Shown: piece after piece, positions 1 through 64,000 of the stretch | Position numbering within the stretch: position 1 is the stretch's first letter | Layout: every line of letters starts with the position of its first letter | Assembly (NCBI GenBank): GCA_947258375.1 | Contig: CAMYIJ010000015.1 | Coordinates: 1,817-65,816, forward strand | Direction of reading: 5' to 3' | Length of the DNA stretch: 64,000 nucleotides | Origin: an uncultured Acidimicrobiaceae bacterium | GTDB lineage: Bacteria; Actinomycetota; Acidimicrobiia; Spongiisociales; UBA5794 | Made by a program: the position numbers and the translations under genes | The notes under the pieces: generated by a model | What the model saw: the letters and a program-made list of their open reading frames with translations, nothing else | Told to the model about the DNA's origin: nothing | Database searches by the model: none

Positions 1-675
1 TGCTGAAGTCGGGAAAGAGCGGACCCAGGCTGCTTATGAGCGAGCATTCGCCGTACAGGGAGCCGTAGGGAAAGGGCCCCTGCAGAAAGAAATGCTGGAG
101 TTGACCGGCCTGGGTCATCAGGCCACGCACGATCCCCATGTCCATGGTGCTGATCTTCGTGGCGACAAGGTTGGGGACCGCCTCGAGCGCCATCACGTAC
201 TCGGCGGGAGCCATCGTGTTCATCCCATAGGGGTAGTTGTAGTGGAGGAAGTTGGCCTCCGGGAATGCGCCACAGACCTGCCGAAAGAATGCGACCTTCT
301 CGTCGGATTGCATGACGCCCCACGACGGCAAGACAATCTGGAACGTACCGGCTCCTCGATCGGATGCGTACCCGATACGTTCGAGCATGTGGTCAACGGA
401 CAGCGAGATCACGCCGATCTGCGGGTGAAGATCATCCCCGTCCATCAAGTCGCAGAACACATCCACGATTCGCCGGAAGGCCCGGTCGCTCAGTGCATAG
501 CCCTCACCAGCCGTGCCGAGCACATAGAGATGGGTGTAACCGTGAGCCAGCAGCTGATTGGTGTGCTTCGCAAAGATGTCGGTGTCGAGCTCATATTCCG
601 CGGTCCAAGGTGTGTTGAGTCCCTTGAGAAGTGCCTGTGGATACCGAGTTCGGGATGCGCCACCATCTTCCATCA
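1..675 (-). CDS. DapA/NAL-family class I aldolase (dihydrodipicolinate synthase family), truncated by window edge
   Basis: Reverse-strand translation gives MMEDGG...HLYVLGTAGEGYALSDRAFRRIVDVFCD..., matching the DapA-family GTxGE motif. Start ATG ~675; no stop before position 1. The listed 92..928 + ORF is its antisense. Confidence 0.6.
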
Positions 676-718
676 TTTCCTCAACTCTCTCTGGGCCGCC
701 GAGCCGGTCCTAATCCTG

Positions 719-964
719 TCATCCGCCACTGATGGCCGGGAGGAAGTGCACTTCCGACTCGGGGCCCAGCGGCAGATAGTCGGCGTTGGCCATCACCTCC
801 CCATCGATCGCGACCGCGATACCCTCCCGGAGACGACCTTTCATATCCGGGAACCTGTCCTCGAGCCGGTCGATCAGCTGGACAACCGAAGTGGCATCCA
901 CCTCGATCACGGTGGCACCCTCGGCTAGCTGCCGCAGTTCACCCGACAGGTGTACGCGTGCCAT
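719..964 (-). CDS. MoaD/ThiS-like ubiquitin-fold sulfur-carrier protein (81 aa, C-terminal Gly-Gly)
   Basis: 81-aa ORF ending ...FLPAISGG*. The length and GG terminus are typical of the MoaD/ThiS family. Overlaps the 3' end of the Mo-subunit gene by ~26 nt. Confidence 0.55.
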   Translation of the reverse strand: MARVHLSGELRQLAEGATVIEVDATSVVQLIDRLEDRFPDMKGRLREGIAVAIDGEVMANADYLPLGPESEVHFLPAISGG

Positions 965-3224
965 CGTCGCTGCGTCGCTCGATCGCCGAGTGAACCCGGA
1001 CCGCCGACATCGGGAGTTCTCGCATCCTGATCCCGGTTGCGTCGTAGATGGCGTTGGCTATCGCCGCCGTGGTCGGCACGATCCCAACCTCGCCCACCCC
1101 CCGCACCCCGTACGGGTGGCCGGGGTTGGGAACCTCCACTATCACCGTGTCGATCATGGGAAGGTCCGAAGCCACCGGCATTCGGTAGTCGAGGAATGAC
1201 GAGTTCTCCATCCGCCCGGTTTCGTCATATACGTATTCTTCGTTGAGGGCCCATCCGATGCCCTGGGCCACCCCGCCCTGCATCTGACCCTCCACATAGC
1301 TCGGGTGGATCGCGCGCCCGGCGTCCTGGGCGATGGTGTAGCGGAGGATTTTGACGTGTCCCGTCTCCGGGTCCACCTCGACATCACAGATCTGGGTGGA
1401 AAAGGCCACCCCGACGCCACGTGCTGTCAACGCGGCCGTTGCGGCGATCGGTCCTCCGGTCTTGGCAGCACTGCGCGCAATCTCGGTCAGCGTCAGCGGA
1501 GGCTTCGAACCGGACAGGTGCTGCGCCCGACCGCCCTGCCACTCGACTTCCTCAACATCTACCGCCCACAGGGTGGCCGCCCTTTGCCGAGCCGTTGCGA
1601 CCACATCGCGACAGGCCTCCACGACCGCCATTCCGGTGGCGAATGTCGTCCGGCTGCCGCCCGTGACGTCGTTGAATCCCACCGAGTCGGTGTCGACAAT
1701 GGATGGTCGGATTCTCTCTTGATCGATCCCGAGCTCCTCGGCTGCCATCAATGCCATCGACGCCCGGCTGCCGCCGATATCGGGGGATCCGATGAGCAGC
1801 GAGGCCGTACCGTCTTCGTGGATGTTCACAGTGGCAGTGGAGTCGAGGCCGGCGTTGAACCAGAATCCGGAGGCCACGCCGCGCCCCTGGTTGGCTTTCA
1901 AGGGTGCCGCATGGTGGGCGTGACTCCGAATGGCCTCGAGCGTTTCCTTGAAACCGATACGCTTGAAAGTGGGGCCGTAGGTGGACGCGACACCCTCTTC
2001 GGCCGCGTTGCGATATCGCAGCTCGATCGGGTCCAGGGAAAGCGCCTCGGCAACCTCGTCCAGGACCGTCTCCACGGCGAAGGCGGCGATCGGCGCCCCC
2101 GGCGCCCGATAGGCGGCTGCTTTCGGAGTGTTCAGGACCACGTCAAGGCCTTCGATGCCGACGTTGGGGATGTCGTACGGAGCAAACACGGTCTGGCAGG
2201 CGGCCCCAACAGCCGAACCCGGGAAAGCACCTGCCTCGAAAGCCATCCAGGCTTCGGCCCCGATGATGGTGCCATCGGAATTGGCACCGATCGTCACCCG
2301 GACTCGCGCCCCCGGATTCGGTCCCGAAGCTTGGAACACTTCCTGCCGGCTCATGACCAGCTTCACGGGTCGGCCCGCCCTGGCCGACAGGATGATCGCC
2401 AAAGGCTCGAGGTAAATCGTGGTCTTGCCCCCGAACCCGCCCCCGATCTCAGCCGGCACGACTTTGAGGCGCGACGGCTCCCACTTGAGCACGGTGGCGG
2501 TCAGGGTTCGTACGAGGAAGTGACCCTGGGACGAACACCACACCACAGAGCGACCGTCCTCGTCGGTGTCGGCGACAACGGCGTGAGGTTCGATGTATCC
2601 CTGGTGGACCGGCCTGATCTTGAACTCCCGCTCGATAACCACGTCGGACTCATCGAAGGCCGCCCTGACGTTGCCGCGATCGAAGAAGTGACGCTTGCCG
2701 ACGTTGGAAGGACCACGCGTCTCAGCCTCGGGATCGTTCGTAATGAGGTCGTGGTGCAGGATCGGGGCGTCGGGTGCCATCGCCTCGTCGACCGTCAGAA
2801 CGTGGGGGTGCACCTCGTAGTCCACCGCGATGGCCCGGGCTCCCTCCTCTGCGGCGCGCCGCGTCGTCGCCGCGATCGCCGCCACCGGGTGGCCGATGTA
2901 TAGAACCTTGTCTCGCGCCATGATGTTGCGAGATAGATCCCGATAGTCCACCACCGATTCCCCGCTCATGGCCTCCTCAGAGGTGATTTCCGGGAAGTCG
3001 TCACGCGTGATGACCGCCTTGACGCCCGGCACCTCCAGGGCCGCCGAGGTGTCGATCGAGCGGATCGTGGCGTGGGCGTGCGGACTACGTAGGACAACAC
3101 CAACAAGCATCCCGGGGAGGTGGTAGTCGGCGCCGAACCGGGCGCGGCCCGTCACCTTCTCGAGCCCGTCGGGACGGATCGACCTGGTACCGACCCACTT
3201 GTAGGGCGTCACGTCGGCAGTCAT
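939..3224 (-). CDS. xanthine dehydrogenase-family molybdopterin-binding large subunit (CoxL/CutL-like)
   Basis: ~760 aa with a GGGFGGK motif and an AAYRAPGAP loop, which fits neither form-I AYRCSFR nor form-II AYRGAGR. Start MTADVTPYKWVGT placed by ORF arithmetic. ATGA overlap with the upstream 2Fe-2S gene. Confidence 0.85.
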   Translation of the reverse strand: MTADVTPYKWVGTRSIRPDGLEKVTGRARFGADYHLPGMLVGVVLRSPHAHATIRSIDTSAALEVPGVKAVITRDDFPEITSEEAMSGESVVDYRDLSRNIMARDKVLYIGHPVAAIAATTRRAAEEGARAIAVDYEVHPHVLTVDEAMAPDAPILHHDLITNDPEAETRGPSNVGKRHFFDRGNVRAAFDESDVVIEREFKIRPVHQGYIEPHAVVADTDEDGRSVVWCSSQGHFLVRTLTATVLKWEPSRLKVVPAEIGGGFGGKTTIYLEPLAIILSARAGRPVKLVMSRQEVFQASGPNPGARVRVTIGANSDGTIIGAEAWMAFEAGAFPGSAVGAACQTVFAPYDIPNVGIEGLDVVLNTPKAAAYRAPGAPIAAFAVETVLDEVAEALSLDPIELRYRNAAEEGVASTYGPTFKRIGFKETLEAIRSHAHHAAPLKANQGRGVASGFWFNAGLDSTATVNIHEDGTASLLIGSPDIGGSRASMALMAAEELGIDQERIRPSIVDTDSVGFNDVTGGSRTTFATGMAVVEACRDVVATARQRAATLWAVDVEEVEWQGGRAQHLSGSKPPLTLTEIARSAAKTGGPIAATAALTARGVGVAFSTQICDVEVDPETGHVKILRYTIAQDAGRAIHPSYVEGQMQGGVAQGIGWALNEEYVYDETGRMENSSFLDYRMPVASDLPMIDTVIVEVPNPGHPYGVRGVGEVGIVPTTAAIANAIYDATGIRMRELPMSAVRVHSAIERRSDDGTRTPVG

Positions 3225-3706
3225 GACACCACCGCCGAGTCGCGCATTTCTGCCGCCGCATCCAGGATGGACCGCACTACCTTGTCGTAGCCGGTACAGC
3301 GGCACAGGTTGCCGGCGATCGCGTAGCGCACTTCTTCCTCGGTCGGTTTCAGGTTCCGATCGAGCAGCGCCTTGGCCGCGACGAGCAGGCCCGGCGTGCA
3401 GATCCCGCACTGCAGCGCCGCCCCTTCCAGGAACGCATGTTGAATTGGATGGAGGTGGTCGGCGTCGGCCAGTCCCTCCACGGTAAGCACATCGGCGCCC
3501 TCGACCTCCCGAGCAAACACGAGGCATGAACAATTCAAACGTCCATCGATGAGCACGGAACAGGCGCCGCAGTCTCCGGTGGCGCAGCCTTCCTTGGTGC
3601 CCGTCAGTTGAAGCTCGTCTCGCAGAGCGTCAAGCAGCGTTTGCCGGTCGTCGACGAGGAACTCGACTTCATCGCCGTTGATCGTGCAGGTCACGTGCGA
3701 TCTCAT
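3221..3706 (-). CDS. Mo-hydroxylase small subunit, [2Fe-2S] (CoxS-like)
   Basis: 161 aa with ...CATGDCGACSV... and ...CGICTPG...CRCTGY... cysteine clusters. ATGA overlaps with both neighbouring genes. Confidence 0.9.
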   Translation of the reverse strand: MRSHVTCTINGDEVEFLVDDRQTLLDALRDELQLTGTKEGCATGDCGACSVLIDGRLNCSCLVFAREVEGADVLTVEGLADADHLHPIQHAFLEGAALQCGICTPGLLVAAKALLDRNLKPTEEEVRYAIAGNLCRCTGYDKVVRSILDAAAEMRDSAVVS

Positions 3707-4563
3707 CGTTGTTCACTCGCTCTCTCGGCAGCCAACCGCAGCACCCTCGTGGTGAGGACTCCGGCAATATGCCGCCGAAACTCTTTTGTTCCGCGCTTGT
3801 CGTCAATGGGACGGCACGCCTCACTGCTCAGTGCTGCACACCGAGCCAACGCTTCCTCATCGAACGTTGAGCCGACCAGCTCTTCGGCGATACCGCCAAC
3901 TCGCACCGTGGTAGGAGCAACGGCACCGAGGACAACCGCCGCGTCGGTGCACCGGCCGGCGTCATCAACCGCAACCCGAGCCGCAGCACCAACGACCGCG
4001 ATATCCATCTCGGTCCGTGGGGTGAATCGCAGGTAGGCGTCGGCCCGGCGCGCCGCAGGGCGATCGAGTTGAAACTCCGCGACGAACTCGCCGGGCTCCA
4101 GTGACGTCTCGCCGGGGCCCCGCACCAGATCGGCTATCGGGATCGTGCGAAAACCTGCCGTCGAGACAATCACGGCGCGCGCCTCGTTTACCACCATCGA
4201 CGGTCCCGAATCCGCCGCCGGAGAGGCGTTGCAGAGATTCCCGCCGAGGCTGGCCCGGTTCTGGATCTGGTCAGATCCAATGAGTGCGACCGCTTCCACG
4301 AGGCCCGGGTATTCGGATCGCAATTGCGAGTGCTCGGCCAGCCGGGCGGCCGACGCGGCTGCGCCGATAGTCCACCCCTGGTCGTCGACCTCCAGATTCA
4401 TGAGACGGGGGATACGTTTGAGATCCACCAGCACGTCTTCAAGCCGCCGACCGGCTTGCGCTTGGGGCAGAAGATCCGTAGCCCCGGCAAATACCTTGGC
4501 GGCTGAGTTCGATGCCAGGAGCTGGCACGCCTCGTCGACGGTCACGGGGGCTGTGTACATCAT
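3703..4563 (-). CDS. Mo-hydroxylase medium subunit, FAD-binding (CoxM-like)
   Basis: 286 aa beginning MMYTAPVTVDEACQLL...FAGATDLLP, an FAD-binding PCMH-type domain. First gene of the M-S-L operon. Confidence 0.85.
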   Translation of the reverse strand: MMYTAPVTVDEACQLLASNSAAKVFAGATDLLPQAQAGRRLEDVLVDLKRIPRLMNLEVDDQGWTIGAAASAARLAEHSQLRSEYPGLVEAVALIGSDQIQNRASLGGNLCNASPAADSGPSMVVNEARAVIVSTAGFRTIPIADLVRGPGETSLEPGEFVAEFQLDRPAARRADAYLRFTPRTEMDIAVVGAAARVAVDDAGRCTDAAVVLGAVAPTTVRVGGIAEELVGSTFDEEALARCAALSSEACRPIDDKRGTKEFRRHIAGVLTTRVLRLAAERASEQR

Positions 4564-4723
4564 GAGTCCACTCGATCCTAGTCACTCGACGACTGGCGAA
4601 TTGTAGGACAAATCCCGGCCGACATGCTGGCCGCGAAGCGTGCCGTATTGCCGAACCGGGGTGGCGCACGCCTAGGCCAGGAGGGGTAGCGTAATGGTCT
4701 GACTTTCAACCCAAGGAGAGAAG

Positions 4724-5734
4724 ATGGCTCCCAGTCAGACGCCAACTTCGGGCGAGCCCGCGGTGATGGTAACGATCGTCGACCCGCTCACCTGGAGTCG
4801 CGACTTCTCATACGATGTCGAAAACTCCATTCTCAGCGCCGCCGGGGTAACCCTGCGCGTACCGGAGGACAGCGCGGAGCGCGACCGTCTCCTGCCGCAA
4901 GCGGATGCCATCATCTCGAGCGGTATTGAACAGGTGGATGCCGCGACGATCGACTCCCTGGAACGCTGCGTCGCAATCCAGTGCTATTCCGTTGGGATGA
5001 ACGCCATCGACATCGAGGCGGCAACATCGGCAGGAATCCAGGTGGCCAACGTCAACGTGAGCGTGGCGGATGTCGCCGATCACACGATGGCACTGCTCTT
5101 GTGTCTCGAACGGCGTCTCGTGCCGATGTTCGAAGCCACCGAGCGCCACGAGTGGAATCTGCGGAACTTGACCGACCCCTGGGAGATCCGACGCCTCGAG
5201 GGACGCACACTTGGCATCGTAGGGGCGGGCAGGATCGGACGTGCCGTTGCTGTGAGAGCGAGGGTGTTTGGATACAAGACCGTCGCTCACGATATTGTCG
5301 ACCCCGTCCCTGCCGAACCGGATCTCGAGATGGTGCCTATCAGCGAGCTCTTCGCCTGCAGCGATGCGATTGCCATCTGCGCGTCCCTGGATCCGAAAGC
5401 ACCTAAGTTGATCAATTCGGAAGTGCTGGCCCACACCAAGCCGGGGGCGCTCTTCATCAACGCGGCCCGAGGGGGCCTCGTCGATGAGGGAGCGCTCGCG
5501 GCCGCTCTCGACGACGGGCGGGTTCGACTGGCAGCACTCGATGTGCGGGACCCGGAACCCCCAGATCCTGAGAACGATGCCCTCGGTGGACGACCGGACG
5601 TGCTGCAGACGCCCCACATGGCGGCGATATCGGAACGAACTCGCAGCGACATCCACGGTCAGGTGGCCGAAAGCATCCTGAGGATGTTGCGCGAGAGCGG
5701 GCGGCTCGGCACGGGCGGAGAGGGCGGCGAATGA
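4724..5734 (+). CDS. D-isomer-specific 2-hydroxyacid dehydrogenase (NAD-binding)
   Basis: GIVGAGRIGRAVA Rossmann motif and the catalytic-domain layout of the PGDH/GyaR family. Confidence 0.85.
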   Translation: MAPSQTPTSGEPAVMVTIVDPLTWSRDFSYDVENSILSAAGVTLRVPEDSAERDRLLPQADAIISSGIEQVDAATIDSLERCVAIQCYSVGMNAIDIEAATSAGIQVANVNVSVADVADHTMALLLCLERRLVPMFEATERHEWNLRNLTDPWEIRRLEGRTLGIVGAGRIGRAVAVRARVFGYKTVAHDIVDPVPAEPDLEMVPISELFACSDAIAICASLDPKAPKLINSEVLAHTKPGALFINAARGGLVDEGALAAALDDGRVRLAALDVRDPEPPDPENDALGGRPDVLQTPHMAAISERTRSDIHGQVAESILRMLRESGRLGTGGEGGE

Positions 5735-6828
5735 CCGGCTCGACACCGACGGCGCCGGCCGTGAAAGCCGGGATCATTGGACTGAGCTGGATAGCAGCCG
5801 ACCCGCCGGGGCCCGCGTCATGGCACCCGCTGGGTACCGCCCCTCCGTACAGCCACGCCTCGGCGATGGACGCGGTGGGCGGCGTCGATGTGGTTGCCGT
5901 GTGCGACATCCAGCCGGATGCCAGAAGCCGGTTCCTCGATCGTTGGCGCAACGTCTGGCCCGACGTGCGCGCCTTCGACGACGTGAATGACATGCTCGAG
6001 GTGCAGCTCGATCTCGTTTCGGTGGTGACCCCGGATCACCTCCACGGATCGATGATCGAGAGATGCATCGATGCCGGAGTCAAGATGGTCTTCTGCGAGA
6101 AGCCATTCACAACGAGCCTTGACGAAGCCGATCGGCTGCTCGAGCGGATCGATGCCGCCGGCACCACGGTGTCGGTCAACCACACCTGGCGATGGCGCCC
6201 GGAGGTTGCCGAGGCACTCGAAATGATCGGCCGGGGGGACCTGGGACCGCTGTCCCACGTCACCATCGAGGCCGGTGGGCCCCGGGCGATGCTGTTTCGC
6301 AATCTCAGCCACTTCATCGACCTCGCCATCCACCTCGTGGGAGTGGAGCCGGACTGGGTGATTGGAGAGTTGGAACACGGAACCGGAGAGTACGGGCTCA
6401 GCTATGCGGGAGAAGGAGGCAGTGATCCGACCCTCGATCCGGGCGCTTCGATCCTGATCGGCTTCTCGGGGGGTGTCCGCGCCTTCGTCACCGGCTTGAA
6501 GTCATCACTGCCCGATGTCTCCGTCCAGGTGCTCTGCCGCGACGGCCGAATCAGTATCGACGGCCTCGGCGCTCGGGTGACCAGTGTCTCGAGAACGAGC
6601 GACGGCACTCCGGCGTCAGTCAGCGGACCGGCAATCCATCCGCTGCGGCCGCGTTTCACTTCATCGGGCATGAAGGCCGGGCTGGCAGACCTCATCGATT
6701 CCTTTCGGCGTGGTGAGGAACCCTCAGGCTCGGCGCAGAGTGCGAGGAGAACCGTGGCCGTGATCGATGCCATCCTGCGCTCGCACGCTGCGGGCAACGC
6801 CAAGGTCCCGGTCGCCAGGCCCATCTGA
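5731..6828 (+). CDS. Gfo/Idh/MocA family oxidoreductase
   Basis: N-terminal AGIIGLSWIA Rossmann fold followed by a C-terminal alpha/beta domain. 4-nt overlap with the upstream gene. Confidence 0.8.
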   Translation: MTGSTPTAPAVKAGIIGLSWIAADPPGPASWHPLGTAPPYSHASAMDAVGGVDVVAVCDIQPDARSRFLDRWRNVWPDVRAFDDVNDMLEVQLDLVSVVTPDHLHGSMIERCIDAGVKMVFCEKPFTTSLDEADRLLERIDAAGTTVSVNHTWRWRPEVAEALEMIGRGDLGPLSHVTIEAGGPRAMLFRNLSHFIDLAIHLVGVEPDWVIGELEHGTGEYGLSYAGEGGSDPTLDPGASILIGFSGGVRAFVTGLKSSLPDVSVQVLCRDGRISIDGLGARVTSVSRTSDGTPASVSGPAIHPLRPRFTSSGMKAGLADLIDSFRRGEEPSGSAQSARRTVAVIDAILRSHAAGNAKVPVARPI

Positions 6829-6869
6829 GCCGACAGCGCTCGGCCGCGGGTCTATCCGGTGAAGGTCGA

Positions 6870-7664
6870 TCAGGCTTCCGCCAGAATGCCGCGCATTTTC
6901 GCGCCCAAGGTTCGGTACCAGGCCGTGAGGATGGTCACGTCGGTGCCAACGCAGAAATGGCGCACCCCCATATCGAGGTAGCGCTCGAAACCCTCCGGCC
7001 CGGCTGGTTCCACCCGTGGGTGTTTTCCCATACGGAGAGCCGTCTTGATGACGTGCTCCTCGGCTTCGACAACTTGAGGATCGTGGTACTGCGTGGGCTT
7101 GCCGATGCTCAGCGCGTAGTCGGCGGGGCCGAACTGGACCATGTCGATACCTTCTACCGAAAGGATCGCCTCCAGGTTCTCCACCGCCGACCGCTTCTCG
7201 ATCATGACGGCGACAACCGCGTCCTCGAGCGCCTGCACAAACTCTGGAGTGCCGGCGTCCATACCGAACCGGACGTATCTCCTCATGTTCACGCCGTGGT
7301 CGCCACCACCTTTCGGAGTATCGGCTCTGATGGCCCGCACACACCGCTCGGCGTCCGCCACGGTTCGAACGGCCGAGAAGAGGAGGTTCTGGAAGCCGGC
7401 GCCCATCGCGCGGTTTGCCAGCCATCCGCTGGGACCCTGCTCGACTTTGATCATCCCGCTCATGTGCTCGAATAGGTCGATCGCTCGTCCCAGATTGTCC
7501 ATGGTGTGGAGATCGTGGGGCGCATACTCGGCGACGTACTCCACGTAGTCGAACTGCCCGGAATGTCCGACCATTTCGACAATGGATGGCCACGGGCTGT
7601 GAAAGTGTGTGCCAAGCGAAGGGCTTCCGGCATTGAGCAATTCGCGCAGTCTGTTCCGTCGCAC
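6870..7664 (-). CDS. HpcH/HpaI-family 2-keto-3-deoxy-acid aldolase
   Basis: NRLRELLNAGSPSLGTHFHSPWPSIVEMVGHSGQFDYVEYVAEYAPHD matches the HpcH family. GTG start chosen 6 nt downstream of GGAGG; the ORF extends to 7733. Confidence 0.75.
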   Translation of the reverse strand: MRRNRLRELLNAGSPSLGTHFHSPWPSIVEMVGHSGQFDYVEYVAEYAPHDLHTMDNLGRAIDLFEHMSGMIKVEQGPSGWLANRAMGAGFQNLLFSAVRTVADAERCVRAIRADTPKGGGDHGVNMRRYVRFGMDAGTPEFVQALEDAVVAVMIEKRSAVENLEAILSVEGIDMVQFGPADYALSIGKPTQYHDPQVVEAEEHVIKTALRMGKHPRVEPAGPEGFERYLDMGVRHFCVGTDVTILTAWYRTLGAKMRGILAEA

Positions 7665-7782
7665 GGGCGGCCTCCTCACCGGTAAAAAGTCCGATGTATG
7701 ATGCTGTGTCGACCGCAGATAGACAAGCGCCACACCGCGGTTCGGGCAATCTGCCTGCCACCGCCGAGCTAGCTAGAGGCAG

Positions 7783-8850
7783 ATGAGTCCAGTGCCACCG
7801 TCTTCCCCCACCGTCCGTGTCGGCATTGTCGGCGCCGGCGAAAACGCCCGGCGCCACCATCTCCCCAAGCTGGCGAATATCGCCGGCGTCGAGATCGTGG
7901 CGGTCTGCAACAGAACGAGAGGCTCGGCGGAGCGGGTGGCGCGTGACTGGGGAATCGCCACCATTCACGACGACTGGCATTCTCTCGTGGAATCCGATGA
8001 CGTCGATGCCGTGGTTATTGGAACGTGGCCCAACATGCATCGGGCGGTGACGCTGGGGGCACTGCAGGCGGGTAAACACGTGCTGTGTGAAGCTCGCATG
8101 GCAATGGACGCTCAAGAGGCACACGACATGTTGAGCGCGGCCCGGGCCCGACCGAACCTGGTGGCCCAATTGGTCCCCTCCCCCCTTTCCTTTGGGGTCG
8201 ACAAGACTATTGCCCGCCTGATTGCCACCGGCTACTTGGGGACACCGCTTTCGCTGAGTGTCGAAGTGCGCAGCGGCACCTTCCCTGATCCGACGTCCTT
8301 GCTCCACTGGCGCGAAGACGTCGCGTGTTCGGGCAGGAACGTAATGGGTCTGGGAATTTGGTACGAGACGGTCATGCGTTGGATCGGCGAAGCGACATCC
8401 GTCACAGCGTCGGGCAAAGTGGTCGTGCGCTCCCGTATGGACTCTTCCGGCATCGCGACGCCGATTCGGATACCCGATCACCTCGACGTGGTTGCGGACA
8501 TGGCGTGCGGCGCGCAAGCACACTTTCAATTCTCAAATGTGAGCGGCATCATCGCCTCCAGCCGAGCGACGTTGTTCGGTGCCGACGGTGTGCTGCAACT
8601 CGACGGTGGGAACTTGCTGGGAGGCCGGCGGGGAGACACGGCCCTGCATGCGATCGACGTACCCCCAGACGAAGCCGGGCACTGGCGGGTGGAAGAAGAG
8701 TTCATCGGCGCAATCCGCGGGGAGGAGGAAGTCACTCTTACCGACTTCTCGACAGGAATGAAATACATGGAGTTCACGGAGGCCGTATGGATGAGCCTCA
8801 GGCACGGGCGGCGGATAACCCTTCCGCTCGACGGGTTCGACGGCACTTGA
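7783..8850 (+). CDS. Gfo/Idh/MocA family oxidoreductase
   Basis: VRVGIVGAGENARRHHLPKLA...VVAVCNR N-terminal Rossmann motif. Confidence 0.8.
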   Translation: MSPVPPSSPTVRVGIVGAGENARRHHLPKLANIAGVEIVAVCNRTRGSAERVARDWGIATIHDDWHSLVESDDVDAVVIGTWPNMHRAVTLGALQAGKHVLCEARMAMDAQEAHDMLSAARARPNLVAQLVPSPLSFGVDKTIARLIATGYLGTPLSLSVEVRSGTFPDPTSLLHWREDVACSGRNVMGLGIWYETVMRWIGEATSVTASGKVVVRSRMDSSGIATPIRIPDHLDVVADMACGAQAHFQFSNVSGIIASSRATLFGADGVLQLDGGNLLGGRRGDTALHAIDVPPDEAGHWRVEEEFIGAIRGEEEVTLTDFSTGMKYMEFTEAVWMSLRHGRRITLPLDGFDGT

Positions 8851-8947
8851 AGGAACCACGCCGGGAAACCGGCTGGCGAGTTCAGCGCGGCGATTCTGCC
8901 GCCGGACACCAGCGCGAGGCCGGCCCGGATCTCGAAGGAGGAGAGAC

Positions 8948-9688
8948 ATGAAGCGAGTCGCATTCGTCACGGGCGCCGGAGGGGGCATCGGGCGAGCCGT
9001 CGCGCTCGGCCTGAGCGCCGATACAACCACGATCGTGCTCGCTGATCTCGACGAGGCCGGCTTGGAAGAGACGAATCGTCTCCTCCTCGAGGCCGGCGGA
9101 TCAGGAAGAACGGCAATCCTCGATGTGACCGACCGGGTCGCGGTTCGCAGCCTCGTCGATGAGACGGTGGCCGAGTTCGGACCGATTGGTGTGCTCATCA
9201 ATTGTGCAGGCACCCTGACGCCGACCCGCGTCATCGACATCACGGAGGACGAATGGGACGGCGTCGTTGACGTGAACCTGAAAGGCACGTTCCTGTGTTC
9301 GCAGGCCGTTCTGCCCGGCATGGAGGACGTCGGCTGGGGCCGGATAGTGAATCTGAGTTCCTCTGCGGGTAAGAACGTATCGACGGTCGGCGGCGCCCAT
9401 TACACCGCCGCCAAGGCGGGCGTTCTCGGGTTCACCAGGCATTTGGCAAAGGAAGTGGCCGGCATCGGCGTGACGGTCAACGCGGTGTGCCCGGGCCTGA
9501 TCGATACCCAGATGGTCAGGCAGACAATCAACGAGGAGAAGATGGCCTGGTACGCCAACTCCTTCCCCATCCAGCGCCTCGGGACTCCCGCAGAGGTGGC
9601 GACTGTGGTGTGTTTCCTGGCCTCCGAGGGTGCCGCCTACATCACGGGAGTGGCTCTCGACATCAATGGCGGCGACCTGATGGTGTAG
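8948..9688 (+). CDS. SDR family oxidoreductase (3-oxoacyl-ACP reductase-like)
   Basis: VAFVTGAGGGIGRAVA, NCAG, and YTAAKAG (YxxxK) motifs. Confidence 0.85.
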   Translation: MKRVAFVTGAGGGIGRAVALGLSADTTTIVLADLDEAGLEETNRLLLEAGGSGRTAILDVTDRVAVRSLVDETVAEFGPIGVLINCAGTLTPTRVIDITEDEWDGVVDVNLKGTFLCSQAVLPGMEDVGWGRIVNLSSSAGKNVSTVGGAHYTAAKAGVLGFTRHLAKEVAGIGVTVNAVCPGLIDTQMVRQTINEEKMAWYANSFPIQRLGTPAEVATVVCFLASEGAAYITGVALDINGGDLMV

Positions 9689-9724
9689 GCGAGCCGGGGC
9701 CGGCGGCCGCGAGATCTGGAGGAG

Positions 9725-10804
9725 TTGCTGGGCATGACCAACGAGACTCATGACAAGACCACGGTGCTGGCGCTGGAACTCGCCGTCGAGAGCGGGAGTA
9801 ACTGGCTGCTTCGCCATATCGGACCCGATGGACACCCCGGAACCGAGCACGGCCACTACTACCGGCTCCCCTGGTCGCTGGCACTGACCGGTCATCGACA
9901 GCAAGCGGCTGCGGTTCTGTCGTGGGTGGAGCGTGAAGCGCTTGATGACGCGGGCGATCTCCGTTCCGGAGAGCCGCGGGCACCGTTCGAAACGCGCTGG
10001 TCCTCATATCCGCTCGCCATCCTGGCGACGGGCGCGTGGCACCTCGAGCGGTACGACACGGCGCTCCTCATCGCGAACCGCCTACATGCCTACCAGGACC
10101 CGGAGTCCGGTGGTGCGTTCGCCGGCCACCCCGACCACCGAGCGAACGCGCGCCAGGATCTGTTCCCAACCGCCCAAATCGGCATGACCGGACTCACTAC
10201 GGGCACGTTGGATCTTGCCCACGGCGCATACCGTTGGCTGCAGCTCGTCTTCGATTCACAGCCGGAGCTGCCGACTCGCCTGTACACCGCGACCAGCGGC
10301 ACCCGACTCCTCACCGACGCAGCCGGGGATCAACAACTCGCTTGGGAAATCGTCACCGATTTCACCAAACCGCGGCAGGCGTTCTACAACCCGGGGATTG
10401 CAGCCGCCTTTCTCGGCAGGTACTACATGGCAACCGGACGGACCGATGCTCTGGCGCTGGCCAGGAAATACCTCGACCTAACGGTCTCGGGCGGTGAGCC
10501 ACAATTCGACTGGACCGATTCGGTACAGGTCTGCAAGTTCGCCTGGGGCGCGGCAGCTCTATACGACGCGACCGGCGAGGAGCAGTATCTGGGCCACGCG
10601 CGGCGAATGGGCGCCTGGTTCCTCGAATGCCAGGAAGACACGGGGAGCTGGAGCAATTCGCCGTTCTTGATGGAGCGAGGCGGTGATGCCGATTCGACTC
10701 GGATCGAAGTGACGGCTGAGTTCCTACAGCATCTCGTCACTCTGATCGCAGCCATTGGAGGAACCGGGCGCCGGTTCAAGGACCCACCAGGAGATCAACG
10801 ATGA
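9725..10804 (+). CDS. uncharacterized alpha/alpha-barrel-like protein (paralogue A)
   Basis: 359 aa. Clear paralogue of 15994..17016: YYRLPWSLALTGH/YYRGPWALALMGE, CKFAWGAAALYDATGEEQYL/CKSSWGAALLYQITGEDPYL, IEVTAEFLQHL/IEITLEFIMHL. QW-like repeats suggest a terpenoid-cyclase or six-hairpin fold; the family is not identified. Confidence 0.6.
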   Translation: MLGMTNETHDKTTVLALELAVESGSNWLLRHIGPDGHPGTEHGHYYRLPWSLALTGHRQQAAAVLSWVEREALDDAGDLRSGEPRAPFETRWSSYPLAILATGAWHLERYDTALLIANRLHAYQDPESGGAFAGHPDHRANARQDLFPTAQIGMTGLTTGTLDLAHGAYRWLQLVFDSQPELPTRLYTATSGTRLLTDAAGDQQLAWEIVTDFTKPRQAFYNPGIAAAFLGRYYMATGRTDALALARKYLDLTVSGGEPQFDWTDSVQVCKFAWGAAALYDATGEEQYLGHARRMGAWFLECQEDTGSWSNSPFLMERGGDADSTRIEVTAEFLQHLVTLIAAIGGTGRRFKDPPGDQR

Positions 10805-12273
10805 GCAACAACGCCACAATCCACGAAAGCAGGCTATTTGTCGATGGAGCATTCGTCGATGCGAGCGATGGTTCGACCTTCGACACGCTCAATCCGGCAA
10901 CTGGAGACCTGCTCGCCACCGTCGCGCATGCCACAGGAGCTGATGTCGTGAGAGCGGTGGCGGCTGCCCGCCGCGCCCAACCGGCATGGGAGCAGATGGG
11001 AATCGGTGACCGGACGCGAGTGCTCAGGAAGACCGCAGAGTTGATCGTTCGGGATGCCGAAGCACTCGCCCAGCTCGAGTCGGCCGATGCCGGAAAACCG
11101 ATCTCGGACTGCCGCGCCCAGATCCTGGCTACTGCGGAATGGTTCGACTTCTTTGCCGACATCTCGGCCCATCTGCGCTCTGATGTGATTCCCACGTTCT
11201 CGAACCACCTCAACTACACACTTCGCCAGCCAATTGGCGTCGTCGGAGTCATCACGCCGTGGAACTACCCGATGCCGCTCTACGGGATCAAACTGCCGGC
11301 CGCTCTGGCAGTGGGCAACGCCGTGGTCCTCAAGCCTGCTGAGCAGACGCCGTTGACGGCTCTCGCCCTCGCCCGACTCGTGCAGGAGGCAGGGCTGCCC
11401 GACGGTGTGCTCAACGTTGTTACCGGTCTGGGAGAGACAAGCGGAGCCTCGCTCGTTGATTCCGACGTCGACATGGTGTCCTTTACCGGATCGACCGACG
11501 TTGGTCGCCAGATCGCGGCTCGAGCGGGGCAGCGCCTGATCAAGGTGACCCTGGAATTGGGCGGGAAGTCTCCAAGCATCGTGTTCGCCGACTCCGATCT
11601 CGACATGGCGGCCGACGGCGCCTTATTCACCTTCTGTGTCCATCAAGGCCAGTTGTGCAGCGCAGGCACCCGCCTACTCGTCGAAGCGTCGATCCGTGAC
11701 GAATTCGTCGGCAAGCTGGTTGACAAGGCGGAGGCACTTCGCGTCGGCGATCCACTTGACGAGACCACGCAACTCGGCGCGGTGATGAGTCACGAACAGA
11801 TGACTCGGATCGAACGCTACGTCGGCCTGGGGATCGAGCAGGGTGCCCGCGCCCTTACCGGCGCCGGACGGGCCAGCGTTGCCGGTTTGGAAGAGGGACT
11901 CTTCTACAAGCCGACCATATTCGAGGACGTCCAGACCGACATGACCATCGCTCAGGAGGAGATCTTTGGTCCGGTGCTGTCGGTGCTCCCGTTCACAAAT
12001 GAAGCCGAGGCCATCACCCTTGCCAACGATGTGCTCTACGGCCTGGCGGCAGGAATCTGGACCCGTGATCTCGGCAGGGCACACCGCTTCGCTCAGCAGG
12101 TCGAAGCCGGAATCGTCTATGTCAACACGATGAACCTTCTGACCCCATGGTCACCGTACGGTGGATGGAAGCAGAGCGGCCTCGGCATCGAAGGCGGGAT
12201 TGAACAGGCCGCAAGCTTCACCCGGCTCAAGACCGTTTGGCTGAACCTGGGGCCGGACGTTCCCAAACTGTGA
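10801..12273 (+). CDS. NAD(P)-dependent aldehyde dehydrogenase
   Basis: 490 aa with ELGGKSP, a catalytic Cys in ...GQLCSAGTRL..., and EEIFGPV. Confidence 0.9.
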   Translation: MSNNATIHESRLFVDGAFVDASDGSTFDTLNPATGDLLATVAHATGADVVRAVAAARRAQPAWEQMGIGDRTRVLRKTAELIVRDAEALAQLESADAGKPISDCRAQILATAEWFDFFADISAHLRSDVIPTFSNHLNYTLRQPIGVVGVITPWNYPMPLYGIKLPAALAVGNAVVLKPAEQTPLTALALARLVQEAGLPDGVLNVVTGLGETSGASLVDSDVDMVSFTGSTDVGRQIAARAGQRLIKVTLELGGKSPSIVFADSDLDMAADGALFTFCVHQGQLCSAGTRLLVEASIRDEFVGKLVDKAEALRVGDPLDETTQLGAVMSHEQMTRIERYVGLGIEQGARALTGAGRASVAGLEEGLFYKPTIFEDVQTDMTIAQEEIFGPVLSVLPFTNEAEAITLANDVLYGLAAGIWTRDLGRAHRFAQQVEAGIVYVNTMNLLTPWSPYGGWKQSGLGIEGGIEQAASFTRLKTVWLNLGPDVPKL

Positions 12274-12283
12274 GGCCGGGGTC

Positions 12284-12823
12284 TCAGTCTGCGCCTTCCT
12301 CGTCCGCTTCGTCGCCCCAAACCACCTCAGGCTGGGGGAAAACCCGCATGGCCGCTTCGTGGCTTCGCCGGTACACAAAAAACGTGCGCACCCAGTCGAT
12401 GACCTGGACACCATCCTGGTTGAGCCCTCGGGTGCGAACCACGACGATGCCGCCATGAGGCCGCGACTTCGAATCACGGGCTTCGAGAACCTGCGACTCG
12501 GCGTACAGGGTGTCACCGGCGAAGACCGGCTCGGTCAATCGAATCCTGTCCCAGCCCAGATTGGCGAACGCGTGTTGTGAGGTGTCGATCACCGACAGGC
12601 CGGCGATCACCGCAACCGTCAACGCAGAGTTGACGAGCGGTCGTCCGAACTCCGTCAGCGCCGCGTATTTGTGATCGAAGTGAATCGGGTTCGTGTTCAT
12701 GGTGAGCAGCGTGAACCATGTGTTGTCCGCCTCACTAATGGTGCGTCCCAGAGGGTGTCGATACACGTCCCCGACGACGAAGTCCTCGAAGAACCGCCCG
12801 ATGGGTGCATCATGCAGGACCAC
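12284..12823 (-). CDS. MaoC-family (R)-hydratase/dehydratase
   Basis: Hot-dog fold signature FEDFVVGDV...NPIHFD. Confidence 0.8.
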   Translation of the reverse strand: MVLHDAPIGRFFEDFVVGDVYRHPLGRTISEADNTWFTLLTMNTNPIHFDHKYAALTEFGRPLVNSALTVAVIAGLSVIDTSQHAFANLGWDRIRLTEPVFAGDTLYAESQVLEARDSKSRPHGGIVVVRTRGLNQDGVQVIDWVRTFFVYRRSHEAAMRVFPQPEVVWGDEADEEGAD

Positions 12824-13006
12824 GAGATCCTCCTCTCAGCTCCATCGAGATGATCCGATTCATCTTTCGCCAGCACATGAGTCCGGCCTTTCATCGACGT
12901 TGACTGCTCGAACGGGCACGCTCGCATCAGTTACCACAGCACCAAAGCCGCCCTGATCCGCTGAATCCGTTTGGTTCAGTATACGTCTGACCTTTAACAT
13001 GCTCCC

Positions 13007-13723
13007 GTGACCACGCCTCGTGTACCGGCCTACCGGTCCATCTCCGATTCGATCCGGGACGACATTCTCGCCCGCAGGCTCGTTCCGGGAGATCAGCTCC
13101 CGGTCGAGACCGAGCTGGCGGACCGATTTGGCGTGAGCCGATCCACCGTTCGTGAGGCGCTCCGCGAGTTGACGAGTCAGAACCTCGTCAACACCACCCG
13201 GGGGGCAACCGGGGGGACCTTCGTTGTCGTGCCCACCACCCAGCATCTCGCCCAATCTCTCGCGGTAGGGATCGAGATGCTGGCAGGCAGTGCCGACCTC
13301 AGCGTCGCCGAGTTGCTCGAGGCCCGCGAACTGTTGGAGATGCCGGCTGCCGAACTCGCGGCCGCTCGGGGAAGGACCGAGGAGGTCGATGCCATCCGCA
13401 CCTACGTGGAAACTCACCGCGCTGACGCCGCCGTGGGTAGGGAGCTCGCTGCCAACTGGAGTTTCCACACGCTCGTGATGCGGGCAGCCCACAACCCGCT
13501 TCTCGAATTGATGGCGGAACCGATCTACTACGTTCTACGGACTCGATTTGCGGAAAGTCGTGCTGCCGGACCGTTCCGTCAAAAGGTGGAGGACCATCAC
13601 CGCGCAATCGCCACGGCGATCTTTGACCGCGATGGCCAACGAGCCTCGGAGGAGATGCGCCTCCACCTCGAGTACTTGCGCCCGTTCTACCTGGACGTCG
13701 ACACGCGGCTCGGCCGAAAATGA
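13007..13723 (+). CDS. GntR-family transcriptional regulator (FadR/FCD subfamily)
   Basis: N-terminal winged HTH (ELADRFGVSRSTVREALRELTSQNLV) plus a C-terminal FCD-like helical domain. Divergent from the MaoC gene. Confidence 0.85.
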   Translation: MTTPRVPAYRSISDSIRDDILARRLVPGDQLPVETELADRFGVSRSTVREALRELTSQNLVNTTRGATGGTFVVVPTTQHLAQSLAVGIEMLAGSADLSVAELLEARELLEMPAAELAAARGRTEEVDAIRTYVETHRADAAVGRELAANWSFHTLVMRAAHNPLLELMAEPIYYVLRTRFAESRAAGPFRQKVEDHHRAIATAIFDRDGQRASEEMRLHLEYLRPFYLDVDTRLGRK

Positions 13724-14913
13724 TGCCGCTGGAGGATGTCCGCATTCTCGCCATCGAACAATACGGTGCCGGCCCGTTCGGCTCGCTGCAGTTGGCCGAT
13801 CTCGGGGCAGACGTCATCAAGATCGAGAACCCGGCTACCGGTGGTGACGTTGGCCGGTATGTCCCCCCTTTCCAGGAAGGTGAGGACTCGCTGTTTTTTG
13901 AAAGCTTCAACCGCAACAAACGATCGCTGTCCCTCGACCTACGCAACCCGGCGGGCCGCAGGGTGTTCGGAGATCTCGTGGGAACCGCGGACGCCGTCTA
14001 TTCGAATCTTCGGGGCGACGTGCCGGCCGCGCTCGGGATCACGTACAAGGATCTGGCGCCTTTCAAGGAATCGATCGTCTGCGTATCGCTCTCGGGCTTC
14101 GGTACGAGGGGACCGCGGGCACACCTGCCGGCCTACGACTACATCTTGCAGGGGCTGACTGGCTGGATGTCGCTTACGGGGGATCCTGAGGGCCCACCAA
14201 CAAAAAGCGGACTCTCGCTCGTGGATCTGTCCGGCGGGTTGGTGGCCGCACTCACGATGCTCGCCGCCATTCACGCGGCGCGCCGAGACGGGCGGGGTAT
14301 GGACTGTGACCTGAGCCTCTATGACACGGCGACCGCCATGCTCACATACGACGCGGCCTGGCACCTCAACGACGAATGGGAGCCCGTCCGACTCGGGCGA
14401 TCGGCACACCCTTCGCTCGTGCCCTTCCAACTCTTCCGAGGTGATGATGGGCGTTGGTTTGTAGTCGCCTGCGCCAAAGAGAAGTTCTGGAAGAGACTCA
14501 CTGCTGCTCTGGGTGTGCCGGAGATCGCCGACGATGCCAGATTCCTGGACTTCCCGGCGCGACGCGGCAACCGCGAGGAGCTGATCGCACTGCTCGACAA
14601 CATATTCGACACCCGACCCACCTCCTACTGGATCAAGGCGCTAGAGGATGCAGGCGTTCCCGTCGGGCCGGTGCGATCGGTCAGGGAGGCCCTCGCCGAC
14701 GACCACACCCAGGAACGCAGCCTGATAGTCGAGTCCCCCCACGAGAGATTTGGGGTGCTTCAAACCGTACGTTCGCCGGCGCGGGTCGGCGGCGAGCCGG
14801 CTCGTGTCGGGAGAGCACCCCGGCGCAACGAACATGCCGCCGCAATTCTCGACGAGCTCGGCTACACAGCGGCAGAGACAGAATCGTTCACAACATCGGG
14901 CGCCTTCGGATGA
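13720..14913 (+). CDS. CoA-transferase family III (CaiB/BaiF)
   Basis: VRILAIEQYGAGPFGSLQLADLGADVIKIENP matches the family N-terminus. ATGA overlaps on both sides. Confidence 0.85.
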   Translation: MMPLEDVRILAIEQYGAGPFGSLQLADLGADVIKIENPATGGDVGRYVPPFQEGEDSLFFESFNRNKRSLSLDLRNPAGRRVFGDLVGTADAVYSNLRGDVPAALGITYKDLAPFKESIVCVSLSGFGTRGPRAHLPAYDYILQGLTGWMSLTGDPEGPPTKSGLSLVDLSGGLVAALTMLAAIHAARRDGRGMDCDLSLYDTATAMLTYDAAWHLNDEWEPVRLGRSAHPSLVPFQLFRGDDGRWFVVACAKEKFWKRLTAALGVPEIADDARFLDFPARRGNREELIALLDNIFDTRPTSYWIKALEDAGVPVGPVRSVREALADDHTQERSLIVESPHERFGVLQTVRSPARVGGEPARVGRAPRRNEHAAAILDELGYTAAETESFTTSGAFG

Positions 14914-16007
14914 CACGTTCGTTTTCGGCTCCAGTCCTACCACGGATAGGCGAGCGCCTCGAGATGCTGCCGGTCACCCTGGACCCTCCGGGCCCGAACG
15001 AAGTGCTGGTGCGCATGGTCGCCAGCGGTATCTGCCATAGCTGTCTACACGCGATGAACGGCACCCACGGAGGTATGCCCACCCCGTTGGTGCTGGGTGA
15101 TGAGGGCGCCGGCGTCGTCGAGCAGATCGGGGCGGGTGTGGACGAGGTCGCAGTCGGCGATCATGTTGTGCTGTCGTGGGCGCCCAACTGCGGTAGCTGT
15201 CGTTTCTGTGTCGTCGGCCGACCAGTGCTGTGCAATCGGATGGGCCCGGCCGGATTCCTGCCGGACGGGACCACACGTCTCCACCTCGACGGGCAGCCGC
15301 TGCATCATTTTGGGCCGGCGACCTATGCCGAATTCACGGTAGTGCATGCCAGCGCCGCGATACCGATCAGGCGGGATCTCCCACTTGACATCGCAGCGAT
15401 GATTGGATGCGCGGTGGCAACCGGGGTTGGCGCGGTCGTGAACACCTCGGGGGCCGGTCTCGGAAGCTCCGTGGCAGTGTTCGGCTGCGGTGGCGTCGGC
15501 CTGAACGCGATCCAGGGTGCCTCACTCATCGGTGCCCATCCGATCGTCGGCATCGATCTCGTCGACGCCCGACTCGAACTTGCCGACCGCCTGGGCGCCA
15601 CTGAGGTTGTGAATGGAAGCGGGCCCGACGTCGCGGCCCGGCTCAACGAGGTCGCCCCGGGCGGCTTCGACGTCACGATTCTTGCGGTCGGTGCGATGGC
15701 GGCATTCGAGCGGGCATGGGAATCAACCGGGCCCGGCGGGACGTGCGTGGTCGTGGGACGAACGCCCGACGGTGAGCGCACCTCGTTCAACCCGCAGACG
15801 ATCCACACCGGTGAGAAACGACTGGTCGGATCCATCTATGGCTCCGTGCGGCCCGCAGTCGACTTCCCCAAACTGGCCGACCTTGCGTTCGAGGGCCGCC
15901 TGCAACTCGAAGACCTCGTGACGCAGCGCTTTCGAATCGATCAGGTGAACGAGGCCTTCGCAGCATTGGCGGCGGGCGACCTCGCCAGAGGCCTCATCGT
16001 TTTCTGA
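14910..16007 (+). CDS. zinc-dependent alcohol dehydrogenase (MDR)
   Basis: GICHSCLH, GDEGAG and GCGGVGL motifs. Start ATG overlaps the CoA-transferase stop (ATGA). The ORF-track start at 14454 is an upstream extension. Confidence 0.85.
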   Translation: MTRSFSAPVLPRIGERLEMLPVTLDPPGPNEVLVRMVASGICHSCLHAMNGTHGGMPTPLVLGDEGAGVVEQIGAGVDEVAVGDHVVLSWAPNCGSCRFCVVGRPVLCNRMGPAGFLPDGTTRLHLDGQPLHHFGPATYAEFTVVHASAAIPIRRDLPLDIAAMIGCAVATGVGAVVNTSGAGLGSSVAVFGCGGVGLNAIQGASLIGAHPIVGIDLVDARLELADRLGATEVVNGSGPDVAARLNEVAPGGFDVTILAVGAMAAFERAWESTGPGGTCVVVGRTPDGERTSFNPQTIHTGEKRLVGSIYGSVRPAVDFPKLADLAFEGRLQLEDLVTQRFRIDQVNEAFAALAAGDLARGLIVF

Positions 16008-17016
16008 GACCCGGCGCCAGCGCTCCGCCAAGCACCCGCAAGTGCATTATGAATTCGAGCGTGATCTCGATCACGTCGGCGGTCGTCTGCTCAACCCACG
16101 GGTGCCACCATCCGTCCTCGTCCTGGGTGTCGAGGTACCACTGCCCCATCCGCATCAGCCAATCCAGATAGGGATCCTCACCTGTGATCTGATAGAGCAG
16201 CGCAGCTCCCCAGCTGCTCTTACACACGGATGGGTACTTGAATTGGGCATCAGTCGCCGCCATCGAGAAGCCTTGATACTTCCGGGCCAGGTCGAGGTAA
16301 CCCGGCTGCGGGTCCGCTAGGTAGAGCCGACCGAGAAAGCCGGCGGCGATGCCTCCAATGGTCCACCGCTGCATCCGGTCGGCATGTTGATCGACCACGA
16401 AACGCTGCTCAAAGGACGGATCCGATTCGACGATTGGCCGCTGCTCCTGGCGAGACCAGAAGCAGTAGAAACGATCCGGCATGGCCGGTTGGGTGGCGTA
16501 GATGGTGTCAAGGAAGGCGGCCACCCGACGGGCCTCGGCGAGCCGGCCCGTGGCGAGAAGAGCCAGCCCTGGTCCCGCCGCGTAGGGGATATCCATCTCG
16601 TCGCTCCCCCGTCCCTCCGATGTTGCATCATTGGCAAATGCACCGGAGACCGGATCCTGCCAGGAGCACAAAGAGCCCACCAGGCCGTGCGACAGGTCGT
16701 ATTGGCCCAGCATCTGGGCGCCGACGATCAGCGCAGAATCTCGATACGCCCAACCGTCCCTGAGGATTCGGAGCTCGCCATCGAGCCTGCCATCGCGAAG
16801 CAGATGCTCTCTGATCCAGTCGCACAGCGCCAGCGCCGGGCCGACCTCGCCCATGAGGGCGAGCGCCCAGGGCCCCCGGTAGTACTTGAACCCGAGCGCC
16901 GGGTCGCCAATCACACCGGAGGGACGCTGTTGGGCGAGCACCCAACGCGTTGCCCGCCGGCAGGCGGCCTCGATTTCATCGATCAGATCCATCGGAGCGT
17001 GGTCGGCGCCGGTCAC
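15994..17016 (-). CDS. uncharacterized alpha/alpha-barrel-like protein (paralogue B)
   Basis: 340 aa, paralogous to 9725..10804 (see that entry). 4-nt overlap with the upstream epimerase gene. Confidence 0.6.
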   Translation of the reverse strand: MTGADHAPMDLIDEIEAACRRATRWVLAQQRPSGVIGDPALGFKYYRGPWALALMGEVGPALALCDWIREHLLRDGRLDGELRILRDGWAYRDSALIVGAQMLGQYDLSHGLVGSLCSWQDPVSGAFANDATSEGRGSDEMDIPYAAGPGLALLATGRLAEARRVAAFLDTIYATQPAMPDRFYCFWSRQEQRPIVESDPSFEQRFVVDQHADRMQRWTIGGIAAGFLGRLYLADPQPGYLDLARKYQGFSMAATDAQFKYPSVCKSSWGAALLYQITGEDPYLDWLMRMGQWYLDTQDEDGWWHPWVEQTTADVIEITLEFIMHLRVLGGALAPGLRKR

Positions 17017-18032
17017 TTGTCGCCGCTTCCGATTGCCTCGTCGATCATGTCAAAGACAGAGTGCGTCGCCTGATAGCCCAGCACCGCCCGTGCCTTCGCC
17101 GAGCTGACATACCAACTCGGTCGGACCGCCTCATACCGGACCTCCACAACCTGCATGTCGAGGCGTCTTCCCAGCTCCTCGACGAACTCACGATCGGAAT
17201 GAGGAGCCTCGGGACCGATATTGAACGCCTCACCGACGGCCTCAGGGGTTTCGATCGTCGCCCGCAGACCCTCGGCCGCATCACGGGCGTCGGTGATCAT
17301 GGTCAGGCTCGCTGCGCCTTCAGAGTCGGTCAGCAAGAGCAGACGATCCGTGGCGCCGCCGACCCGGCCAAGTTCGCTGAGCAGCTGATCTTCCGCCGCA
17401 GTCCGCGGATGCGACTCGAGCCATCCGATCGCCGAGTCGAGGAACCAGCGCCTGCCAAATGGGCTGACCGGGTCCAACAGCTCGCTCGGATTGGCGGTGG
17501 CCGTCGGGCGGACGATTGTGAAGGGGATTCCGTAGGTGCTCCAGAATGCGTGGCACATGGCCTCGGCGCCGACCTTGGTCGCGCCGTATATCGATCCGGC
17601 CGTCAGCGGATGGGATTCGTCGATTGGGAGATAGAGGGGTCGCCGCGTCAATCCGGGCCAATAGACGGCGTCGCTCGACACGTAGACGAAACGTGCCAGT
17701 CCCGGCGCCGTTTCCCGGGCTGCGACGAGCATGTTGAATGTCCCGTTCAGATTGGCGTCGACGAACGACTGATCTCCCACGTCGTGGGTAGTGAGAGCGG
17801 CCGCCAGGTGACAAATCACATCGACACCGGCAACCGCGTCGCGCACAGACGCGATATCCGTGATGTCGCCCGCGAAGATTTCGACGTCTGGTTCAGATCC
17901 AAGGTGCCGCAGGGCCTTGTTGCCTGGGAGATCAAGAGCTCTGACCCGGTGCCCGGCCGAGCTGAGAGTGCGAGCAAGGTGGGCACCGATGCGTCCCCCG
18001 GCTCCCGTGATGAGGACCTCCACCGGAATCAC
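17013..18032 (-). CDS. NAD-dependent epimerase/dehydratase (extended SDR)
   Basis: VLITGAGGRIGAHLARTL, YVSSDAVY and YGATK motifs. Confidence 0.8.
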   Translation of the reverse strand: MIPVEVLITGAGGRIGAHLARTLSSAGHRVRALDLPGNKALRHLGSEPDVEIFAGDITDIASVRDAVAGVDVICHLAAALTTHDVGDQSFVDANLNGTFNMLVAARETAPGLARFVYVSSDAVYWPGLTRRPLYLPIDESHPLTAGSIYGATKVGAEAMCHAFWSTYGIPFTIVRPTATANPSELLDPVSPFGRRWFLDSAIGWLESHPRTAAEDQLLSELGRVGGATDRLLLLTDSEGAASLTMITDARDAAEGLRATIETPEAVGEAFNIGPEAPHSDREFVEELGRRLDMQVVEVRYEAVRPSWYVSSAKARAVLGYQATHSVFDMIDEAIGSGDK

Positions 18033-18350
18033 AGACCGAAAGGCAGCGCGCTACGGCCGTGCCTAGGTGGGTGTTGAACAATCCATTGCGGCGCCTCTGC
18101 GGGTCTCATCGCCCCTGCCTTCGCCCGGAAACCTTGAATTATCGACTGATAGTCCTGCGGTCCCCGGCCTGTGGCAGATGACGATGATCCTCCGCAGATC
18201 CATCCACAGTGGTTATTGCCTCTAGATTCCTAAAGGTCAGGCAATTGCCGAAAGGCAGGACGAAGACCAACACCCACGCAGCTCGCCACACCGGATCCGC
18301 TTGGATATGTCGGATCAGTGATGGCCCAGCCAAAGGTCGGAGGAACCGCA

Positions 18351-20108
18351 ATGACACGTTCAAGGTCCACCAATTGGCGGAGGCTGCTGCTGCTCGCACC
18401 AGTTTTTGCTCTCGTCGTCGGAGCGTGCTCCAGCACCGATTCGACGACCACAACGACGGGCGCGGCACCTGCGACTACCGCAGCAACCGGCGGCGACACT
18501 ACCGCGGCGCCCGGTACGACGGCAGCGCCCGATACGACGGTACCCAGCGATGAGCCGAAGATTCTCCAGACGGTGATGTCGGAAGAGGCGACCGACCTCA
18601 TCCCGCACACCACTGGACAGCAGGGCAAAGGCCACGTCTACCAGGCGATGTTCAACCCGCTGCTGGAAACTGACAACAACAAGGTCATCTACTCGAAGAT
18701 CTTGGAATCATGGGAGACCTCGGCAGATGCCAAGACCGTCACGATGGTCCTCAAGCCGGACGTCGTTTGGAGTGACGGAACGCCGATGACGGCGGAGGAT
18801 ATCCGCTGGACGCTCGAGTCGTACCTCGATAACAACGTCAGCAACTGGGCCATCCGCATCGGCGGGGTTCTCGGCCAGCAGGCGTACGTCGATGGCACGG
18901 CCGATTCAATCGTGGGCTTGACCGTCGTGGACGACCGCACGATTACCATCGAGTTGGAGAACCCGGATGCCGCCTGGGTCAACAACCTCGGTGCCCGCGC
19001 AGAGGACCTCCCCGTGCTTCCAGCCCACGTCCTGGGTGATGTTCCGCACAGTGAACTCCTCGACAATGAGTACTGGCAGACCTTCCCCGTAACCAGCGGG
19101 CCATACAAGTTCGTGCAGTTCGAACAGGGCCAATTCGTGGAGTTCGAGCGGAACGACAACTGGTTCGGCGGTGACGCATACTTCGATCGAGTGTTCTTCA
19201 AGATCCTGTCGACCGATGTCATGTCGGCCCAGCTCGAGACCGGTGAGATTCAGTTCATGTTCCCGCTCGACCCGGCGGACGTTGACCGTGTTTCCAACAT
19301 CCCCGGTGTGACGGTCGCCGCAGAACAGGGAATCGCTCCCGAACTGTGGTCGATCATGCACGACGATGAGCCGCTCGATGCTCGGGTCCGCCAGGCGATG
19401 TTGTTCGCAATCGACCGGGTAGGCCTGTGTCAGCAAGCAATGCAGGGCTACTGCTCGACGCCGATCACCAACATCAGGCAGATCGCTCCGGAATGGTCCA
19501 TCCCGACCGTCGCGGAGTACCCCGACCTGATCGAGTACAACTACGACCCGGACCGTGCCCGGACGCTTCTGGCCGAAGCTGAAGCCGACGGAGCGTGGGA
19601 CCCCAACACGGAACTGATCTTCTACGCTCGCCCCGGCCGGAGCTATGTGGACACTGCAATAGCAATCGCCCAGGCGCAGATGGCAGAGGTCGGTATCAAC
19701 TGGACGATCATCAACACCGACACCGGAGGCCTCATCGATGGCATCCGCGAGCAACCGCTCGGCACACTCGACGGCTTCTGGGTCAGTGGCGCCGACTTCA
19801 CGATCGATCCGAGTGCGGTGCAGGTCTACACGTCGTGTAACACCGCCCGTACCGGAGCCAACCTGATCTCCTACTGCCGTCCCGAGCTGGATGCGCTGTG
19901 GGAGGCAGGCAGGCTCACGGCTGTGCAAGACGAGCGGCGGCAGATCTACCACGATGCGTTCCGGTTCATGAACGCGGATCCGTCGGAGATCTACCTGTAC
20001 ATCGTTGACACGATCGTTGCCTACGACTCACGCCTGAAGGGCGTTGTGCCCCACGGCGGCATCGGCCAGCCGTACTGGAACATCGGTGAGTGGTATTGGG
20101 AGGAGTAA
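18351..20108 (+). CDS. ABC transporter substrate-binding lipoprotein, family 5 (DppA/OppA-like)
   Basis: Signal peptide with lipobox (LLLAPVFALVVGACSS), a Thr-rich linker, then an SBP_bac_5-type domain. GGAGG lies 7 nt before the ATG at 18351. Confidence 0.85.
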   Translation: MTRSRSTNWRRLLLLAPVFALVVGACSSTDSTTTTTGAAPATTAATGGDTTAAPGTTAAPDTTVPSDEPKILQTVMSEEATDLIPHTTGQQGKGHVYQAMFNPLLETDNNKVIYSKILESWETSADAKTVTMVLKPDVVWSDGTPMTAEDIRWTLESYLDNNVSNWAIRIGGVLGQQAYVDGTADSIVGLTVVDDRTITIELENPDAAWVNNLGARAEDLPVLPAHVLGDVPHSELLDNEYWQTFPVTSGPYKFVQFEQGQFVEFERNDNWFGGDAYFDRVFFKILSTDVMSAQLETGEIQFMFPLDPADVDRVSNIPGVTVAAEQGIAPELWSIMHDDEPLDARVRQAMLFAIDRVGLCQQAMQGYCSTPITNIRQIAPEWSIPTVAEYPDLIEYNYDPDRARTLLAEAEADGAWDPNTELIFYARPGRSYVDTAIAIAQAQMAEVGINWTIINTDTGGLIDGIREQPLGTLDGFWVSGADFTIDPSAVQVYTSCNTARTGANLISYCRPELDALWEAGRLTAVQDERRQIYHDAFRFMNADPSEIYLYIVDTIVAYDSRLKGVVPHGGIGQPYWNIGEWYWEE

Positions 20109-20257
20109 GTTCCTGTAGCGACTGGGGTCCCGGACAACGGGACCCCAGTCGCGCCACTTCGCATAGATCTGGCAACGCAGAGCCTTCCCGCCGTCACCGC
20201 GTAGGCTGCAGCACTGTGAGGTTGTCGACGCCCGCGAAGGGAGCGATGAGCTGACGG

Positions 20258-21214
20258 ATGTTGCGCTACCTGATTCGAAGACTCATGATCGCGATTCCCG
20301 TGCTGTTCGGGATCCTCTTCATGTCCTTCATGTTCACCCGACTGCTCCCCGGCGATCCCCTCCTCATGATGATGAGTGTCGAGGAGTTCAGCGCCACAGA
20401 CGAATACATGGAGCAACGGCGGTCCGATCTCGGCCTTGACAAGCCGGTCCCCGTTCAATACGTGGTGTGGGTGGGCGAGGTGTTCCAGGGAAATCTGGGG
20501 ACCTCGTTTCATCGGCGGGCGCCGGTCACTGAGCTGATCTGGGATCGGCTCGGCCCGACCGCCCTGCTCACAGGTACCGGTATCCTGCTGGCGCTGATCA
20601 TCGGCATACCGATCGGCGTCATGGCCGCGGTTCGCCAGAACAGCTGGTTCGACTACTTCTCGGCAACCGGAAGCATGCTGGCGATTTCCATCCCCAACTT
20701 TTTCCTCGGGTTGATGGCGATCTTCATATTCTCGCTCCAGTTACGCTGGTTACCCACGGGCGGTCTGCGCACTCTCGGAATGGAGCCTTCACTCGGCGAT
20801 TCGCTCAAACACTTGATCATGCCGGCGGGGGTGCTCTCTGCCGTGCTCATCGGCCCTTACGTCCGGTATACCCGGCAAAGCATGTTGGATGTCCTGCGGC
20901 AGGATCACATCACCACGGCAACAGCCAAGGGTGTCCGCGGCCGGTCGATCGTTATCTTTCACGGCCTGCGCAACGCACTCATTCCGCTGACGACGGTCAT
21001 CGCCATCCAGATTCCGGCGCTCCTTGCCGGCACCGTGATCATCGAGACGATCTTCAGCTGGCCGGGTATGGGGCAGCTAGTCCTCGAGGCCATCCGGCGC
21101 CGTGACTACCCAATAATCATCGGAGTGGTGCTCTTCAGCGCGGTCCTTGTGATGATCTTCAATCTCATTGCCGACCTGCTGGCGGCCATTCTCGATCCGA
21201 GGATCCGGCTATGA
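20258..21214 (+). CDS. ABC transporter permease (DppB/OppB-like)
   Basis: Six-TM BPD_transp_1 permease layout. Confidence 0.85.
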   Translation: MLRYLIRRLMIAIPVLFGILFMSFMFTRLLPGDPLLMMMSVEEFSATDEYMEQRRSDLGLDKPVPVQYVVWVGEVFQGNLGTSFHRRAPVTELIWDRLGPTALLTGTGILLALIIGIPIGVMAAVRQNSWFDYFSATGSMLAISIPNFFLGLMAIFIFSLQLRWLPTGGLRTLGMEPSLGDSLKHLIMPAGVLSAVLIGPYVRYTRQSMLDVLRQDHITTATAKGVRGRSIVIFHGLRNALIPLTTVIAIQIPALLAGTVIIETIFSWPGMGQLVLEAIRRRDYPIIIGVVLFSAVLVMIFNLIADLLAAILDPRIRL

Positions 21215-22164
21215 CCGACGACCTGCGTCCGGATGAGCAAGCGACGGACCACGTGGATGGAGGCCCCGTCCCCGGTATCCCACCCGACCAGAGCGAATGG
21301 GATGATTCGCTTCCGATCCAGTCACCGTGGCGGATCGCCTGGCGGCGCTTCAAGAGACATCGGCTGGCGTTCGGCGGGCTCATATTCGTCATCATCCTCG
21401 TTGCCATCGCCATCCTGGCGCCGATCCTGGCACCGCAGGATCCCAACGTCGTCGATGTAAGCGCTTCGCGCAACCCGCCGAGCGCCGATCATCTCCTGGG
21501 AACCGACTCGGCCGGCCGCGACGTACTGAGCCGACTGATATTTGGATCACGCGTGTCCCTGACGGTTGGAGTGGCGGCGGCCCTCTCGGCGGCCGGCCTG
21601 GGCACCTTGCTCGGACTGCTTGCGGGAGTTGCGGGCGGTTGGATCGACGCCATCATCATGCGAGTGGTCGACGTCTTCCTCTCGTTCCCCTCCTTGATGC
21701 TGATTCTGCTGCTGGTGGCGGTCCTCGGGCCCAGCGTCGTGACGATAATCGTCGTCATCGCCTTTTTTGAGTGGCCGACCGCCTGTCGAATCGTGAGACA
21801 GATGGCCTTATCGATCAAGGAGCAGGACTTCGTGCTCGCGGCCCGTGCCACCGGATCCAGCCGGTGGCGGATCATGCGCAAACATGTGGCACCGGGCGTA
21901 CTCTCACCCCTCACGGTCGTGGCAACGCTCCTTAGTGCGGGGGCGATCCTCCTCGAAGCGGCGCTGTCCTTCCTGGGCCTGGGTGTCAAACAACCGCAGG
22001 CGAGCTGGGGCGGGATGCTCGAGGAGGCACAGTCACTCACCATCCTCAAGGAAATGCCGTGGCTCTGGATTCCACCGGGTGCGATCATCGCCCTGACCGT
22101 CCTCGCCATCAACTTCATCGGCGACGGCCTCCGTGACGCCCTCGACCCCCGACAGCAGATGTAG
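21211..22164 (+). CDS. ABC transporter permease (DppC/OppC-like)
   Basis: N-terminal OppC_N-like region plus a permease core. 4-nt overlap with the upstream gene. Confidence 0.85.
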   Translation: MTDDLRPDEQATDHVDGGPVPGIPPDQSEWDDSLPIQSPWRIAWRRFKRHRLAFGGLIFVIILVAIAILAPILAPQDPNVVDVSASRNPPSADHLLGTDSAGRDVLSRLIFGSRVSLTVGVAAALSAAGLGTLLGLLAGVAGGWIDAIIMRVVDVFLSFPSLMLILLLVAVLGPSVVTIIVVIAFFEWPTACRIVRQMALSIKEQDFVLAARATGSSRWRIMRKHVAPGVLSPLTVVATLLSAGAILLEAALSFLGLGVKQPQASWGGMLEEAQSLTILKEMPWLWIPPGAIIALTVLAINFIGDGLRDALDPRQQM

Positions 22165-22178
22165 GAGGGAGGGACATC

Positions 22179-23252
22179 ATGGACTCACAGACAACTCCAA
22201 CCGGAGAACCACTGCTGTCGGTTCGCAATCTGAGCACTACGTTTTCGACCGAGACCGGTCTCGTCCAGGCGGTGCGTAACGTCAGCTGGGAGCTGTATCC
22301 CGGCGAGATTCTCGGGGTCGTAGGCGAGTCCGGCTCGGGCAAGAGCGTCACGATGGCCTCGATCATGGGTGTCGTGCCCAAGCCCGCCGGAAAGGTCAGC
22401 GGGGACTCCGTGATGTTCGAAGGGCGGGACCTGCTCAAATTGCCGCCGCGGGAGATGCGCAAGATACGCGGGCGGGAGATCACCATGATCTTCCAGGATC
22501 CGATGACTGCCTTCAATCCGGTCAAGACGATCGGTCATCAGATCGCCGAGGCCATCCGGGTGCATGACCGGCGGGTGAGCCGGAAGGCGGCCCGGGCCCG
22601 ATCCATCGAACTGTTGGCGAGTGTCGGAGTCCCCAGCCCTGAAGCCCGCTACTCGCAGTTTCCACATGAATACTCCGGCGGCATGCGCCAGCGGGCCATG
22701 ATTGCCATGGCAATCGCCAATGGGCCCAAACTGATCATCGCTGATGAGCCGACCACAGCGCTGGACGTCACGATCCAGGCGCAGGTGTTGGATGTGCTCA
22801 AGCTGATCCAAGCCGAAACCGGTGCGGCGACCATCCTCATCACCCACGACCTCGGATTGATCTCGGAGATGTCCGATCGAGTTCTGGTTATGTATGCCGG
22901 CAAGGTCGTCGAATCCTCCGACGTGTTCTCAGTGTTCGGCAATCCCCAACATCCCTACACGCTCGGCCTGCTGGCAAGCCTGCCGCGCATCGACACCAGG
23001 CTCGATTCGCTTCTTTCGATCCCGGGCCAGCCGCCGTCGTTGACCTCCCCACCGCCCGGCTGTGCGTTCCATCCCCGCTGCGAGCTGTCACGCGGACGAT
23101 CAGAGTGCTGGACGGCCGAACCGCCGCTCGTGCAAATCGCCGGCCCCACCGACCACACGACGGCCTGTCACTTCTTCACAGAAATGGACACCGAGGCCGG
23201 CCGCGTATCCGCCATGCTCGGTGTCGATGTCCGGTCAAAGGCGGAATCGTGA
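22179..23252 (+). CDS. ABC transporter ATP-binding protein (DppD/OppD-like)
   Basis: Walker A (GESGSGKS), signature LSGGMRQR, and an oligopeptide C-terminal domain. Confidence 0.9.
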
Positions 23253-24298
23253 CGGCAGCACCTCGGTCCCTTTCGGAGGACATCCACACCCGGCCATCGC
23301 TTGGGGAAGAGCTGCTACGGGTGGAGGGCCTCAAGGTCCACTTCCCGGTGCGCTCGACAATCCTGCGCCGGCAACTCGGCGTGGTGAAGGCGGTTGACGG
23401 GATCGATCTGACGCTGGCTGCGGGCGAAACGATCGGTCTTGTCGGTGAGTCGGGTTGCGGCAAGACCACCGCCGGTCAGGCGATCCTGCGCCTGATCGAA
23501 CCCACAGCCGGCCGAGTTGTCTTCCGAGGCAGCGACATAACCAGCCTCAGCGGCCGCGCCATCCGTCCACTGCGTCGCGAGATGCAGATCGTGCTGCAGG
23601 ACCCGTTCTCGTCACTCGATCCCCGCATGACCGTCCGTTCGATCATCGCCGAGCCGCTCCTCGTCCACGGCCTGGGGGGCAACAGCCGGGGGCGGCGCCG
23701 CCGCGTCGATGAGCTTCTCGAGCTGGTCGGACTGCGCAGCGAGCTTGGGAGCCGCTTCCCTCATGAGTTCTCCGGAGGCCAGCGCCAGCGGATCGGGATC
23801 GCGCGAGCATTGGCGCTCAATCCGCAGTTGCTGATCCTCGATGAGCCGATCTCGGCTCTCGATGTGTCGATCCAGGCTCAGATCATCAATCTGTTGGAGG
23901 GTCTCCAGGCTGAGCTGTCTCTGGCTTACCTGCTGATCGCCCATGATCTGGCGGTCGTGAAGCACATCTGCGACCGGGTCGCGGTGATGTACCTCGGAAA
24001 GATCGTGGAAGCCGGCACCAGAGACGAGATCTACGAGACGCCCACCCACCCCTACACCCAGGCGCTGCTCTCGGCCGTCCCAATCCCTGACCCGTCCAAG
24101 CGGGGCGACAAACAACGGATCTTGCTCGAAGGCGACGTCCCGAGCCCACAGGACCCGCCTTCGGGCTGCCGCTTTCGAACCCGATGCTGGAAGGCACAGC
24201 CCGAGTGCTCCACCGAGGTGCCTGAACTTGCCGACCGCGGCGAGCACGGGCACCTGAACGCCTGTCTCTTCCCGGAAATGGTCGAGCGGTCGAGCTGA
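23249..24298 (+). CDS. ABC transporter ATP-binding protein (DppF/OppF-like)
   Basis: GESGCGKTT Walker A and [11 protein letters not shown] start overlaps the upstream stop (GTGA); the start is uncertain. Confidence 0.85.
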
Positions 24299-25371
24299 TG
24301 CGAGTCCTCACGGCTCACGGTTTCGGCGAGATGAGGATGGACGAAGCCCCCGAGCCTTCGATCGGACCGGGACAAGTGCTGGTGGGAACCAGGGTGACTG
24401 CCGTCAGCGGCGGCACCGAGCGGTACATGTTGTACGGCCGTCCGGGCGACATCAGGGACCACGGGCCTCCTTTCCCCGCCGTCGGTGCGTTCGGGTACCT
24501 CGCCGCGGGGGACGTGATCGCAGTCGGCGCCGACGTCGACCATGTGGCCCCGGGCGATCGTGTTAGCTGCGGGCGAGAATGGGGAGCCCATCGTGAGCTG
24601 CTCGACACCGACGCCGCCTCGGTCATTCCGATTCCCGCAGCCATGAGCTATCTCGAAGCGGCCGCCTCGTACTGGGCCGTACCACCCCTGGCGGGGATCC
24701 TCGCTGCCGCCCCCCGCTTCTATGCCGACACGGCCGTGATCGGCCTGGGTCCGCTGGGACTCTGTGGCGTCCAGATCCTGACCCGGTTGTCGCGCCGAGT
24801 ACTGGCCATCGACATAGTGGCGAGCCGCGTCGCCTTCGCCGATCGCTACGGCGCGATCGGGATTGACGGCTCTACCGTCGACGCGGCCAAAGCAAGTCGC
24901 GATGCTGTCCCGGACGGACCCGAGGTCGTGATAGAAGCCTCGGGGACCCAGGCCGGCCTCGAGCTCGCCTTCGATATCGTTCGTCCGCGGGGACGGGTCG
25001 CCCTCGTCGGCCATCCCCCACCCCTGCAAGGCTTCGACCTGTTCTGGCCGATGCAGATCAAGGGGATCAAGCTGGTGCCGCTTCATCGAGAAACGGCAGC
25101 CTCACCGCAGGGAGGTGGCGCCGGCAGCCCACGGGCGACCTACCTGCCAGATGTGATCGAGATGATCAGCCGTGGAATCCTCGACATCGCCGGCATGACG
25201 ACCTGGGTGGTGCCGGTCGAGCGGGGCCCGGCGGCGATGGACTTGCTCCACTATCACCCTGAAGATGTTCTCGGCATCGGCTTCGCGTGGGACCCGGATC
25301 AGGTTCGGGATCTCGACCGGTACGACGCGCTCGCCGCCGAGTTCCCGACGGAAGGCGCGCAGAGCGCCTGA
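24298..25371 (+). CDS. MDR-superfamily oxidoreductase (zinc-independent alcohol/polyol dehydrogenase-like)
   Basis: GroES-like N-domain plus a Rossmann domain (VIGLGPLGL). No clear Zn-ligand cysteines. Co-transcribed with the transporter. Confidence 0.6.
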   Translation: MRVLTAHGFGEMRMDEAPEPSIGPGQVLVGTRVTAVSGGTERYMLYGRPGDIRDHGPPFPAVGAFGYLAAGDVIAVGADVDHVAPGDRVSCGREWGAHRELLDTDAASVIPIPAAMSYLEAAASYWAVPPLAGILAAAPRFYADTAVIGLGPLGLCGVQILTRLSRRVLAIDIVASRVAFADRYGAIGIDGSTVDAAKASRDAVPDGPEVVIEASGTQAGLELAFDIVRPRGRVALVGHPPPLQGFDLFWPMQIKGIKLVPLHRETAASPQGGGAGSPRATYLPDVIEMISRGILDIAGMTTWVVPVERGPAAMDLLHYHPEDVLGIGFAWDPDQVRDLDRYDALAAEFPTEGAQSA

Positions 25372-25374
25372 GGT

Positions 25375-26448
25375 CTACGGCGTGTCGTAGACGATGATCG
25401 AGCGCCCGTCGATCTCCCCATCCTTGAGTGCCCGCACCGCTTCGTTGATCTGGTCGAGGTTGTCGTATCGACGCGACACCATCTTCTCCAACGGCAGCTT
25501 GCCCTCCTTGAACCATTCGACGTATCGCGGCATAACATGACCCGGACGCGTCGATCCGCCCATTGACCCGAGGATCGTCCGCTCGCCGTATGGAAGAAGG
25601 CGCGGCCGCGGGAGCGCCAGATCGGCGTAGCCGATTCCTACGATCACGGCCGTGCCGCCGCGCGACACCCCGAGTACGCCCGCCCGCACACTCTCGACTG
25701 CCGGCAAGGTGGCCGCCTCGAGGCCGATTGTGTCGAACGCAAAGTCCACACCGCCGTCGGTCAGTTCCTTGATCGCCGCGGGAGCGTCCACGTCCGAGGC
25801 ATTCACCGTGTGGGTCGCCCCCAGCTCCCGCGCGTAGTCGAGCTTCCTGTCTTGGAGATCGACGGCGATGATTGGACTCGCCTCGACGATCTTGGCCCCG
25901 GCCAGCACGTTCGTACCGACGCCCCCCACCCCGAACACCGCCACCGATTGGCCGGCCTGGACATTCGCCGTGTACAGGGCAGCACCCACCCCTGTGATAA
26001 CCGCACATCCGATGATGGCGGTCACATCAGTCGCTACATCGTTGGGGAGCGGCACCACCATCTGCTCGTTCAGCAGGGCATGCTCCGCCCACGTGTAGAC
26101 GTCGTCGGCCTCGTACTCCTCATCCCGCCAGCGGAACTTGGTCCGCGCCGCCGCGATCTGTCCCTCCGGGAGATCGCGCGGCACGAACTGGATCATCACC
26201 CGATCGCCCGCACGGACGTGTTCAACCTTTGAGCCTGCCTCCAGGACAACACCCGTGGCCTCATGGCCTAGGAGCACGGGCATCGGTGCCCGCAGATTGA
26301 AGATCTGGTGAAGCTGGGAGTGGCAAACGCCCGTTGCGAAGAGCTTGACCAGGACCTCCTCGTCGCTCGGGTCCTCCAACTCGATTTCCTCAACCAGCAG
26401 CGGCGCCCCGTGCTCTGCCTTGATCGCCGCTCGCGTCTTGATCGGCAT
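25375..26448 (-). CDS. zinc-dependent alcohol dehydrogenase (class III-like)
   Basis: GVCHSQLH, GHEATGVV and GVGGVG motifs. Start placed at MPIKTRAAI. Confidence 0.8.
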   Translation of the reverse strand: MPIKTRAAIKAEHGAPLLVEEIELEDPSDEEVLVKLFATGVCHSQLHQIFNLRAPMPVLLGHEATGVVLEAGSKVEHVRAGDRVMIQFVPRDLPEGQIAAARTKFRWRDEEYEADDVYTWAEHALLNEQMVVPLPNDVATDVTAIIGCAVITGVGAALYTANVQAGQSVAVFGVGGVGTNVLAGAKIVEASPIIAVDLQDRKLDYARELGATHTVNASDVDAPAAIKELTDGGVDFAFDTIGLEAATLPAVESVRAGVLGVSRGGTAVIVGIGYADLALPRPRLLPYGERTILGSMGGSTRPGHVMPRYVEWFKEGKLPLEKMVSRRYDNLDQINEAVRALKDGEIDGRSIIVYDTP

Positions 26449-26599
26449 CCCCGCGCGCCTTCCGGCTCGGTGACTATCCACCAAATATAGACCGCCCGCT
26501 CCACAGCGGACCTTCTGGGAAGTCACCCTATTGCCGGGTACTTACCGATCGCCTCACCCACCCAGGTCGGAGACCCGGCGACGGGCCCGGTCGAGGCGC

Positions 26600-26856
26600 G
26601 AAGGGTCCGGTGGAGTCTGACACCCGGAGGGGAGAGACCGGCCCGCAGGGCCAGAGGGGGCGCCACCTGACCGTGATCCCCGTCCGAAGCTCCCTGCTCC
26701 CACCTGGTGCCCGCACCCTGGTACCGGGAGTCAGCTCAGGCGATGCGCCCCCCTACCCGCCTTCGGCGGGGCCCTTCACCCCCCTCCGGGGGGACACATC
26801 GCAGACCCCGAGTTTGGCGCCAGCCAAACTCGCAAGGAACGCCGTAGGCGTTCCCG
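26600..26856. repeat. partial, inverted copy of the element next to tRNA-Ala
   Basis: Right-TIR-like CCCGGAGGGGAGAGACCGG at ~26625-26643, plus the 35-nt module CAGCCAAACTCGCAAGGAACGCCGTAGGCGTTCCC abutting the tRNA. Confidence 0.45.
26836..26854 (-). terminator. perfect hairpin GGAACGCC-uacg-GGCGUUCC immediately 3' of tRNA-Ala
   Basis: 8-bp GC-rich stem with a 4-nt loop directly downstream of the tRNA 3' end. The same 32-nt module recurs inverted at ~34386..34420. Confidence 0.4.
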
Positions 26857-26930
26857 TGGAGCTGAGGGGATTTGAACCCCTGACCCCCTGCATGCCATGC
26901 AGGTGCTCTGCCAGGCTGAGCTACAGCCCC
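26857..26930 (-). tRNA. tRNA-Ala (anticodon GGC)
   Basis: Reverse complement reads GGGGCUGUAGCUCAGCCUGGCAGAGCACCUGCAUGGCAUGCAGGGGGUCAGGGGUUCAAAUCCCCUCAGCUCCA. It has a G3:U70 identity pair, a 5-bp anticodon stem (CCUGC/GCAGG) with loop AUGGCAU, and TPsiC UUCAAAU. CCA is not encoded. Confidence 0.85.
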
Positions 26931-26986
26931 CTAAGGGACCGGCATTGTATCAGCCGCTCGGAGGCTTGCGGCTGCCGAGCAGGCTC

Positions 26987-27340
26987 CTACGCCTCCGCCG
27001 TCGCCGGCTCGTATTCGATCCGGGGGGCGTCGGCCCAAAGGAGCTCGAGCGAGTAGTAGTCGCGGGTCTCCCGATCGAAGGCATGTACGACAACGTCACC
27101 CAGGTCCAGCAGGACCCACTTGCCGTGCTCGACACCTTCCCGGCGCAGCGGACGCCGGTCCATGGTCTCTTTGAGCACCCGTTCTACTTCGGCTACCAGG
27201 GTCTTGACCTGACGCGACGAAGCGCCGGTCGCAATCACAAAGATGTCGGTGACGACGAGCAGATCCGAAACATCCAGGAGGACAACATCAAAACCCTTCT
27301 TCTCGCTGATTGCGGCCGCGGCGGCTAGCGCTGCGTTCTT
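26987..27340 (-). CDS. rsfS: ribosomal silencing factor RsfS (iojap)
   Basis: ...LAAAAAISEKKGFDVVLLDVSDLLVVTDIFVIATGASSRQVKTLVAEVERVLKE...HGKWVLLDLGDVVVHAF. The upstream in-frame sequence has no ATG/GTG/TTG before it runs into the LCP gene, so the 5' end is approximate. Confidence 0.7.
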   Translation of the reverse strand, partial: KNAALAAAAAISEKKGFDVVLLDVSDLLVVTDIFVIATGASSRQVKTLVAEVERVLKETMDRRPLRREGVEHGKWVLLDLGDVVVHAFDRETRDYYSLELLWADAPRIEYEPATAEA

Positions 27341-27363
27341 GGCGTCGAGGCTTGCGGGAATGG

Positions 27364-28521
27364 TCAGCTCCGGAGAGTTGCGATGTCTTGACCGACAATA
27401 ATAGATAGATCCACGACGCCAGAGGGCGCGGCGACCTCCAATTGCACCATCCGGACCCCGAGAATGCCTGCCGCGGCCTCCGCCGCGTCGAGGTTGGCCC
27501 GGCCCTGCGAGATCACAACGGTCTCCTCGAACTCGAAGTTCTCGGCGTTGTCGGTCTTGATGACGTGGAAACCGGCGGCCACCACTGCTTCCACGACCGC
27601 TCGCGTGGCCAGGATCTCGCCGTTGCCGTTGAGGACCTCGACTCGGGGACGCTCTGCGGTCGCAAGTGACAGGTGCGCCAACCTGTCTGCCACAAACGAT
27701 GCCACATCGGCCTGCACAAGCTGGAAACCGTCATCGCCCCCGGCTACCGCCACCGGCTCCACCGGAATGAAGGAGACCTCGGGGTCGGCGACCGCCACCC
27801 TCGCCAAAGCGGCGGCCGACTGTGGGTCGGCGAGCACTTGGCCGGCCAGGGTCGAGTCGGCCGCCATTGCGTCCAGCAACGAGCGCCATACGGCTGCCTG
27901 CCGCTCGAGCCAACTCACCGGACTCGATTCGAACTGCAGCGTCAGCAGGTCCTCGACCGTGCCCGGCTGGTAGTTGCGCGCTCCTTGTTCGGCGACCTGG
28001 ACACTCGTCTCATCGCCCTGCTCAATCACCGGCTCGCCGAGCTCGATGTCGAGCAGGAGCGGCAAGCTGGTCAGGTGCATCGAAGGCACCACTGCCACCC
28101 GGTCGATCCTCACGCCGAAAGCGTTCGCCACCGCAATCTGCGCCAGCTCCGGCCCTTCGAAACCCGCGGCATCGCCCAGGGGGAAGTAGCCATAGCCGGG
28201 GAGGAGCTCAAACAGCAGCGTTGGGATCAGGGTCACGGTCGACGGGTGATCATCCACTGCGGCCGCCAGGACAATTGCGCCGGTTCGTCCGTCTCGATCC
28301 ATCACGAGAACGAGTAGCGATTCGCTGCCGGTCGCCTCCTGCTGCTGCTGAACGGCCGCCAGACTCGGGATCTCGGCAACTTCGTCTTGGAGCGGCGAGG
28401 TCCAGTCGTCCCAATTGGCTACAAGGAACAAGACGGCCACGAGTGTCAGCAGCAACACCACAGTTGCCACAACGTCGGACACGGCCGAGGTTGCTCGCGG
28501 AACGTCAGGCCGATTCGACAC
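27364..28521 (-). CDS. LytR-CpsA-Psr (LCP) family cell-envelope protein
   Basis: N-terminal TM helix, an LCP catalytic region, and a C-terminal LytR_C-like domain. GTG start. Confidence 0.8.
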   Translation of the reverse strand: MSNRPDVPRATSAVSDVVATVVLLLTLVAVLFLVANWDDWTSPLQDEVAEIPSLAAVQQQQEATGSESLLVLVMDRDGRTGAIVLAAAVDDHPSTVTLIPTLLFELLPGYGYFPLGDAAGFEGPELAQIAVANAFGVRIDRVAVVPSMHLTSLPLLLDIELGEPVIEQGDETSVQVAEQGARNYQPGTVEDLLTLQFESSPVSWLERQAAVWRSLLDAMAADSTLAGQVLADPQSAAALARVAVADPEVSFIPVEPVAVAGGDDGFQLVQADVASFVADRLAHLSLATAERPRVEVLNGNGEILATRAVVEAVVAAGFHVIKTDNAENFEFEETVVISQGRANLDAAEAAAGILGVRMVQLEVAAPSGVVDLSIIVGQDIATLRS

Positions 28522-29089
28522 GATGCAGCCCGACGGCCTCGGCGTATGCCCGCACTGACTCCGGCATCAGAAACCGAACCGACCGGGCCGACTGCAGCCG
28601 CTCTCGAATCACCGTGCCGCTGATGTCCAGCTCGGGGCCGACGAGCCAGACGAACCCGTCATGGCCGAGCGTCTCCGCCACCTGCTCGCGGGTCGACCCG
28701 GGCCGCGGCATCACGGCGATCGTGGCGCGCGCGGTCACCTCCTCGTGACGCTGCCAGGTGGACAGGCGGGAGGCGGCATCGGCGCCGAGAATCAAGACGA
28801 GTTCCTCATGTACCGGAAAGGTACTCAGCGTGTCGGCGGTGTAGGTCCACCCGTCGCGCTCGACCTCACGAGCATCAGCCTCGAAGTACGGCACACCCGC
28901 CACGGCGAGCCGGGTCATCTCGAGCCGCCGCATTGGATCGCTGACCGATAGATCGTTCTTCTGCCAAGGAGAGCCGGCGGGCATAAACGTGACGACGTCG
29001 AGATCGAGCTGCCAGTAGGCAACTTCGCCCATGAACAGGTGACCGTAGTGAGGGGGATCGAACGTCCCGCCGAGGATGCCGCGTCGCAC
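28505..29089 (-). CDS. nadD: nicotinate-nucleotide adenylyltransferase
   Basis: GILGGTFDPPHYGHL (the HxGH motif region), ...ISGTVIRE.... GTG start inferred; the ORF track extends to 29284. Confidence 0.8.
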   Translation of the reverse strand: MRRGILGGTFDPPHYGHLFMGEVAYWQLDLDVVTFMPAGSPWQKNDLSVSDPMRRLEMTRLAVAGVPYFEADAREVERDGWTYTADTLSTFPVHEELVLILGADAASRLSTWQRHEEVTARATIAVMPRPGSTREQVAETLGHDGFVWLVGPELDISGTVIRERLQSARSVRFLMPESVRAYAEAVGLHRVESA

Positions 29090-29585
29090 GGCCGTGAGGA
29101 TAGGCTGACGAAAGGCGTAGTGCCGCAGCCGACGACCAGACACAATGCAGCCATCGCCGGGGGTCCTGGTATTGGCCGTCGAGCCGGACCGAGAAGTGGA
29201 GTGCCGCCAACCCGTGGTGCTCGCCGCTGCTGCCAACGGCAGCGCCTGCGGCCAGGCGGGCACCTTCTGATACGGCAATCTCACTCAAATAGGAGTACGA
29301 GGTCTTGAGGCCTCCGCCGTGGTCAACGCTCACCGACAGCATGCCGGCCACCGAGCCGGCAAACGTCACTATCCCGGCGTCCGCAGCGGAAGCGACTGTT
29401 CCGGCGGGCACTCCGTAGTCGACCCCCCAGTGCCCGCCGTAGGAACCCACCGGTGCGAAACCGCGCACGATCGGGCCGACGACGGGAGCCGATAGCGCGG
29501 CGCACGTGGTCGGCGCAGGTCGCGGTGCGGTGGCTGGTGGCGCGATCACAGCGGCCATGAGGGTGAGGACGGCAACGAACTGCAC
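28875..29585 (-). CDS. M23-family metallopeptidase (LytM-like), secreted
   Basis: Signal peptide MQFVAVLTLMAAVIAPPATA, then GGHWGVDYGVPAGT...VDHGGGLKTSYSYL...GEHHGLAALHFSV (HxxxD / HxH motifs). The ORF continues ~260 nt past the domain as an Arg-rich tail, out of frame over the nadD 5' region. Confidence 0.65.
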   Translation of the reverse strand: MQFVAVLTLMAAVIAPPATAPRPAPTTCAALSAPVVGPIVRGFAPVGSYGGHWGVDYGVPAGTVASAADAGIVTFAGSVAGMLSVSVDHGGGLKTSYSYLSEIAVSEGARLAAGAAVGSSGEHHGLAALHFSVRLDGQYQDPRRWLHCVWSSAAALRLSSAYPHGRATRHPRRDVRSPSLRSPVHGRSCLLAARSRRRHVYARRLSLAEERSIGQRSNAAARDDPARRGGCAVLRG

Positions 29586-29686
29586 TAGTCCCTTCCTGCC
29601 ACCGCAGGATCAACGTATACGAGCCGGCGCGGCCGCACAATGGGTTCGTCGGAGCGGATTCTGACGGGTCTCGACCCGACGAATGA

Positions 29687-30085
29687 TCAGGAAGCGGCGG
29701 TAGCTGATTCCGACTGCTGGGGCTCGAGTAGCTGCTGGACGATCACGCGCAAGTCGTTCGGGCGGAACGGCTTGGAGAGGAAGGCGTCCGCACCGCCGGC
29801 GTTGGCCCGGGCCTTGGTCTCATCCTGGGCATGGGCGGTGAGGATCAATACCCTGAGATTTGCCGTCTTCTCGTCGGCACGAAGGCGACCGAGCACCTCC
29901 CAGCCGTCGAGGCCGGGGAGGCCTACGTCCAGGATGATCAGGTCGGGAAGCAGTTCGCGAGCGGCGGCGACGCCGGAGTGGCCGTCACCACGCGGTTCGA
30001 TCTCGAAGCCGGCCGGCCGAAGACACACTTCGATCAGGCGCTGGATTACTTCGGAATCTTCGACTACGAGAATTCGCTTGGCCAT
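29687..30085 (-). CDS. single-domain response regulator (CheY-like receiver)
   Basis: MAKRILVVEDSEV...ILDVGLPGLDGWEV...LTAH. GGAGG lies 5-6 nt upstream of the ATG. Confidence 0.75.
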   Translation of the reverse strand: MAKRILVVEDSEVIQRLIEVCLRPAGFEIEPRGDGHSGVAAARELLPDLIILDVGLPGLDGWEVLGRLRADEKTANLRVLILTAHAQDETKARANAGGADAFLSKPFRPNDLRVIVQQLLEPQQSESATAAS

Positions 30086-30242
30086 CTGGCCTCCACTTGT
30101 ATCCGACATGTTCGTTCAATTGCCCCTCTTGGTGGCAGCTCCACCACACAGGGTTGCTATCGGTGTCATGGCGCTATTCCTTGAGGATTCGGGCAGTTCT
30201 TGCAGTGTCACCCCCGGTTTTGAGCTAATCCGCCCAACGGAG

Positions 30243-31664
30243 CTACCCGTGGGCCAATGCGACGGCCCTTTGCGCCGGGCTCGCCGGGAGGATCAGATCC
30301 TCGACGAATCGCTCCAACTGACGAATAGTGCGCACCTCGCGCACCGCGTCGCAATACGGCGCGTACCGTGCCATCACGGAGTCACCGGTATTCCAGTAGC
30401 GGCTGGCCTCGGGGTTCAGCCAATAGAGCGCTCGTGCTTTCTGGGCGATCTCGGCGAGCGCCTCCACTCGTGGTTCGCGGTAGTTGCTGCGGGCGTCCCC
30501 CGTCACCAGGACTGAGCTGCGGGGAGTCACTTTGGACAGGTGGTCGCGCACAAAGTCGTCCAGGGCGTGCCCGTAGTCGGAGTGGCCGTCCTGCCACACG
30601 ATCTTGGCCTCACTGGAGAGCTGCTGAAGCGACGTACCCAACTCCCGTCCCGGACCAAAGAACCTGGTCACATCGTCAAGGGCGTCCACAAACGCGAACA
30701 CCTTCACATTGGAGAACTGAGCTGCCAGCGAGAACGTGAGCTGCAGAGTGAACCGGGCAAACGTAGCCATCGAGCCCGAAACGTCACACAACAGCACCAG
30801 CTCGGGCTTCGACTTCCGGGGCGGCTTGAAACTCGGGTCGAGCAGCACCCCGCCATGCTGCAGGGATCTGCGAATGGTGCGGCGCACGTCGAGACGTCCC
30901 TTGCGGCCGTGACGGCGCCGCTGCGCCATCCGGGTCGCCAGTTTGCGTGCCAGCGGGCCGACAGCGGTCTCGATGTTGGCGAGCTCCTCGCGAGTGGCGT
31001 GCATCAGGTCGATATCCTCGAGAAGGGGCGTTCGCAACGTCCTGGCAACGGCCTCCGGCCCGCGATCGGCGACCAGGCGGCGCACAACCTCACGGCGAAC
31101 CTCGGTCTCGAGCATCTCGATGAGCGCCGCTATGTCCTCCTCGGCGATACGGCGAGCCAGCGGATCGTCCTCGTCGACGGCCTCGAGCAGCCGCAGCCGC
31201 AGCCGATCCGCGCCGAGCCGTTGCATCACTCGATAGAAGTAGTAGCGCCCCCCGACGGGACGGCCGGGTTGCAGCCCGGAGAGCTCGGTCACCGCACGAC
31301 GGATCAACTCACGCAGTGCCTCTTCGTCGCCGGCGTTCAGCGCGGCGGCAATCGCCTCGAATAGCTCCTCTGCGCCCTCCCCACCACCGGCGCCTCCCGC
31401 AGCCGCGGCCTGCTGGGCGAACTCGGCGGCAGCCTGTTCCCCCGGTGGCGTGGCGGTACCGAAGAACACGTCGAAGGCCGCCTCGAAGGCCGCGAGGTGG
31501 CGGGCCTGCTTGACGAGGGTGGCGCTCAGGCCCGACTTGAGCGCATCCCGGCTGGCCAGATCCAGGTGCTCGATCGCCTGCGCGGCGTCGATCGCTTCGA
31601 CCATCGACACCGGGACTCCGACCGCTCGCAGTTCCTCGACGAAAGCGGTCAGGGCTCGAATCAT
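30243..31664 (-). CDS. VWA-domain protein, CoxE-like
   Basis: 473 aa with C-terminal vWA (MIDAS DVSGS in ...LLCDVSGSM...). Confidence 0.8.
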   Translation of the reverse strand: MIRALTAFVEELRAVGVPVSMVEAIDAAQAIEHLDLASRDALKSGLSATLVKQARHLAAFEAAFDVFFGTATPPGEQAAAEFAQQAAAAGGAGGGEGAEELFEAIAAALNAGDEEALRELIRRAVTELSGLQPGRPVGGRYYFYRVMQRLGADRLRLRLLEAVDEDDPLARRIAEEDIAALIEMLETEVRREVVRRLVADRGPEAVARTLRTPLLEDIDLMHATREELANIETAVGPLARKLATRMAQRRRHGRKGRLDVRRTIRRSLQHGGVLLDPSFKPPRKSKPELVLLCDVSGSMATFARFTLQLTFSLAAQFSNVKVFAFVDALDDVTRFFGPGRELGTSLQQLSSEAKIVWQDGHSDYGHALDDFVRDHLSKVTPRSSVLVTGDARSNYREPRVEALAEIAQKARALYWLNPEASRYWNTGDSVMARYAPYCDAVREVRTIRQLERFVEDLILPASPAQRAVALAHG

Positions 31665-31671
31665 GGCGGGT

Positions 31672-32550
31672 TCACGAAGGCGCTTCGAGTTCCGCCAACT
31701 TGAGCTCCTTGGCGACTCGCTCGATGTCGTCCTGGTATTTCAACAACACGCCGAGCGTGTCATCGGTGATGCCGGCGGCGACGTCTTCGGCGCCCAGCGC
31801 CATCAATGTCCGGGCCCAGTCGATAGATTCGCTCACCGACGGCGCCTTGCGCAGCTTGAGGTCTCGAATCGAACGCACGACCTTGGCGATCCTGTCGGCC
31901 ATCGAGTCGGACAGCTCCGGGACCCTGGCCAGCAGGATCTCGCGTTCCCGCTCAACGGACGGGTAGCTGATGTGCAGGAACAGGCAACGCCGCTTGAGGG
32001 CTTCGGACAGCTCCCGGGTGTTGTTGGACGTGAGCACAACCAGGGGACGGGAGGAGGCGGTGATCGTGCCGAGCTCCGGGATAGTCACCTGGAAGGAGTC
32101 GAGTACCTCGAGCAGCAGAGCCTCGGTCTCGATCTCGATACGATCCACTTCGTCGATCAGGAGCACGACCGGCTCCTGGGATGTGATCGCGTCGAGCAGC
32201 GGCCGGGTGAGCAGGAACGACTCGCCGAAGATGTCCCCTTCGAGGTCGTCCCACGCCTTACCCTCGTCGGCCTGGAGGCGCAGCAGCTGCTTGTGGTAAT
32301 TCCACTCGTACAGTGCCTTGGCCTCGTCGAGGCCCTCATAGCACTGGAGCCGGATCAACCGGCGGCCGGTCGCCTTGGCCAGCGTCACCGCCAACTCGGT
32401 CTTGCCGACCCCCGCAGGGCCCTCGGTCAGGATCGGCTTCTCGAGCCTGTCGGCGAGGTACACGATCTGGGTGATGTGGGTGTCGGCCAGATAGCCGAGC
32501 TCCTTGAAGCTGTCGGCGATCTCTGCCGGCGAGGTCCATTGTCCGCTCAT
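31672..32550 (-). CDS. MoxR-family AAA+ ATPase, CoxD-like
   Basis: AAA_5 motifs: Walker A GPAGVGKTE and Walker B LLIDEVDR. Lies directly upstream of the VWA gene. Confidence 0.85.
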   Translation of the reverse strand: MSGQWTSPAEIADSFKELGYLADTHITQIVYLADRLEKPILTEGPAGVGKTELAVTLAKATGRRLIRLQCYEGLDEAKALYEWNYHKQLLRLQADEGKAWDDLEGDIFGESFLLTRPLLDAITSQEPVVLLIDEVDRIEIETEALLLEVLDSFQVTIPELGTITASSRPLVVLTSNNTRELSEALKRRCLFLHISYPSVEREREILLARVPELSDSMADRIAKVVRSIRDLKLRKAPSVSESIDWARTLMALGAEDVAAGITDDTLGVLLKYQDDIERVAKELKLAELEAPS

Positions 32551-34055
32551 GTCGCCTCCCAGCGGCCTATCTCGGGGTCATCTTGCGTAACCCGGCTCCT
32601 CACCGTGAATGCCGAGTCGCCCGAGAGCACACCGCCGCGGCCGAAGAGCCTCCCGAATTGCCAATTGGACAGTCCCAGCTCGGGCCGATCGAGAGCGAAC
32701 TGGCCATCCACCCAGCGGGTGAACCCGTTACCGACGAAGGGCGAGTCGATCGTGTTGAAGAACATGTCATGCCGCTCAGGAGACTCGGAGATCAGCGAGG
32801 CGGCAAAGCGGGGACTCTGGTCGTTGAAGGCGGCGACAGCGGCTGACACATCCGGCACGATAACCAGTGTCACCTCGGGGCTGTCCTCCCACTCCCATTC
32901 CAGGCCGAGGCTGTCACGGCCTATCGGCTCGGTGCGGGGCTCGACGACCTCTCCCCCGGCGCGGGCGATCGCCGCGTCGGCAAACCAATCGGCCGGGATC
33001 AGAGCTTCGTCGCCGGCGGCGACGTGAAGCTTGGGGCTGACCCCGCGCGCCTCCGCAGCCCGGGCCAGGCCGGAGAGAAAGCGCGGCACGAGCTCGGCCG
33101 CCCGGTCGGCCACGATGGCGCAGGTGTTGAGGGTGTTGCAGACCTTGCGGTCGAGTGAGTTGTAGACGGCGGCCTCGAGCACACTGCCGTCGGCGTCCTC
33201 GGCGGCGATGATCCAGGCACCGCCGGTGCCGTGAAGACTCACGGGAATCCCGCCCTGGCGAGCGACGGCCCCGAGTTGGGCGACGGCGGCCCCGGAACCA
33301 CGGGCGACGGCGAGGCTGAGCCGTGGATCCGAGAACAGCGCCCAGCCGGCTGCCCTGTCCGGTGAGGCAACGAGCGAGACGGCGCCGGGCGGGAGACCGG
33401 CCGCGGCGAGGGCCGGGTCGAGGGCGTGCTCGACAATGGCGCGGGCGGTACCGAGGGCATCGGAACCGATACGAAAGACCACGGTGTTGCCGCCTCGCAG
33501 CACGCCGGTGGCGTCGGCGAAAACGTTCGGTCGGCCTTCGAACACGAACCCGATCACTCCGAGGCCGCTGCGGACCTGGTCGACGCGCCAGCCGTCGTGG
33601 TGGACCTGCTCGATGACTTCACCCCGCGTCGTGGGAGCGTCCCCCCAGGTGCGCAGCCCGGCGACCATCGCCGCCCGCATCCCGTCGCTTAGAACGAGCC
33701 GCGTTGTCGAGCGTGACCGCTGCCGCGCTTGCTCGACGTCTTCCGCGTTGGCTGCTGCGATCGGGGCAAATGCATCGTCGGATTCGAGGCGGGCGGCGAA
33801 CTCCTCGTAGAAACGCGTGATCTGGTCGTCGGTCACGGATCCCATCGCGGCGAAGGCGTCGACGGCCCGGGACACTGCTCCCGTCGCGATGTCCCAGGGA
33901 CCCTGCGGAATGTGCAGCAGGGCACCGCTGTCCTGGACAACCACGAGGCGATCGCCCGGTTCGAACTCACCCGCCAACTCCGCGGACACCACGGCAACCC
34001 GATTCCCCCCATAGGGGATCGCCATTCCAGCCTCGAGCCGGAGAAGATCAGTCAT
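32547..34055 (-). CDS. ProA-like glutamate-5-semialdehyde dehydrogenase-family protein with N-terminal extension
   Basis: GIPVSLHGTGGAWIIA and a catalytic-Cys context ...LDRKVCNTLNTCAIV resemble ProA (ALDH fold). 502 aa, ~70-80 aa longer than typical ProA. 4-nt overlap with coxD. Confidence 0.6.
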   Translation of the reverse strand: MTDLLRLEAGMAIPYGGNRVAVVSAELAGEFEPGDRLVVVQDSGALLHIPQGPWDIATGAVSRAVDAFAAMGSVTDDQITRFYEEFAARLESDDAFAPIAAANAEDVEQARQRSRSTTRLVLSDGMRAAMVAGLRTWGDAPTTRGEVIEQVHHDGWRVDQVRSGLGVIGFVFEGRPNVFADATGVLRGGNTVVFRIGSDALGTARAIVEHALDPALAAAGLPPGAVSLVASPDRAAGWALFSDPRLSLAVARGSGAAVAQLGAVARQGGIPVSLHGTGGAWIIAAEDADGSVLEAAVYNSLDRKVCNTLNTCAIVADRAAELVPRFLSGLARAAEARGVSPKLHVAAGDEALIPADWFADAAIARAGGEVVEPRTEPIGRDSLGLEWEWEDSPEVTLVIVPDVSAAVAAFNDQSPRFAASLISESPERHDMFFNTIDSPFVGNGFTRWVDGQFALDRPELGLSNWQFGRLFGRGGVLSGDSAFTVRSRVTQDDPEIGRWEAT

Positions 34056-34083
34056 ACGAAGAATCTAGTAGCAGAAAGGTATC

Positions 34084-34301
34084 TCCTCCCCCGTTGCACG
34101 CCGCTTTGGGCGGGCAACGTCTGGGGGAGGTGGGCGGCGACGAAGGAGCCGCTCGGAGGGGGAAGCCAAGACAGTCCGAACAGCTCGCGACGCGGACACG
34201 AACCATGCCAGACGCTGATCCCGCGCCTCCGCAACCCCCCTCGGCTCCTCGTACCTCGTCGCCACTCCCCCAAACATTTCCGACTACGTCGTCAAACGGG
34301 G
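34084..34301. repeat. GC-rich ~220-nt intergenic element with terminal inverted repeats (copy A1)
   Basis: Bounded by ATCTCCTCCCCCG...AACGGGGGGAGAGAC. Shares ordered internal modules with 43594..43816: GGGCGGCGACGAAGGAGCCGC, GACGCTG(A/G)TCCCGCGCCTC(C/T)GC(A/T)ACCCCCCTCG, CTCCCCC(C)AAAC. Confidence 0.6.
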
Positions 34302-34315
34302 GGAGAGACACACAC

Positions 34316-34559
34316 GCCGACATGTCTCCTCCCCTCGCGAGCGCAGCGAGTGTTGGAGAAGGTGCCCGAGGAACGAGGGCGGAGGGGGGAACGCCTTCGG
34401 CGTTCCTTGCGAGTTTGGCTGCGGAGAAGCTAGGGGGCGCGGCGGACAGCTTCTGTCGCGGTCACAGCCGCCCGAGACGTTTGTCTCGCGCCTTTGCCAG
34501 GAGTTGCGTAGCAACTCAAAGGAACCCGCAGGGTTCCCATCACCTGATACCTTCTCAGT
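34316..34559. repeat. second, diverged tandem copy of the element (A2) containing the 35-nt tRNA-associated module
   Basis: Begins GTCTCCTCCCCTCGCGAG (like copy B's left end). Contains GGGAACGCCTTCGGCGTTCCTTGCGAGTTTGGCTG, the reverse complement of 26822..26856, and GGCGCGGCGGACAGC as in B. Confidence 0.5.
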
Positions 34560-35228
34560 ATGGCCACGACCGTCGTTCTAGCTGAGGACAATTACCTGAT
34601 GCGAGAAGCACTCGTCTCGCTTCTAGGCACCCTCGACGAAGTAGCGCTCGTCGCCGTGTGCGAGAACTACGACGAGTTGATCGAGACCGTCGATGAGCTT
34701 CGACCGGAAGTGGTCATCACCGATATTCGTATGCCGCCGACCCAAACCGACGAGGGAATCCGTGCCGCCAACCACATCCGTGAGCATTTTCCGGAGACGG
34801 GAGTGGTTGTGCTCAGCCAGTACGTCGAGCCGGAGTACGCATTGCGGCTATTTCGCGACGGGTCTTCAGGGCGGGCGTATCTCCTCAAGGACCACGTGGG
34901 GAACATCGACGCTTTGACCGCCGCTATGGCGGAGGTGAAAGGGGGCGGATCAACCGTCGACCCGCAGGTCGTCGAGGTCTTGGTGGCGGCGCGAATCAGG
35001 GAGAAGGAGTCTTTGCTGCAACGGCTCAGCCCGAGGGAGCTCGAGGTCTTGGCGGAAGTGGCGAAGGGCCTCAACAACGCCAGCATCGCGAATGCCCTGT
35101 TCATCTCACAGCGAGCCGTGGAAAAGCACATCGGCGCCATCTTCAGCAAACTCGACCTGTCGTTCGAAGACGCCACCCACCACCGGGTCCGCGCCGTCTT
35201 GCTCTATCTGGCGGAAACGGGGCCGTGA
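34560..35228 (+). CDS. LuxR/NarL-family response regulator
   Basis: REC domain (VVLAEDNYLMREAL...VVITDIRMP) plus a C-terminal LuxR HTH (LSPRELEVLAEVAKGLNNASIANALFISQRAVEKHI). Confidence 0.85.
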   Translation: MATTVVLAEDNYLMREALVSLLGTLDEVALVAVCENYDELIETVDELRPEVVITDIRMPPTQTDEGIRAANHIREHFPETGVVVLSQYVEPEYALRLFRDGSSGRAYLLKDHVGNIDALTAAMAEVKGGGSTVDPQVVEVLVAARIREKESLLQRLSPRELEVLAEVAKGLNNASIANALFISQRAVEKHIGAIFSKLDLSFEDATHHRVRAVLLYLAETGP

Positions 35229-35302
35229 CGTAGTGTTGACCGCACCCTTTGTGGCGGGCTCATGCCCTGGACAATGGGCGTCTATGGTCGCAGGCTCAGT
35301 GG

Positions 35303-35683
35303 ATGGATCAGATGGCTGACGTGCGCGTCCTCATCGTCGATGACCAGCTTCCCTTCCGCGAAGCCTCGCGTATGGTCGTGGAGATGACCGACGGCTTCGA
35401 GGTCGCCGGCGAAGCTGAGAATGGTGAAGAGGGCGTCGAGATGTCGCGGGCCCTCGGCCCCGACCTGGTTCTCATGGATGTCCAGATGCCCGGCATCGAT
35501 GGGCTCGAGGCCACCCGGAGAATCAGGCAGCTCGACAACCCGCCTCACGTGGTCGTGATGTCCACCCACGAGTCTGGCGACTATCGGGAAACGGCGTTGA
35601 CCGCTGGCGCGGACGCGTTCATCCCCAAGTCCGAGTTCAGCATGGACGCTCTCGAAGAACTGTGGGGTCAGGTCAGCGGCTAA
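35303..35683 (+). CDS. single-domain response regulator (receiver only)
   Basis: [14 protein letters not shown]...[16 protein letters not shown]...VVMSTH. Its 3' end overlaps the convergent kinase gene by 4 nt. Confidence 0.7.
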
Positions 35684-37812
35684 ACACCGACCCGATCGCC
35701 GATCGGCACCGTGCCCCGGACCGTTGTGCCCGATCCAGGTGCCGATTCGAAGCTCAAACTACCGGCGATGGCGTCGATACGGTCAGACATGTTCGCCAGC
35801 CCGGATCCCGCGGCGACGGTTGCCGGGTCGAATCCGCCCCCGTCGTCGGTTACTTCGAAGCTGAGCTGCCCACCGGTCTCCCGCAGGGCGACTGAAGTAG
35901 TTGACGCTCCGGCGTACTTGGCGATGTTCTGCAGTGCCTCGAGGATTGTGAAGTACACGGCAGCTTCGACCTCACGTGAGTATCGACCGACGCCGTCCGC
36001 CTCGACGTCGATGCGGAGCGCAGCTCTTTGGGTCTGATTCGATATCGCAACCGGCAGGCCCTCGGCCTCGAGAAGTGGCGGGTAGACCCCCCCGGAAAAC
36101 GCCCTAACGGCACGGATCGCTTCGCCGGCGTCTGATTCGAGCTGTGCCAGGATCTCAGCAGTCTTGGCGGCACCGGCCTGGGCGGCCAGCTTGCGGGTCG
36201 GTCCCAGCATCACCTTGAGCGCGACCAGCTGCTGTTGTGGCCCGCTGTCGAGGTCGCGCTCCAGAGCCCTTCGCGCTTCGTCGGCAGCGGCCAGAATCCG
36301 CTCGCGGGAGGCCTCCAGTTCTGCTACGTGCTCTCGCAGCTTCGCAGTCAGCCTGGAGTTGCGCAGGGCCAGACCCATTCCGCCGGCGAGACTCGCAATC
36401 AGCTGCTCTTCGGCAGAGGGGAGCTCCTCGCCGCGGGCCTTGTTCAACGAGAGCCCTCCGAGGAGTTCGCCGTCGTGGAACACGGGCAAGGAGTAGTCCG
36501 CGTTCGGGTCCGCGAACGTGTCCGTTCCGGTGATCGCCTCGGGCGCGGCGGTCTCGGGCCAGGTGGCGGTGGCGTGGAATCCCTCGTCGATATGCACCCA
36601 GATGGTGGCCTCGGCAGCCGCCGTGCCGTCGACTATCAGCCGGGGAATTCGCCAGAGCAACTCGTCATCCGACGCTTCCGCAGCCCGATGCGAGAACCGG
36701 GCGAGCACCTCATACGGTGTCGCCCGCTGCCCGTACACGAGCCGATTAGCCCATTCCTGCGCCCGCCGACGCATGGGCCCGAATGCGATTGCTACCAGCG
36801 CTGTTGCTGCCACCTGAATGATGAAATCCGCCCCATCACCCGATCCGAACAGTGACCCCACTCCGACCACGACGGCTACGTACAATCCGGACAGGACGAT
36901 GGCCAAGGTGCCGACCACCACAGTCTTGTTGATCACGACGTCGATGTCGTAAAGCCGGTACCTGCCGACTGCGATCCCGTATGAAGCGATGAAAACGGCA
37001 GCCGCCACCATGAGCGGAACCACCAGCAGACCCTCGTTCGATTCTCCTCCGAGCAGGATCGCCGCAATGAGAGCCGGCCCGAATACGGAGGCACCCCACA
37101 CGATCCATTTGAACTGTTGCCTAGCAACGCCGACGCTGCGTCGGAATCGACCAACCAGAGCGACGAGTGACAGGATTGTGGCGGCGATCGCGGCGGTTGC
37201 TCCGGCGTCGGCCAGGGCTCCTTGATCGACCGCCATGCTCCCCGGGCGATAGCTCCACGCGGCGCCCGCTGCCGCCGCGAGGATGCTGACGGCGGCCAAT
37301 GCGCCGACCCAGCGCCAGCGAGGCGCGGGCAATCTGCCGTCGGGGAACAAGAGGAAACCAAACGTTGGAATGGCGAGAATCGCCGCCACCACGCTCCACT
37401 CGCTCACAATCAAGGTCACCGCCGCCGGCGCAGAGAGATCGGCAGGAATGGAAGGTGCGCCCAAGATCAGAGCGGGATCGTCGACCGCCCACAGCGCGAC
37501 ACCCGCGCGCCCGGCGACGTCAAGGCCACAGAGGGCGGCAATGGCGGCCATGACCCACACCACCGCGTTGCGGGGCTGTTGGGGGATCACCAGCCAGGCG
37601 ACGATGGCGAAGAACAGTGCCAGCAACCCAGCGAACGCCAGGAACTCTCTCCACCACAATTCGGCATGCCCGGCGGTGATGAGCATCGCCGACCCGATCA
37701 CGGCGAGAGTGCCACCGAGTGCGACGACCGCCCGCAGGACTATCACCAATGTGCGATCGGCCTCCCTACCGGGCTGATCCACCGCCGCACGCGTCTCTAC
37801 TCGCACGCTCAT
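35680..37812 (-). CDS. sensor histidine kinase: multi-TM N-terminus, GAF, HisKA_3, HATPase_c
   Basis: ~8 predicted TM helices, a GAF-like region, the H-box ...[15 protein letters not shown]... (HisKA_3, NarL-type partner), and a C-terminal ATPase (G-box [10 protein letters not shown]). Start MSVRVE by ORF arithmetic. Confidence 0.8.
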
Positions 37813-39938
37813 GTCGACTCCAGCACTTCGCCGGCTACGGGAAGCTGCAGCGTGATTGCTGTCCCTTCCTCGGAGGGGACAACTGCCAACGTTCCGCCAA
37901 AGGCGTCGACTCGATCCTCGAGCGCAGTGAACTTTGTCCCACCATTTGCCGAGTCGAATGTCACGGCGACGGACAGCCACGTATTGTCACCTTGAATTTT
38001 CACCTCAGCGGACTTGGCCCCCGCCATCTCGCCCCGGTTCAGCGCCGCCAGCACGCAGAAGTAGATGGTTTCCTCGACTTGCCGCGAGTATCGGGGGATG
38101 TCTTTCGATTCAATCCGGATCTGGAGCTGGACAGTGCGGGTGGTGGCCGCCAAGGCGGGGCCGAGGCCTTCGGCTTCGAGCAGTGGCGGATAGATCCCTC
38201 TGGCGACGGTTCGCATGGCGTCTACGGCCTCTTGGGTGCCGGCTGCAAGAGATGCAATCCTTTCGGTCAGGTCGGCTGCACCTTCGCGCCCTGCGAGGTT
38301 CTGGGCGAGGCCGAGCTTGACCTTGAGCGCCACGACCTGTTGCTGAGCGCCGTCATGAAGGTCGCGTTCCAAGCGGTGGCGGGCGGCGTCGTGCGCCGCG
38401 ATGAGGCGTCGCCTCGAACCTTGGAGTTGATCCGCCCGCTGGACCAGCTCTGCGTTGAGTCGCAGATTACGTAGCAGCAGGCCGGCCCCGGCCGCGACGT
38501 CTGCCAGCAGGTCTTCGTCGGCCGGGGTGACCGGGTGGGCCCGCGGCTTGGCGATGCTGAGGGCGCCGAGCAATTCGCCGCCATGAACCACGGGCACCGA
38601 CAGCTGGAATTCGGAGTTGGGCATGTCGTCGTCGACGCCGATGTCGGATGGATGGGTCGGGACATCGGCCGGTGAGGAAGCTTCCGCGCGGAGGCGCTCG
38701 GCCACTCGGAGCCACACGACGGCGGTTTCGGCCGCTGTGCCGTCGCGAAGGAGCTGAGCGAGCCCCTCGAGCCCGGCGCCAGCCGAAGTGTCCGACAGTT
38801 GAGATGTCAGTTGCGACAGCACCTCCGTGGGCGCCGCCCGTCTTCCGTAGACGATGCGGTTGGCCCAGCGCTGCAGCCTCGCGCGAATCGGTTCGAACAC
38901 GATCGCCACCAACGCCGTGGCTCCCAAGGGCAGCGTGAGGCCCAGGTCGCCTCCTCGCTGGGATTCATCACCGAAGACGAATATGTACGCGAGTACCGCG
39001 GCGCCGTAGAGAGCCGAGATCACCACCGCAAGCGACAGGTAGGCCACCGTCCTCGAGACCACCACATCGATCTCGTACAACCGGTACTTCGTGATAGCCA
39101 TCGCAAAGGCCGCGATCAACAGAACTTCTCCCGCAGCCATCGCAACCGCGCCCGTTCCTGTGAGCGATGTCTTCTCGGTGACGAGCGCCCAGATCACCGC
39201 CATGCTGAGGAACGTGGCACCCCAGCCGATCCAGCGAATCTGGCGTCGGACAATTCCCGAACTGCGCCGATAGCGGACGACGAGCGCGGCTATCCCGAAC
39301 ACCGCGCCAAAGATTGCCAGGACGTCCAGCGTCTCGGAGATCTGAAGGTCCAACCTGTCAAACGCCGAGTCTGGCGGGTCCAGGACGGATTGTGTGACGG
39401 AGGGCCGGACCAGCCATATCGAAAAGCCTACGGCAAGCGACATCGTGATCACGCTGTACCGGCTCGCCCACCTCCACCTTGAAGAGGGCAGCTTGCCGTC
39501 GGGGAAGCGCAGGAGCCCCAACGCCAGGATCAGGCAGAAGACCGGGAGCCAGGCCCAGACCGCGGGCTGCATGGCAAGTGCCACCGGCAACGGTACGCCT
39601 GCCGGGGTCAACCCTTCCGCCACGTCCACAGTGAACTCTGGGAATGACCCGTGACCCCACACAACGATTACGGCAAAGCCGGCGGCGAACAGTGCTCCGA
39701 AGGACGCAGCCCCGACCAGAGCCCACACCACTCCGTTGCGAACTTCCGTGTCAATCGTCAGCCAAACGAGCGATCCGAAGCCGACTGCGAGAATGCCCAG
39801 GTGGACGACGCCCTGGTCGAAGAAGAAGTCCCAGCCGCCGAGTACGGCGACGATTCCCATGCTGAGGAGAGCCACGATCGCCGCGAAGGCGGCGAGCACC
39901 CTCCCCCACGTGATCAAGGTGTGGTCCTGGAAGTTCAC
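37809..39938 (-). CDS. sensor histidine kinase paralogue (multi-TM, GAF, HisKA_3, HATPase_c)
   Basis: Same architecture and collinear similarity to the downstream kinase: [32 protein letters not shown] vs RRRLIAAHDAARHRLERDLHDGAQQQVVALKV. GTG start overlaps the cyclase stop (GTGA). Confidence 0.8.
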   Translation of the reverse strand: MNFQDHTLITWGRVLAAFAAIVALLSMGIVAVLGGWDFFFDQGVVHLGILAVGFGSLVWLTIDTEVRNGVVWALVGAASFGALFAAGFAVIVVWGHGSFPEFTVDVAEGLTPAGVPLPVALAMQPAVWAWLPVFCLILALGLLRFPDGKLPSSRWRWASRYSVITMSLAVGFSIWLVRPSVTQSVLDPPDSAFDRLDLQISETLDVLAIFGAVFGIAALVVRYRRSSGIVRRQIRWIGWGATFLSMAVIWALVTEKTSLTGTGAVAMAAGEVLLIAAFAMAITKYRLYEIDVVVSRTVAYLSLAVVISALYGAAVLAYIFVFGDESQRGGDLGLTLPLGATALVAIVFEPIRARLQRWANRIVYGRRAAPTEVLSQLTSQLSDTSAGAGLEGLAQLLRDGTAAETAVVWLRVAERLRAEASSPADVPTHPSDIGVDDDMPNSEFQLSVPVVHGGELLGALSIAKPRAHPVTPADEDLLADVAAGAGLLLRNLRLNAELVQRADQLQGSRRRLIAAHDAARHRLERDLHDGAQQQVVALKVKLGLAQNLAGREGAADLTERIASLAAGTQEAVDAMRTVARGIYPPLLEAEGLGPALAATTRTVQLQIRIESKDIPRYSRQVEETIYFCVLAALNRGEMAGAKSAEVKIQGDNTWLSVAVTFDSANGGTKFTALEDRVDAFGGTLAVVPSEEGTAITLQLPVAGEVLEST

Positions 39939-41248
39939 GATTCTCTCCTCGGGAACCGGTACGCCATGACCGGTGCTTCTCGCCCCTTCACGAGAGCCGG
40001 CTCGAGTTCGTCGACCTCGATCGCTTGAGTACAGGCCTCCCAGGTAGCGCGGGTCATCACCGTTTCGCCGGGCTCGGCCCACTGCTGGATTCGCTGGGTG
40101 AGGTTCACGGTGTCGCCAACGACCGTCCACTCGAGGCGTTCCTCCGAGCCCAACAGCACGGCAGCTACCTCTCCCGTAGACAGCCCGATTCCCAGTTCGA
40201 AGGGCTCTTTGTCTGCAGGCGCCCACACATCATTGAGCTCGGCCTGAGCAGCGTGAATGGCGATGGCGGCGTCGACGGCGTGTTGGGCGTGGTCGTCCTG
40301 AGGGACCGGCGCGCCAAAAACGGCAATGACGGCGTCGCCGGCGAACTGCATGATTGTGCCGCCCGCGTCGAGGATGGCGTGGTTCATGGCGGCCCGGTGC
40401 TCGTTCAGCTGGCCGGCCAGGACGCTGGGATCGGTCCGCTCGGCGATCGAGGTGTATCCGCGGATGTCTGCCATCAGGACGGTGACCGTCAGCTCTTCGG
40501 TCTCGCCGAGGCGCTGTTTATCGTGGCGCAGCTTGTCGGCGACGCCACCCGGGAGCAGCCGTCCCAGCGTCTCGCCGAGTTCCTCGCGTTCCACAATGGC
40601 CTGGTGAAGTTTCTTGAGTCTCTCCAGGCTCCCCGCCTTGCCAGTTGAGAGGCCTTCGGCGAGCTTCATGAAGAGCTGCTCGATCCCGGCGTCGACGCGT
40701 TCGGGGGTGGTCTTGCGGACGGCCGCGATCGCCTTGATTGGCTTGCCCTCGGCGACCAGCTGCAGCAGGTCTTCTTCCTCAGTACTAAGCGCGCTGTCTT
40801 CGCTGATCGGAGCGGTCAGGGCTTCGACGATCTTCGGATCGAGCATCGATCCGCCGATGGCGACTTCGCGGACTGCCCGTGCCAGCTGGTCGCCCTCACC
40901 AACACGATCCTTGAGCAGGTAGGCGTATCCGGCGGCACCTTGGGCAAGCAGACTCACCGCGTATTCAGGGTCGTCGTATTGCGACAGAATCACCACACCG
41001 GTACCCGGATGGCGTTTGCGAATCTCGATGGCGGCGTCGATGCCTTCTCTCTGAAAGTTGGGCGGCATCCGGATATCCGTGACCACCACCTGTGGGTTGG
41101 CGCTTTCGGCCCCGCCGACAAGCTCGTCGTAATCGGCTGCCGTGCCGACGATGTCGAAGTCGTCCTCCAAATCGAGAAGTGCCTTGACACCCTCGCGCAC
41201 GATCAGGTTGTCGTCTGCCAGGAACACGGAGATAGTGGACGGTTCCAT
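39935..41248 (-). CDS. response regulator fused to class III adenylate/guanylate cyclase (REC-HTH-like-CHD)
   Basis: N-terminal REC (ISVFLADDNLIVREG...VVTDIRMPP); C-terminal cyclase homology domain (VTVLMADIRGYTSIAERTD...QFAGDAVIAVFGAP...GLSTGEVAAVLLGSEERLEWTVVGDTVNLTQRIQ). Confidence 0.8.
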   Translation of the reverse strand: MEPSTISVFLADDNLIVREGVKALLDLEDDFDIVGTAADYDELVGGAESANPQVVVTDIRMPPNFQREGIDAAIEIRKRHPGTGVVILSQYDDPEYAVSLLAQGAAGYAYLLKDRVGEGDQLARAVREVAIGGSMLDPKIVEALTAPISEDSALSTEEEDLLQLVAEGKPIKAIAAVRKTTPERVDAGIEQLFMKLAEGLSTGKAGSLERLKKLHQAIVEREELGETLGRLLPGGVADKLRHDKQRLGETEELTVTVLMADIRGYTSIAERTDPSVLAGQLNEHRAAMNHAILDAGGTIMQFAGDAVIAVFGAPVPQDDHAQHAVDAAIAIHAAQAELNDVWAPADKEPFELGIGLSTGEVAAVLLGSEERLEWTVVGDTVNLTQRIQQWAEPGETVMTRATWEACTQAIEVDELEPALVKGREAPVMAYRFPRRES

Positions 41249-41377
41249 AGTCCAACTCTCGCGCGATTCGAACCGCGGGGCCAGGGTGGATTCCCCCGGA
41301 TGAAGGTGGGGTACTCCCCACCTGTGCCGGCAGGCTGGCACCCTCGACTTCGCGATGGCAGTTGGTAACTTGTTGAC

Positions 41378-42070
41378 ATGAAGCGGTTACCGGCAGCCTT
41401 CGTTGGTCTCGAATCGAGGACGGTTACGGTGATCCACGATCCGGGCGGCCCGTCTGAGAAGCACATCAAAGCCCAGGCCGATATTGACGCATACCGCGGG
41501 ATATTCCCCGTTTCCACGCCTATCTCCTGCGGCGATGTGGTCGAGTACGGAGACGGCTCCGGTACGCCTACTCGCCTGGTCGTAGCGGACTATCGGATCT
41601 TCGAACTCGTGTCTCCCAGCCACACGGACGTGTTTTGGGAAGGTGCCCTGCCACACCGTTCGGGAGCACCCGGGCTCCGCCTCTCGGATCTCCATCCCGA
41701 ACTGATTGCCGCTACGGGGGATCTCTTTGTCGACGGCTCGTACTCGAGGGCGGTTGTGGAAGCGTTGCTCGCGCTCGAACACCGGGTGAGCCGGCAAAGC
41801 GGGATCGACGCCACCGGCAGTGATCTTATGACACAGGCCTTCTCTGGCGAACCCGCTCCGGTAGCCATCGCAGTGCTGGACGGGGCAGACGGCCGTGCCG
41901 AGCAGGAAGGCCTCCGGCTTCTGTTCACCGGTGTGGTCGAAGGAATAGAGACGCCGAAGCGCCATGAGCTGCTGCATCGCGACAGCCCGGAACGGACACT
42001 CGAGCAGCTGGCGATGGTGAGTTCGCTATTCCATCTGCTCGATCGCGCCTACCACCGAACAGCGGACTAG
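41378..42070 (+). CDS. hypothetical protein with C-terminal TIGR02391/Hypoth_Ymh (Abi-C-like) domain
   Basis: C-terminal ~120 aa LHPELIAATGDLFVDGSYSRAVVEALLALEHRVSRQSG...GSDLMTQAFSG...EQEGLRLLFTGVVEGIETPKRHEL...LEQLAMVSSLFHLLDRA matches my recollection of that family consensus. The N-terminal ~100 aa are unknown. Confidence 0.5.
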   Translation: MKRLPAAFVGLESRTVTVIHDPGGPSEKHIKAQADIDAYRGIFPVSTPISCGDVVEYGDGSGTPTRLVVADYRIFELVSPSHTDVFWEGALPHRSGAPGLRLSDLHPELIAATGDLFVDGSYSRAVVEALLALEHRVSRQSGIDATGSDLMTQAFSGEPAPVAIAVLDGADGRAEQEGLRLLFTGVVEGIETPKRHELLHRDSPERTLEQLAMVSSLFHLLDRAYHRTAD

Positions 42071-42098
42071 ACATGGGCCGCGGCGCTATCTTGCCCTG

Positions 42099-42569
42099 AT
42101 GTCCTACCAGTGGGCGAAGTACCTGCATCTCATGGCTGCTGCGCTCTTCATTGGCGTGCACGGCGCGTCGATGGTGGTGTTCTATGTGATCCGAGGCGAG
42201 ACCGACCGCAAGCGGATTGAATCGCTGCTGGCCTTTTCTGCTCGCACCGTCATGCCCATGTACATCTCGATGGCGCTGGTGGTTGTGACCGGAGTACTGG
42301 TCGGTGGCAAGATCGGCGCATTCGACCGGGGATGGGGATGGTGGTCGATCGTTTTGCTCGGCGTTGTCTCAGCACTGATGTGGATATTCGCCAAGCCCAT
42401 CCACGTCCGCGTGGCGGCAGCCCTCGAGGTGCGACCCTCCGGCGTGCCCCGGGTGGCCGACGAGGACCTACCTTCGATCCTGAGCACGCCGCACACCCAC
42501 GTCGTTACCGGTATCGGGCTTGCCGGCATCGCCGGGCTCATCTACCTGATGACGTTCAAGCCGTTCTGA
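42099..42569 (+). CDS. small integral membrane protein (4 TM, DUF2269-like)
   Basis: Four hydrophobic helices; MSYQWAKYLHLMAAALFIGVHG... Confidence 0.6.
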   Translation: MSYQWAKYLHLMAAALFIGVHGASMVVFYVIRGETDRKRIESLLAFSARTVMPMYISMALVVVTGVLVGGKIGAFDRGWGWWSIVLLGVVSALMWIFAKPIHVRVAAALEVRPSGVPRVADEDLPSILSTPHTHVVTGIGLAGIAGLIYLMTFKPF

Positions 42570-42572
42570 TAG

Positions 42573-43568
42573 TCACGCCGGAGGCAGCGGCCGAGATGCC
42601 GGCCCCTGCACCACGGCTCCGTCCGGGCCGAAACGTGAACCGTGGCAAGGGCAGTCGAAGGTGCGTTCAGCAGGGTTCCACGCCACGATGCAACCGAGAT
42701 GGGTACAGCGCGCCGATAGCAAGTGGGTCGCGCCGTCGTCGTCGACGAAAGCCGCAAGCTGCTCACCATGGCGATCAACGACGCCACCCTCCCCCGGCGA
42801 TAGCTGCGATTCGAGCTGGCGTATGGTGCGCGACACAAAGACGTCGACGGCAGCATGGTCCAGCACCGCCTTGGGGACCGACCCCAGCAAGACGCCGCGC
42901 ATTCCAGTCATGCCCTTGTTGCCGATCACGATGAGATCGCTTCCGGCACCCGCCGCTGCCTCGATTATCTTCCCCGCCGGATCTCCCTCGAGCAGGTGAA
43001 TGGAGCTGGCGACATCATCTCCGTAGACGGCGACTGTATCGGTGGTGGTGAGCTCGCCGGTGGCGCGGCGACCAACGAATATGAGATCCACCGTCGCATC
43101 CAGGGAGCGAGCGAGGTCGAATCCACGCCGCGCGGCGCGATCCGCAGTCGCGGATCCGTCGGTGGCGATGGCGATCTTCCGATACGGGACGCTCCCATCA
43201 TGGGGCCGCGGTGTCACCACCAGCAGGTCGCATGGAGCCTCGTGGGAGAGCCGGTGTACTGCGTGTGCCGGGCGGCGTCCTCCACGGTCGACCACGATCA
43301 ACCCGGCATCCAATCTCTCCGCGGCTGCGGCAACGAGATCGGCGAGGTTGCCGGTATGTGATGTCGTGCCGACTCTCCAGCCGGGTATCCCGGACATCAT
43401 GACCGTCGCAGCAATATCGGCCATTGCGCTGTCGTGAACGGCATCCTCAGTACCGGCATGGACGATTTCGATCCGGGTGTCGCCGATGGCCGCAAGTGCC
43501 CCCGCGATAGCCAGGGCGGACGCGTCCGGAGTACCGTCGCTTCCGACCACGATTCGCCCGAATTCCAT
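42573..43568 (-). CDS. tandem universal stress protein domains fused to a C-terminal Rieske [2Fe-2S] domain
   Basis: Two UspA-like halves (IVVGSDGT... and IAIATDGS...IVIGNKGMTGMRGVLLGSVPKAVLDHAAVDVFVS), then CTHLGC...CPCHGSRF (Rieske CxH...CxxH). Confidence 0.75.
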   Translation of the reverse strand: MEFGRIVVGSDGTPDASALAIAGALAAIGDTRIEIVHAGTEDAVHDSAMADIAATVMMSGIPGWRVGTTSHTGNLADLVAAAAERLDAGLIVVDRGGRRPAHAVHRLSHEAPCDLLVVTPRPHDGSVPYRKIAIATDGSATADRAARRGFDLARSLDATVDLIFVGRRATGELTTTDTVAVYGDDVASSIHLLEGDPAGKIIEAAAGAGSDLIVIGNKGMTGMRGVLLGSVPKAVLDHAAVDVFVSRTIRQLESQLSPGEGGVVDRHGEQLAAFVDDDGATHLLSARCTHLGCIVAWNPAERTFDCPCHGSRFGPDGAVVQGPASRPLPPA

Positions 43569-43593
43569 CTCGTGGAGAATACCGCGCAGCGAA

Positions 43594-43816
43594 AGTCTCT
43601 CCCCTCGCGAGAGTCGGCGAGCGCTGGGGCCGGGAGATGGGCGGCGACGAAGGAGCCGCCCGAAGGGGAAAGCCGAGGCGCGGCGGACAGCTCTAGTCAC
43701 GACCGCAACCGCGTCCGACGCTGGTCCCGCGCCTCTGCTACCCCCCTCGCCTCGCAAAGCCTCGGCACTCCCCCCAAACGTCACCCGCCGAAGACGGCGT
43801 GTGACGGGGGGAGAGA
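43594..43816. repeat. GC-rich ~220-nt intergenic element with terminal inverted repeats (copy B)
   Basis: GTCTCTCCCCTCGCGAG...GACGGGGGGAGAGACCGG fills the whole divergent intergenic region between the Usp-Rieske and LLM genes. Internal modules are collinear with A1. Confidence 0.6.
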
Positions 43817-43833
43817 CCGGTAGCCTCCCGCCA

Positions 43834-44760
43834 ATGGATCTAGCACTACAGGTGGTCGGCGACTACGACCACGTCTTGAACGCTGCCCGGCTGGCGCACT
43901 CGGGAGGGGCGGTGGCGGTATCGCTTGCCGACCACTACCTCTACGGCGCGAGCCGGGAGCGCTACACGGACCCGACCTACGACAGCTTCGTCCAGGCGGC
44001 CGCTCTCGGACGGGACACCACCGATATCGAGATTGTGATGTTGGTGTCGCCGATCACGTTCCGCCATCCGGCGTTCTATGCAAAAGGTGCCATCACGATC
44101 GACGAGCTATCCGGCGGCCGCTTCGTAATCGGCATCGGGACCGGATGGCACCACGACGAGCACGAACTCTTTGGCATCCCGTACCCGGACCGCGGCGAAC
44201 GCTTTGGCATGCTCGAAGACGCCCTCGGCTACCTGCGCCGGTTCTTCGACGATCCGCAGCAGGGATTCGAGTCGGACCGCTACCGCTTCGAAGGCCTCGG
44301 CTACCAGCCTCGAGCCCGCTCCGATCTGCGCATCCTCGTGGGCGGCACCGGTGAGAAGCGCACGCCGCGCCTGGCGGGGACGTTCGGCGGGGAGTTCTCG
44401 ATCGCCGAAACACCTCCGGACGGTGTGGCCCCGCGCGTAACCCGCGCGAGGGAAGCGGCGGCTGCCACCGGACGAGACCCGGACGCGTTGCTGGTCTCGA
44501 TGACCGCGGCCGTCATCAGCGGCGGGACGGACGCCGAGATCACCGACAATCTCGGCCGCTTCGGAGAGGCCACCGGCCAGAGCGGGCCGGAGCTACGGGA
44601 ACAGTGGGAGGGGCGCGGCCTCGTCTTCCGGACTTGGGAGGAGCACGTCGATCGGTTCGGCCTGTTTAAGGCTGCGGGAATAGAGCGGATCTACATTCAG
44701 CTCGCCACCCGGGTCGCCGACCACGCCGCGGAGTGCCTCGAACGGTTCCGCGGGATATAG
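43834..44760 (+). CDS. LLM-class (luciferase-like) F420-dependent oxidoreductase
   Basis: Bacterial luciferase fold signatures ...GGRFVIGIGTGW.... Start MDLALQ by ORF arithmetic; the ORF-track start at 43477 lies in the repeat element. Confidence 0.8.
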   Translation: MDLALQVVGDYDHVLNAARLAHSGGAVAVSLADHYLYGASRERYTDPTYDSFVQAAALGRDTTDIEIVMLVSPITFRHPAFYAKGAITIDELSGGRFVIGIGTGWHHDEHELFGIPYPDRGERFGMLEDALGYLRRFFDDPQQGFESDRYRFEGLGYQPRARSDLRILVGGTGEKRTPRLAGTFGGEFSIAETPPDGVAPRVTRAREAAAATGRDPDALLVSMTAAVISGGTDAEITDNLGRFGEATGQSGPELREQWEGRGLVFRTWEEHVDRFGLFKAAGIERIYIQLATRVADHAAECLERFRGI

Positions 44761-44765
44761 CCAAC

Positions 44766-46133
44766 GTGACAGATCTCCTCGCCGAGCTGAGCGCCCGCCT
44801 CCCGCCGGATTGCATCCAGAGCGACCCGGAAGTCGTTGCGGCGTACAGCCAGGACCGGGCCATCTTCGAACCTGCGGGTAGAGCCGCGGTACTCGTGTCG
44901 CCCCGCTCGACCGACGATGTCGTCGCCACCGTGCTCGCCGCCAACGCCGCCGACGTGCCGATCGTCCCTCGCGGCGCGGGCAGCGGCCTCACCGGGGCGG
45001 CCAACGCCAGTGATGGCTGCATCATCCTCTCACTACATCGCATGAACCAGGTGCTCGAGATCGACACCATCAATCGCCTCGCCAGAGTGCAGCCGGGGGT
45101 CATCAACCTGGACCTGAAGGCGGAGGTGGAGAAGGTCGGGCTGTTCTACCCGCCCGACCCGGCGTCAGTCGATATCTCGAGCATCGGAGGTAACGTCGCT
45201 ACCAACGCCGGCGGACTGTGCTGCGTCAAGTACGGCGTGACCAGGGATTATGTGGTCGGTCTCGAAGTAGTGCTAGCTAACGGCGACATCGTTCGCACCG
45301 GACGGCACACGATCAAGAATACAGCCGGCCTCGACCTGACCGGGCTGTTCGTCGGTTCCGAGGGTTTGCTCGGGATCATCACCGAAGTCACCCTCAAGCT
45401 GGTACCGAAGCGGCCTCCGGCGGCCACTGCCGTCGCCTACTTCGGGGAGCTGCCCCACGCCGGCGAGGCGATCGTCGAGGTCTTCCAGCAGGGCCATGAA
45501 CCGTCGCTGATGGAGATCGTCGACCAGCCTTGCCTACGGCAGGTCGAGGCGGTCTATCACATGGATCTCGACCTAGACGCCGCGGTGTTACTGCTCATGC
45601 AAACGGAAGGCGACCAGGCCGCCGAGAGCATTGCGGAACTCGCTGCCATCTGTGAAGCCAACGGCGCCACCTTCGTGCATTATGCAACCGATCAGATCGA
45701 GGCCGACATGCTGATCGAGGTACGCCGTCGCGTATGGGCTGCCTTCGAGACACTCGGTAAGGCAATGCTGCCGGAGGACGTGGCGGTGCCCCGGCAGCGA
45801 CTGCCGGAACTGATGGCAGGCATCGTTGCGATCGGCGAGCGCCACAACGTCTCGCTACCCACCATCGGGCACGCCGGGGACGGCAATATGCACCCGCTGC
45901 TCATCTTCGACGGCACCGACGCCGCCGAGGTCGCCCGCGTGAAGGAGGCATTCACCGAGATCGTGCATCTTGCGCTGGAGTTGGGCGGCACGATCGCCGC
46001 CGAACACGGCGTCGGCACCCTGAAGCGGCAATTCCTCGAAGACGAACTGGACCCGACCCAGCTGCGCGTGCAACGAGCGGTCCGCGACCTGTTCGATCCA
46101 GCCGGCCGCTTCAATCCGGGCAAGGCGCTATAG
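44766..46133 (+). CDS. FAD-linked oxidase (GlcD/D-lactate dehydrogenase-like)
   Basis: FAD_binding_4 PCMH domain (AAVLVSPRSTDDVVATVLAANAADVPIVPRGAGSGLTG) plus a C-terminal FAD-oxidase domain. GTG start just after the LLM stop. Confidence 0.85.
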   Translation: MTDLLAELSARLPPDCIQSDPEVVAAYSQDRAIFEPAGRAAVLVSPRSTDDVVATVLAANAADVPIVPRGAGSGLTGAANASDGCIILSLHRMNQVLEIDTINRLARVQPGVINLDLKAEVEKVGLFYPPDPASVDISSIGGNVATNAGGLCCVKYGVTRDYVVGLEVVLANGDIVRTGRHTIKNTAGLDLTGLFVGSEGLLGIITEVTLKLVPKRPPAATAVAYFGELPHAGEAIVEVFQQGHEPSLMEIVDQPCLRQVEAVYHMDLDLDAAVLLLMQTEGDQAAESIAELAAICEANGATFVHYATDQIEADMLIEVRRRVWAAFETLGKAMLPEDVAVPRQRLPELMAGIVAIGERHNVSLPTIGHAGDGNMHPLLIFDGTDAAEVARVKEAFTEIVHLALELGGTIAAEHGVGTLKRQFLEDELDPTQLRVQRAVRDLFDPAGRFNPGKAL

Positions 46134-46454
46134 GGCCACAATGGCGCTCTGGATTGCCGGCTATCTCGGACGCTGGTGGGCGCGCGATATCGCCCCAGGC
46201 GGTGGGTGTGTGGCCAGAAGCTCTAGATGCATTCGCTCCCCTGCTGCGGATGGCAATCCGTATCTCGTCGGATCTCAGTTTCCACTACGAACAGGTCGAG
46301 ACGACCGGGCTTTGGGAGGTCTGCGAATGGCGAGCGGATTCATTCTGCTGTTCCGGTCGTTCGACAAACACATTGACGGAGGGCGGTGTACCTTGGAAAG
46401 AGACACTGAGCGGGCTATGTGACTTCGGCGTGCGAGGTATCGGAGGTGGCGGCG

Positions 46455-47660
46455 GTGAAACGGCTGCGCGTCGTTGCAGTCGTCAGCGTTCTGCTCGTTA
46501 GCTCGTGCGGGCCCGCTGATGACACTTCGCCGCCTGCCACGAGTTCTGCTTCGACGATCGCACGCACAGCAACCACGCGATCGGTCACGTCTCAGGCCCC
46601 GCCGACAACCGCAACGTCCCCGATGGCGACAACCCAGCTAGCGGTGCCGTCAACCACCCAGGCACTGACCACGTCGGTTCCGTTGGATGTTCCCGGGCTG
46701 CTGGTTGCGGGGTCCGGCGGGATCATCATCGACACACCGGACGGCCTTACGCGGGTCTTGAAAACGCCAGTTCGCCTGGCAGTCCCCGATCTCGAGGGTG
46801 GAGTCGTGTACCAGCTCACAGCGACTAGCAATCCGATCGATATCGCCTGGGACGACGACGTTGGACGCTACCGGTATGTATGGGAGGAAGGCACCGCACC
46901 CGAACCGATCCGGTGGCTACAAGACCTGACTGGTGACCCTCGAGTGGTTGTCGATCACCCAGAAGGTGTCTTGCGACTGGTCGATGTCGTGCTCATCGGT
47001 GACGAACCCCACATTCTGTACCGACTGCGTGTGCCGGGACCGGTCTCGACCCATGAGACCGAACCTGGGTTCGGCATTGTCGAGCATCTCCTAACGAAAG
47101 ATCTGCACACTGGCACTAATCGGACTTTCGGGATCATCGGCGCTTGGGAGAGTTCTGGCATTGACATCCGGATTGGCGGAGACAGGGTGGCGCTTGGATT
47201 CAATTTGTACCCGGAAGGCCCAGGTTATGTCGGCGTTTTCGCTCTCACCTCGTTGCTGGAGAACCCGGCCGACGAGTGGGTGATCGATCCGTGTGGAGGC
47301 TTCGAGCTGACCTGCGCCGACTACGGACCCGCCGCTGAGTGTCCCGAAGGCAGGTTCTGCTACGGCTGGGTGACGCCGACTATCACGTCGGATGGGTCGC
47401 GGCTGGCCTGGGTCGGTCAATCCTCAGCCGGTGATCCCGGCGCGGACAACATGGTCAAGGTCGTCAGTGTTGACCTGACCACAGGCCTAGAGGACTACCG
47501 TGTGGTGCTTCCGTCCGCCGCCTACTTCGATTCCATTAGTGCATACGGGGAGTGGACTGTCATCAGTTCCGCCCACGCCGGAGAAGCCTTCCTGATCGGC
47601 CGTGACGGATCGGTGACGGCACTCAGCCACGACGGCACCATCACCGTGTGGCAACCCTGA
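46455..47660 (+). CDS. secreted lipoprotein with Ser/Thr/Pro-rich linker, unknown globular domain
   Basis: VKRLRVVAVVSVLLVSSCG lipobox, a ~70-aa S/T/P-rich linker, then a ~300-aa domain (possibly beta-rich). Confidence 0.6.
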   Translation: MKRLRVVAVVSVLLVSSCGPADDTSPPATSSASTIARTATTRSVTSQAPPTTATSPMATTQLAVPSTTQALTTSVPLDVPGLLVAGSGGIIIDTPDGLTRVLKTPVRLAVPDLEGGVVYQLTATSNPIDIAWDDDVGRYRYVWEEGTAPEPIRWLQDLTGDPRVVVDHPEGVLRLVDVVLIGDEPHILYRLRVPGPVSTHETEPGFGIVEHLLTKDLHTGTNRTFGIIGAWESSGIDIRIGGDRVALGFNLYPEGPGYVGVFALTSLLENPADEWVIDPCGGFELTCADYGPAAECPEGRFCYGWVTPTITSDGSRLAWVGQSSAGDPGADNMVKVVSVDLTTGLEDYRVVLPSAAYFDSISAYGEWTVISSAHAGEAFLIGRDGSVTALSHDGTITVWQP

Positions 47661-47898
47661 CGCTGCACTGCCACACGGGGCCGGCCGAGGCGACGAAGGC
47701 TGAGGACGGATCGCACCCGACAGAGGTCAGCAATCGCACTCCTTGCCCTCACACACGCGGCGATTGACACCCACTCGGAAATGCCGTTTCTAGTGCGGGT
47801 CTTGTCGGGGCTCGGAACGTGGGTTCTCAACTGGTAGTTGCCTCGCGTGGAGCCCGGATTGCCGGAAGCGGTGGCTTCGATGTCGGAGCCGCAGGGCT

Positions 47899-48297
47899 CA
47901 CGGACAGTTGCTGTTCTTCCACGCGGTCACCCGACCGGCTGCGGCGTCGAACTCATCGGTGAAGACCTCCTCGGAAACGGATTCCATGGCGGCAGTGTCT
48001 ACTTGTGACTCGTCGCCCCCGGCTGCGATGAGAAGATCCGTGATCTGGATCACGCCATTGGCAAACGTTTCAGCATCAGCCTTGATCTCTTCCGGTGCTA
48101 CCTCGACGCCCTCTACGTACTTGTCCCTTCCGTCGCGGATGATCGGGAGTGCCTCATCGGCGGGGAGACCTCTGGTGTCTTGCGCATCAAGTTCGTCAAG
48201 GATCTCGCAGAATCGCTCGGGATCGGCGCCCCCGTCCGAGCCCCCGCAAGATGCCTATGACCAAGGAGAACGCAATAAGAAGGGCAATGTAGCGCAT
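47899..48297 (-). pseudogene. small lipoprotein gene interrupted by a +1 frameshift in a G/C homopolymer tract
   Basis: ATG ~48297 encodes MRYIALLIAFSLVIG (signal/lipobox), then frame 1 stops after 33 aa. The +1 frame continues SCGGSDGGADPERFCEILDELDAQD...TAWKNSNCP* to ~47899. The junction lies in CGGGGGCTCGGACGGGGGCGCC near 48245. Confidence 0.35.
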
Positions 48298-48623
48298 GAG
48301 TCTCCTTGATGGCCGGCCGAGATTCGGACACTAGTTCTTCGGATGCCTCCGGGTCTTGAACGATCCCGCCTACACGATCACAGGAGCGCCCGCAGCGATC
48401 GCGTGGGGAACAAAGGGCCGCTGACGCCGAGAACCAGATACGCGCAGAAACGCCCGTCTCGCGAAACCGAGCCGAGCGGCACTCACATCGGCGCTCGTTA
48501 TGCCGGCTCGGCGAAGCTGACACGATGAGCGCTCCGGACAGCGACCGACCTGGAGTGCCCGAGATTGCTGCGTTGTGCGGCAGAACGGCCACCGCTGAGC
48601 TCCGAGCTGACTAGGGTCGCTGC

Positions 48624-49604
48624 GTGAAGTTTGGAGCGTTTGTGCCACAGGGATGGCGACTCGATCTCGTGGGGATCGAGCAAGCCGATCATTGGCCGAC
48701 CATGCTCGAAATCGCCCGCACCATCGAGTCTTCCGGATTCGAGTCGTTGTGGGTCTTCGATCACTTCCACACCGTCCCCACGCCCACCCAGGAAGTGACC
48801 TACGAGGCATGGACGTTGATGGCGGCCCTCGCTGCCACCACCAGCACCGTGCGTCTCGGCCAGATGTGCACATGCAACTCCTACAGACCACCGTCGTATC
48901 TAGCCAAAGTGGCCGCGTCGGTTGATGTCATATCAGGTGGGCGGCTCGAGATGGGCATCGGAGCGGGGTGGTACGAGCATGAATACGTCGGGTACGGGTA
49001 CGAGTTTGCCAAGCCCTCGGTGCGGATCGGACGCCTCGGGGAAGCGGTCGACATCATGCAGCGCATGTGGACCGAGGATGAGGTGGTGTTCAAGGGGAAG
49101 CACTATTCACTCGACGGCGCCATTTGCCAGCCCAAGCCGGTACAGAAACCCCACATACCGATCTGGGTGGCCGGTGGTGGAGAACAGCTCACTTTGCGCG
49201 TGGCGGCTAACTCCGCCACCTACACCAACTTCGGTACGTCCGTCGACGAGTTCCGCCACAAATCGGAGGTTCTGGCCGCGCACTGCAAGGCGGTAGGACG
49301 GGACTTCGACACCATCACCCGCAGCTCCAATTTCACGATCGTGTGCGCGGACACCGAAGCCGGTGCCGCCGAGCACGTCGATGCCATCCGCGCCCACTAC
49401 GGTCGCTATGTCGAGGGTGCCACTTTGGAACGGAGCATGCGTATGTACGGGTCAATGGCTGGAACTCCCGAGCAACTCATAGACATGTTGCGCCCCTGGG
49501 TCGAGGCGGGCATGGCCTACGCCATCGTCAACTTCCCCGACGTCGCCACCGACCGCGGCGGGCTCGAGCTCTTCGCACGGGAGGTCATCCCGGCCCTCTC
49601 GTAG
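48624..49604 (+). CDS. LLM-class F420-dependent oxidoreductase
   Basis: MKFGAFVPQGW...IESSGFESLWVFDHF...GGRLEMGIGAGW, typical of F420-dependent luciferase-like enzymes. Confidence 0.85.
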   Translation: MKFGAFVPQGWRLDLVGIEQADHWPTMLEIARTIESSGFESLWVFDHFHTVPTPTQEVTYEAWTLMAALAATTSTVRLGQMCTCNSYRPPSYLAKVAASVDVISGGRLEMGIGAGWYEHEYVGYGYEFAKPSVRIGRLGEAVDIMQRMWTEDEVVFKGKHYSLDGAICQPKPVQKPHIPIWVAGGGEQLTLRVAANSATYTNFGTSVDEFRHKSEVLAAHCKAVGRDFDTITRSSNFTIVCADTEAGAAEHVDAIRAHYGRYVEGATLERSMRMYGSMAGTPEQLIDMLRPWVEAGMAYAIVNFPDVATDRGGLELFAREVIPALS

Positions 49605-49723
49605 GTGGGTATGGGCTACGGGTCCTAGGTGGGATAAGGCGCGTCATGTGCTGGGAGCGAGCGATCGCGCACATCGCCAAACAGGGCCGATCCTCCCCCC
49701 GGCGAGTGGTGTCGGGCCGCCCG

Positions 49724-50803
49724 CTAGACGAGCACGACCATATCGTCGCGGTGCACTACCGGTCCGGACAGGCCGGCGGTGACTTCCCGTGCGGCCAATC
49801 GGGTGAGGCCCTTGCCGATGAGGGAGCCCGCCGAATCGAGGATCTCGACTGCATCACCGACGCCGAAGTCGCCTTCCACGTTCGCCACTCCGACGGCGAG
49901 TAGCGAACTGCCGTTGGCGACAAGGGCGTTGCGCGCCCCATCGTCGACGGTGAGCTTGCCGGCGGCCGGCAACCCGAAGGCAATCCACAGCTTGCGGGAA
50001 GGGAGCTTCGCCGGGTGTGGTTCCACCCAGGTGCCAACGTCGGCGCCGGTGGCCGCCTTGAGCGTCACCTCGACGTCGTCGGCGGGTGCGATCACGGTGG
50101 GGATCCCCGACCAGGCCGCCATCCGGGCTGCGGCGATCTTCGTCGCCACTCCCCCGGAGCCGAGCACTCCTTTGCTCGACGTGGCCCACAGTTCGTCGAG
50201 CACTTCATCGGTGTACATCACGGCGCTGATCATCTCCGCCTGGGGCTGGAGGCGGGGATCGCTCAGATACAGCCCGGCAGTGTCGGTGAGGATGATCAGC
50301 ATCGCCGCGTCCACGAGATGGGCGACGATCGCCGCCAGACGATCGTTGTCGCCCAGCTTCAGCTCATCGACCACCACGGTGTCGTTTTCGTTCACAATCG
50401 GCACTACGCCCAGGTCGAGCATGCGTTCGAGCGCCTCCCGGGAATGGAGATACTGTTCCCGGCGGGCGAGCACGTCACGGGTGAGGAGCACCTGACCGGT
50501 GACGCGGCCCTGCGCCCCAAAAGCACCGCCGTAGCTCTCCATCAGCCGGCTTTGGCCGACGGCCGCCGCCACCTGCGAACCGGGGAGGTCGGCCGGTGGG
50601 CTGGTCAGACCGAGCACCGGCAACCCGGCGGCCACGGCACCGGACGACACCAGCACCGCAGGCCGGCCGCTCTGCCACAGCGATTCGACCTGCTCCGCCA
50701 CCCTGAGAATCGCATCGGAGGCGAGCCCGACACCGGGAGCCGACAGGCTCGAAGAGCCAACCTTCACGACCACCGGACGGCCGAGTGCGGCAGGGCGGCG
50801 CAT
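49724..50803 (-). CDS. proB: glutamate 5-kinase
   Basis: VVVKVGSSSL...NENDTV...PUA C-terminal domain. Confidence 0.9.
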   Translation of the reverse strand: MRRPAALGRPVVVKVGSSSLSAPGVGLASDAILRVAEQVESLWQSGRPAVLVSSGAVAAGLPVLGLTSPPADLPGSQVAAAVGQSRLMESYGGAFGAQGRVTGQVLLTRDVLARREQYLHSREALERMLDLGVVPIVNENDTVVVDELKLGDNDRLAAIVAHLVDAAMLIILTDTAGLYLSDPRLQPQAEMISAVMYTDEVLDELWATSSKGVLGSGGVATKIAAARMAAWSGIPTVIAPADDVEVTLKAATGADVGTWVEPHPAKLPSRKLWIAFGLPAAGKLTVDDGARNALVANGSSLLAVGVANVEGDFGVGDAVEILDSAGSLIGKGLTRLAAREVTAGLSGPVVHRDDMVVLV

Positions 50804-52068
50804 CAGTCGTTGCTCTCTGCGGGTGCGTACGTGAAGGTGATGTCACCGATCCGGACGTCATCTCCGGCGACCGCCCCGGCGTCGGCAAGGGCAGCATCGA
50901 CGCCGAGATACTCGAGCCGTTTGGCCGAGTAGTCGGCAGCTTCGGGAACGGTGAGGTCGGCGAGGTTGACGGCCCGTTCCGCCGCCCGTCCGCTAACGAC
51001 CCACGTCCCGCTGTCGCGGGACACGGAGAACGAAGCTCGCAGCGGCCGGTGGAGTACATAACCTTCCCGATCCGGGGCCTCCCGCACGTGGCGATCAACC
51101 TCATCGGCGACGGCGAACATGAGCTCATCGAGACCGTCACCGGTGACGCTCGACACCGGGAATAACTCGATTCCCGCCTGGCTCGCCCAGGCGAGAGGCT
51201 CGTCGAGGGCGTCGAGGGTATCGATCTTGGCCAGGGCGACCAGGTACGGGCGGCCAACGAGATCCGGTGAGTGGGCAGCCAGTTCGCTCAGCAGGACCTT
51301 GAGCTGCTCCGGGTAGCCGGTCTCCTGGAGCTCCGAAGGATCGAGGAGGATGATCAACACCCGGGCCCGCTCCGTGTGGCGCAGGAATTCGTGGCCCAGG
51401 CCCTTGCCCTCCGCTGCACCTTCGATCAGCCCCGGGATGTCGGCCAGAACGAACTCACGGTCGCCGAGGGCCACCACCCCGAGGTTGGGCTCGAGCGTCG
51501 TAAAGGGGTAGTCGGCGATCTTGGGCTTGGCCGCCGATACTCGGGAGATCAGCGTTGATTTCCCCGCATTGGGATAGCCGATCAGAGCGGCGTCGGCGAT
51601 CAGCTTCATCTCGAGTGAGATCCAGATTGCCTCGCCGTACTCCCCCTGCTCGGCGAACGTCGGAGCTTTGCGATCCGGGCTTACGAAGGAGGCGTTGCCG
51701 CGGCCGCCGCGGCCGCCGTGAACCACCGTCACCTCCTGGCCGTCGGTCACCAGGTCGGCAATCAGGCTGTCGTCCTCGTCATAGACGATCGTACCGAGGG
51801 GCACATCGAGGTGGAGGTCGGTGCCGACCTTGCCGTGCCTGAAATCGCCCTCGCCGTGGCTTCCGTTTCCCGCCGTCCAGTGCGGCTGCCGGGAATACTT
51901 GAGCAAGCTGGAGGCATCCGCTGAGGCGCGCACGAGGACGTCGCCGCCTCCGCCACCGGAACCGCCGCACGGCTTGCCGCGGGGCCGGCCGCGCTGGCGC
52001 ACAAAGGAAGAGACTCCGGCGCCGCCGTCACCGCCGCGCACCTGAATACGGACCCGATCGACGAACAT
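50803..52068 (-). CDS. obg: GTPase Obg
   Basis: Obg fold N-terminus (MFVDRVRIQVRGGDGGAG, Gly-rich), GTPase GYPNAGKSTL, and a C-terminal OCT-like domain. Confidence 0.9.
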   Translation of the reverse strand: MFVDRVRIQVRGGDGGAGVSSFVRQRGRPRGKPCGGSGGGGGDVLVRASADASSLLKYSRQPHWTAGNGSHGEGDFRHGKVGTDLHLDVPLGTIVYDEDDSLIADLVTDGQEVTVVHGGRGGRGNASFVSPDRKAPTFAEQGEYGEAIWISLEMKLIADAALIGYPNAGKSTLISRVSAAKPKIADYPFTTLEPNLGVVALGDREFVLADIPGLIEGAAEGKGLGHEFLRHTERARVLIILLDPSELQETGYPEQLKVLLSELAAHSPDLVGRPYLVALAKIDTLDALDEPLAWASQAGIELFPVSSVTGDGLDELMFAVADEVDRHVREAPDREGYVLHRPLRASFSVSRDSGTWVVSGRAAERAVNLADLTVPEAADYSAKRLEYLGVDAALADAGAVAGDDVRIGDITFTYAPAESND

Positions 52069-52129
52069 GTTGCGCCCCTGCCGAATGGCGCCCGAAGGAG
52101 CGGATTCGGCGAACTAAGAGTGCGGTCGA

Positions 52130-52384
52130 CTACTCAACCGTGTTGATGGAAACCCGGCGACGACCCCGCCGGCTGCCGTACTCGACGGTGCCGTCGATCT
52201 TGGCAAACAGGGTGTCATCGCTGCCTTTGCCAACGTTCTCGCCTGGGTGAATGCGGGTTCCGCGCTGGCGGACCAGCACCGAGCCGGCGGTGACGAACTG
52301 GCCGTCGAAAGCCTTCGGTCCGAGTCTTTGTGCTGCTGAATCGCGGCCGTTCTTAGATGAGCCGCTGGCCTTGGTCTTTGACAT
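52130..52384 (-). CDS. rpmA: 50S ribosomal protein L27
   Basis: [22 protein letters not shown]...FAKIDGTV. Confidence 0.95.
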
Positions 52385-52387
52385 GGC

Positions 52388-52762
52388 TCACGCCTCCCCG
52401 TCAGATTCGGTCTTCTTCTCAGCCGCAGCCTTCTTCTTCGCTGCTGCCTTCTTCGGACCTTTGATTTTCGTTACTTCGAGCCGGGTATAGGTCTGGCGAT
52501 GGCCCTGGCGCCGCCGGTATCCCGTCTTGTTCTTGTACTTGAAGATATCGATCTTCTCGCCGCGGCTCTCGCCGATCACTTTGGCGTTCACGGAGGCCTT
52601 CTGAAGAGCCTCGCGGTCGGATACGACCGAGCCATCGTCTGCAACGAGCAGCAACGGTGTGAAGCTGATCTCGTCACCGGCTTCCTTGATTCGCTCGACG
52701 TCGATGACGTCTCCTTCGCGAACCTTCGCTTGTTTGCCGCCTGCGCGGATGATGGCGTACAT
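52388..52762 (-). CDS. rplU: 50S ribosomal protein L21 with Lys/Ala-rich C-terminal tail
   Basis: MYAIIRAGGKQAKV...IDIFKYKNKTGYRRRQGHRQ plus a KKAAAKKKAAAEKK tail. Confidence 0.9.
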   Translation of the reverse strand: MYAIIRAGGKQAKVREGDVIDVERIKEAGDEISFTPLLLVADDGSVVSDREALQKASVNAKVIGESRGEKIDIFKYKNKTGYRRRQGHRQTYTRLEVTKIKGPKKAAAKKKAAAEKKTESDGEA

Positions 52763-52854
52763 GTTTCCTCCGAGTAGGAGCGGCATCGCCGCACGCGACG
52801 ACGCGCTCTGAAGTGCCCGAGAATGATAGTCGAGCCGCAGGCGGCCCGAAATCG

Positions 52855-54486
52855 TTATTCGGTTGAGTCGATCGAATCGGCTGCGGCAGGCAACGGCACC
52901 CCGGTCGTCGCTGAATCCTCGTGGAGGAGTATGCCGCGCCCCGCACACGTTGGGCACACTTCGGAGAAGCTCTCCAACAGGCCGGCGGACACGTTCTTGC
53001 GCGTCATTTCGACAAGGCCAAGGTTGGAGACGTCGAACACCTGGGTGCGCATCTTGTCTTTGGCGAGATGCTCTCTGAACCGCAGCAGAACCTGCTCCTG
53101 GTTCTTGAGGATCTCCATGTCGATGAAGTCGATCACGATGATGCCCCCGATGTCGCGGAGGCGCAATTGACGGGCGATCTCCTCTGCTGCTTCGAGGTTG
53201 TTCTGCAGCACCGTGTCCTCGAGGTTGCTCCGGCCAACGAACTTGCCGGTGTTGACGTCGATGACGGTCAGTGCCTCCGTGCGGTCGATCACGATGTGCC
53301 CACCCGAGGGCAGCCACACCTTGCGGTCGAGCGCCTTGCGCAGCTGATCCTCAACATGGAAACGCTCGAAGATCGAGAGTTCGTCCTTGTAGAGCTGGAC
53401 CTTGTCCTTGAGATCGGCCTCGGTGCCTTCGAGGTACTTGAGCACGTTGTCGTACGTCTTCTTGTCGTCGATCATCAGTCGACGGAAGTCCTTGGTGAAG
53501 TTCTCGCGGATCACACGGAGTACCAGGGGCGGCTCGCTGTACAGCAGCGCCGGTGCGGTCACGTTGTCCCGTTTGCCCTCGATGTCCTTCCAGATCTCGA
53601 GGAGCCGCTCGATATCCGCCTTGATGTCGTCGCGGGAGGCGCCCTCGGCGGCCGTCCGCACGATGATGCCCATCCCCTTGGGGCGCAACTCGCCGACGAT
53701 CTCGCGGAGGCGGCGCCGCTCCTCATCGGTGAGGCGGCGAGAGATTCCTCGCACGTCGGCATCCGGCGACAGGACGAGGTAGCGGCCGGCGAGGCTGATC
53801 TGGTTGGTCAGCCGGGCACCCTTGTGGCCCATGGCGTCCTTGACGACCTGGACGAGCACAGAGTCTCCGGGCCGCAGGGCCATCTCGATGCGCTTCTTCT
53901 TGCCCTCGATCTCAAAATCGTCGTAGTTGATGTCACCGGCGTAGAGAACGCCGTTCTTGCCTTCGCCGAAGTCGACGAAGGCGGCTTCCATGCCGGGGAG
54001 CACATTGCGGACCTTGCCCATGTAGACGTTGTTGACCAACGACTTCTGGTCGGACCGGGCAACGTAGTGCTCGACGAGAACCGGTCCCTCGAGCACCACG
54101 ATTTGGGTCTGGTGCGGGCTGGAACGGACCAGCATCTGCTTGCGCGCCGTCTCCGGTGGCTGCACGACCTCGAAGTGCGGGCGGGGCCGGCGAGTCGTTC
54201 GTGAGCCGCCGCGCTGCTGGCCCGACTTGGGCTTGCCCGACTGTGGCTGGCGCTGCTTCTGGCGGCGCTGTCGATCGTCTGTGCGGGACTTGCCGGAATT
54301 GCCGCCGGATCGTGATCGACCCGACTTCTGCTTCTGACCCTGGGCGGGCCCTTCCGTCTTAGAGGGCGCCGTCTTGAATCGCCGTACCGTCACGGCTTTG
54401 TCGCCCACGTTGTGGACGGCCCTCACTTCGACCGCGTCGCTGCGGCGCACGACGCGCGCAGCTTTCTTGCGGAATAGTGCCATCAA
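52855..54486 (-). CDS. ribonuclease E/G family endoribonuclease
   Basis: Basic low-complexity N-terminus, an S1 domain, catalytic DNase-I-like region (...VIDFIDM...), and a C-terminal CPTCAGRG Zn-link-like motif. A ~430-nt 5' leader follows. Confidence 0.85.
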   Translation of the reverse strand: MMALFRKKAARVVRRSDAVEVRAVHNVGDKAVTVRRFKTAPSKTEGPAQGQKQKSGRSRSGGNSGKSRTDDRQRRQKQRQPQSGKPKSGQQRGGSRTTRRPRPHFEVVQPPETARKQMLVRSSPHQTQIVVLEGPVLVEHYVARSDQKSLVNNVYMGKVRNVLPGMEAAFVDFGEGKNGVLYAGDINYDDFEIEGKKKRIEMALRPGDSVLVQVVKDAMGHKGARLTNQISLAGRYLVLSPDADVRGISRRLTDEERRRLREIVGELRPKGMGIIVRTAAEGASRDDIKADIERLLEIWKDIEGKRDNVTAPALLYSEPPLVLRVIRENFTKDFRRLMIDDKKTYDNVLKYLEGTEADLKDKVQLYKDELSIFERFHVEDQLRKALDRKVWLPSGGHIVIDRTEALTVIDVNTGKFVGRSNLEDTVLQNNLEAAEEIARQLRLRDIGGIIVIDFIDMEILKNQEQVLLRFREHLAKDKMRTQVFDVSNLGLVEMTRKNVSAGLLESFSEVCPTCAGRGILLHEDSATTGVPLPAAADSIDSTE

Positions 54487-54774
54487 AAATCTCCTTAAAG
54501 GGCGCCGCGCTCAAGCCGGTATGCGCGCAGCGGGCGCCATGGTTGTCCGATGATCGGATGACGGACGAACAGGCGAGGGGGAGGACGGACGTACCACGGA
54601 ATAAAGCTGTCATACGCAGCGGAACGCAAAGGTTCGGCATGGGTGTCCTTGGCCGGTTCATCGTCGGCCGCGCAGCGGCCCGATCGGAATGTCAGAGTAG
54701 CACAGACTCTCCGTGCTCCTTTCCATAGGTATCGGACGAGATGAGCGCGGAGTTCAGCGAAAGGTGTCGCGGAG

Positions 54775-54950
54775 TACTCAGTACTCAGTATCCAGTACTC
54801 AGTACGCGCCGCACCTGTTCGCACGATCTGAGTACTGAAGCGAGGCGCCAGCCGAGCGCTACTGACTACTGACTACTGAGTACTGAAGCGAGGCGCCAGC
54901 CGAGCGCTACTGACTACTGATTACTGATTACTGCTTCTGCGTTCGCCTCG
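54775..54950. repeat. heptanucleotide (TACTGAN / inverted GTACTCA) tandem arrays plus a duplicated ~50-nt unit, downstream of and overlapping the tdk 3' end
   Basis: GAGTACTCAGTACTCAGTATCCAGTACTCAGTAC, then two copies of GAGTACTGAAGCGAGGCGCCAGCCGAGCGCTACTGACTACTGA, then CTACTGATTACTGATTACTG. This is lower in GC than the surrounding sequence. Confidence 0.7.
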
Positions 54951-55537
54951 GACAGATCGATCGCCAGCGTTTCCTGCTGGGGCTCCTGGGGGTCGTAACA
55001 ACGCCGGCACCGCGCCTCGTAGGAGTCGGTGGCGCCGAGCACAACGAGTTCCTCCGATTCGACGACGCGTTGGGTGTGTAAACCGGGTCCTCCGCAGCGG
55101 TGGCACACCGCCAGGCTCTTGGTGATGTACTCCGCCTTCAACATCAACGATGGAATGGGCTCGAAGGGACGCCCCAGGTAGTCGGTATCGAGACCGGCCA
55201 CGATCACCTGCTTGCCGGCGTCTGCCAGAAGGACCGCCACCTCGGTCAACCCGTCGTCGAAGAACTGGCCCTCGTCGATACCGACGACGATCGTACGATC
55301 CTCCACGGCCTTGAGCAGGTCCTGGCTCGTCTCGACGGGGACTGCCGGAGTGCTGAGGCGGGAATGGGACACCACCTCACCGACCGCGTAGCGAATGTCG
55401 AGAGCCGGCTTGAACACCTGCGTCGGAACGCGGGCCAGCTCGTAGCGGGTGATCCGCCGGATCAGCTCCTCTGATTTCCCGGAAAACATGGGCCCCGCGA
55501 TGACCTCAATCCAGCCCTGACCCGCTCTCCGATGCAT
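54914..55537 (-). CDS. tdk: thymidine kinase
   Basis: AGPMFSGKSEELIRR P-loop, and a Zn-ribbon C...C...CxxC near the C-terminus (CHRCGG...CRRC). The last five codons (VISNQ*) are encoded by the heptamer repeat. Confidence 0.85.
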   Translation of the reverse strand: MHRRAGQGWIEVIAGPMFSGKSEELIRRITRYELARVPTQVFKPALDIRYAVGEVVSHSRLSTPAVPVETSQDLLKAVEDRTIVVGIDEGQFFDDGLTEVAVLLADAGKQVIVAGLDTDYLGRPFEPIPSLMLKAEYITKSLAVCHRCGGPGLHTQRVVESEELVVLGATDSYEARCRRCYDPQEPQQETLAIDLSEANAEAVISNQ

Positions 55538-55554
55538 AAAAGGGAGCGTAGCAC

Positions 55555-55620
55555 CGCGGCTAGTACTGGATACTGAGTACGGAGTACTGACATACTGAGT
55601 ACGGAGTACTGAGTACTGAC
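55555..55620. repeat. heptanucleotide TACTGAG/TACGGAG/TACTGAC array upstream of tdk
   Basis: TAGTACTGGATACTGAGTACGGAGTACTGACATACTGAGTACGGAGTACTGAGTACTGACCTACTCA. The rodA stop codon (TAG) lies in the last unit. Confidence 0.7.
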
Positions 55621-56781
55621 CTACTCATCGGGCACCGGGCTGCGCCGCATCCAGACGGAGTGGGCCAGGCCGAGACCGAGACTCATCGCGATGAAGAATG
55701 TTCCCCCCGCACTGAGAAACGGCAACGGCAGGCCGGTTACAGGCACCATACGCAACGTCATGCCGACGTTGACGAAGACGTGGAACACGAGCAGTGCGGC
55801 GATTCCCACGGCGACCATCTGCGAGAACCGGTCGCGGCCGTTGGCGGCCGCAACGAGTAATCGCCACGCAATCATCGCGTAGAGGCCGAGAACGATCGTG
55901 CCACCCACGAACCCGAGCTGCTCGCCTACGGCAGTGAAGATGAAGTCGGAGCTCTGCTCGGGCACAAAAGACAGGTTCGTTTGGGTGGCATCCTCCGCGA
56001 ACAGGCCCTTCCCGAAGATGCCGCCAGACCCGATAGCGATCTGGGATTGAAGATGGTTGTAGTTGGCGTTCTCCCGGTCGGCTCCCCCGTCGAGGAAGGA
56101 GGTAACCCGCTGGATCTGGTATTGCTCGATTGCGCCGACCTGGAATAGCGCGACCGCCATGACAGACGCCGTCAGCGCGATGAACGCGAGCTGGCGAAGT
56201 GTGGTCCCGCCCACGAACAGCATCACGACGGAGACGAACGCGAACACAAGCATCGTGCCGAGATCGGGTTGGCGAAAGATCAGCGCAGCCGGCAACCCGA
56301 CGAGGAAGACCGCGGCGGCGATGTGATTCCACTTCAGCTCTGCACCGGCATTCGCCAGGAGTACAGCCAACGCCAGGATCACCGCCATCTTGGCGAACTC
56401 CGACGGCTGGAGCTGGAGGGGGCCAATCTCAATCCAGCGCTGGGCACCCTTCAGCTCCCTCCCGAAGGCGAGGACCAGGGCCAAAGCGACCACCGATCCC
56501 GTGTAGAACGGTATCGACAGGCTGCGCAGCGTTCGGCCGCCGATCAGGGACGCCGCAATGAATACGGCGAAGCCGAGGATCACGAAGATGATGTGACGCC
56601 GGACAGTCGTCCCGGGATCGATGCCGAGCAGCTCGTTGCGGGGGGCCGAGGCGGTGTAGACCATCACGATCCCGAGCGCCGAGAGCGCCAGGTAGGGCAA
56701 GACCAGGAGCAGGTCGGGACGTAGCGATCGCTCCCGCTGGAGGATGGTGACCGGCTCGGTGCGACGCGTGGTGAGAACCAT
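55621..56781 (-). CDS. rodA: SEDS-family peptidoglycan polymerase RodA
   Basis: 10-TM FtsW/RodA family (...QPSEFAK..., ...GSGG...). Confidence 0.9.
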   Translation of the reverse strand: MVLTTRRTEPVTILQRERSLRPDLLLVLPYLALSALGIVMVYTASAPRNELLGIDPGTTVRRHIIFVILGFAVFIAASLIGGRTLRSLSIPFYTGSVVALALVLAFGRELKGAQRWIEIGPLQLQPSEFAKMAVILALAVLLANAGAELKWNHIAAAVFLVGLPAALIFRQPDLGTMLVFAFVSVVMLFVGGTTLRQLAFIALTASVMAVALFQVGAIEQYQIQRVTSFLDGGADRENANYNHLQSQIAIGSGGIFGKGLFAEDATQTNLSFVPEQSSDFIFTAVGEQLGFVGGTIVLGLYAMIAWRLLVAAANGRDRFSQMVAVGIAALLVFHVFVNVGMTLRMVPVTGLPLPFLSAGGTFFIAMSLGLGLAHSVWMRRSPVPDE

Positions 56782-58730
56782 CAGTCGGACTCCTCCCCGG
56801 CGCCCACGTCGGTGACGCCGTCTGCGCCGTTCAGGAGGAACTGCAGCACCCGTGCCGCCGTGGGAGCCGCGATCCGGCCTCCCGAGCCGCCCCGCTCGAT
56901 GATGACCACTACGACATACTTTGGATCGTTGATCGGTGCCACGCCGACGAACAGCGCGGTGTCGACGTCCTCGGGCTCGTCGCCGGTGCCCTTGATGACC
57001 TCGCCGGTGCCCGTCTTGCCGCCGACCAGTTCCACGTTCTCACCGAAGTTCGCAAACGCGGTGCGAGCGGTGCCCCGGGAACCGTTGACGGCCTGCTGCA
57101 GATCGAATCTCAACAGCTCGTCGGTGCGCTCGCCGAGCTCGAGAGCGCTGGCGGCAAAGGGCGGATTGTCGAGCACGGTGCCATCGGCGGTTTCGACCCG
57201 ATCGACCACCCTTGGCTGCCAAACCGTCCCTCCGTTGACCATGGCTGCGTACGCGTTGGCCAGCTGCAGCGGCGTGGCCAGCACCGAGCCCTGGCCGATG
57301 ACGATGTTCATCACGTCACCGCCCGCCCATGGCGTATCCCTCACGAGCAGAGGGGTCTCTTCTTGGGCCGTCGTGAACCAATCCTCATCCGGAATCAGAC
57401 CGCGCCGCTCGAATGGCAGATCGATCCCGGACGTCTTGTCGAAACCGAACTTGCGAGCCCATTGCTGAAGAAGATCCTGGTCATACTCGGAGCCGCGCCC
57501 GTTCCACACCTTGAGTGCGATCTCCCAGAAGTAGAGGTCGCATGACGCCTGGAGCCCACCGTGGAGATCAATCTCGCCGTGCCCGTCGGCCAACCAGTCG
57601 TTGTACACCTGCCGGCTGCCGTCGTTGAATCTGAACTCGAGAAGCCCATCGCAGTCGTACAACCCTTGGTGCGTATCTACCTCCTGGGGGAAGATCCCCT
57701 CCTCCAGGGCGGCGATGTAGGCGACGGTCTTGAAAGTCGAAGCCGGCGCATACAGGCCCTGAATGGCGAAGTTGTTGAACACCGCCTGCGAATTGAGGCG
57801 AGCCCACTCCTCCTCGGATACGCCCTCTACAAAGATATTGGGGTCAAACGCCGGGATCGACGACATTGCGAGGACGGATCCGTCGGTGACGTCAAGCACG
57901 ACCCCGGTGGCCCGCACCGGGCAGCCGGGATCCGCGTCGCGCGGCACACAACCGCCCTCCCGGTGCAGCTCGCGAGCCAGCGCGAGGCCCTGGTCCAGCG
58001 AACTGTTGAGCACTTCTTGAATCGGGCTGTCGATTGTGAGGATGACAGTGCCTCCCGGCGACGGCAACTGCTCACCCAATTGGTCGAGGATCTCGCCGCG
58101 CGCATTGATGCGGTATTTGATCCGACCGGATGTGCCGCGGATGACCCCGTCGTACTCGCGCTCTACGCCGGCCTTGCCAAGCACATCCGTCGGTTTGATT
58201 CCCGGCTTCTCGAGGTCGTCCGCATCGGGCCGGCCGATGTAGCCAAGCACGTCGGGCGCCAACTCTCCGTTGACATACACCCGGACGGGGGTTTCGACAA
58301 TCCGCACGCCGAGGAAGTCTTCCGGGTGTTCGGCCAGGAACACCACCTGTTCATCCGTGAGCTCGGGCACAACCACAATCCGGTCGCCGCGCGCCTGGGC
58401 CTCGTCGACAAGCTCGCCGATCTCGGCGGCTGTTTTCCCGGAGAAGGCGGCCAGGTTGCGCACCAGCTGGTCTCTCCCCGCGCGCGACACGAGGGCCCCT
58501 TCGATGACCGCCACCCGGGCGTTGCGGTTGTCGGCCAGAACCACCCCATTGATATCGTGGATCTGGCCGCGAGGTGCCGGGGTGTCGACGAACTTCACGA
58601 GGTTGTTCTGGGCGGCTTCCTCGTAGTCGGTAGCCGCGGTCACCTGGATCGACCACAGCCGCAGGGTCAGTATCGAGAAGAGCGTGGCGAAGGCAACGGC
58701 GAGGACGCCGAGACGCCATCCGATGTTCAA
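56781..58730 (-). CDS. mrdA: penicillin-binding protein 2 (elongasome transpeptidase)
   Basis: N-terminal TM anchor, dimerisation domain, and transpeptidase motifs (STFK at ...PASTFKTV..., SxN, KTG at ...GGKTGTG...). Confidence 0.9.
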   Translation of the reverse strand: MNIGWRLGVLAVAFATLFSILTLRLWSIQVTAATDYEEAAQNNLVKFVDTPAPRGQIHDINGVVLADNRNARVAVIEGALVSRAGRDQLVRNLAAFSGKTAAEIGELVDEAQARGDRIVVVPELTDEQVVFLAEHPEDFLGVRIVETPVRVYVNGELAPDVLGYIGRPDADDLEKPGIKPTDVLGKAGVEREYDGVIRGTSGRIKYRINARGEILDQLGEQLPSPGGTVILTIDSPIQEVLNSSLDQGLALARELHREGGCVPRDADPGCPVRATGVVLDVTDGSVLAMSSIPAFDPNIFVEGVSEEEWARLNSQAVFNNFAIQGLYAPASTFKTVAYIAALEEGIFPQEVDTHQGLYDCDGLLEFRFNDGSRQVYNDWLADGHGEIDLHGGLQASCDLYFWEIALKVWNGRGSEYDQDLLQQWARKFGFDKTSGIDLPFERRGLIPDEDWFTTAQEETPLLVRDTPWAGGDVMNIVIGQGSVLATPLQLANAYAAMVNGGTVWQPRVVDRVETADGTVLDNPPFAASALELGERTDELLRFDLQQAVNGSRGTARTAFANFGENVELVGGKTGTGEVIKGTGDEPEDVDTALFVGVAPINDPKYVVVVIIERGGSGGRIAAPTAARVLQFLLNGADGVTDVGAGEESD

Positions 58731-59236
58731 ACCATCCTCCTCACCTGGCGGCCGCCCATCGCTCGAGATACAAGCGGGATCAGGATGGCTGCCACTACGA
58801 GGTTGTAGAGAGACGGCAGCACTATCTGGCGATACCAGCCCGGGTCGGCAAACACCTGTTCCCCAAAAAGGGTACTGGCGATCGCGAATATTGCATGGCC
58901 CAGCACCGAGAGGGCCAGCAGGCCGGCGGCGACCACCACGACCCCGTCATCGATACGATCGCGCACCCGCAACGTCACGTACGCCGCCACCACCAGCGCA
59001 ATGGCCCACAGCCCGATGGTGGATCCGCCGAGGAGGTCCATCAGGAGACCCGAGGTGAATGCCACCAGCAGAGCCGGCTCGGCCTCCAGGTAGGCGGCGC
59101 ATATGACGACGAGGACCAGGACGAGATTCGGGGCTGCTCCGAATGGGTTGATCCTGCTCTCCCCGAACAGCGTCGACTGTATGACCAGGCCTGCGATCGA
59201 GAGCAGAAGCGCGTAGATGATGTGTTTGCCTGACAT
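58727..59236 (-). CDS. mreD: rod shape-determining protein MreD
   Basis: ~5-TM small membrane protein, positioned between mreC and mrdA. Confidence 0.8.
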   Translation of the reverse strand: MSGKHIIYALLLSIAGLVIQSTLFGESRINPFGAAPNLVLVLVVICAAYLEAEPALLVAFTSGLLMDLLGGSTIGLWAIALVVAAYVTLRVRDRIDDGVVVVAAGLLALSVLGHAIFAIASTLFGEQVFADPGWYRQIVLPSLYNLVVAAILIPLVSRAMGGRQVRRMV

Positions 59237-60126
59237 CAGCTTCCCGGGAAGGGGTCGGGGGCATCGGGTATCGGTTCGCTCAAGTCGTCCGGCGCCGTGA
59301 ACTCGCTCGGGAGCCAGCCAACGAGCACCTTCACGAAGTCGATGCGACTGAAGTCAACGGCTGGGGTGACCTCGGCTATCAGCGAGAAGCCCGCCTCTGC
59401 TTCCGCCGTCGTCGCCACGCTGCCGACCACGATGCCGGGGGCGTACCGACCGCCCTCGGTGACGATCAAATGGCCCTTTTCGATGGGCTCCACGGCATTG
59501 AACATGCGAAGCCGCAACGGCGCCGACCCCTGACCCTCCGCGACGCCGGTTTCGTTTGTATCGAGGTCGCGGACGCCAACACCGTTGCGGGTGTCTGTGA
59601 TGAGCCTGACACGCGCCGTCGTCTCGTCGACGTAATCGACCCGGCCCACCAGACCATCTTCATCGACGACGGTGTGGCCGACGACGACGCCATCCTCAGT
59701 ACCTCGATTGATCCAGCGAATATGGTCGAACGGCGACACCCCCACCGAGAAGATGTGGGCGGTGACGTCCAGCACGTCACCGGGAGGATCGAGGTTGTTG
59801 ATCCGCTCCAGCTCCTCGAGCCGGTTCTGCAGGCCGGCAACGTTCTGCGCCTGCGCCTCGAGTTCCTTATTACGGTCACGGAGCCGTTCGTTTTCATCTC
59901 TGAGGCCGGCGATGTTCGAGATGCCATCGACAAACCCCACGACTGGACGGGTTATGACCGAAGCGGCCTCCTGAAGCGGGGAGAACAGCGACTGGGTTCC
60001 GTCCCGCAAGGTATCGCCGATGCCGGCGCCCTGCGATCGGACGTCGATGGTTGCCGTCAGAAACGACACGATGAGCAGGCCGATGAAGAGAGACGTGGAG
60101 CGGTCGAATCTCCTGAAAGACTGCAT
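59236..60126 (-). CDS. mreC: rod shape-determining protein MreC
   Basis: N-terminal TM segment, a coiled-coil (RDENERLRDRNKELEAQAQNVAGLQNRLEELER), and beta-rich MreC domains. Confidence 0.85.
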   Translation of the reverse strand: MQSFRRFDRSTSLFIGLLIVSFLTATIDVRSQGAGIGDTLRDGTQSLFSPLQEAASVITRPVVGFVDGISNIAGLRDENERLRDRNKELEAQAQNVAGLQNRLEELERINNLDPPGDVLDVTAHIFSVGVSPFDHIRWINRGTEDGVVVGHTVVDEDGLVGRVDYVDETTARVRLITDTRNGVGVRDLDTNETGVAEGQGSAPLRLRMFNAVEPIEKGHLIVTEGGRYAPGIVVGSVATTAEAEAGFSLIAEVTPAVDFSRIDFVKVLVGWLPSEFTAPDDLSEPIPDAPDPFPGS

Positions 60127-60177
60127 GACGGCTAGCGGGGCGCGGGGTTGGCAGCCGCGAAGGCGGCACTCAACCTG

Positions 60178-61213
60178 CTACCCCCGACCGCTCGACTGCA
60201 GAACGGCATGCAGGACCTCGAACTCCTCGAGACAGGCGCCGGAGCCAAGCACGACGGACTGCAATGGCCGCTCGGCCGTGATGATCGGCATGCCGGTCTC
60301 CCCTGCGAGCCGTTGATTGAGGCCCCGCAGCAGAGCGCCGCCCCCGGTGAGAACGATGCCACGTTCCATGATGTCGGCCGCGAGCTCCGGAGGGGTCTTG
60401 TCGAGCGTCAGCTTCACCGCGTCCACGATGGTCTGCACCGGCTCCTCGATGGATTCCCGGACCTCGTGACTCGACAGCACGATGGTCTTAGGGAGACCGG
60501 TGATCAGGTCGCGGCCGCGCACCTCGGCCGCCGGCTCGTCTTCGTAGGGCCACGCGGAGCCGATGGCCATCTTGACCTGCTCGGCGGTCCGCTCACCCAG
60601 CATGAGGTTGTATTCCTTCTTGACCCAGGAGATGATCGCCTCGTCGAGCTCGTCGCCACCGATGCGGATGCTCTTCGATACGACGATGCCGCCCAGCGAG
60701 ATAACCGCGACCTCGGTGGTGCCGCCGCCCATGTCAACAACCATCGAGCCGGCAGGCTCGTGTACCGGCAGACCCACACCGATGGCAGCTGCCATTGGCT
60801 CCTCGATCGTGTAGGCGCGGCGCGCTCCAGCGTGATAGGCCGCCTCTTCGACGGCGCGCCGCTCGACCGCGGTGATTCCGGAGGGAACACAAATCACGAT
60901 GCGAGGCCGGGCCGAGAAGCGCCGGTTGTGCACCTTGTCGATGAAGTAGCGCAGCATCTTCTCAGTGATCTCGAAGTCGGCGATGACTCCGTTGCGCAGC
61001 GGGCGAATCGCCTGGATGTACGACGGCGTGCGGCCGATCATCCGCTTGGCTTCCATACCAACCTCGAGCGGCCGGTTGTCACGGGTATTGATCGCGACCA
61101 CCGATGGCTCATTGAGGACGATGCCCATGCCGCGCACGAACACCAGCGTGTTCGCCGTCCCGAGATCGATCGCCATATCCCGGCCGGCAAATGAGAAAAA
61201 GTCGTTCAACAAA
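60178..61213 (-). CDS. mreB: rod shape-determining protein MreB (actin homologue)
   Basis: ...DMAIDLGTANTLVFV...DMGGGTTEVAVISLGG...VLTGGGALLRGL.... TTG start (LNDFFSFAGRD) inferred; the ATG at MAIDLG is also possible. Confidence 0.9.
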
Positions 61214-61401
61214 GAAAGCCTTACTCGAGGACAAGCCCGCGAAATTCCGAACACGAAGTGTAGCCCGATGTAGCCCCTGCGCACCAAAGGCGGGGTTGAG
61301 AATTCTGCGGATTCCGGCAACCCTGCCGGGTTGCGGTGGAGTTGCTGCGCAACTCCTGGAGCCGGTTTCGGTAGTGTTGAGATACGGAACGCGAGGAGGG
61401 C

Positions 61402-62112
61402 ATGGTGACCACGGATCTGATGCAGCCGGCGTACAGCGCGACGTTGGAGTACGTGGTGGCCAACGGTCGGGCACCGCATTACACAGAGCTGGCTGAGATC
61501 CTCGAGGTTTCGGTCGAAGAGGCGCGGCTCGCCCAGGTCGCTGCGGCCGAGCGAGCGGTGGGGTGCTGGATGGCCGAAGGAACCGACTACGTGAGTTCGT
61601 GGGCGCCCTTCGCCATCACGCCAACTCAGTACGAGATCTCCGTCGACGGGATCCAGAAATGGTACGGCCAGTGAGGGGTTGAATCGCTGGCGGTCCGCTG
61701 GCTATTCCCCGGCCGAGAAGTCCAGATCGACACCCGCTGCCTCGACTGCGGCGAACCGATCGTTATCCGGTTCCGGGACGAGGAGATCCTGGAGATATCG
61801 CCGACGTCGGTGGTGGCCCACATCCAGTATCCGTTCCATCAGTGGCGCGATCTTCCGTTCCCCTACAACTGAGAACGTATGAACCTCTTCCGGTCGGAAG
61901 AGCACGTCAAGGCCTGGCCTCACTACGACCCGGCTTCGGAAGAGGGCATCCTGCCGGTCACGGAGTGGGCCGAGATATTCGCCGGTCCTCTATTCCGTAA
62001 CCGACCCGAGCCGGATTATCTGGCGAACCAGGGCAAGTACTACGGAGCGATCTTCGCCACCCTCGCCGCCACGGGCAAGACCGGCCCGTTCTGGGCTCCG
62101 CCGGCGCGTTGA
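61402..62112 (+). CDS. MerB-family (alkylmercury lyase-like) protein read through two in-frame TGA codons: candidate selenoprotein (236 aa, 2 Sec)
   Basis: The three consecutive ORF-track ORFs 61402..61674, the same-frame stretch 61675..61872, and 61879..62112 are all in frame 1, separated only by TGA at 61672-74 and 61870-72. N-terminus GRAPHYTELAEILEVSVEEARLAQ resembles the MerB HTH [24 protein letters not shown]. YEISVDGIQKWYGQ-U-GVE aligns to MerB YVFEIDDRRLYAW-C96-ALD99. ...FPYN-U-ERMNLFRS aligns to SF-C159-CHVHFFAS. ...EHVKAWPH...EEGILPVTEWAEIFAG resembles EDWASKH...LEGLAIVSVHEAFGLG. GAGGAGG SD lies 6 nt before the ATG. Confidence 0.6.
61675..61712 (+). promoter_or_regulatory. SECIS-like stem-loop downstream of the first in-frame UGA (apical GGUC)
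   Basis: UGA-GGGGUUGAAUCGCUGGCGGUCCGCUGGCUAUUCCCC folds with a lower stem (GGG/CCC, GAAU/AUUC, bulged UU) and an upper stem (GCUGGC/GCUGGC with G·U pairs), exposing GGUC(C) 17 nt after the UGA. Confidence 0.45.
61886..61903 (+). promoter_or_regulatory. SECIS-like perfect hairpin downstream of the second in-frame UGA (CUCUUCC-GGUC-GGAAGAG)
   Basis: 7-bp perfect stem with a GGUC tetraloop beginning 13 nt after the UGA; the loop lies ~20 nt downstream. This is comparable to the E. coli fdhF SECIS apical ...UGCA-GGUC-UGCA... as I recall it. Confidence 0.5.
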
Positions 62113-62129
62113 ACCAGCGGCGCGGACAA

Positions 62130-63512
62130 TCACCAGTCGATCAGGGTGTAGTCACCCTCGACCTCGACCTCCCGGCCGTCGAAGATGACGCTGCCGTCGA
62201 AGATGACGCGACCCGGGGACGCGGTAATGATGCGACCGCCGGAGCTGTCGAGCCCGAACGCCGCCGGACCGTCGTAGCGTGCTACCTCAGTCAGGTCGAC
62301 CTCACCGTCACCCAGCCAGATGCCCAGGAGCGCCGTGGACTCCACACCGTCTTGCCAGGTTTCCACCTCGACCAGCAGCTCCATGGCGTGGAATCCGACC
62401 ATCGACCAGTTCCATGAGCTCGCGCCCGGGATGCGGATCACTTCGTCGCCCGCCGCGGGACCGTCGAACTGCGCAGAGAAATGGCGAACGGAGCCCGCGG
62501 TGTCGCCCACGTAGACCACGTCTGCCGTCGGACCCCACGACACCGTCAACAGCTCGTAGCCCGATTCTGAGGTAGCCGGCCGCGGGACCAAATGGCGCCA
62601 CTCGCTCCCTGTTGTGAGGTCGCGGATGACGATGGTGTCGATGGGAGCCAACACAAACTGGGGCTCCTCAGGATCGGGGAAACACTCCGAGGCCGCCAGG
62701 TAGAGCAGTAGCCGGCCGTCTGCCGAGACCCTTGGGGAGAAGCCGTCGCCGATCTCGAAGGCCTTCCCTGTAGCGAGATCGAGCCGAACCAGGAGCCCAT
62801 CGGATCCTTCGCAGGAGAACCACGAGTCCTCGACCAGAACCGAGTAGTACGCCTCCGTCCCCTGCGGTGACAGCTGCGGGCTGCTCGGGTAAACAGCCTC
62901 GGCGCCGTGAGGCACAACGGTGCGAACAACCTGTCCGGTCTCCGTAGACACAGCCACCACGACTCCCTCACGATCTACCGCCAGTGCCAGCCCTTCCTCC
63001 CGGTGTATAGGTCGGGCCGGGTCGACGCCCAGGTAGCGCGGGTAGCAATCCGTGATCGGGTTGGCTTCACGCTCGGCCAGTCGGGTACACCGTTGCGACG
63101 CCTGCCAGGCGTGGTCGAACGAGCCGGAGAACACCACCCAATACCCCGAATTCAACGATGGGTAGCCGTCACTGAGCACCACACCCGCACTCGCCGCGAT
63201 GAGCTCTGAAGCCATCGACACCGCGTCCGAGCGATCGAACTCGTCGACCGGCAGCGAAGCGAGGATGGACGTCCAGGTATCGAACGGTGGTGGCTCGAGG
63301 CCCGGGGCAGCGGTGGTGGTGGTCGAAGTCGACGTGGTCGGTGCCACAGGTTCGGTGGTGACCGACGAGGACGCCACCGACGGCGCGCTCGCAGCGGGCG
63401 GGGTTGACAGAACCGCCGCGGCGCCTGTCGTCGTGGAGCCAGCGCCCCCGGTGTCGGAACAGGCAGAGACGATGATCGAGAGGATCGCCAAGATCGCCAC
63501 TGTGCGCATCAC
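62130..63512 (-). CDS. secreted lipoprotein with Thr/Ser/Pro-rich linker, unknown beta-rich domain
   Basis: MMRTVAILAILSIIVSACSD lipobox, a ~70-aa T/S/A/P-rich linker (...TSTSTTTTAAPGLEPPP), then a ~380-aa domain. Confidence 0.6.
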   Translation of the reverse strand: MMRTVAILAILSIIVSACSDTGGAGSTTTGAAAVLSTPPAASAPSVASSSVTTEPVAPTTSTSTTTTAAPGLEPPPFDTWTSILASLPVDEFDRSDAVSMASELIAASAGVVLSDGYPSLNSGYWVVFSGSFDHAWQASQRCTRLAEREANPITDCYPRYLGVDPARPIHREEGLALAVDREGVVVAVSTETGQVVRTVVPHGAEAVYPSSPQLSPQGTEAYYSVLVEDSWFSCEGSDGLLVRLDLATGKAFEIGDGFSPRVSADGRLLLYLAASECFPDPEEPQFVLAPIDTIVIRDLTTGSEWRHLVPRPATSESGYELLTVSWGPTADVVYVGDTAGSVRHFSAQFDGPAAGDEVIRIPGASSWNWSMVGFHAMELLVEVETWQDGVESTALLGIWLGDGEVDLTEVARYDGPAAFGLDSSGGRIITASPGRVIFDGSVIFDGREVEVEGDYTLIDW

Positions 63513-64000
63513 ACAGTGAACGCTACTGCGAGCTTCCAGGTTCCGGAAGGCTGGTGATCCGCCGCCCTAGGTGTGGTGCCCGCAGACGTTGTTGGCACTC
63601 GCTGGGGACGAGTGCCCAGGCCGCTGGCGCCTGATGAGACACGAAGTGTCGTGACCAGCAGTCGAGGCCGATCCTGGGGGTGCGGCTCGGGGAGGTTTTG
63701 CGGGAGGGGCGTGGGCCGGGTTCAGCGATCGGTGTGGTTCGTGTCGCTTTCGCCTGAGACCGCGGCGTGTCGCATAGTTTGTAGGGCCGAGCGACTCGTT
63801 GAGGGCGCGGGCGAAGGCTCCGGCGTCGGTGGTTCCCCGTCAAGCGGTTCGCCCGGTGGGGCTGGAGTCGGTTCGGCCTGGATCGATGAAGTGGTTTCGG
63901 TGGTCGTCGAGCGGGTTGAGGCAATGTGCCTCTAGTTGGGGGGTGGGGCTCGGGTGACACCGGGGGCGAGGAATCGTCTCCGTTTCGGTGGAGAGTGGGG

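What the first reader, a model, noticed from the sequence alone, without database searches (positions are those of the whole stretch)
34084..34559. Family of ~220-nt GC-rich mosaic intergenic elements with terminal inverted repeats (MITE-like), three loci in 64 kb
Copy A1 (34084-34301) and copy B (43594-43816) are collinear ~220-nt elements. Both are bounded by inverted termini GTCTC(C)TCCCC ... GGGGGGAGAGAC and share internal modules (GGGCGGCGACGAAGGAGCCGC; GACGCTGNTCCCGCGCCTCNGCNACCCCCCTCG; CTCCCCCAAAC). A1 is followed by a second diverged copy (A2, 34316-34559). A third locus next to tRNA-Ala (26600-26856) carries the right terminus plus a 35-nt module that is the exact inverted copy (1 mismatch) of one in A2; this module contains the perfect hairpin GGAACGCC-nnnn-GGCGTTCC. 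All copies occupy divergent or promoter intergenic regions (ProA-like/LuxR-RR, Usp-Rieske/LLM, ADH/tRNA) and contain no ORF. This fits a non-autonomous mobile element family. Alternatively it may be a conserved structured RNA or regulatory module acting on adjacent stress and signalling genes.
Basis: seen in the sequence. Interest (0 to 1): 0.6.

Follow-up and report, generated by a model that had tools for sequence, protein, structure and literature searches.

The report
Palindromic mosaic intergenic repeat family
These are copies of an undescribed family of roughly 220-base, non-coding, hairpin-forming repeats that are scattered and reshuffled between genes in an uncultured Acidimicrobiia-like bacterium: a new example of a familiar kind of selfish bacterial DNA, not a new regulatory RNA.

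Summary
The repeat is real. A1 (34081-34309) and B (43595-43817) are collinear, 74% identical over 190 nt (E 1e-27), with termini (T)GTCTCYTCCCC...GGGGGGAGAGAC(A). A2 (34324-34498) is a copy truncated at its 3' end. It carries a 50-nt insert copied from the tRNA-Ala 3' flank. The tRNA-side locus "C" is not a detectable family member.

A metagenome scan found three more loci with full, partial and tandem copies at unrelated sites. Relatives differ at the same position:
- B is reduced to a 20-nt stub in L094.
- A2 is absent from L094 and L095.
- L103-L105 carry another variant, tandemly duplicated.
- L100 has one copy, L099 only a 25-nt terminus-terminus palindrome, L109 nothing.

Both strands fold equally well. 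Hairpin stems covary and modules are shuffled between copies. There is no Rfam match, no coding capacity and no target-site duplication, and no partner transposase could be looked for.

A1/A2 and B bracket, in direct orientation, a 9-kb signalling-gene island. Island-free relatives have one copy, a remnant or nothing at that junction.

Verdict: a new MITE/BIME-like palindromic mosaic repeat family whose way of spreading is unknown. The structured-RNA or regulatory reading is not supported. Interest is modest.

The parts
34081..34309 (+). A1: full-length element (229 nt). Left terminus ATCTCCTCCCCC, right terminus GGGGGGAGAGAC. It starts 13 nt from the putative -10 box of the aldehyde dehydrogenase gene.
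   Evidence: Folds far better than shuffles on both strands. An ortholog is present in L094 and L095.
34324..34498 (+). A2: copy truncated at its 3' end. It keeps the left terminus (T)GTCTCCTCCCC and the central part and has no right terminus. Absent from L094 and L095.
   Evidence: nhmmer E 9.5e-17 over model positions 2-154; alignment with relatives; sequence.
34387..34436 (+). 50-nt insert inside A2: an inverted copy of the tRNA-Ala 3' flank (hairpin GGAACGCC-TTC-GGCGTTCC followed by TTGCGAGTTTGGCTG).
   Evidence: Inverted repeat I1; 97% over 35 nt.
34499..34537 (+). Separate two-hairpin module (GAGTTGC-GTAG-CAACTC, then GGAACCC-GCA-GGGTTCC) that follows A2. It is not part of the 220-nt family.
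   Evidence: 84% over 44 nt to 61316-61359.
43595..43817 (+). B: full-length element (223 nt) filling the gap between the putative -10 boxes of the Usp-Rieske gene (13 nt away) and the luciferase-like monooxygenase gene (3 nt away). L094 has only a 20-nt remnant here.
34560..43568 (.). About 9-kb signalling-gene island bracketed by A1/A2 and B in direct orientation: LuxR response regulator, response regulator, two sensor-kinase-type genes, response regulator-cyclase, Ymh, a hypothetical gene, Usp-Rieske. Absent from L099, L100, L101 and L109.
   Evidence: Pfam on window proteins; gene tables of the syntenic locus L094 and of island-free relatives; junction alignment.
26806..26855 (-). Resident 3' flank of tRNA-Ala (two hairpins). 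It is the probable source of the 50-nt insert in A2 and is conserved at the orthologous place in L093 and L094.
26626..26640 (+). Terminus-like GGAGGGGAGAGACC in locus C. The match is weak and not shown to belong to the family.
   Evidence: chance-level; no profile hit.
61316..61359 (-). Second copy of the two-hairpin module, upstream of mreB. It lies where relative L098 carries 1.5 copies of the 220-nt element.

Best explanation
A1, A2 and B belong to an undescribed family of about 210-230-bp non-coding, GC-rich, palindromic mosaic repeats. The host is an uncultured Acidimicrobiia-like actinobacterial lineage.

Anatomy (shown):
- The termini are 5'-(T)GTCTCYTCCCC ... GGGGGGAGAGAC(A)-3'.
- The body is three stem-loops, each closed by the same C-run/G-run pair (CTCYCCCC with GGGGRGAG). 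They enclose small hairpins whose sequences differ between copies but always pair.
- The same runs can instead pair end to end, giving one long foldback.

Behaviour:
- Copies sit at unrelated intergenic sites (shown).
- Arrays grow locally by tandem duplication (shown for L103-L105).
- Copies exchange modules by recombination or gene conversion (inferred from module combinations).
- Copies decay by internal deletion, leaving remnants made only of termini (inferred from L099 and L094).

How a copy reaches a new site is not shown. I infer mobilisation in trans by an unidentified transposase or recombinase that recognises the TG...CA termini or the hairpins and leaves no target duplication.

The copies lie between the putative -10 boxes (TANNNT, 6-7 nt before the start codon) of divergent, apparently leaderless genes. 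An insertion there leaves the core promoters intact, so the copies are tolerated passengers rather than regulators (inferred).

In the window, copies in direct orientation bracket a 9-kb signalling island. Island-free relatives carry one copy at that same junction. Recombination at the elements therefore probably accompanied gain or loss of the island (inferred).
For: Real and more than chance:
- (A1 against B, E 1e-27).

Dispersed family:
- The termini-plus-CCCAAAC pattern found 3 metagenome contigs. All three are strong profile matches, E 1e-46 to 1e-59, with extra partial and tandem copies.
- They lie at different loci: beside a tRNA-like 3' end (L096), abutting a truncated hydrolase ORF (L097), and at the locus syntenic to window 61369-63551, where the window has no copy (L098).

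Variation at orthologous sites:
- B against a 20-nt stub in L094.
- A2 absent from L094 and L095.
- L103-L105 carry a different, tandemly duplicated variant.
- L100 has one copy, L101 a degenerate one, L099 a 25-nt terminus-terminus palindrome, L109 none.
- A1 is 63% identical to its ortholog, against about 84% for the aligned flanking DNA.

Hairpin architecture:
- Folding z-scores are -3.7 to -6.1 as RNA and -4.0 to -4.8 as DNA.
- 91% of cells pair, against 57-59% in slid controls. The covariation score is 0.197 against 0.126 in shuffles, reached by 0 of 500.
- Hairpin H2 forms in 10 of 10 copies, with at least 6 different stems.

Other points:
- DNA-level palindrome: both strands fold about equally well.
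- Module shuffling: all four combinations of left-hairpin type and right-hairpin type occur.
- Non-coding: six-frame and ORF translations have no real homologs.
- Not a known RNA.
- Several contigs carrying copies (L097, L098, L103, L104, L105) end inside or within about 25 nt of a copy. That is expected of a multicopy repeat that breaks short-read assemblies.
- Island bracketing.
Against: - No target-site duplication flanks 5 of 6 full copies.
- No transposase or other mobility gene was seen near any copy.
- No clean filled-versus-empty site pair shows a fresh insertion. Both polymorphisms that show remnants (B in L094; L099) point to deletion.
- Copy number per genome is unknown. There are only 3 copies at 2 loci in 64 kb, none elsewhere in about 150 kb of related DNA, and only 3 exact-pattern hits in the whole metagenome collection.
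- Covariation of the hairpins means something selects for pairing. That could be a host function rather than a requirement for mobility.
- Gain and loss of the island cannot be told apart.
Confidence: 0.65

Rival explanations
1. REP/BIME-type elements in the strict sense. The hairpin modules are recognised as single-stranded DNA by a RAYT-like HUH (Y1) transposase encoded once in the genome. This would explain the lack of target duplications, the structure-not-sequence conservation and the clustered arrays.
For: No target-site duplication. Hairpins are kept by covariation with variable stems. Modular mosaic make-up and arrays. Strictly extragenic.
Against: The units are about 220 nt with clear long terminal inverted repeats, not 20-40-nt palindromes. 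Arrays are head to tail, not alternating. No conserved GTAG-type tetranucleotide is evident. No Y1 transposase was seen in the window or the fetched loci, though those gene tables cover little of any genome.
Confidence: 0.15
2. A functional cis-regulatory element or structured RNA, such as a leader, small RNA or promoter insulator, acting on the adjacent stress and signalling genes.
For: Significant covariation of the hairpins. Positions are exact between the putative -10 boxes of divergent genes. A1 is retained at the orthologous site in L094, L095 and L100.
Against: There is no Rfam match, even at E up to 5. Neither strand folds consistently better. No canonical promoter or terminator lies inside. 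Neighbours are unrelated genes in other genomes: a tRNA-like end, a hydrolase, a 90-aa gene. Close relatives manage with a 20-25-nt stub or nothing at the same promoters. Truncated and tandem copies are common.
Confidence: 0.08
3. Site-specific or structure-specific recombination sites (att- or attC-like) whose role is capture or excision of gene islands. A1 and B would be the two junction sites of the 9-kb island.
For: Direct-orientation copies bracket the island. Among island-free relatives, L100 has a single copy and L099 and L101 have remnants at that junction. Structure is conserved while sequence varies, as in attC sites.
Against: No integrase or recombinase gene lies in or beside the island. 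L094 keeps the island with B reduced to a stub. Most other copies flank no cassette and form gene-less arrays. There are no attC-type R/L boxes. Ordinary homologous recombination between dispersed repeats explains the bracketing equally well.
Confidence: 0.07
4. Not a family: chance similarity of GC-rich promoter regions, or one local segmental duplication.
For: The 20-mer GGCGGCGACGAAGGAGCCGC alone recurs in 92 unrelated stretches of DNA in the genome collection. Short modules by themselves are therefore weak evidence.
Against: Full-length collinear matches have E 1e-27 within the window and E 1e-46 to 1e-59 in independent metagenome contigs at non-homologous loci.
Confidence: 0.02

Closest known systems
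Bacterial MITEs with long palindromic bodies (Correia/NEMIS of Neisseria, ERIC/IRU of enterobacteria, Chunjie of Geobacter, Nezha of cyanobacteria)
   Same: Small, non-coding and intergenic. They have terminal inverted repeats of at least 10-15 bp, fold into long hairpins, and come as size variants and truncated copies. Presence varies between strains. Chunjie is 178-235 bp with many partial copies (PMC10969869). MITE definition: PMC11602168.
   Different: No 2-10-bp target-site duplication was seen. No parent insertion sequence is known. Arrays are head to tail with 4-12-nt spacers. The internal plan is three stem-loops closed by one repeated C-run/G-run motif. There is no sequence similarity to anything in Rfam, the plasmid or phage collections, or the species-representative genomes.
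REP/BIME of enterobacteria and pseudomonads, and RIME of rhizobia (mosaic clusters of palindromic units; from my own knowledge and PMC3184786)
   Same: Extragenic and GC-rich. Imperfect palindromes are combined as a mosaic of interchangeable modules. There is no target duplication. Structure is conserved more than sequence, and copies are clustered.
   Different: The unit is about ten times longer and has true terminal inverted repeats. Clusters are direct, not alternating. No RAYT gene or conserved tetranucleotide was identified. Copy number is unknown.
Small non-coding repeats (SNR/SRE) of Deinococcus radiodurans (from my own knowledge)
   Same: 60-215-bp mosaic intergenic repeats with palindromic ends in a GC-rich genome, with no known transposase partner.
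   Different: Different phylum and sequence. I did not compare them here.
Integron attC sites
   Same: Imperfect palindromes whose fold, not sequence, is conserved, lying at the borders of inserted genes.
   Different: There are no R''/L''-L'/R' boxes, no integrase and no cassette array. Most copies flank no gene.

Membership tests
MITE (non-autonomous DNA transposon) | Small size (about 50-800 bp) and no coding capacity | tested here: met
   Elements are 210-230 nt. No frame is consistently open. Translations have no real homologs.
MITE (non-autonomous DNA transposon) | Terminal inverted repeats of at least 10-15 bp | tested here: met
   (T)GTCTCYTCCCC / GGGGGGAGAGAC(A), extending to about 20 nt (GTCTCYTCCCCCGTTTGAC) in several copies.
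MITE (non-autonomous DNA transposon) | Target-site duplication of 2-10 bp flanking each copy | tested here: not met
   No flanking direct repeat in 5 of 6 full copies, and a 2-nt AT in one. Moving the boundaries by 1 nt gives none either (by eye).
MITE (non-autonomous DNA transposon) | Many dispersed copies in a genome | tested here: inconclusive
   Copies lie at 5 or more non-homologous loci across related genomes and contigs break at copies. No whole genome was available. There are 3 copies in the 64-kb window.
MITE (non-autonomous DNA transposon) | An autonomous element with the same termini supplies the transposase | not testable with these tools
No transposase appears in the window region examined or in the fetched loci.
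MITE (non-autonomous DNA transposon) | Filled and empty sites in related genomes | tested here: inconclusive
   Presence varies. The sites of B (L094) and of the L100 copy (L099) keep terminus remnants, so they are deletions. A2, and L098 against the window, have no remnant but also no target duplication.
REP/BIME | Short (20-40 nt) imperfect palindromic units, extragenic | tested here: inconclusive
   Extragenic: yes. The sub-hairpins are 15-50 nt, but the repeated unit is the whole 220-nt composite.
REP/BIME | Clusters of units in alternating orientation with defined linkers | tested here: not met
   Arrays are head to tail (A1-A2; L097; L098; L103), with 4-12-nt spacers.
REP/BIME | Associated RAYT (Y1 transposase) gene flanked by the repeats | not testable with these tools
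   No whole genome was available. None appears in the gene tables of the fetched loci.
Structured RNA / cis-regulatory leader | Match to a curated RNA family | tested here: not met
   Only chance hairpin matches to microRNA models, at E 0.07-5.
Structured RNA / cis-regulatory leader | Strand-specific structure and a constant genetic context | tested here: not met
   Both strands fold about equally well. Neighbouring genes differ between copies.
Integron attC / att site | Linked integrase and conserved core boxes | tested here: not met
   There is no integrase in or beside the island, and no GTTRRRY-type core in the termini (by eye).

The most novel reading that the evidence does not exclude
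The elements are structure-specific recombination sites that an unidentified recombinase uses to capture or shed gene islands. The 9-kb signalling island bracketed by A1/A2 and B would then be one cassette of an integron-like but unrelated system in Acidimicrobiia. The conserved folds, variable sequences and lack of target duplication would reflect recognition of folded single strands.
Probability: 0.07. Interest if true: 0.7.

Novelty: new member of a known kind. Interest (0 to 1): 0.38.

Why it matters
Small palindromic repeats shape bacterial genomes. They break assemblies, seed rearrangements and sometimes alter expression. I found none described for Acidimicrobiia, a largely uncultured class (two full-text searches returned nothing).

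This family gives a marker for strain-level variation in that lineage. It explains why metagenome contigs of the lineage end at this locus. It also offers a concrete case in which repeat copies coincide with the borders of a gene island.

It does not open a new mechanism unless a dedicated recombinase or a host function is found.

Tried and rejected
- Scan of the species-representative genomes with the 20-mer shared by A1 and B. All 92 hits match only the 20-mer itself, or a few bases more. The source species is not represented, and that module is not conserved across the family. With hindsight the scan was poorly spent.
- Plasmid and phage BLAST found nothing.
- Viral-contig pattern scans gave one chance hit, L102.
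- I tried to find copies through spurious ORFs in protein databases: a six-frame concatenated query and the 163-aa ORF across A1 and A2 against 1.84 billion representatives. There were no real hits.
- MreB-based look-ups for a second orthologous locus. Two look-ups went to over-long MreB predictions (P0122 and P0123) that turned out not to be close relatives. L108 has no element.
- Rejected: 6S-like or other known RNA (no Rfam hit; multicopy, truncated and tandem).
- Rejected: outward-facing ribosome-binding sites in the termini (the spacing to start codons is 16-26 nt, too long).
- Rejected: locus C as a family member (no profile hit).
- Rejected: canonical promoters or terminators inside the elements.

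Full report

Yes, with corrections.

- A1 (34081-34309) and B (43595-43817) are collinear over their whole length. BLAST gives 74% identity over 190 nt, E 1.2e-27 in the 64-kb window. The longest ungapped blocks are 82-83% identical.
- The termini are as described, except that A1 begins ATCTCC rather than GTCTCC.
- A2 is only a partial copy (34324-34498). It has the left terminus and the middle, and a profile search matches it over model positions 2-154 (E 9.5e-17). It has no right terminus.
- A2 contains a 50-nt insert (34387-34436) that is the inverted copy of the sequence immediately 3' of tRNA-Ala (26806-26855). The 35-nt core differs at one base. The hairpin loop there is 3 nt, not 4.
- After A2 comes a different two-hairpin module (34499-34537). 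It recurs upstream of mreB (about 61316-61359, minus strand), with a compensatory change in its second stem.
- Locus C is not a recognisable family member. Its terminus-like GGGAGAGAC is at chance level. The 50-65 nt beside the tRNA are conserved at the same place in relatives (92-96%). That stretch is therefore resident tRNA-flank sequence, of which A2 acquired a copy.
- No further copies are hidden in the window.

**2. Whose genome, and are there more copies?**

- The flanking aldehyde dehydrogenase has its named homologs in Acidimicrobiia metagenome-assembled genomes, and unnamed ones up to 94% identical. The exact proteins are not on record.
- The scan of species-representative genomes with the A1/B 20-mer returned only chance or unrelated hits.
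- A scan of metagenome contigs with a three-anchor pattern (left terminus, CCCAAAC, right terminus) returned three contigs. All three are strong family members (E 1e-46 to 1e-59).
  - L096 has a full copy 8 nt from a tRNA-like 3' end that ARAGORN does not call.
  - L097 has a head-to-tail array of a right half, a full copy and a left part. The array abuts a truncated hydrolase ORF.
  - L098 has a right half plus a full copy, at a locus syntenic with window 61369-63551. The window has no copy there.
- Nothing was found in plasmids, phages or viral contigs.

**3. Orthologous comparisons**

Contigs of relatives were fetched through the aldehyde dehydrogenase. The content of this one locus differs in nearly every lineage.

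| Relative | State at the locus |
|---|---|
| L094, L095 (about 84% nucleotide identity in aligned flanking DNA) | A1 present but only 63% identical, right terminus decayed; A2 absent |
| L094, at the B site | 20-nt stretch GTGTCTCCTCGCCGCTGCAC that still begins like the left terminus |
| L103-L105 (90-91% protein identity) | Different variant with an extra insert of about 85 nt, tandemly duplicated; all three contigs end inside it |
| L100 | One full copy |
| L101 | One degenerate copy |
| L099 | Only a 25-nt palindrome made of the two termini (GTCCTCTCTC-GGAG-GGGAGAGAC) |
| L109 | Nothing |

Several contigs that carry copies (L097, L098, L103, L104, L105) stop inside or within about 25 nt of a copy. 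That is what a multicopy repeat does to short-read assemblies. This is an inference.

**4. Anatomy**

- Each full copy folds far better than shuffled sequence, both as RNA (z -3.7 to -6.1) and as DNA (z -4.0 and -4.8).
- Across eight copies neither strand is consistently favoured. This points to a DNA palindrome, not a strand-specific RNA.
- The consensus is three stem-loops, each closed by the same motif pair: CTCYCCCC with GGGGRGAG.
  - Left: terminus with an internal G-run.
  - Middle: GGAGGGGG with CCCCCCTC.
  - Right: internal C-run with the terminus.
- The same runs can pair end to end to give one foldback rod, which is the minimum-energy fold of most copies.
- On the named structure 91% of cells pair, against 57-59% when partners are slid. 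The covariation score exceeds all 500 shuffles.
- The small hairpin H2 forms in 10 of 10 copies with at least six different stems: GGCGGC/GCCGCC, CCC/GGG, CCCC/GGGG, TCCG/CGGA, CGATCGC/GCGATCG and CCGGC/GCCGG.
- Module types are combined freely. Left-hairpin types alpha and beta occur with right-hairpin types I and II in all four combinations. The same holds for H2 types a and b. That pattern indicates exchange between copies.
- There is no target-site duplication.
- Outside the GTCTC...GAGAC core, most copies have T on the left and A on the right, giving TG...CA ends.

**5. Setting**

- All four genes next to A and B have a TANNNT hexamer 6-7 nt before the start codon.

| Gene | Hexamer | Hexamer coordinates | Bases to ATG | Start codon |
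|---|---|---|---|---|
| Aldehyde dehydrogenase | TAGATT | complement of 34062-34067 | 6 | complement of 34053-34055 |
| Usp-Rieske | TATTCT | complement of 43576-43581 | 7 | complement of 43566-43568 |
| Luciferase-like monooxygenase | TAGCCT | 43821-43826 | 7 | 43834 |
| LuxR response regulator | TGA-TACCTT | 34545-34553 | 6 | 34560 |

- This is the arrangement of leaderless actinobacterial genes. The sequence is read directly. The interpretation rests on my knowledge of mycobacterial and streptomycete promoters.
- The hexamers of both genes flanking the B site are kept in L094, where B is missing.
- Element ends lie 13 nt (left) and 3 nt (right) from these boxes, and L100 shows nearly the same spacing, 12 and 4 nt. 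The copies therefore occupy exactly the space between two divergent core promoters.
- No canonical promoter or terminator lies inside them.

**6. The island**

- In L099, L100, L101 and L109 the monooxygenase and the aldehyde dehydrogenase are adjacent and divergent.
- In the window and in L094 they are separated by about 9 kb of signalling genes.
- In the window that island has A1/A2 on one side and B on the other, all in the same orientation. A1's left flank and B's right flank correspond to the two flanks of the single copy in L100.
- This fits two routes: insertion between or at element copies, or loss of the island by recombination between direct copies. The direction cannot be settled here. 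No mobility gene lies in the island.

**7. Interpretation**

- The best reading is a selfish or neutral family of palindromic mosaic repeats of the MITE/BIME kind.
  - It is dispersed.
  - It is locally amplified by tandem duplication.
  - It is remodelled by exchange between copies.
  - It is eroded by internal deletion.
  - It is tolerated between core promoters and after tRNA-like genes.
- The step that moves a copy to a new site is inferred, not shown.
- Strict MITE membership fails on target duplications and cannot be tested for a partner transposase. Strict REP/BIME membership fails on unit size and array orientation.
- A regulatory-RNA reading is disfavoured by the lack of strand bias, the varied neighbours and the dispensability in close relatives.
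- An att-like role in island capture is not excluded, but it has no recombinase to support it.

**8. Novelty and score**

- There is no match in Rfam. Two full-text literature searches for such repeats in Acidimicrobiia or Actinobacteria returned nothing.
- Reviews define the class to which this belongs (PMC11602168, PMC10969869, PMC3184786).
- It is a new member of a known kind, and interest is modest (0.38).

Noticed in passing
window 54773-54935 and 55562-55621: The thymidine kinase gene (54914-55537, minus strand; Pfam TK) is flanked on both sides by arrays of a heptamer (AGTACTG / TACTGAG and variants). The two arrays are in inverted orientation, and one includes a 48-nt tandem duplication. 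A relative (L108) has GGATACC heptamer repeats upstream of mreB.
   Followed up: partly
window 34499-34537 and about 61316-61359 (minus strand): A separate 40-nt two-hairpin module (GAGTTGC-GYAG-CAACTC, then GGAACCC-GCA-GGGTTCC or GCAACCC-GGCA-GGGTTGC) occurs upstream of the LuxR regulator gene and upstream of mreB. Its second stem has a compensatory change. At the mreB locus it sits where L098 has 1.5 copies of the 220-nt element.
   Followed up: partly
L093 7224-8573 (relative; corresponds to window about 26806-26878): A close relative has an insert of about 1.25 kb carrying an alpha/beta-hydrolase gene next to tRNA-Ala. The last 23 nt of the tRNA are duplicated at the other end, which is the signature of integration into the tRNA 3' end. 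The window's own 300 nt on that side (26497-26805) are also unique to it.
   Followed up: no
L042 (3 copies), L066 (2 copies), L008, L030, L018, L034, L006, L027, L039, L056, L041, L061: The hairpin GGCGGC-GACGAAGGA-GCCGC(C) shared by A1 and B also sits at the 3' edge of unrelated conserved non-coding repeats in other taxa: Arthrobacter koreensis and A. luteolus (about 200-nt conserved block), Saprospiraceae, Geminicoccaceae, Aeromicrobium and Iamia. None is in Rfam. In Arthrobacter the sequence after the hairpin varies between copies, as at the end of a mobile element.
   Followed up: partly
window 34053-34067, 34545-34562, 43566-43581, 43821-43836: All four genes beside the elements have TANNNT 6-7 nt before the start codon and no Shine-Dalgarno spacing, suggesting leaderless transcripts. 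The LuxR regulator gene has an extended TGn -10.
   Followed up: partly
L097 about 500-886 (minus strand): An alpha/beta-hydrolase ORF runs for only about 130 codons before meeting the element array. This is either a gene truncated by the repeats or a chimeric short contig.
   Followed up: no
L109 369-639 and 2233-2582: Two intergenic stretches about 1.9 kb apart in the 3.69-Mb relative are nearly identical over about 270 nt. This is an unrelated local repeat.
   Followed up: no

Follow-up and report, generated by a model that had tools for sequence, protein, structure and literature searches.

A MerB-like gene with two in-frame UGA codons in an Acidimicrobiaceae genome probably encodes a double-selenocysteine protein

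Results

Organization of the locus

The window referred to throughout is the whole 64,000-nucleotide stretch of DNA that was analysed. It contains a MerB-like gene (Table 1) whose single reading frame, from its ATG to its final TGA, is open except for one TGA at codon 91 and another at codon 157, with no frameshifts and no further stops. A Shine-Dalgarno-like GAGGAGG lies directly 5' of ATG 61402; the spacing is short, and GTG 61405 is an alternative start. The gene is monocistronic, diverging from mreB on one flank and converging on the other with an ORF (62130-63512) that begins like a lipoprotein and matches nothing in Pfam. RefSeq calls the pieces "hypothetical protein", and current annotation also has a truncated "organomercurial lyase". 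An earlier sequence-only reading had described one 236-codon frame split by nothing but these two TGAs and lying outside any mer operon, between mreB and a lipoprotein gene; re-reading the sequence and scanning the neighbours bear out both points.

Table 1. Positions of the MerB-like gene, its features and its divergent neighbour in the window
Feature	Position	Strand	Remarks
MerB-like putative selenoprotein CDS	61402..62112	+	236 residues including two predicted Sec; final stop TGA 62110-62112
GAGGAGG, Shine-Dalgarno-like	61393..61399	+	Read in sequence
N-terminal three-helix, winged-helix-like region, residues 1-52	61402..61557	+	AlphaFold model of homologue P0009
UGA codon 91, putative Sec91 (MerB Cys96 equivalent)	61672..61674	+	Profile alignment
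GAA codon, Glu94 (MerB Asp99 equivalent)	61681..61683	+	Profile alignment
bSECIS-like hairpin 1	61681..61707	+	Apical loop GUC 61693-95; upper stem 61686-92/61696-702, lower stem 61681-83/61705-07
Cys113-Leu-Asp-Cys116 motif, beta-hairpin turn	61738..61749	+	Each Cys ~94% conserved in family alignment
UGA codon 157, putative Sec157 (MerB Cys159 equivalent)	61870..61872	+	Profile alignment
bSECIS-like hairpin 2	61885..61902	+	CUCUUCC-GGUC-GGAAGAG, 7-bp stem; GGUC tetraloop 61892-95; positions 16-33 from the U of the second UGA
mreB, divergent neighbour (context only)	60181..61200	-	Pfam MreB_Mbl, 493 bits

Relationship to MerB

The Pfam MerB profile (PF03243; cutoff 27 bits) matches the read-through product at 69.6 bits (E=3e-19) over residues 71-191, a stretch that spans both TGAs. 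Profile alignment to MerB structures places Q-U91-G-x-E94 over W-C96-A-L-D99 and U157 over C159, such that the two UGA codons fall at the catalytic cysteines and a glutamate at Asp99, all as had been proposed from the letters of the sequence. In MerB, Asp99 is the proton donor, and Cys96 and Cys159 bind one Hg atom and lie near each other in the fold. Glu94 is invariant among the family members (145/145), and M160, F163, R164, S165, E166, R201 and D205 are each at least 97% conserved in the family alignment.

A structure was predicted with AlphaFold for a natural Cys/Cys homologue, P0009, in place of the window protein itself (pLDDT 94.6), and Foldseek searches with this model gave significant matches to MerB and MerB2 only (prob 1.0, TM 0.55-0.65), with MerB or MerB2 filling the top 11 places throughout and identities of 11-17% to these structures. 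The N-terminus of the model consists of helices at residues 4-21, 27-34 and 38-51, and the Foldseek matches of this region to the winged-helix domains of LexA and MntR are weak and below significance. The Cys113-Leu-Asp-Cys116 motif is absent from two of the three Cys/Cys homologues. Judged from the alignments and the model, the product of the window gene is a MerB-fold protein with a predicted triad, assigned by position, of Sec91, Glu94 and Sec157.

Distribution and conservation of the family

The codons at both sites were compared across about 165 related loci, among which TGA/TGA pairs predominate (~143), with TGY/TGA in 17 and TGY/TGY in 2. Cysteine codons (TGT or TGC) stand at site 1 in 19 loci and at site 2 in L087, L088 and L089, so that, as predicted by the sequence-only reading, orthologues of both the Cys/TGA and the Cys/Cys type carry Cys exactly where the window gene has UGA. 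In the family alignment site 1 is TGA in 128 of 145 members, Cys in 16 and Ser in one, and site 2 is TGA in 141 of 145. The loci represent Desulfobacterota, Chloroflexota, Nitrospirota, Actinomycetota, Acidobacteriota and other phyla; the family extends to at least 322 species-representative genomes and more than 533 metagenome stretches, with members known from anaerobic sediment and soil bacteria and from Acidimicrobiia. Cultured carriers include Desulforhabdus sp. TSK and strains of Geomonas and Syntrophobacter.

The closest relative, in the Acidimicrobiaceae MAG locus L007, is 88% identical and has the mreB synteny in common with the window. Between these two genes dN/dS is 0.10, 0.26 and 0.05 for the first, second and third segments as delimited by the TGAs (dS 0.39-0.79). 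The coding sequence downstream of the UGAs is thus conserved and under purifying selection, and purifying selection on all three segments indicates that both UGAs are translated through.

Genomic neighbourhood and domain fusions

When ORFs up to 5 kb away were clustered at 152 loci, the gene proved to have no conserved neighbour, the best being generic PAS kinases at 15 of the 152, and no merA, merR, merT or merP context around the family members at these loci. No GMxCxxC motif was found near any member, and a tblastn search with MerC yielded no further mer genes; the sole link to mercury comes from a single Cys/Cys homologue, which has a MerC gene next to it. The domain is fused in frame, in its U/U or C/U form, to a class III nucleotide cyclase (PF00211) at about 17 loci, L067 and L073 among them, and to an AAA ATPase (PF00004) at five (L033, L041, L047, L058 and L066), with the standalone form, as in the window, accounting for the majority of members. 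Class III cyclases are commonly regulated by N-terminal ligand-binding domains.

SECIS-like hairpins follow both UGA codons

Each UGA is followed by a hairpin, numbered here from the U of the UGA as position 1. Hairpin 1 has a 7-bp upper stem (15-21/25-31) and the loop G22-U23-C24. In the window fold its lower stem is 10-13/33-36, of which only 10-12/34-36 is kept family-wide; the putative 13-33 pair (61684/61704) forms in the window fold only and finds no support across the family. The folding energies are -10.9 kcal/mol for hairpin 1 (z=-2.98) and -9.1 kcal/mol for hairpin 2 (z=-2.55), with 1 of 200 shuffles folding equally well in each case. Folding z-scores over 60-nt windows are below significance, and the support for the hairpins is therefore taken from comparative data.

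Published criteria for bacterial SECIS elements call for a loop of 3-9 nt, a stem of at least 4 bp, a G within the first two loop positions, a spacing of 16-37 nt and a minimum free energy of -7.5 kcal/mol or lower (PMC13188914). Judged from their folds, both hairpins agree with this model, with 7-bp stems, loops of GUC and GGUC, and spacings of 18 nt and 19 nt, respectively. The sequence-only reading had drawn a GGUC-loop hairpin after each UGA; the hairpins stand, as does the GGUC loop of the second, and the loop assigned to the first does not. In hairpin 1 a G-C pair closes the triloop GUC (alternatively, the loop is the pentaloop GGUCC), and there is no clean GGUC tetraloop.

The comparative data separate UGA from Cys forms. 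The full 6-bp upper stem of hairpin 1 together with G22-U23 is present in 131/131 unique UGA forms versus 5/16 Cys forms (Fisher p=3.7e-13). Of 132 unique sequences, 127 have GGUC as the loop of hairpin 2. The codons of this hairpin are fixed, with Leu as CTC in 79/79, Arg as CGG in 78/79 and Ser as TCG in 79/79, where the background frequencies of these codons are 0.29, 0.22 and 0.23, respectively; the exact sequence CTCTTCCGGTCGGAA occurs in 118 of 132 unique sequences, for an expectation of 0.4% from the family's own codon usage. The peptides encoded over the two hairpins are themselves conserved (LAV[RS]W and LFRSEE), and in the Cys/Cys form L087 both hairpins are lost with the peptide kept. 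We found no two-sided compensatory covariation in the hairpin stems, which are nearly invariant, and the RNA-structure argument consequently consists of synonymous-site constraint and of the way UGA forms differ from Cys forms. At synonymous sites the hairpins are thus fixed among UGA forms, and among Cys forms they decay; their conservation in UGA-bearing orthologues favours the sequence-only reading.

The elements resemble the SECIS of Escherichia coli fdhF in that the hairpin lies within the coding sequence directly 3' of the UGA and has G-U in its apical loop, which in hairpin 2 is GGUC, and the 17-19 nt spacing falls inside the published 16-37 nt. They differ in that two independent elements with short stems of 6-7 bp occupy one short gene, each constrained by a conserved peptide.

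Comparison with SaoL and authentic MerB

A MerB-like selenoprotein family, SaoL (NCBIfam NF040728), has been described earlier (Haft & Gwadz 2022, bioRxiv 10.1101/2022.07.06.499078); its one Sec belongs to a CU motif and stands where MerB has Cys159. The sequence-only reading had suggested that no selenocysteine-containing MerB family was on record. SaoL and the window family both have the MerB fold, a match to PF03243 and Sec at the Cys159-equivalent position; both are mostly mis-annotated as truncated proteins and both lie outside mercury-resistance operons. However, SaoL retains Cys and Asp in the rest of the triad, whereas the window family is Sec/Sec in ~87% of members and has an invariant Glu in place of Asp, with a second site of N-U-E-R lacking an adjacent Cys and a first site of U-G-x-E. 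SaoL is encoded in a conserved nine-gene SAO locus of strict anaerobes; the window family has no conserved neighbourhood and is present in Acidimicrobiia too, and cyclase and AAA fusions are undescribed for SaoL. We rejected assignment of the window protein to SaoL, as it scores 37.2 bits with NF040728 against a cutoff of 140 and lacks both the CU dipeptide and the SAO locus.

Authentic MerB and MerB2 (EC 4.99.1.2; PDB 3F0P, 1S6L, 5C17) have in common with the window protein the fold, the three active-site positions and a Pfam match above the gathering score, but their triad is Cys/Asp/Cys and not Sec/Glu/Sec, which is chemically analogous without being identical. Assignment to authentic MerB was likewise rejected, given scores of 35.4 bits with NF009710 (cutoff 193) and 29.4 with NF033555 (cutoff 200), the differing triad residues and the lack of a mer operon. 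On sequence grounds, the window family is distinct from both SaoL and authentic MerB.

An "Organic mercuric lyase MerB2" is listed among bacterial selenoproteins, from 17 organisms (Peng et al. 2016, ISME J, Table S3, PMC5029168). The entry carries no motif, Sec count or sequences; later reviews equate it with SaoL (CU motif, 1 Sec, NF040728). No description of a double-Sec MerB-like family was found in GOS 2008, Olavius 2007 or the main text of Peng 2016.

Discussion

Proposed mechanism and function

We consider it highly probable that the window gene encodes a genuine double-Sec MerB-fold selenoprotein, a judgement that leaves any substrate aside. Each in-frame UGA would be decoded as selenocysteine by SelB with Sec-tRNA(Sec), SelB being recruited by a separate intragenic SECIS hairpin 17-19 nt past each UGA. 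In the folded protein a soft metal or metalloid centre may be gripped between the two selenolates, and protonation of the carbon-metal bond may fall to the invariant Glu, as in MerB-type protonolysis. By analogy with MerB, organomercurial lyase function may be inferred for the window protein, and we tentatively hold that the protein could be a turnover carbon-metal lyase acting on an organomercurial or another organometal, at somewhat less than even chances.

Since relatives have the domain fused to signalling partners, a role in sensing or binding deserves serious consideration as an alternative, though it is less likely than not: the diselenolate pocket of the double-Sec protein would bind a soft metal or organometal with very high affinity, to sense or sequester it, and the protein would not be a turnover lyase; it would drive the output domain in fusions and act via partner proteins when standalone. 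Both the cyclase and the AAA ATPase fusions fit this alternative, as does the winged-helix-like look of the N-terminal region in the model of P0009. Hg(II) would, on chemical reasoning, be held very tightly by two selenolates, a point against ready release of the product and against turnover, and the gene has no MerA partner to take over the bound ion. However, the invariance of Glu94 is most simply explained by retained protonolysis chemistry, and most members, the window gene included, are standalone.

Other chemistry is improbable in general, and a redox-active diselenide, with the protein acting as a double-Sec oxidoreductase and not on metals, is more improbable still. The majority of selenoproteins in prokaryotes have thiol oxidoreductases as their homologues (PMC9312934, PMC13188914), a resemblance that would favour such a role. 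The two sites also lie near each other in the MerB fold, judging from the alignment and MerB structures, but that fold is not thioredoxin-like, the invariant carboxylate fits the MerB triad, and there are no conserved redox partner genes nearby.

Decoding of the UGA codons

Translation of the UGAs as something other than selenocysteine, through a code in which TGA is sense (Trp or Gly), near-cognate read-through, or Cys insertion by a tRNA(Sec)-like tRNA, is very unlikely. Cys-charged tRNA(Sec)-like species are reported from some bacteria, and some gene callers write Trp for these TGAs. Within the 64-kb window, none of 30 long ORFs scanned with Pfam proved to be selA, selB or selD, and ARAGORN and Rfam found no tRNA-Sec (selC), nor was a tRNA-Sec found in 1.73 Mb of related loci. 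Against such decoding, TGA is the commonest stop in the window, ending 33 of 52 ORFs including the MerB-like gene itself, which points to the standard code; both UGAs are followed by SelB-type hairpins with a G-U loop at canonical spacing; and the homologue residue at the UGA columns is Cys and never, at the DNA level, Trp. Moreover, relatives carry selD, selA or selB within 10 kb of the family gene: SelA and SelB are encoded at L045, SelB at L049, and in the Acidimicrobiaceae MAG locus L073 the family member adjoins a SelD that has an in-frame UGA of its own, all these calls being above NCBIfam equivalog cutoffs.

A decayed MerB-like pseudogene with two nonsense mutations is suggested by the in-frame stops themselves and by a public annotation that splits the gene into hypothetical proteins, but this reading, to which we give next to no credence, can be regarded as already refuted by the comparative data, since orthologues at ~143 loci in several phyla have the TGAs at identical positions, all three segments are under purifying selection that is strongest past the second TGA, frameshifts and other stops are absent, and the hairpins are conserved.

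A scan of the window for same-frame ORF pairs split by TGA gave no second convincing selenoprotein gene; a split ORF at 39652 was rejected as a shadow ORF with a low-complexity translation.

Significance

To our knowledge, no enzyme that breaks carbon-mercury bonds is well characterised apart from MerB, which works through a pair of cysteine thiolates and a carboxylate. Compared with thiolates, selenolates are stronger acids and nucleophiles and bind soft metals more tightly, so a natural MerB with both thiolates replaced by selenolates would be a chemically extreme variant; an active site with two Sec residues is uncommon among bacterial proteins. Desulfobacterota, Chloroflexota and Nitrospirota, in which the window family is abundant, are important to how mercury is methylated and demethylated in sediment and soil, and the family is present in Acidimicrobiia as well. 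It is conceivable, though we think it unlikely, that this widespread and uncatalogued family, with its MerB-fold site of two selenolates and a Glu, carries out organometal or organometalloid chemistry or sensing independently of mer operons. Examples would be methylmercury demethylation and, in the cyclase fusions, sensing coupled to cAMP signalling. If true, the cycling of mercury and metalloids in the environment would gain a new component that depends on selenium. The ligand-sensing role suggested by the cyclase and AAA ATPase fusions is directly testable. Annotation at present hides the family, and a curated Sec-aware model would mend hundreds of broken gene calls. The two SECIS elements, compact and nearly invariant, are possible parts for recombinant selenoprotein expression.

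A MerB-like gene with two in-frame UGA codons

The MerB-like gene of the window is very probably a genuine, intact double-selenocysteine gene belonging to a large unannotated family. The analyses demonstrate that the gene has two UGA codons and two SECIS-type hairpins, that both codons are read through in translation, and that the product has the fold of MerB, with Sec, Glu and Sec at the positions of the MerB triad (Cys96/Asp99/Cys159). A Shine-Dalgarno-like motif, GAGGAGG, precedes the ATG, and translation of the window DNA shows that the two TGA codons noted in the sequence-only reading are the only interruptions of a single frame. With both TGAs taken as Cys, the Pfam MerB model (PF03243; gathering score 27) matches residues 71-191 at 69.6 bits (E=3e-19), a single match that therefore spans both codons. 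Searching every PDB sequence with a profile of the family gave MerB2 (5C17, E=8e-10) and MerB (1S6L/3F0P and others, E ~5e-5) and nothing else, and the profile's alignment to MerB places TGA 1 on Cys96, Glu94 on Asp99 and TGA 2 on Cys159; the two matches together substantiate the collinearity with MerB, and the UGAs at its catalytic cysteines, that had been proposed from sequence. An AlphaFold model of the natural Cys/Cys homologue P0009 (50% identity to the window protein; mean pLDDT 94.6, pTM 0.91) gave as its top 11 Foldseek matches in the PDB only MerB or MerB2 structures (prob 1.0, TM 0.55-0.65), with no significant match outside them.

When 145 read-through sequences are aligned, Glu94, Gln90, Trp87, Trp100 and Pro69 are invariant, Sec occupies site 1 (codon 91) in 128 and site 2 (codon 157) in 141, and Cys55 is not conserved. 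Conservation is about 94% for each of Cys113 and Cys116; this Cys-x-x-Cys pair (window 61738-61749) lies at a beta-hairpin turn, is absent from two of three Cys/Cys homologues, and may constitute a second metal or structural site.

Features of the window gene, and selenocysteine machinery at related loci (hairpin positions count the U of each UGA as 1)
Feature	Location	Strand	Details
MerB-like double-TGA gene	61402-62112	+	one frame, 236 codons
First in-frame TGA	61672-74	+	codon 91
Second in-frame TGA	61870-72	+	codon 157
Terminal stop TGA	62110-12	+	
Hairpin 1	upper stem 15-21/25-31	+	loop G22-U23-C24; window fold
Hairpin 2	positions 16-33	+	CUCUUCC-GGUC-GGAAGAG; window fold
SelD with own in-frame UGA	L073:4104-5180	+	380 bits (cutoff 125); ~5 kb from family gene
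SelA	L045:5659-9099, shared with adjacent SelB	+	608 bits (cutoff 267.9); directly upstream of family gene
SelB	L045:5659-9099, shared with adjacent SelA	+	367 bits (cutoff 242.25); directly upstream of family gene
SelB	L049:1028-3046	+	371 bits (cutoff 242.25); within 10 kb of family gene

Distribution and codons at the two sites

Of the 102 homologues retrieved in a protein search, many end exactly at residue 156 or 90 and others begin at residue 160, and several "full-length" metagenome calls have Trp at both sites. Such Trp residues arise where the gene caller changed to a code that reads TGA as Trp, an artefact that disguises selenoprotein genes as ordinary full-length proteins: in the DNA of locus L001 the Trp of the protein call is TGA translated under code 4, and at L002 and L006 the shortened calls stop at TGA. 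Trp at both Sec sites is seen at L001 and in JGI calls P0001-P0003, P0005-P0008, P0012-P0014, P0016 and P0028; P0010 and P0011 have Ser at the first site and Trp at the second.

Scanning one genome per GTDB species identified 322 related stretches, and a metagenome scan at least 533 confirmed relatives among at least 600 matched stretches, with carriers including Desulfobacterota ("delta proteobacteria"), Anaerolineales, Dehalococcoidia, Nitrospirota, Acidobacteriota, Nitrospinota, Gaiellaceae and Acidimicrobiia. The nearest relative (L007, from an Acidimicrobiaceae MAG; 88% identity) likewise adjoins mreB. Among about 165 fetched loci, sites 1 and 2 are TGA/TGA in approximately 143, TGY/TGA in 17, TGY/TGY in two and TCA/TGT in one, so that Cys does occur in homologues where the UGAs stand, as had been anticipated. 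The TCA/TGT (Ser/Cys) locus, L089:563-1273 (P0004, 25 member sequences), has both SECIS-like hairpins intact despite these residues, which suggests that the sites were converted very recently or that this is a sequencing variant.

Conservation of the hairpins

Hairpins 1 and 2 of the window gene (-10.9 and -9.1 kcal/mol; 1/200 shuffles as stable in each case) both satisfy the published bacterial SECIS model, with a loop of 3-9 nt, a stem of 4-16 bp, spacing of 16-37 nt, G in the first two loop positions followed by G or U, and MFE <=-7.5 kcal/mol (PMC13188914). A GGUC loop had been described after each UGA; hairpins are present at both, with GGUC at the second and GUC at the first. The lower stem of hairpin 1 is 10-13/33-36 in the window's fold, of which only 10-12/34-36 is conserved family-wide, the 13-33 pair finding no support in the family comparison. 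Folding z-scores over 60-nt windows are unremarkable, so that it is the comparative evidence which supports the hairpins.

Across 81 unique genes with GC contents from 46% to 69%, the codons forming hairpin 2 are almost fixed relative to the rest of the same genes: CTC for Leu in 79/79 (0.29 elsewhere), TTC for Phe in 81/81 (0.67), CGG for Arg in 78/79 (0.22), TCG for Ser in 79/79 (0.23) and GAA for Glu in 77/80 (0.42). The exact sequence CTCTTCCGGTCGGAA is found in 118 of 132 unique sequences, against 0.4% expected from family codon usage, and the loop is GGUC in 127/132. The six-pair upper stem and G22-U23 of hairpin 1 are present in all 131 unique UGA forms and in only 5/16 site-1 Cys forms (Fisher p=3.7e-13), among which the LAV[RS]W peptide is likewise relaxed. 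Both hairpins are conserved in UGA-containing orthologues; lack of such conservation had been named as a refutation in the sequence-only reading. Both are lost in the Cys/Cys homologue L087, where NIFRSE is encoded ATA TTT CGT TCT GAA GAC. Stem changes in the family comparison are all one-sided with pairing kept, and no two-sided compensatory covariation was seen.

Intactness, genetic code and selenocysteine machinery

Between the window gene and L007, dN/dS is 0.10 for residues 1-90, 0.26 for residues 92-156 (0.21 without hairpin codons) and 0.05 for residues 158-236, with dS of 0.39-0.79 across the three segments; the low values after each UGA indicate that the downstream parts are translated and selected in this lineage. 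A decayed pseudogene is ruled out by these ratios (0.05-0.26 past the UGAs) and by TGAs at the same sites in so many loci. The genetic code is standard, TGA being the stop codon of 33 of the window's 52 predicted ORFs, this gene included. Two same-frame ORFs of high GC3 split only by TGA 39652-54 (39346-39969, +) were considered as a second selenoprotein gene and judged a shadow ORF because their translation is of low complexity and they lie opposite a histidine-kinase ORF (37812-40226, -).

No tRNA-Sec was found within the 64-kb window, nor SelA, SelB or SelD among its 30 long ORFs. A motif scan of related loci followed by NCBIfam equivalog models identified SelD in an Acidimicrobiaceae MAG (L073), with its UGA in a GSG-U-ACK motif, SelA and SelB in a Nitrospirota MAG (L045), and SelB at L049. 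Insertion of Sec at both UGAs would be SelB-dependent.

Gene neighbourhoods

The window's long ORFs encode a CoxL-like molybdenum hydroxylase, oxidoreductases, an Opp-type ABC transporter, histidine kinases, a response-regulator cyclase, ProB, Obg, RNase E/G, RodA and others. Neighbouring cell-shape genes (PBP2, MreD and MreC) were read from ORF translations, and MreB was confirmed separately. A convergent ORF (62130-63512, -; 460 aa) has a lipoprotein-like signal (…LSIIVSAC) and a Thr/Ser/Ala-rich linker, with no Pfam match. No neighbour family recurs, the best being generic PAS kinases at 15/152 loci, and no HMA or MerP-type motif was found near any family member. The sole mercury link among the family loci is a MerC gene (PF03203, 52 bits; L088:1-417, +) that precedes a Cys/Cys homologue (452-1216) by 35 nt; the reported absence of a mer operon holds for the window gene.

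Relationship to SaoL and possible roles

The sequence-only reading named no Sec-containing MerB family, but one is already known, SaoL. Unlike the family of the window gene, SaoL carries a single Sec, in a CU motif that aligns with Cys159, retains Cys and Asp in the rest of the triad, and belongs to a nine-gene locus of strict anaerobes. Identity with SaoL or authentic MerB is rejected, as NCBIfam scores for the window protein fall far under cutoffs (SaoL, 37 bits, cutoff 140; MerB models, 35 bits, cutoff 193, and 29 bits, cutoff 200). Peng et al. 2016 list a "MerB2" selenoprotein without detail (Table S3), which later reviews equate with SaoL (CU motif, one Sec). No paper on a MerB-fold family whose two catalytic positions are both Sec was found in the literature searched, some recent sources lying outside it, and NCBIfam release 20 contains no corresponding model. 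Family members appear as RefSeq "hypothetical protein" pieces (WP_244082897.1 and WP_244082895.1, Desulforhabdus sp. TSK; WP_324083630.1, Geomonas) and as shortened "organomercurial lyase" entries in GenBank MAG records.

The two selenols would form a diselenolate pocket binding a soft metal or metalloid, with Glu94 as the putative proton donor for protonolysis of a carbon-metal bond; retention of lyase chemistry is favoured because Glu94 is invariant. The fusions to signalling domains, the missing MerA-type acceptor and the very tight Se-Hg binding expected speak for a sensor or sequestration role, which is somewhat less probable than the lyase; a diselenide redox role is less probable still. 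Most members, including the window gene, are standalone proteins of ~235 residues. At about 17 loci, mainly from Actinomycetota (among them L002, L059, L062-L065, L067, L070, L072-L075, L080 and L086), the frame runs into a class III nucleotide cyclase domain, for 393 residues in total, and at five Chloroflexota loci (L033, L041, L047, L058, L066) into an AAA ATPase (~519 residues). Gene callers break these fusions at the second TGA, and the output domain therefore seems to start with MNLFRSEE. A separate fusion of a response-regulator receiver and class III cyclase (window 39938-41341, -), beside two large histidine kinases (35683-40226), shows that cyclase signalling is used by this genome, and is unrelated to the window gene.
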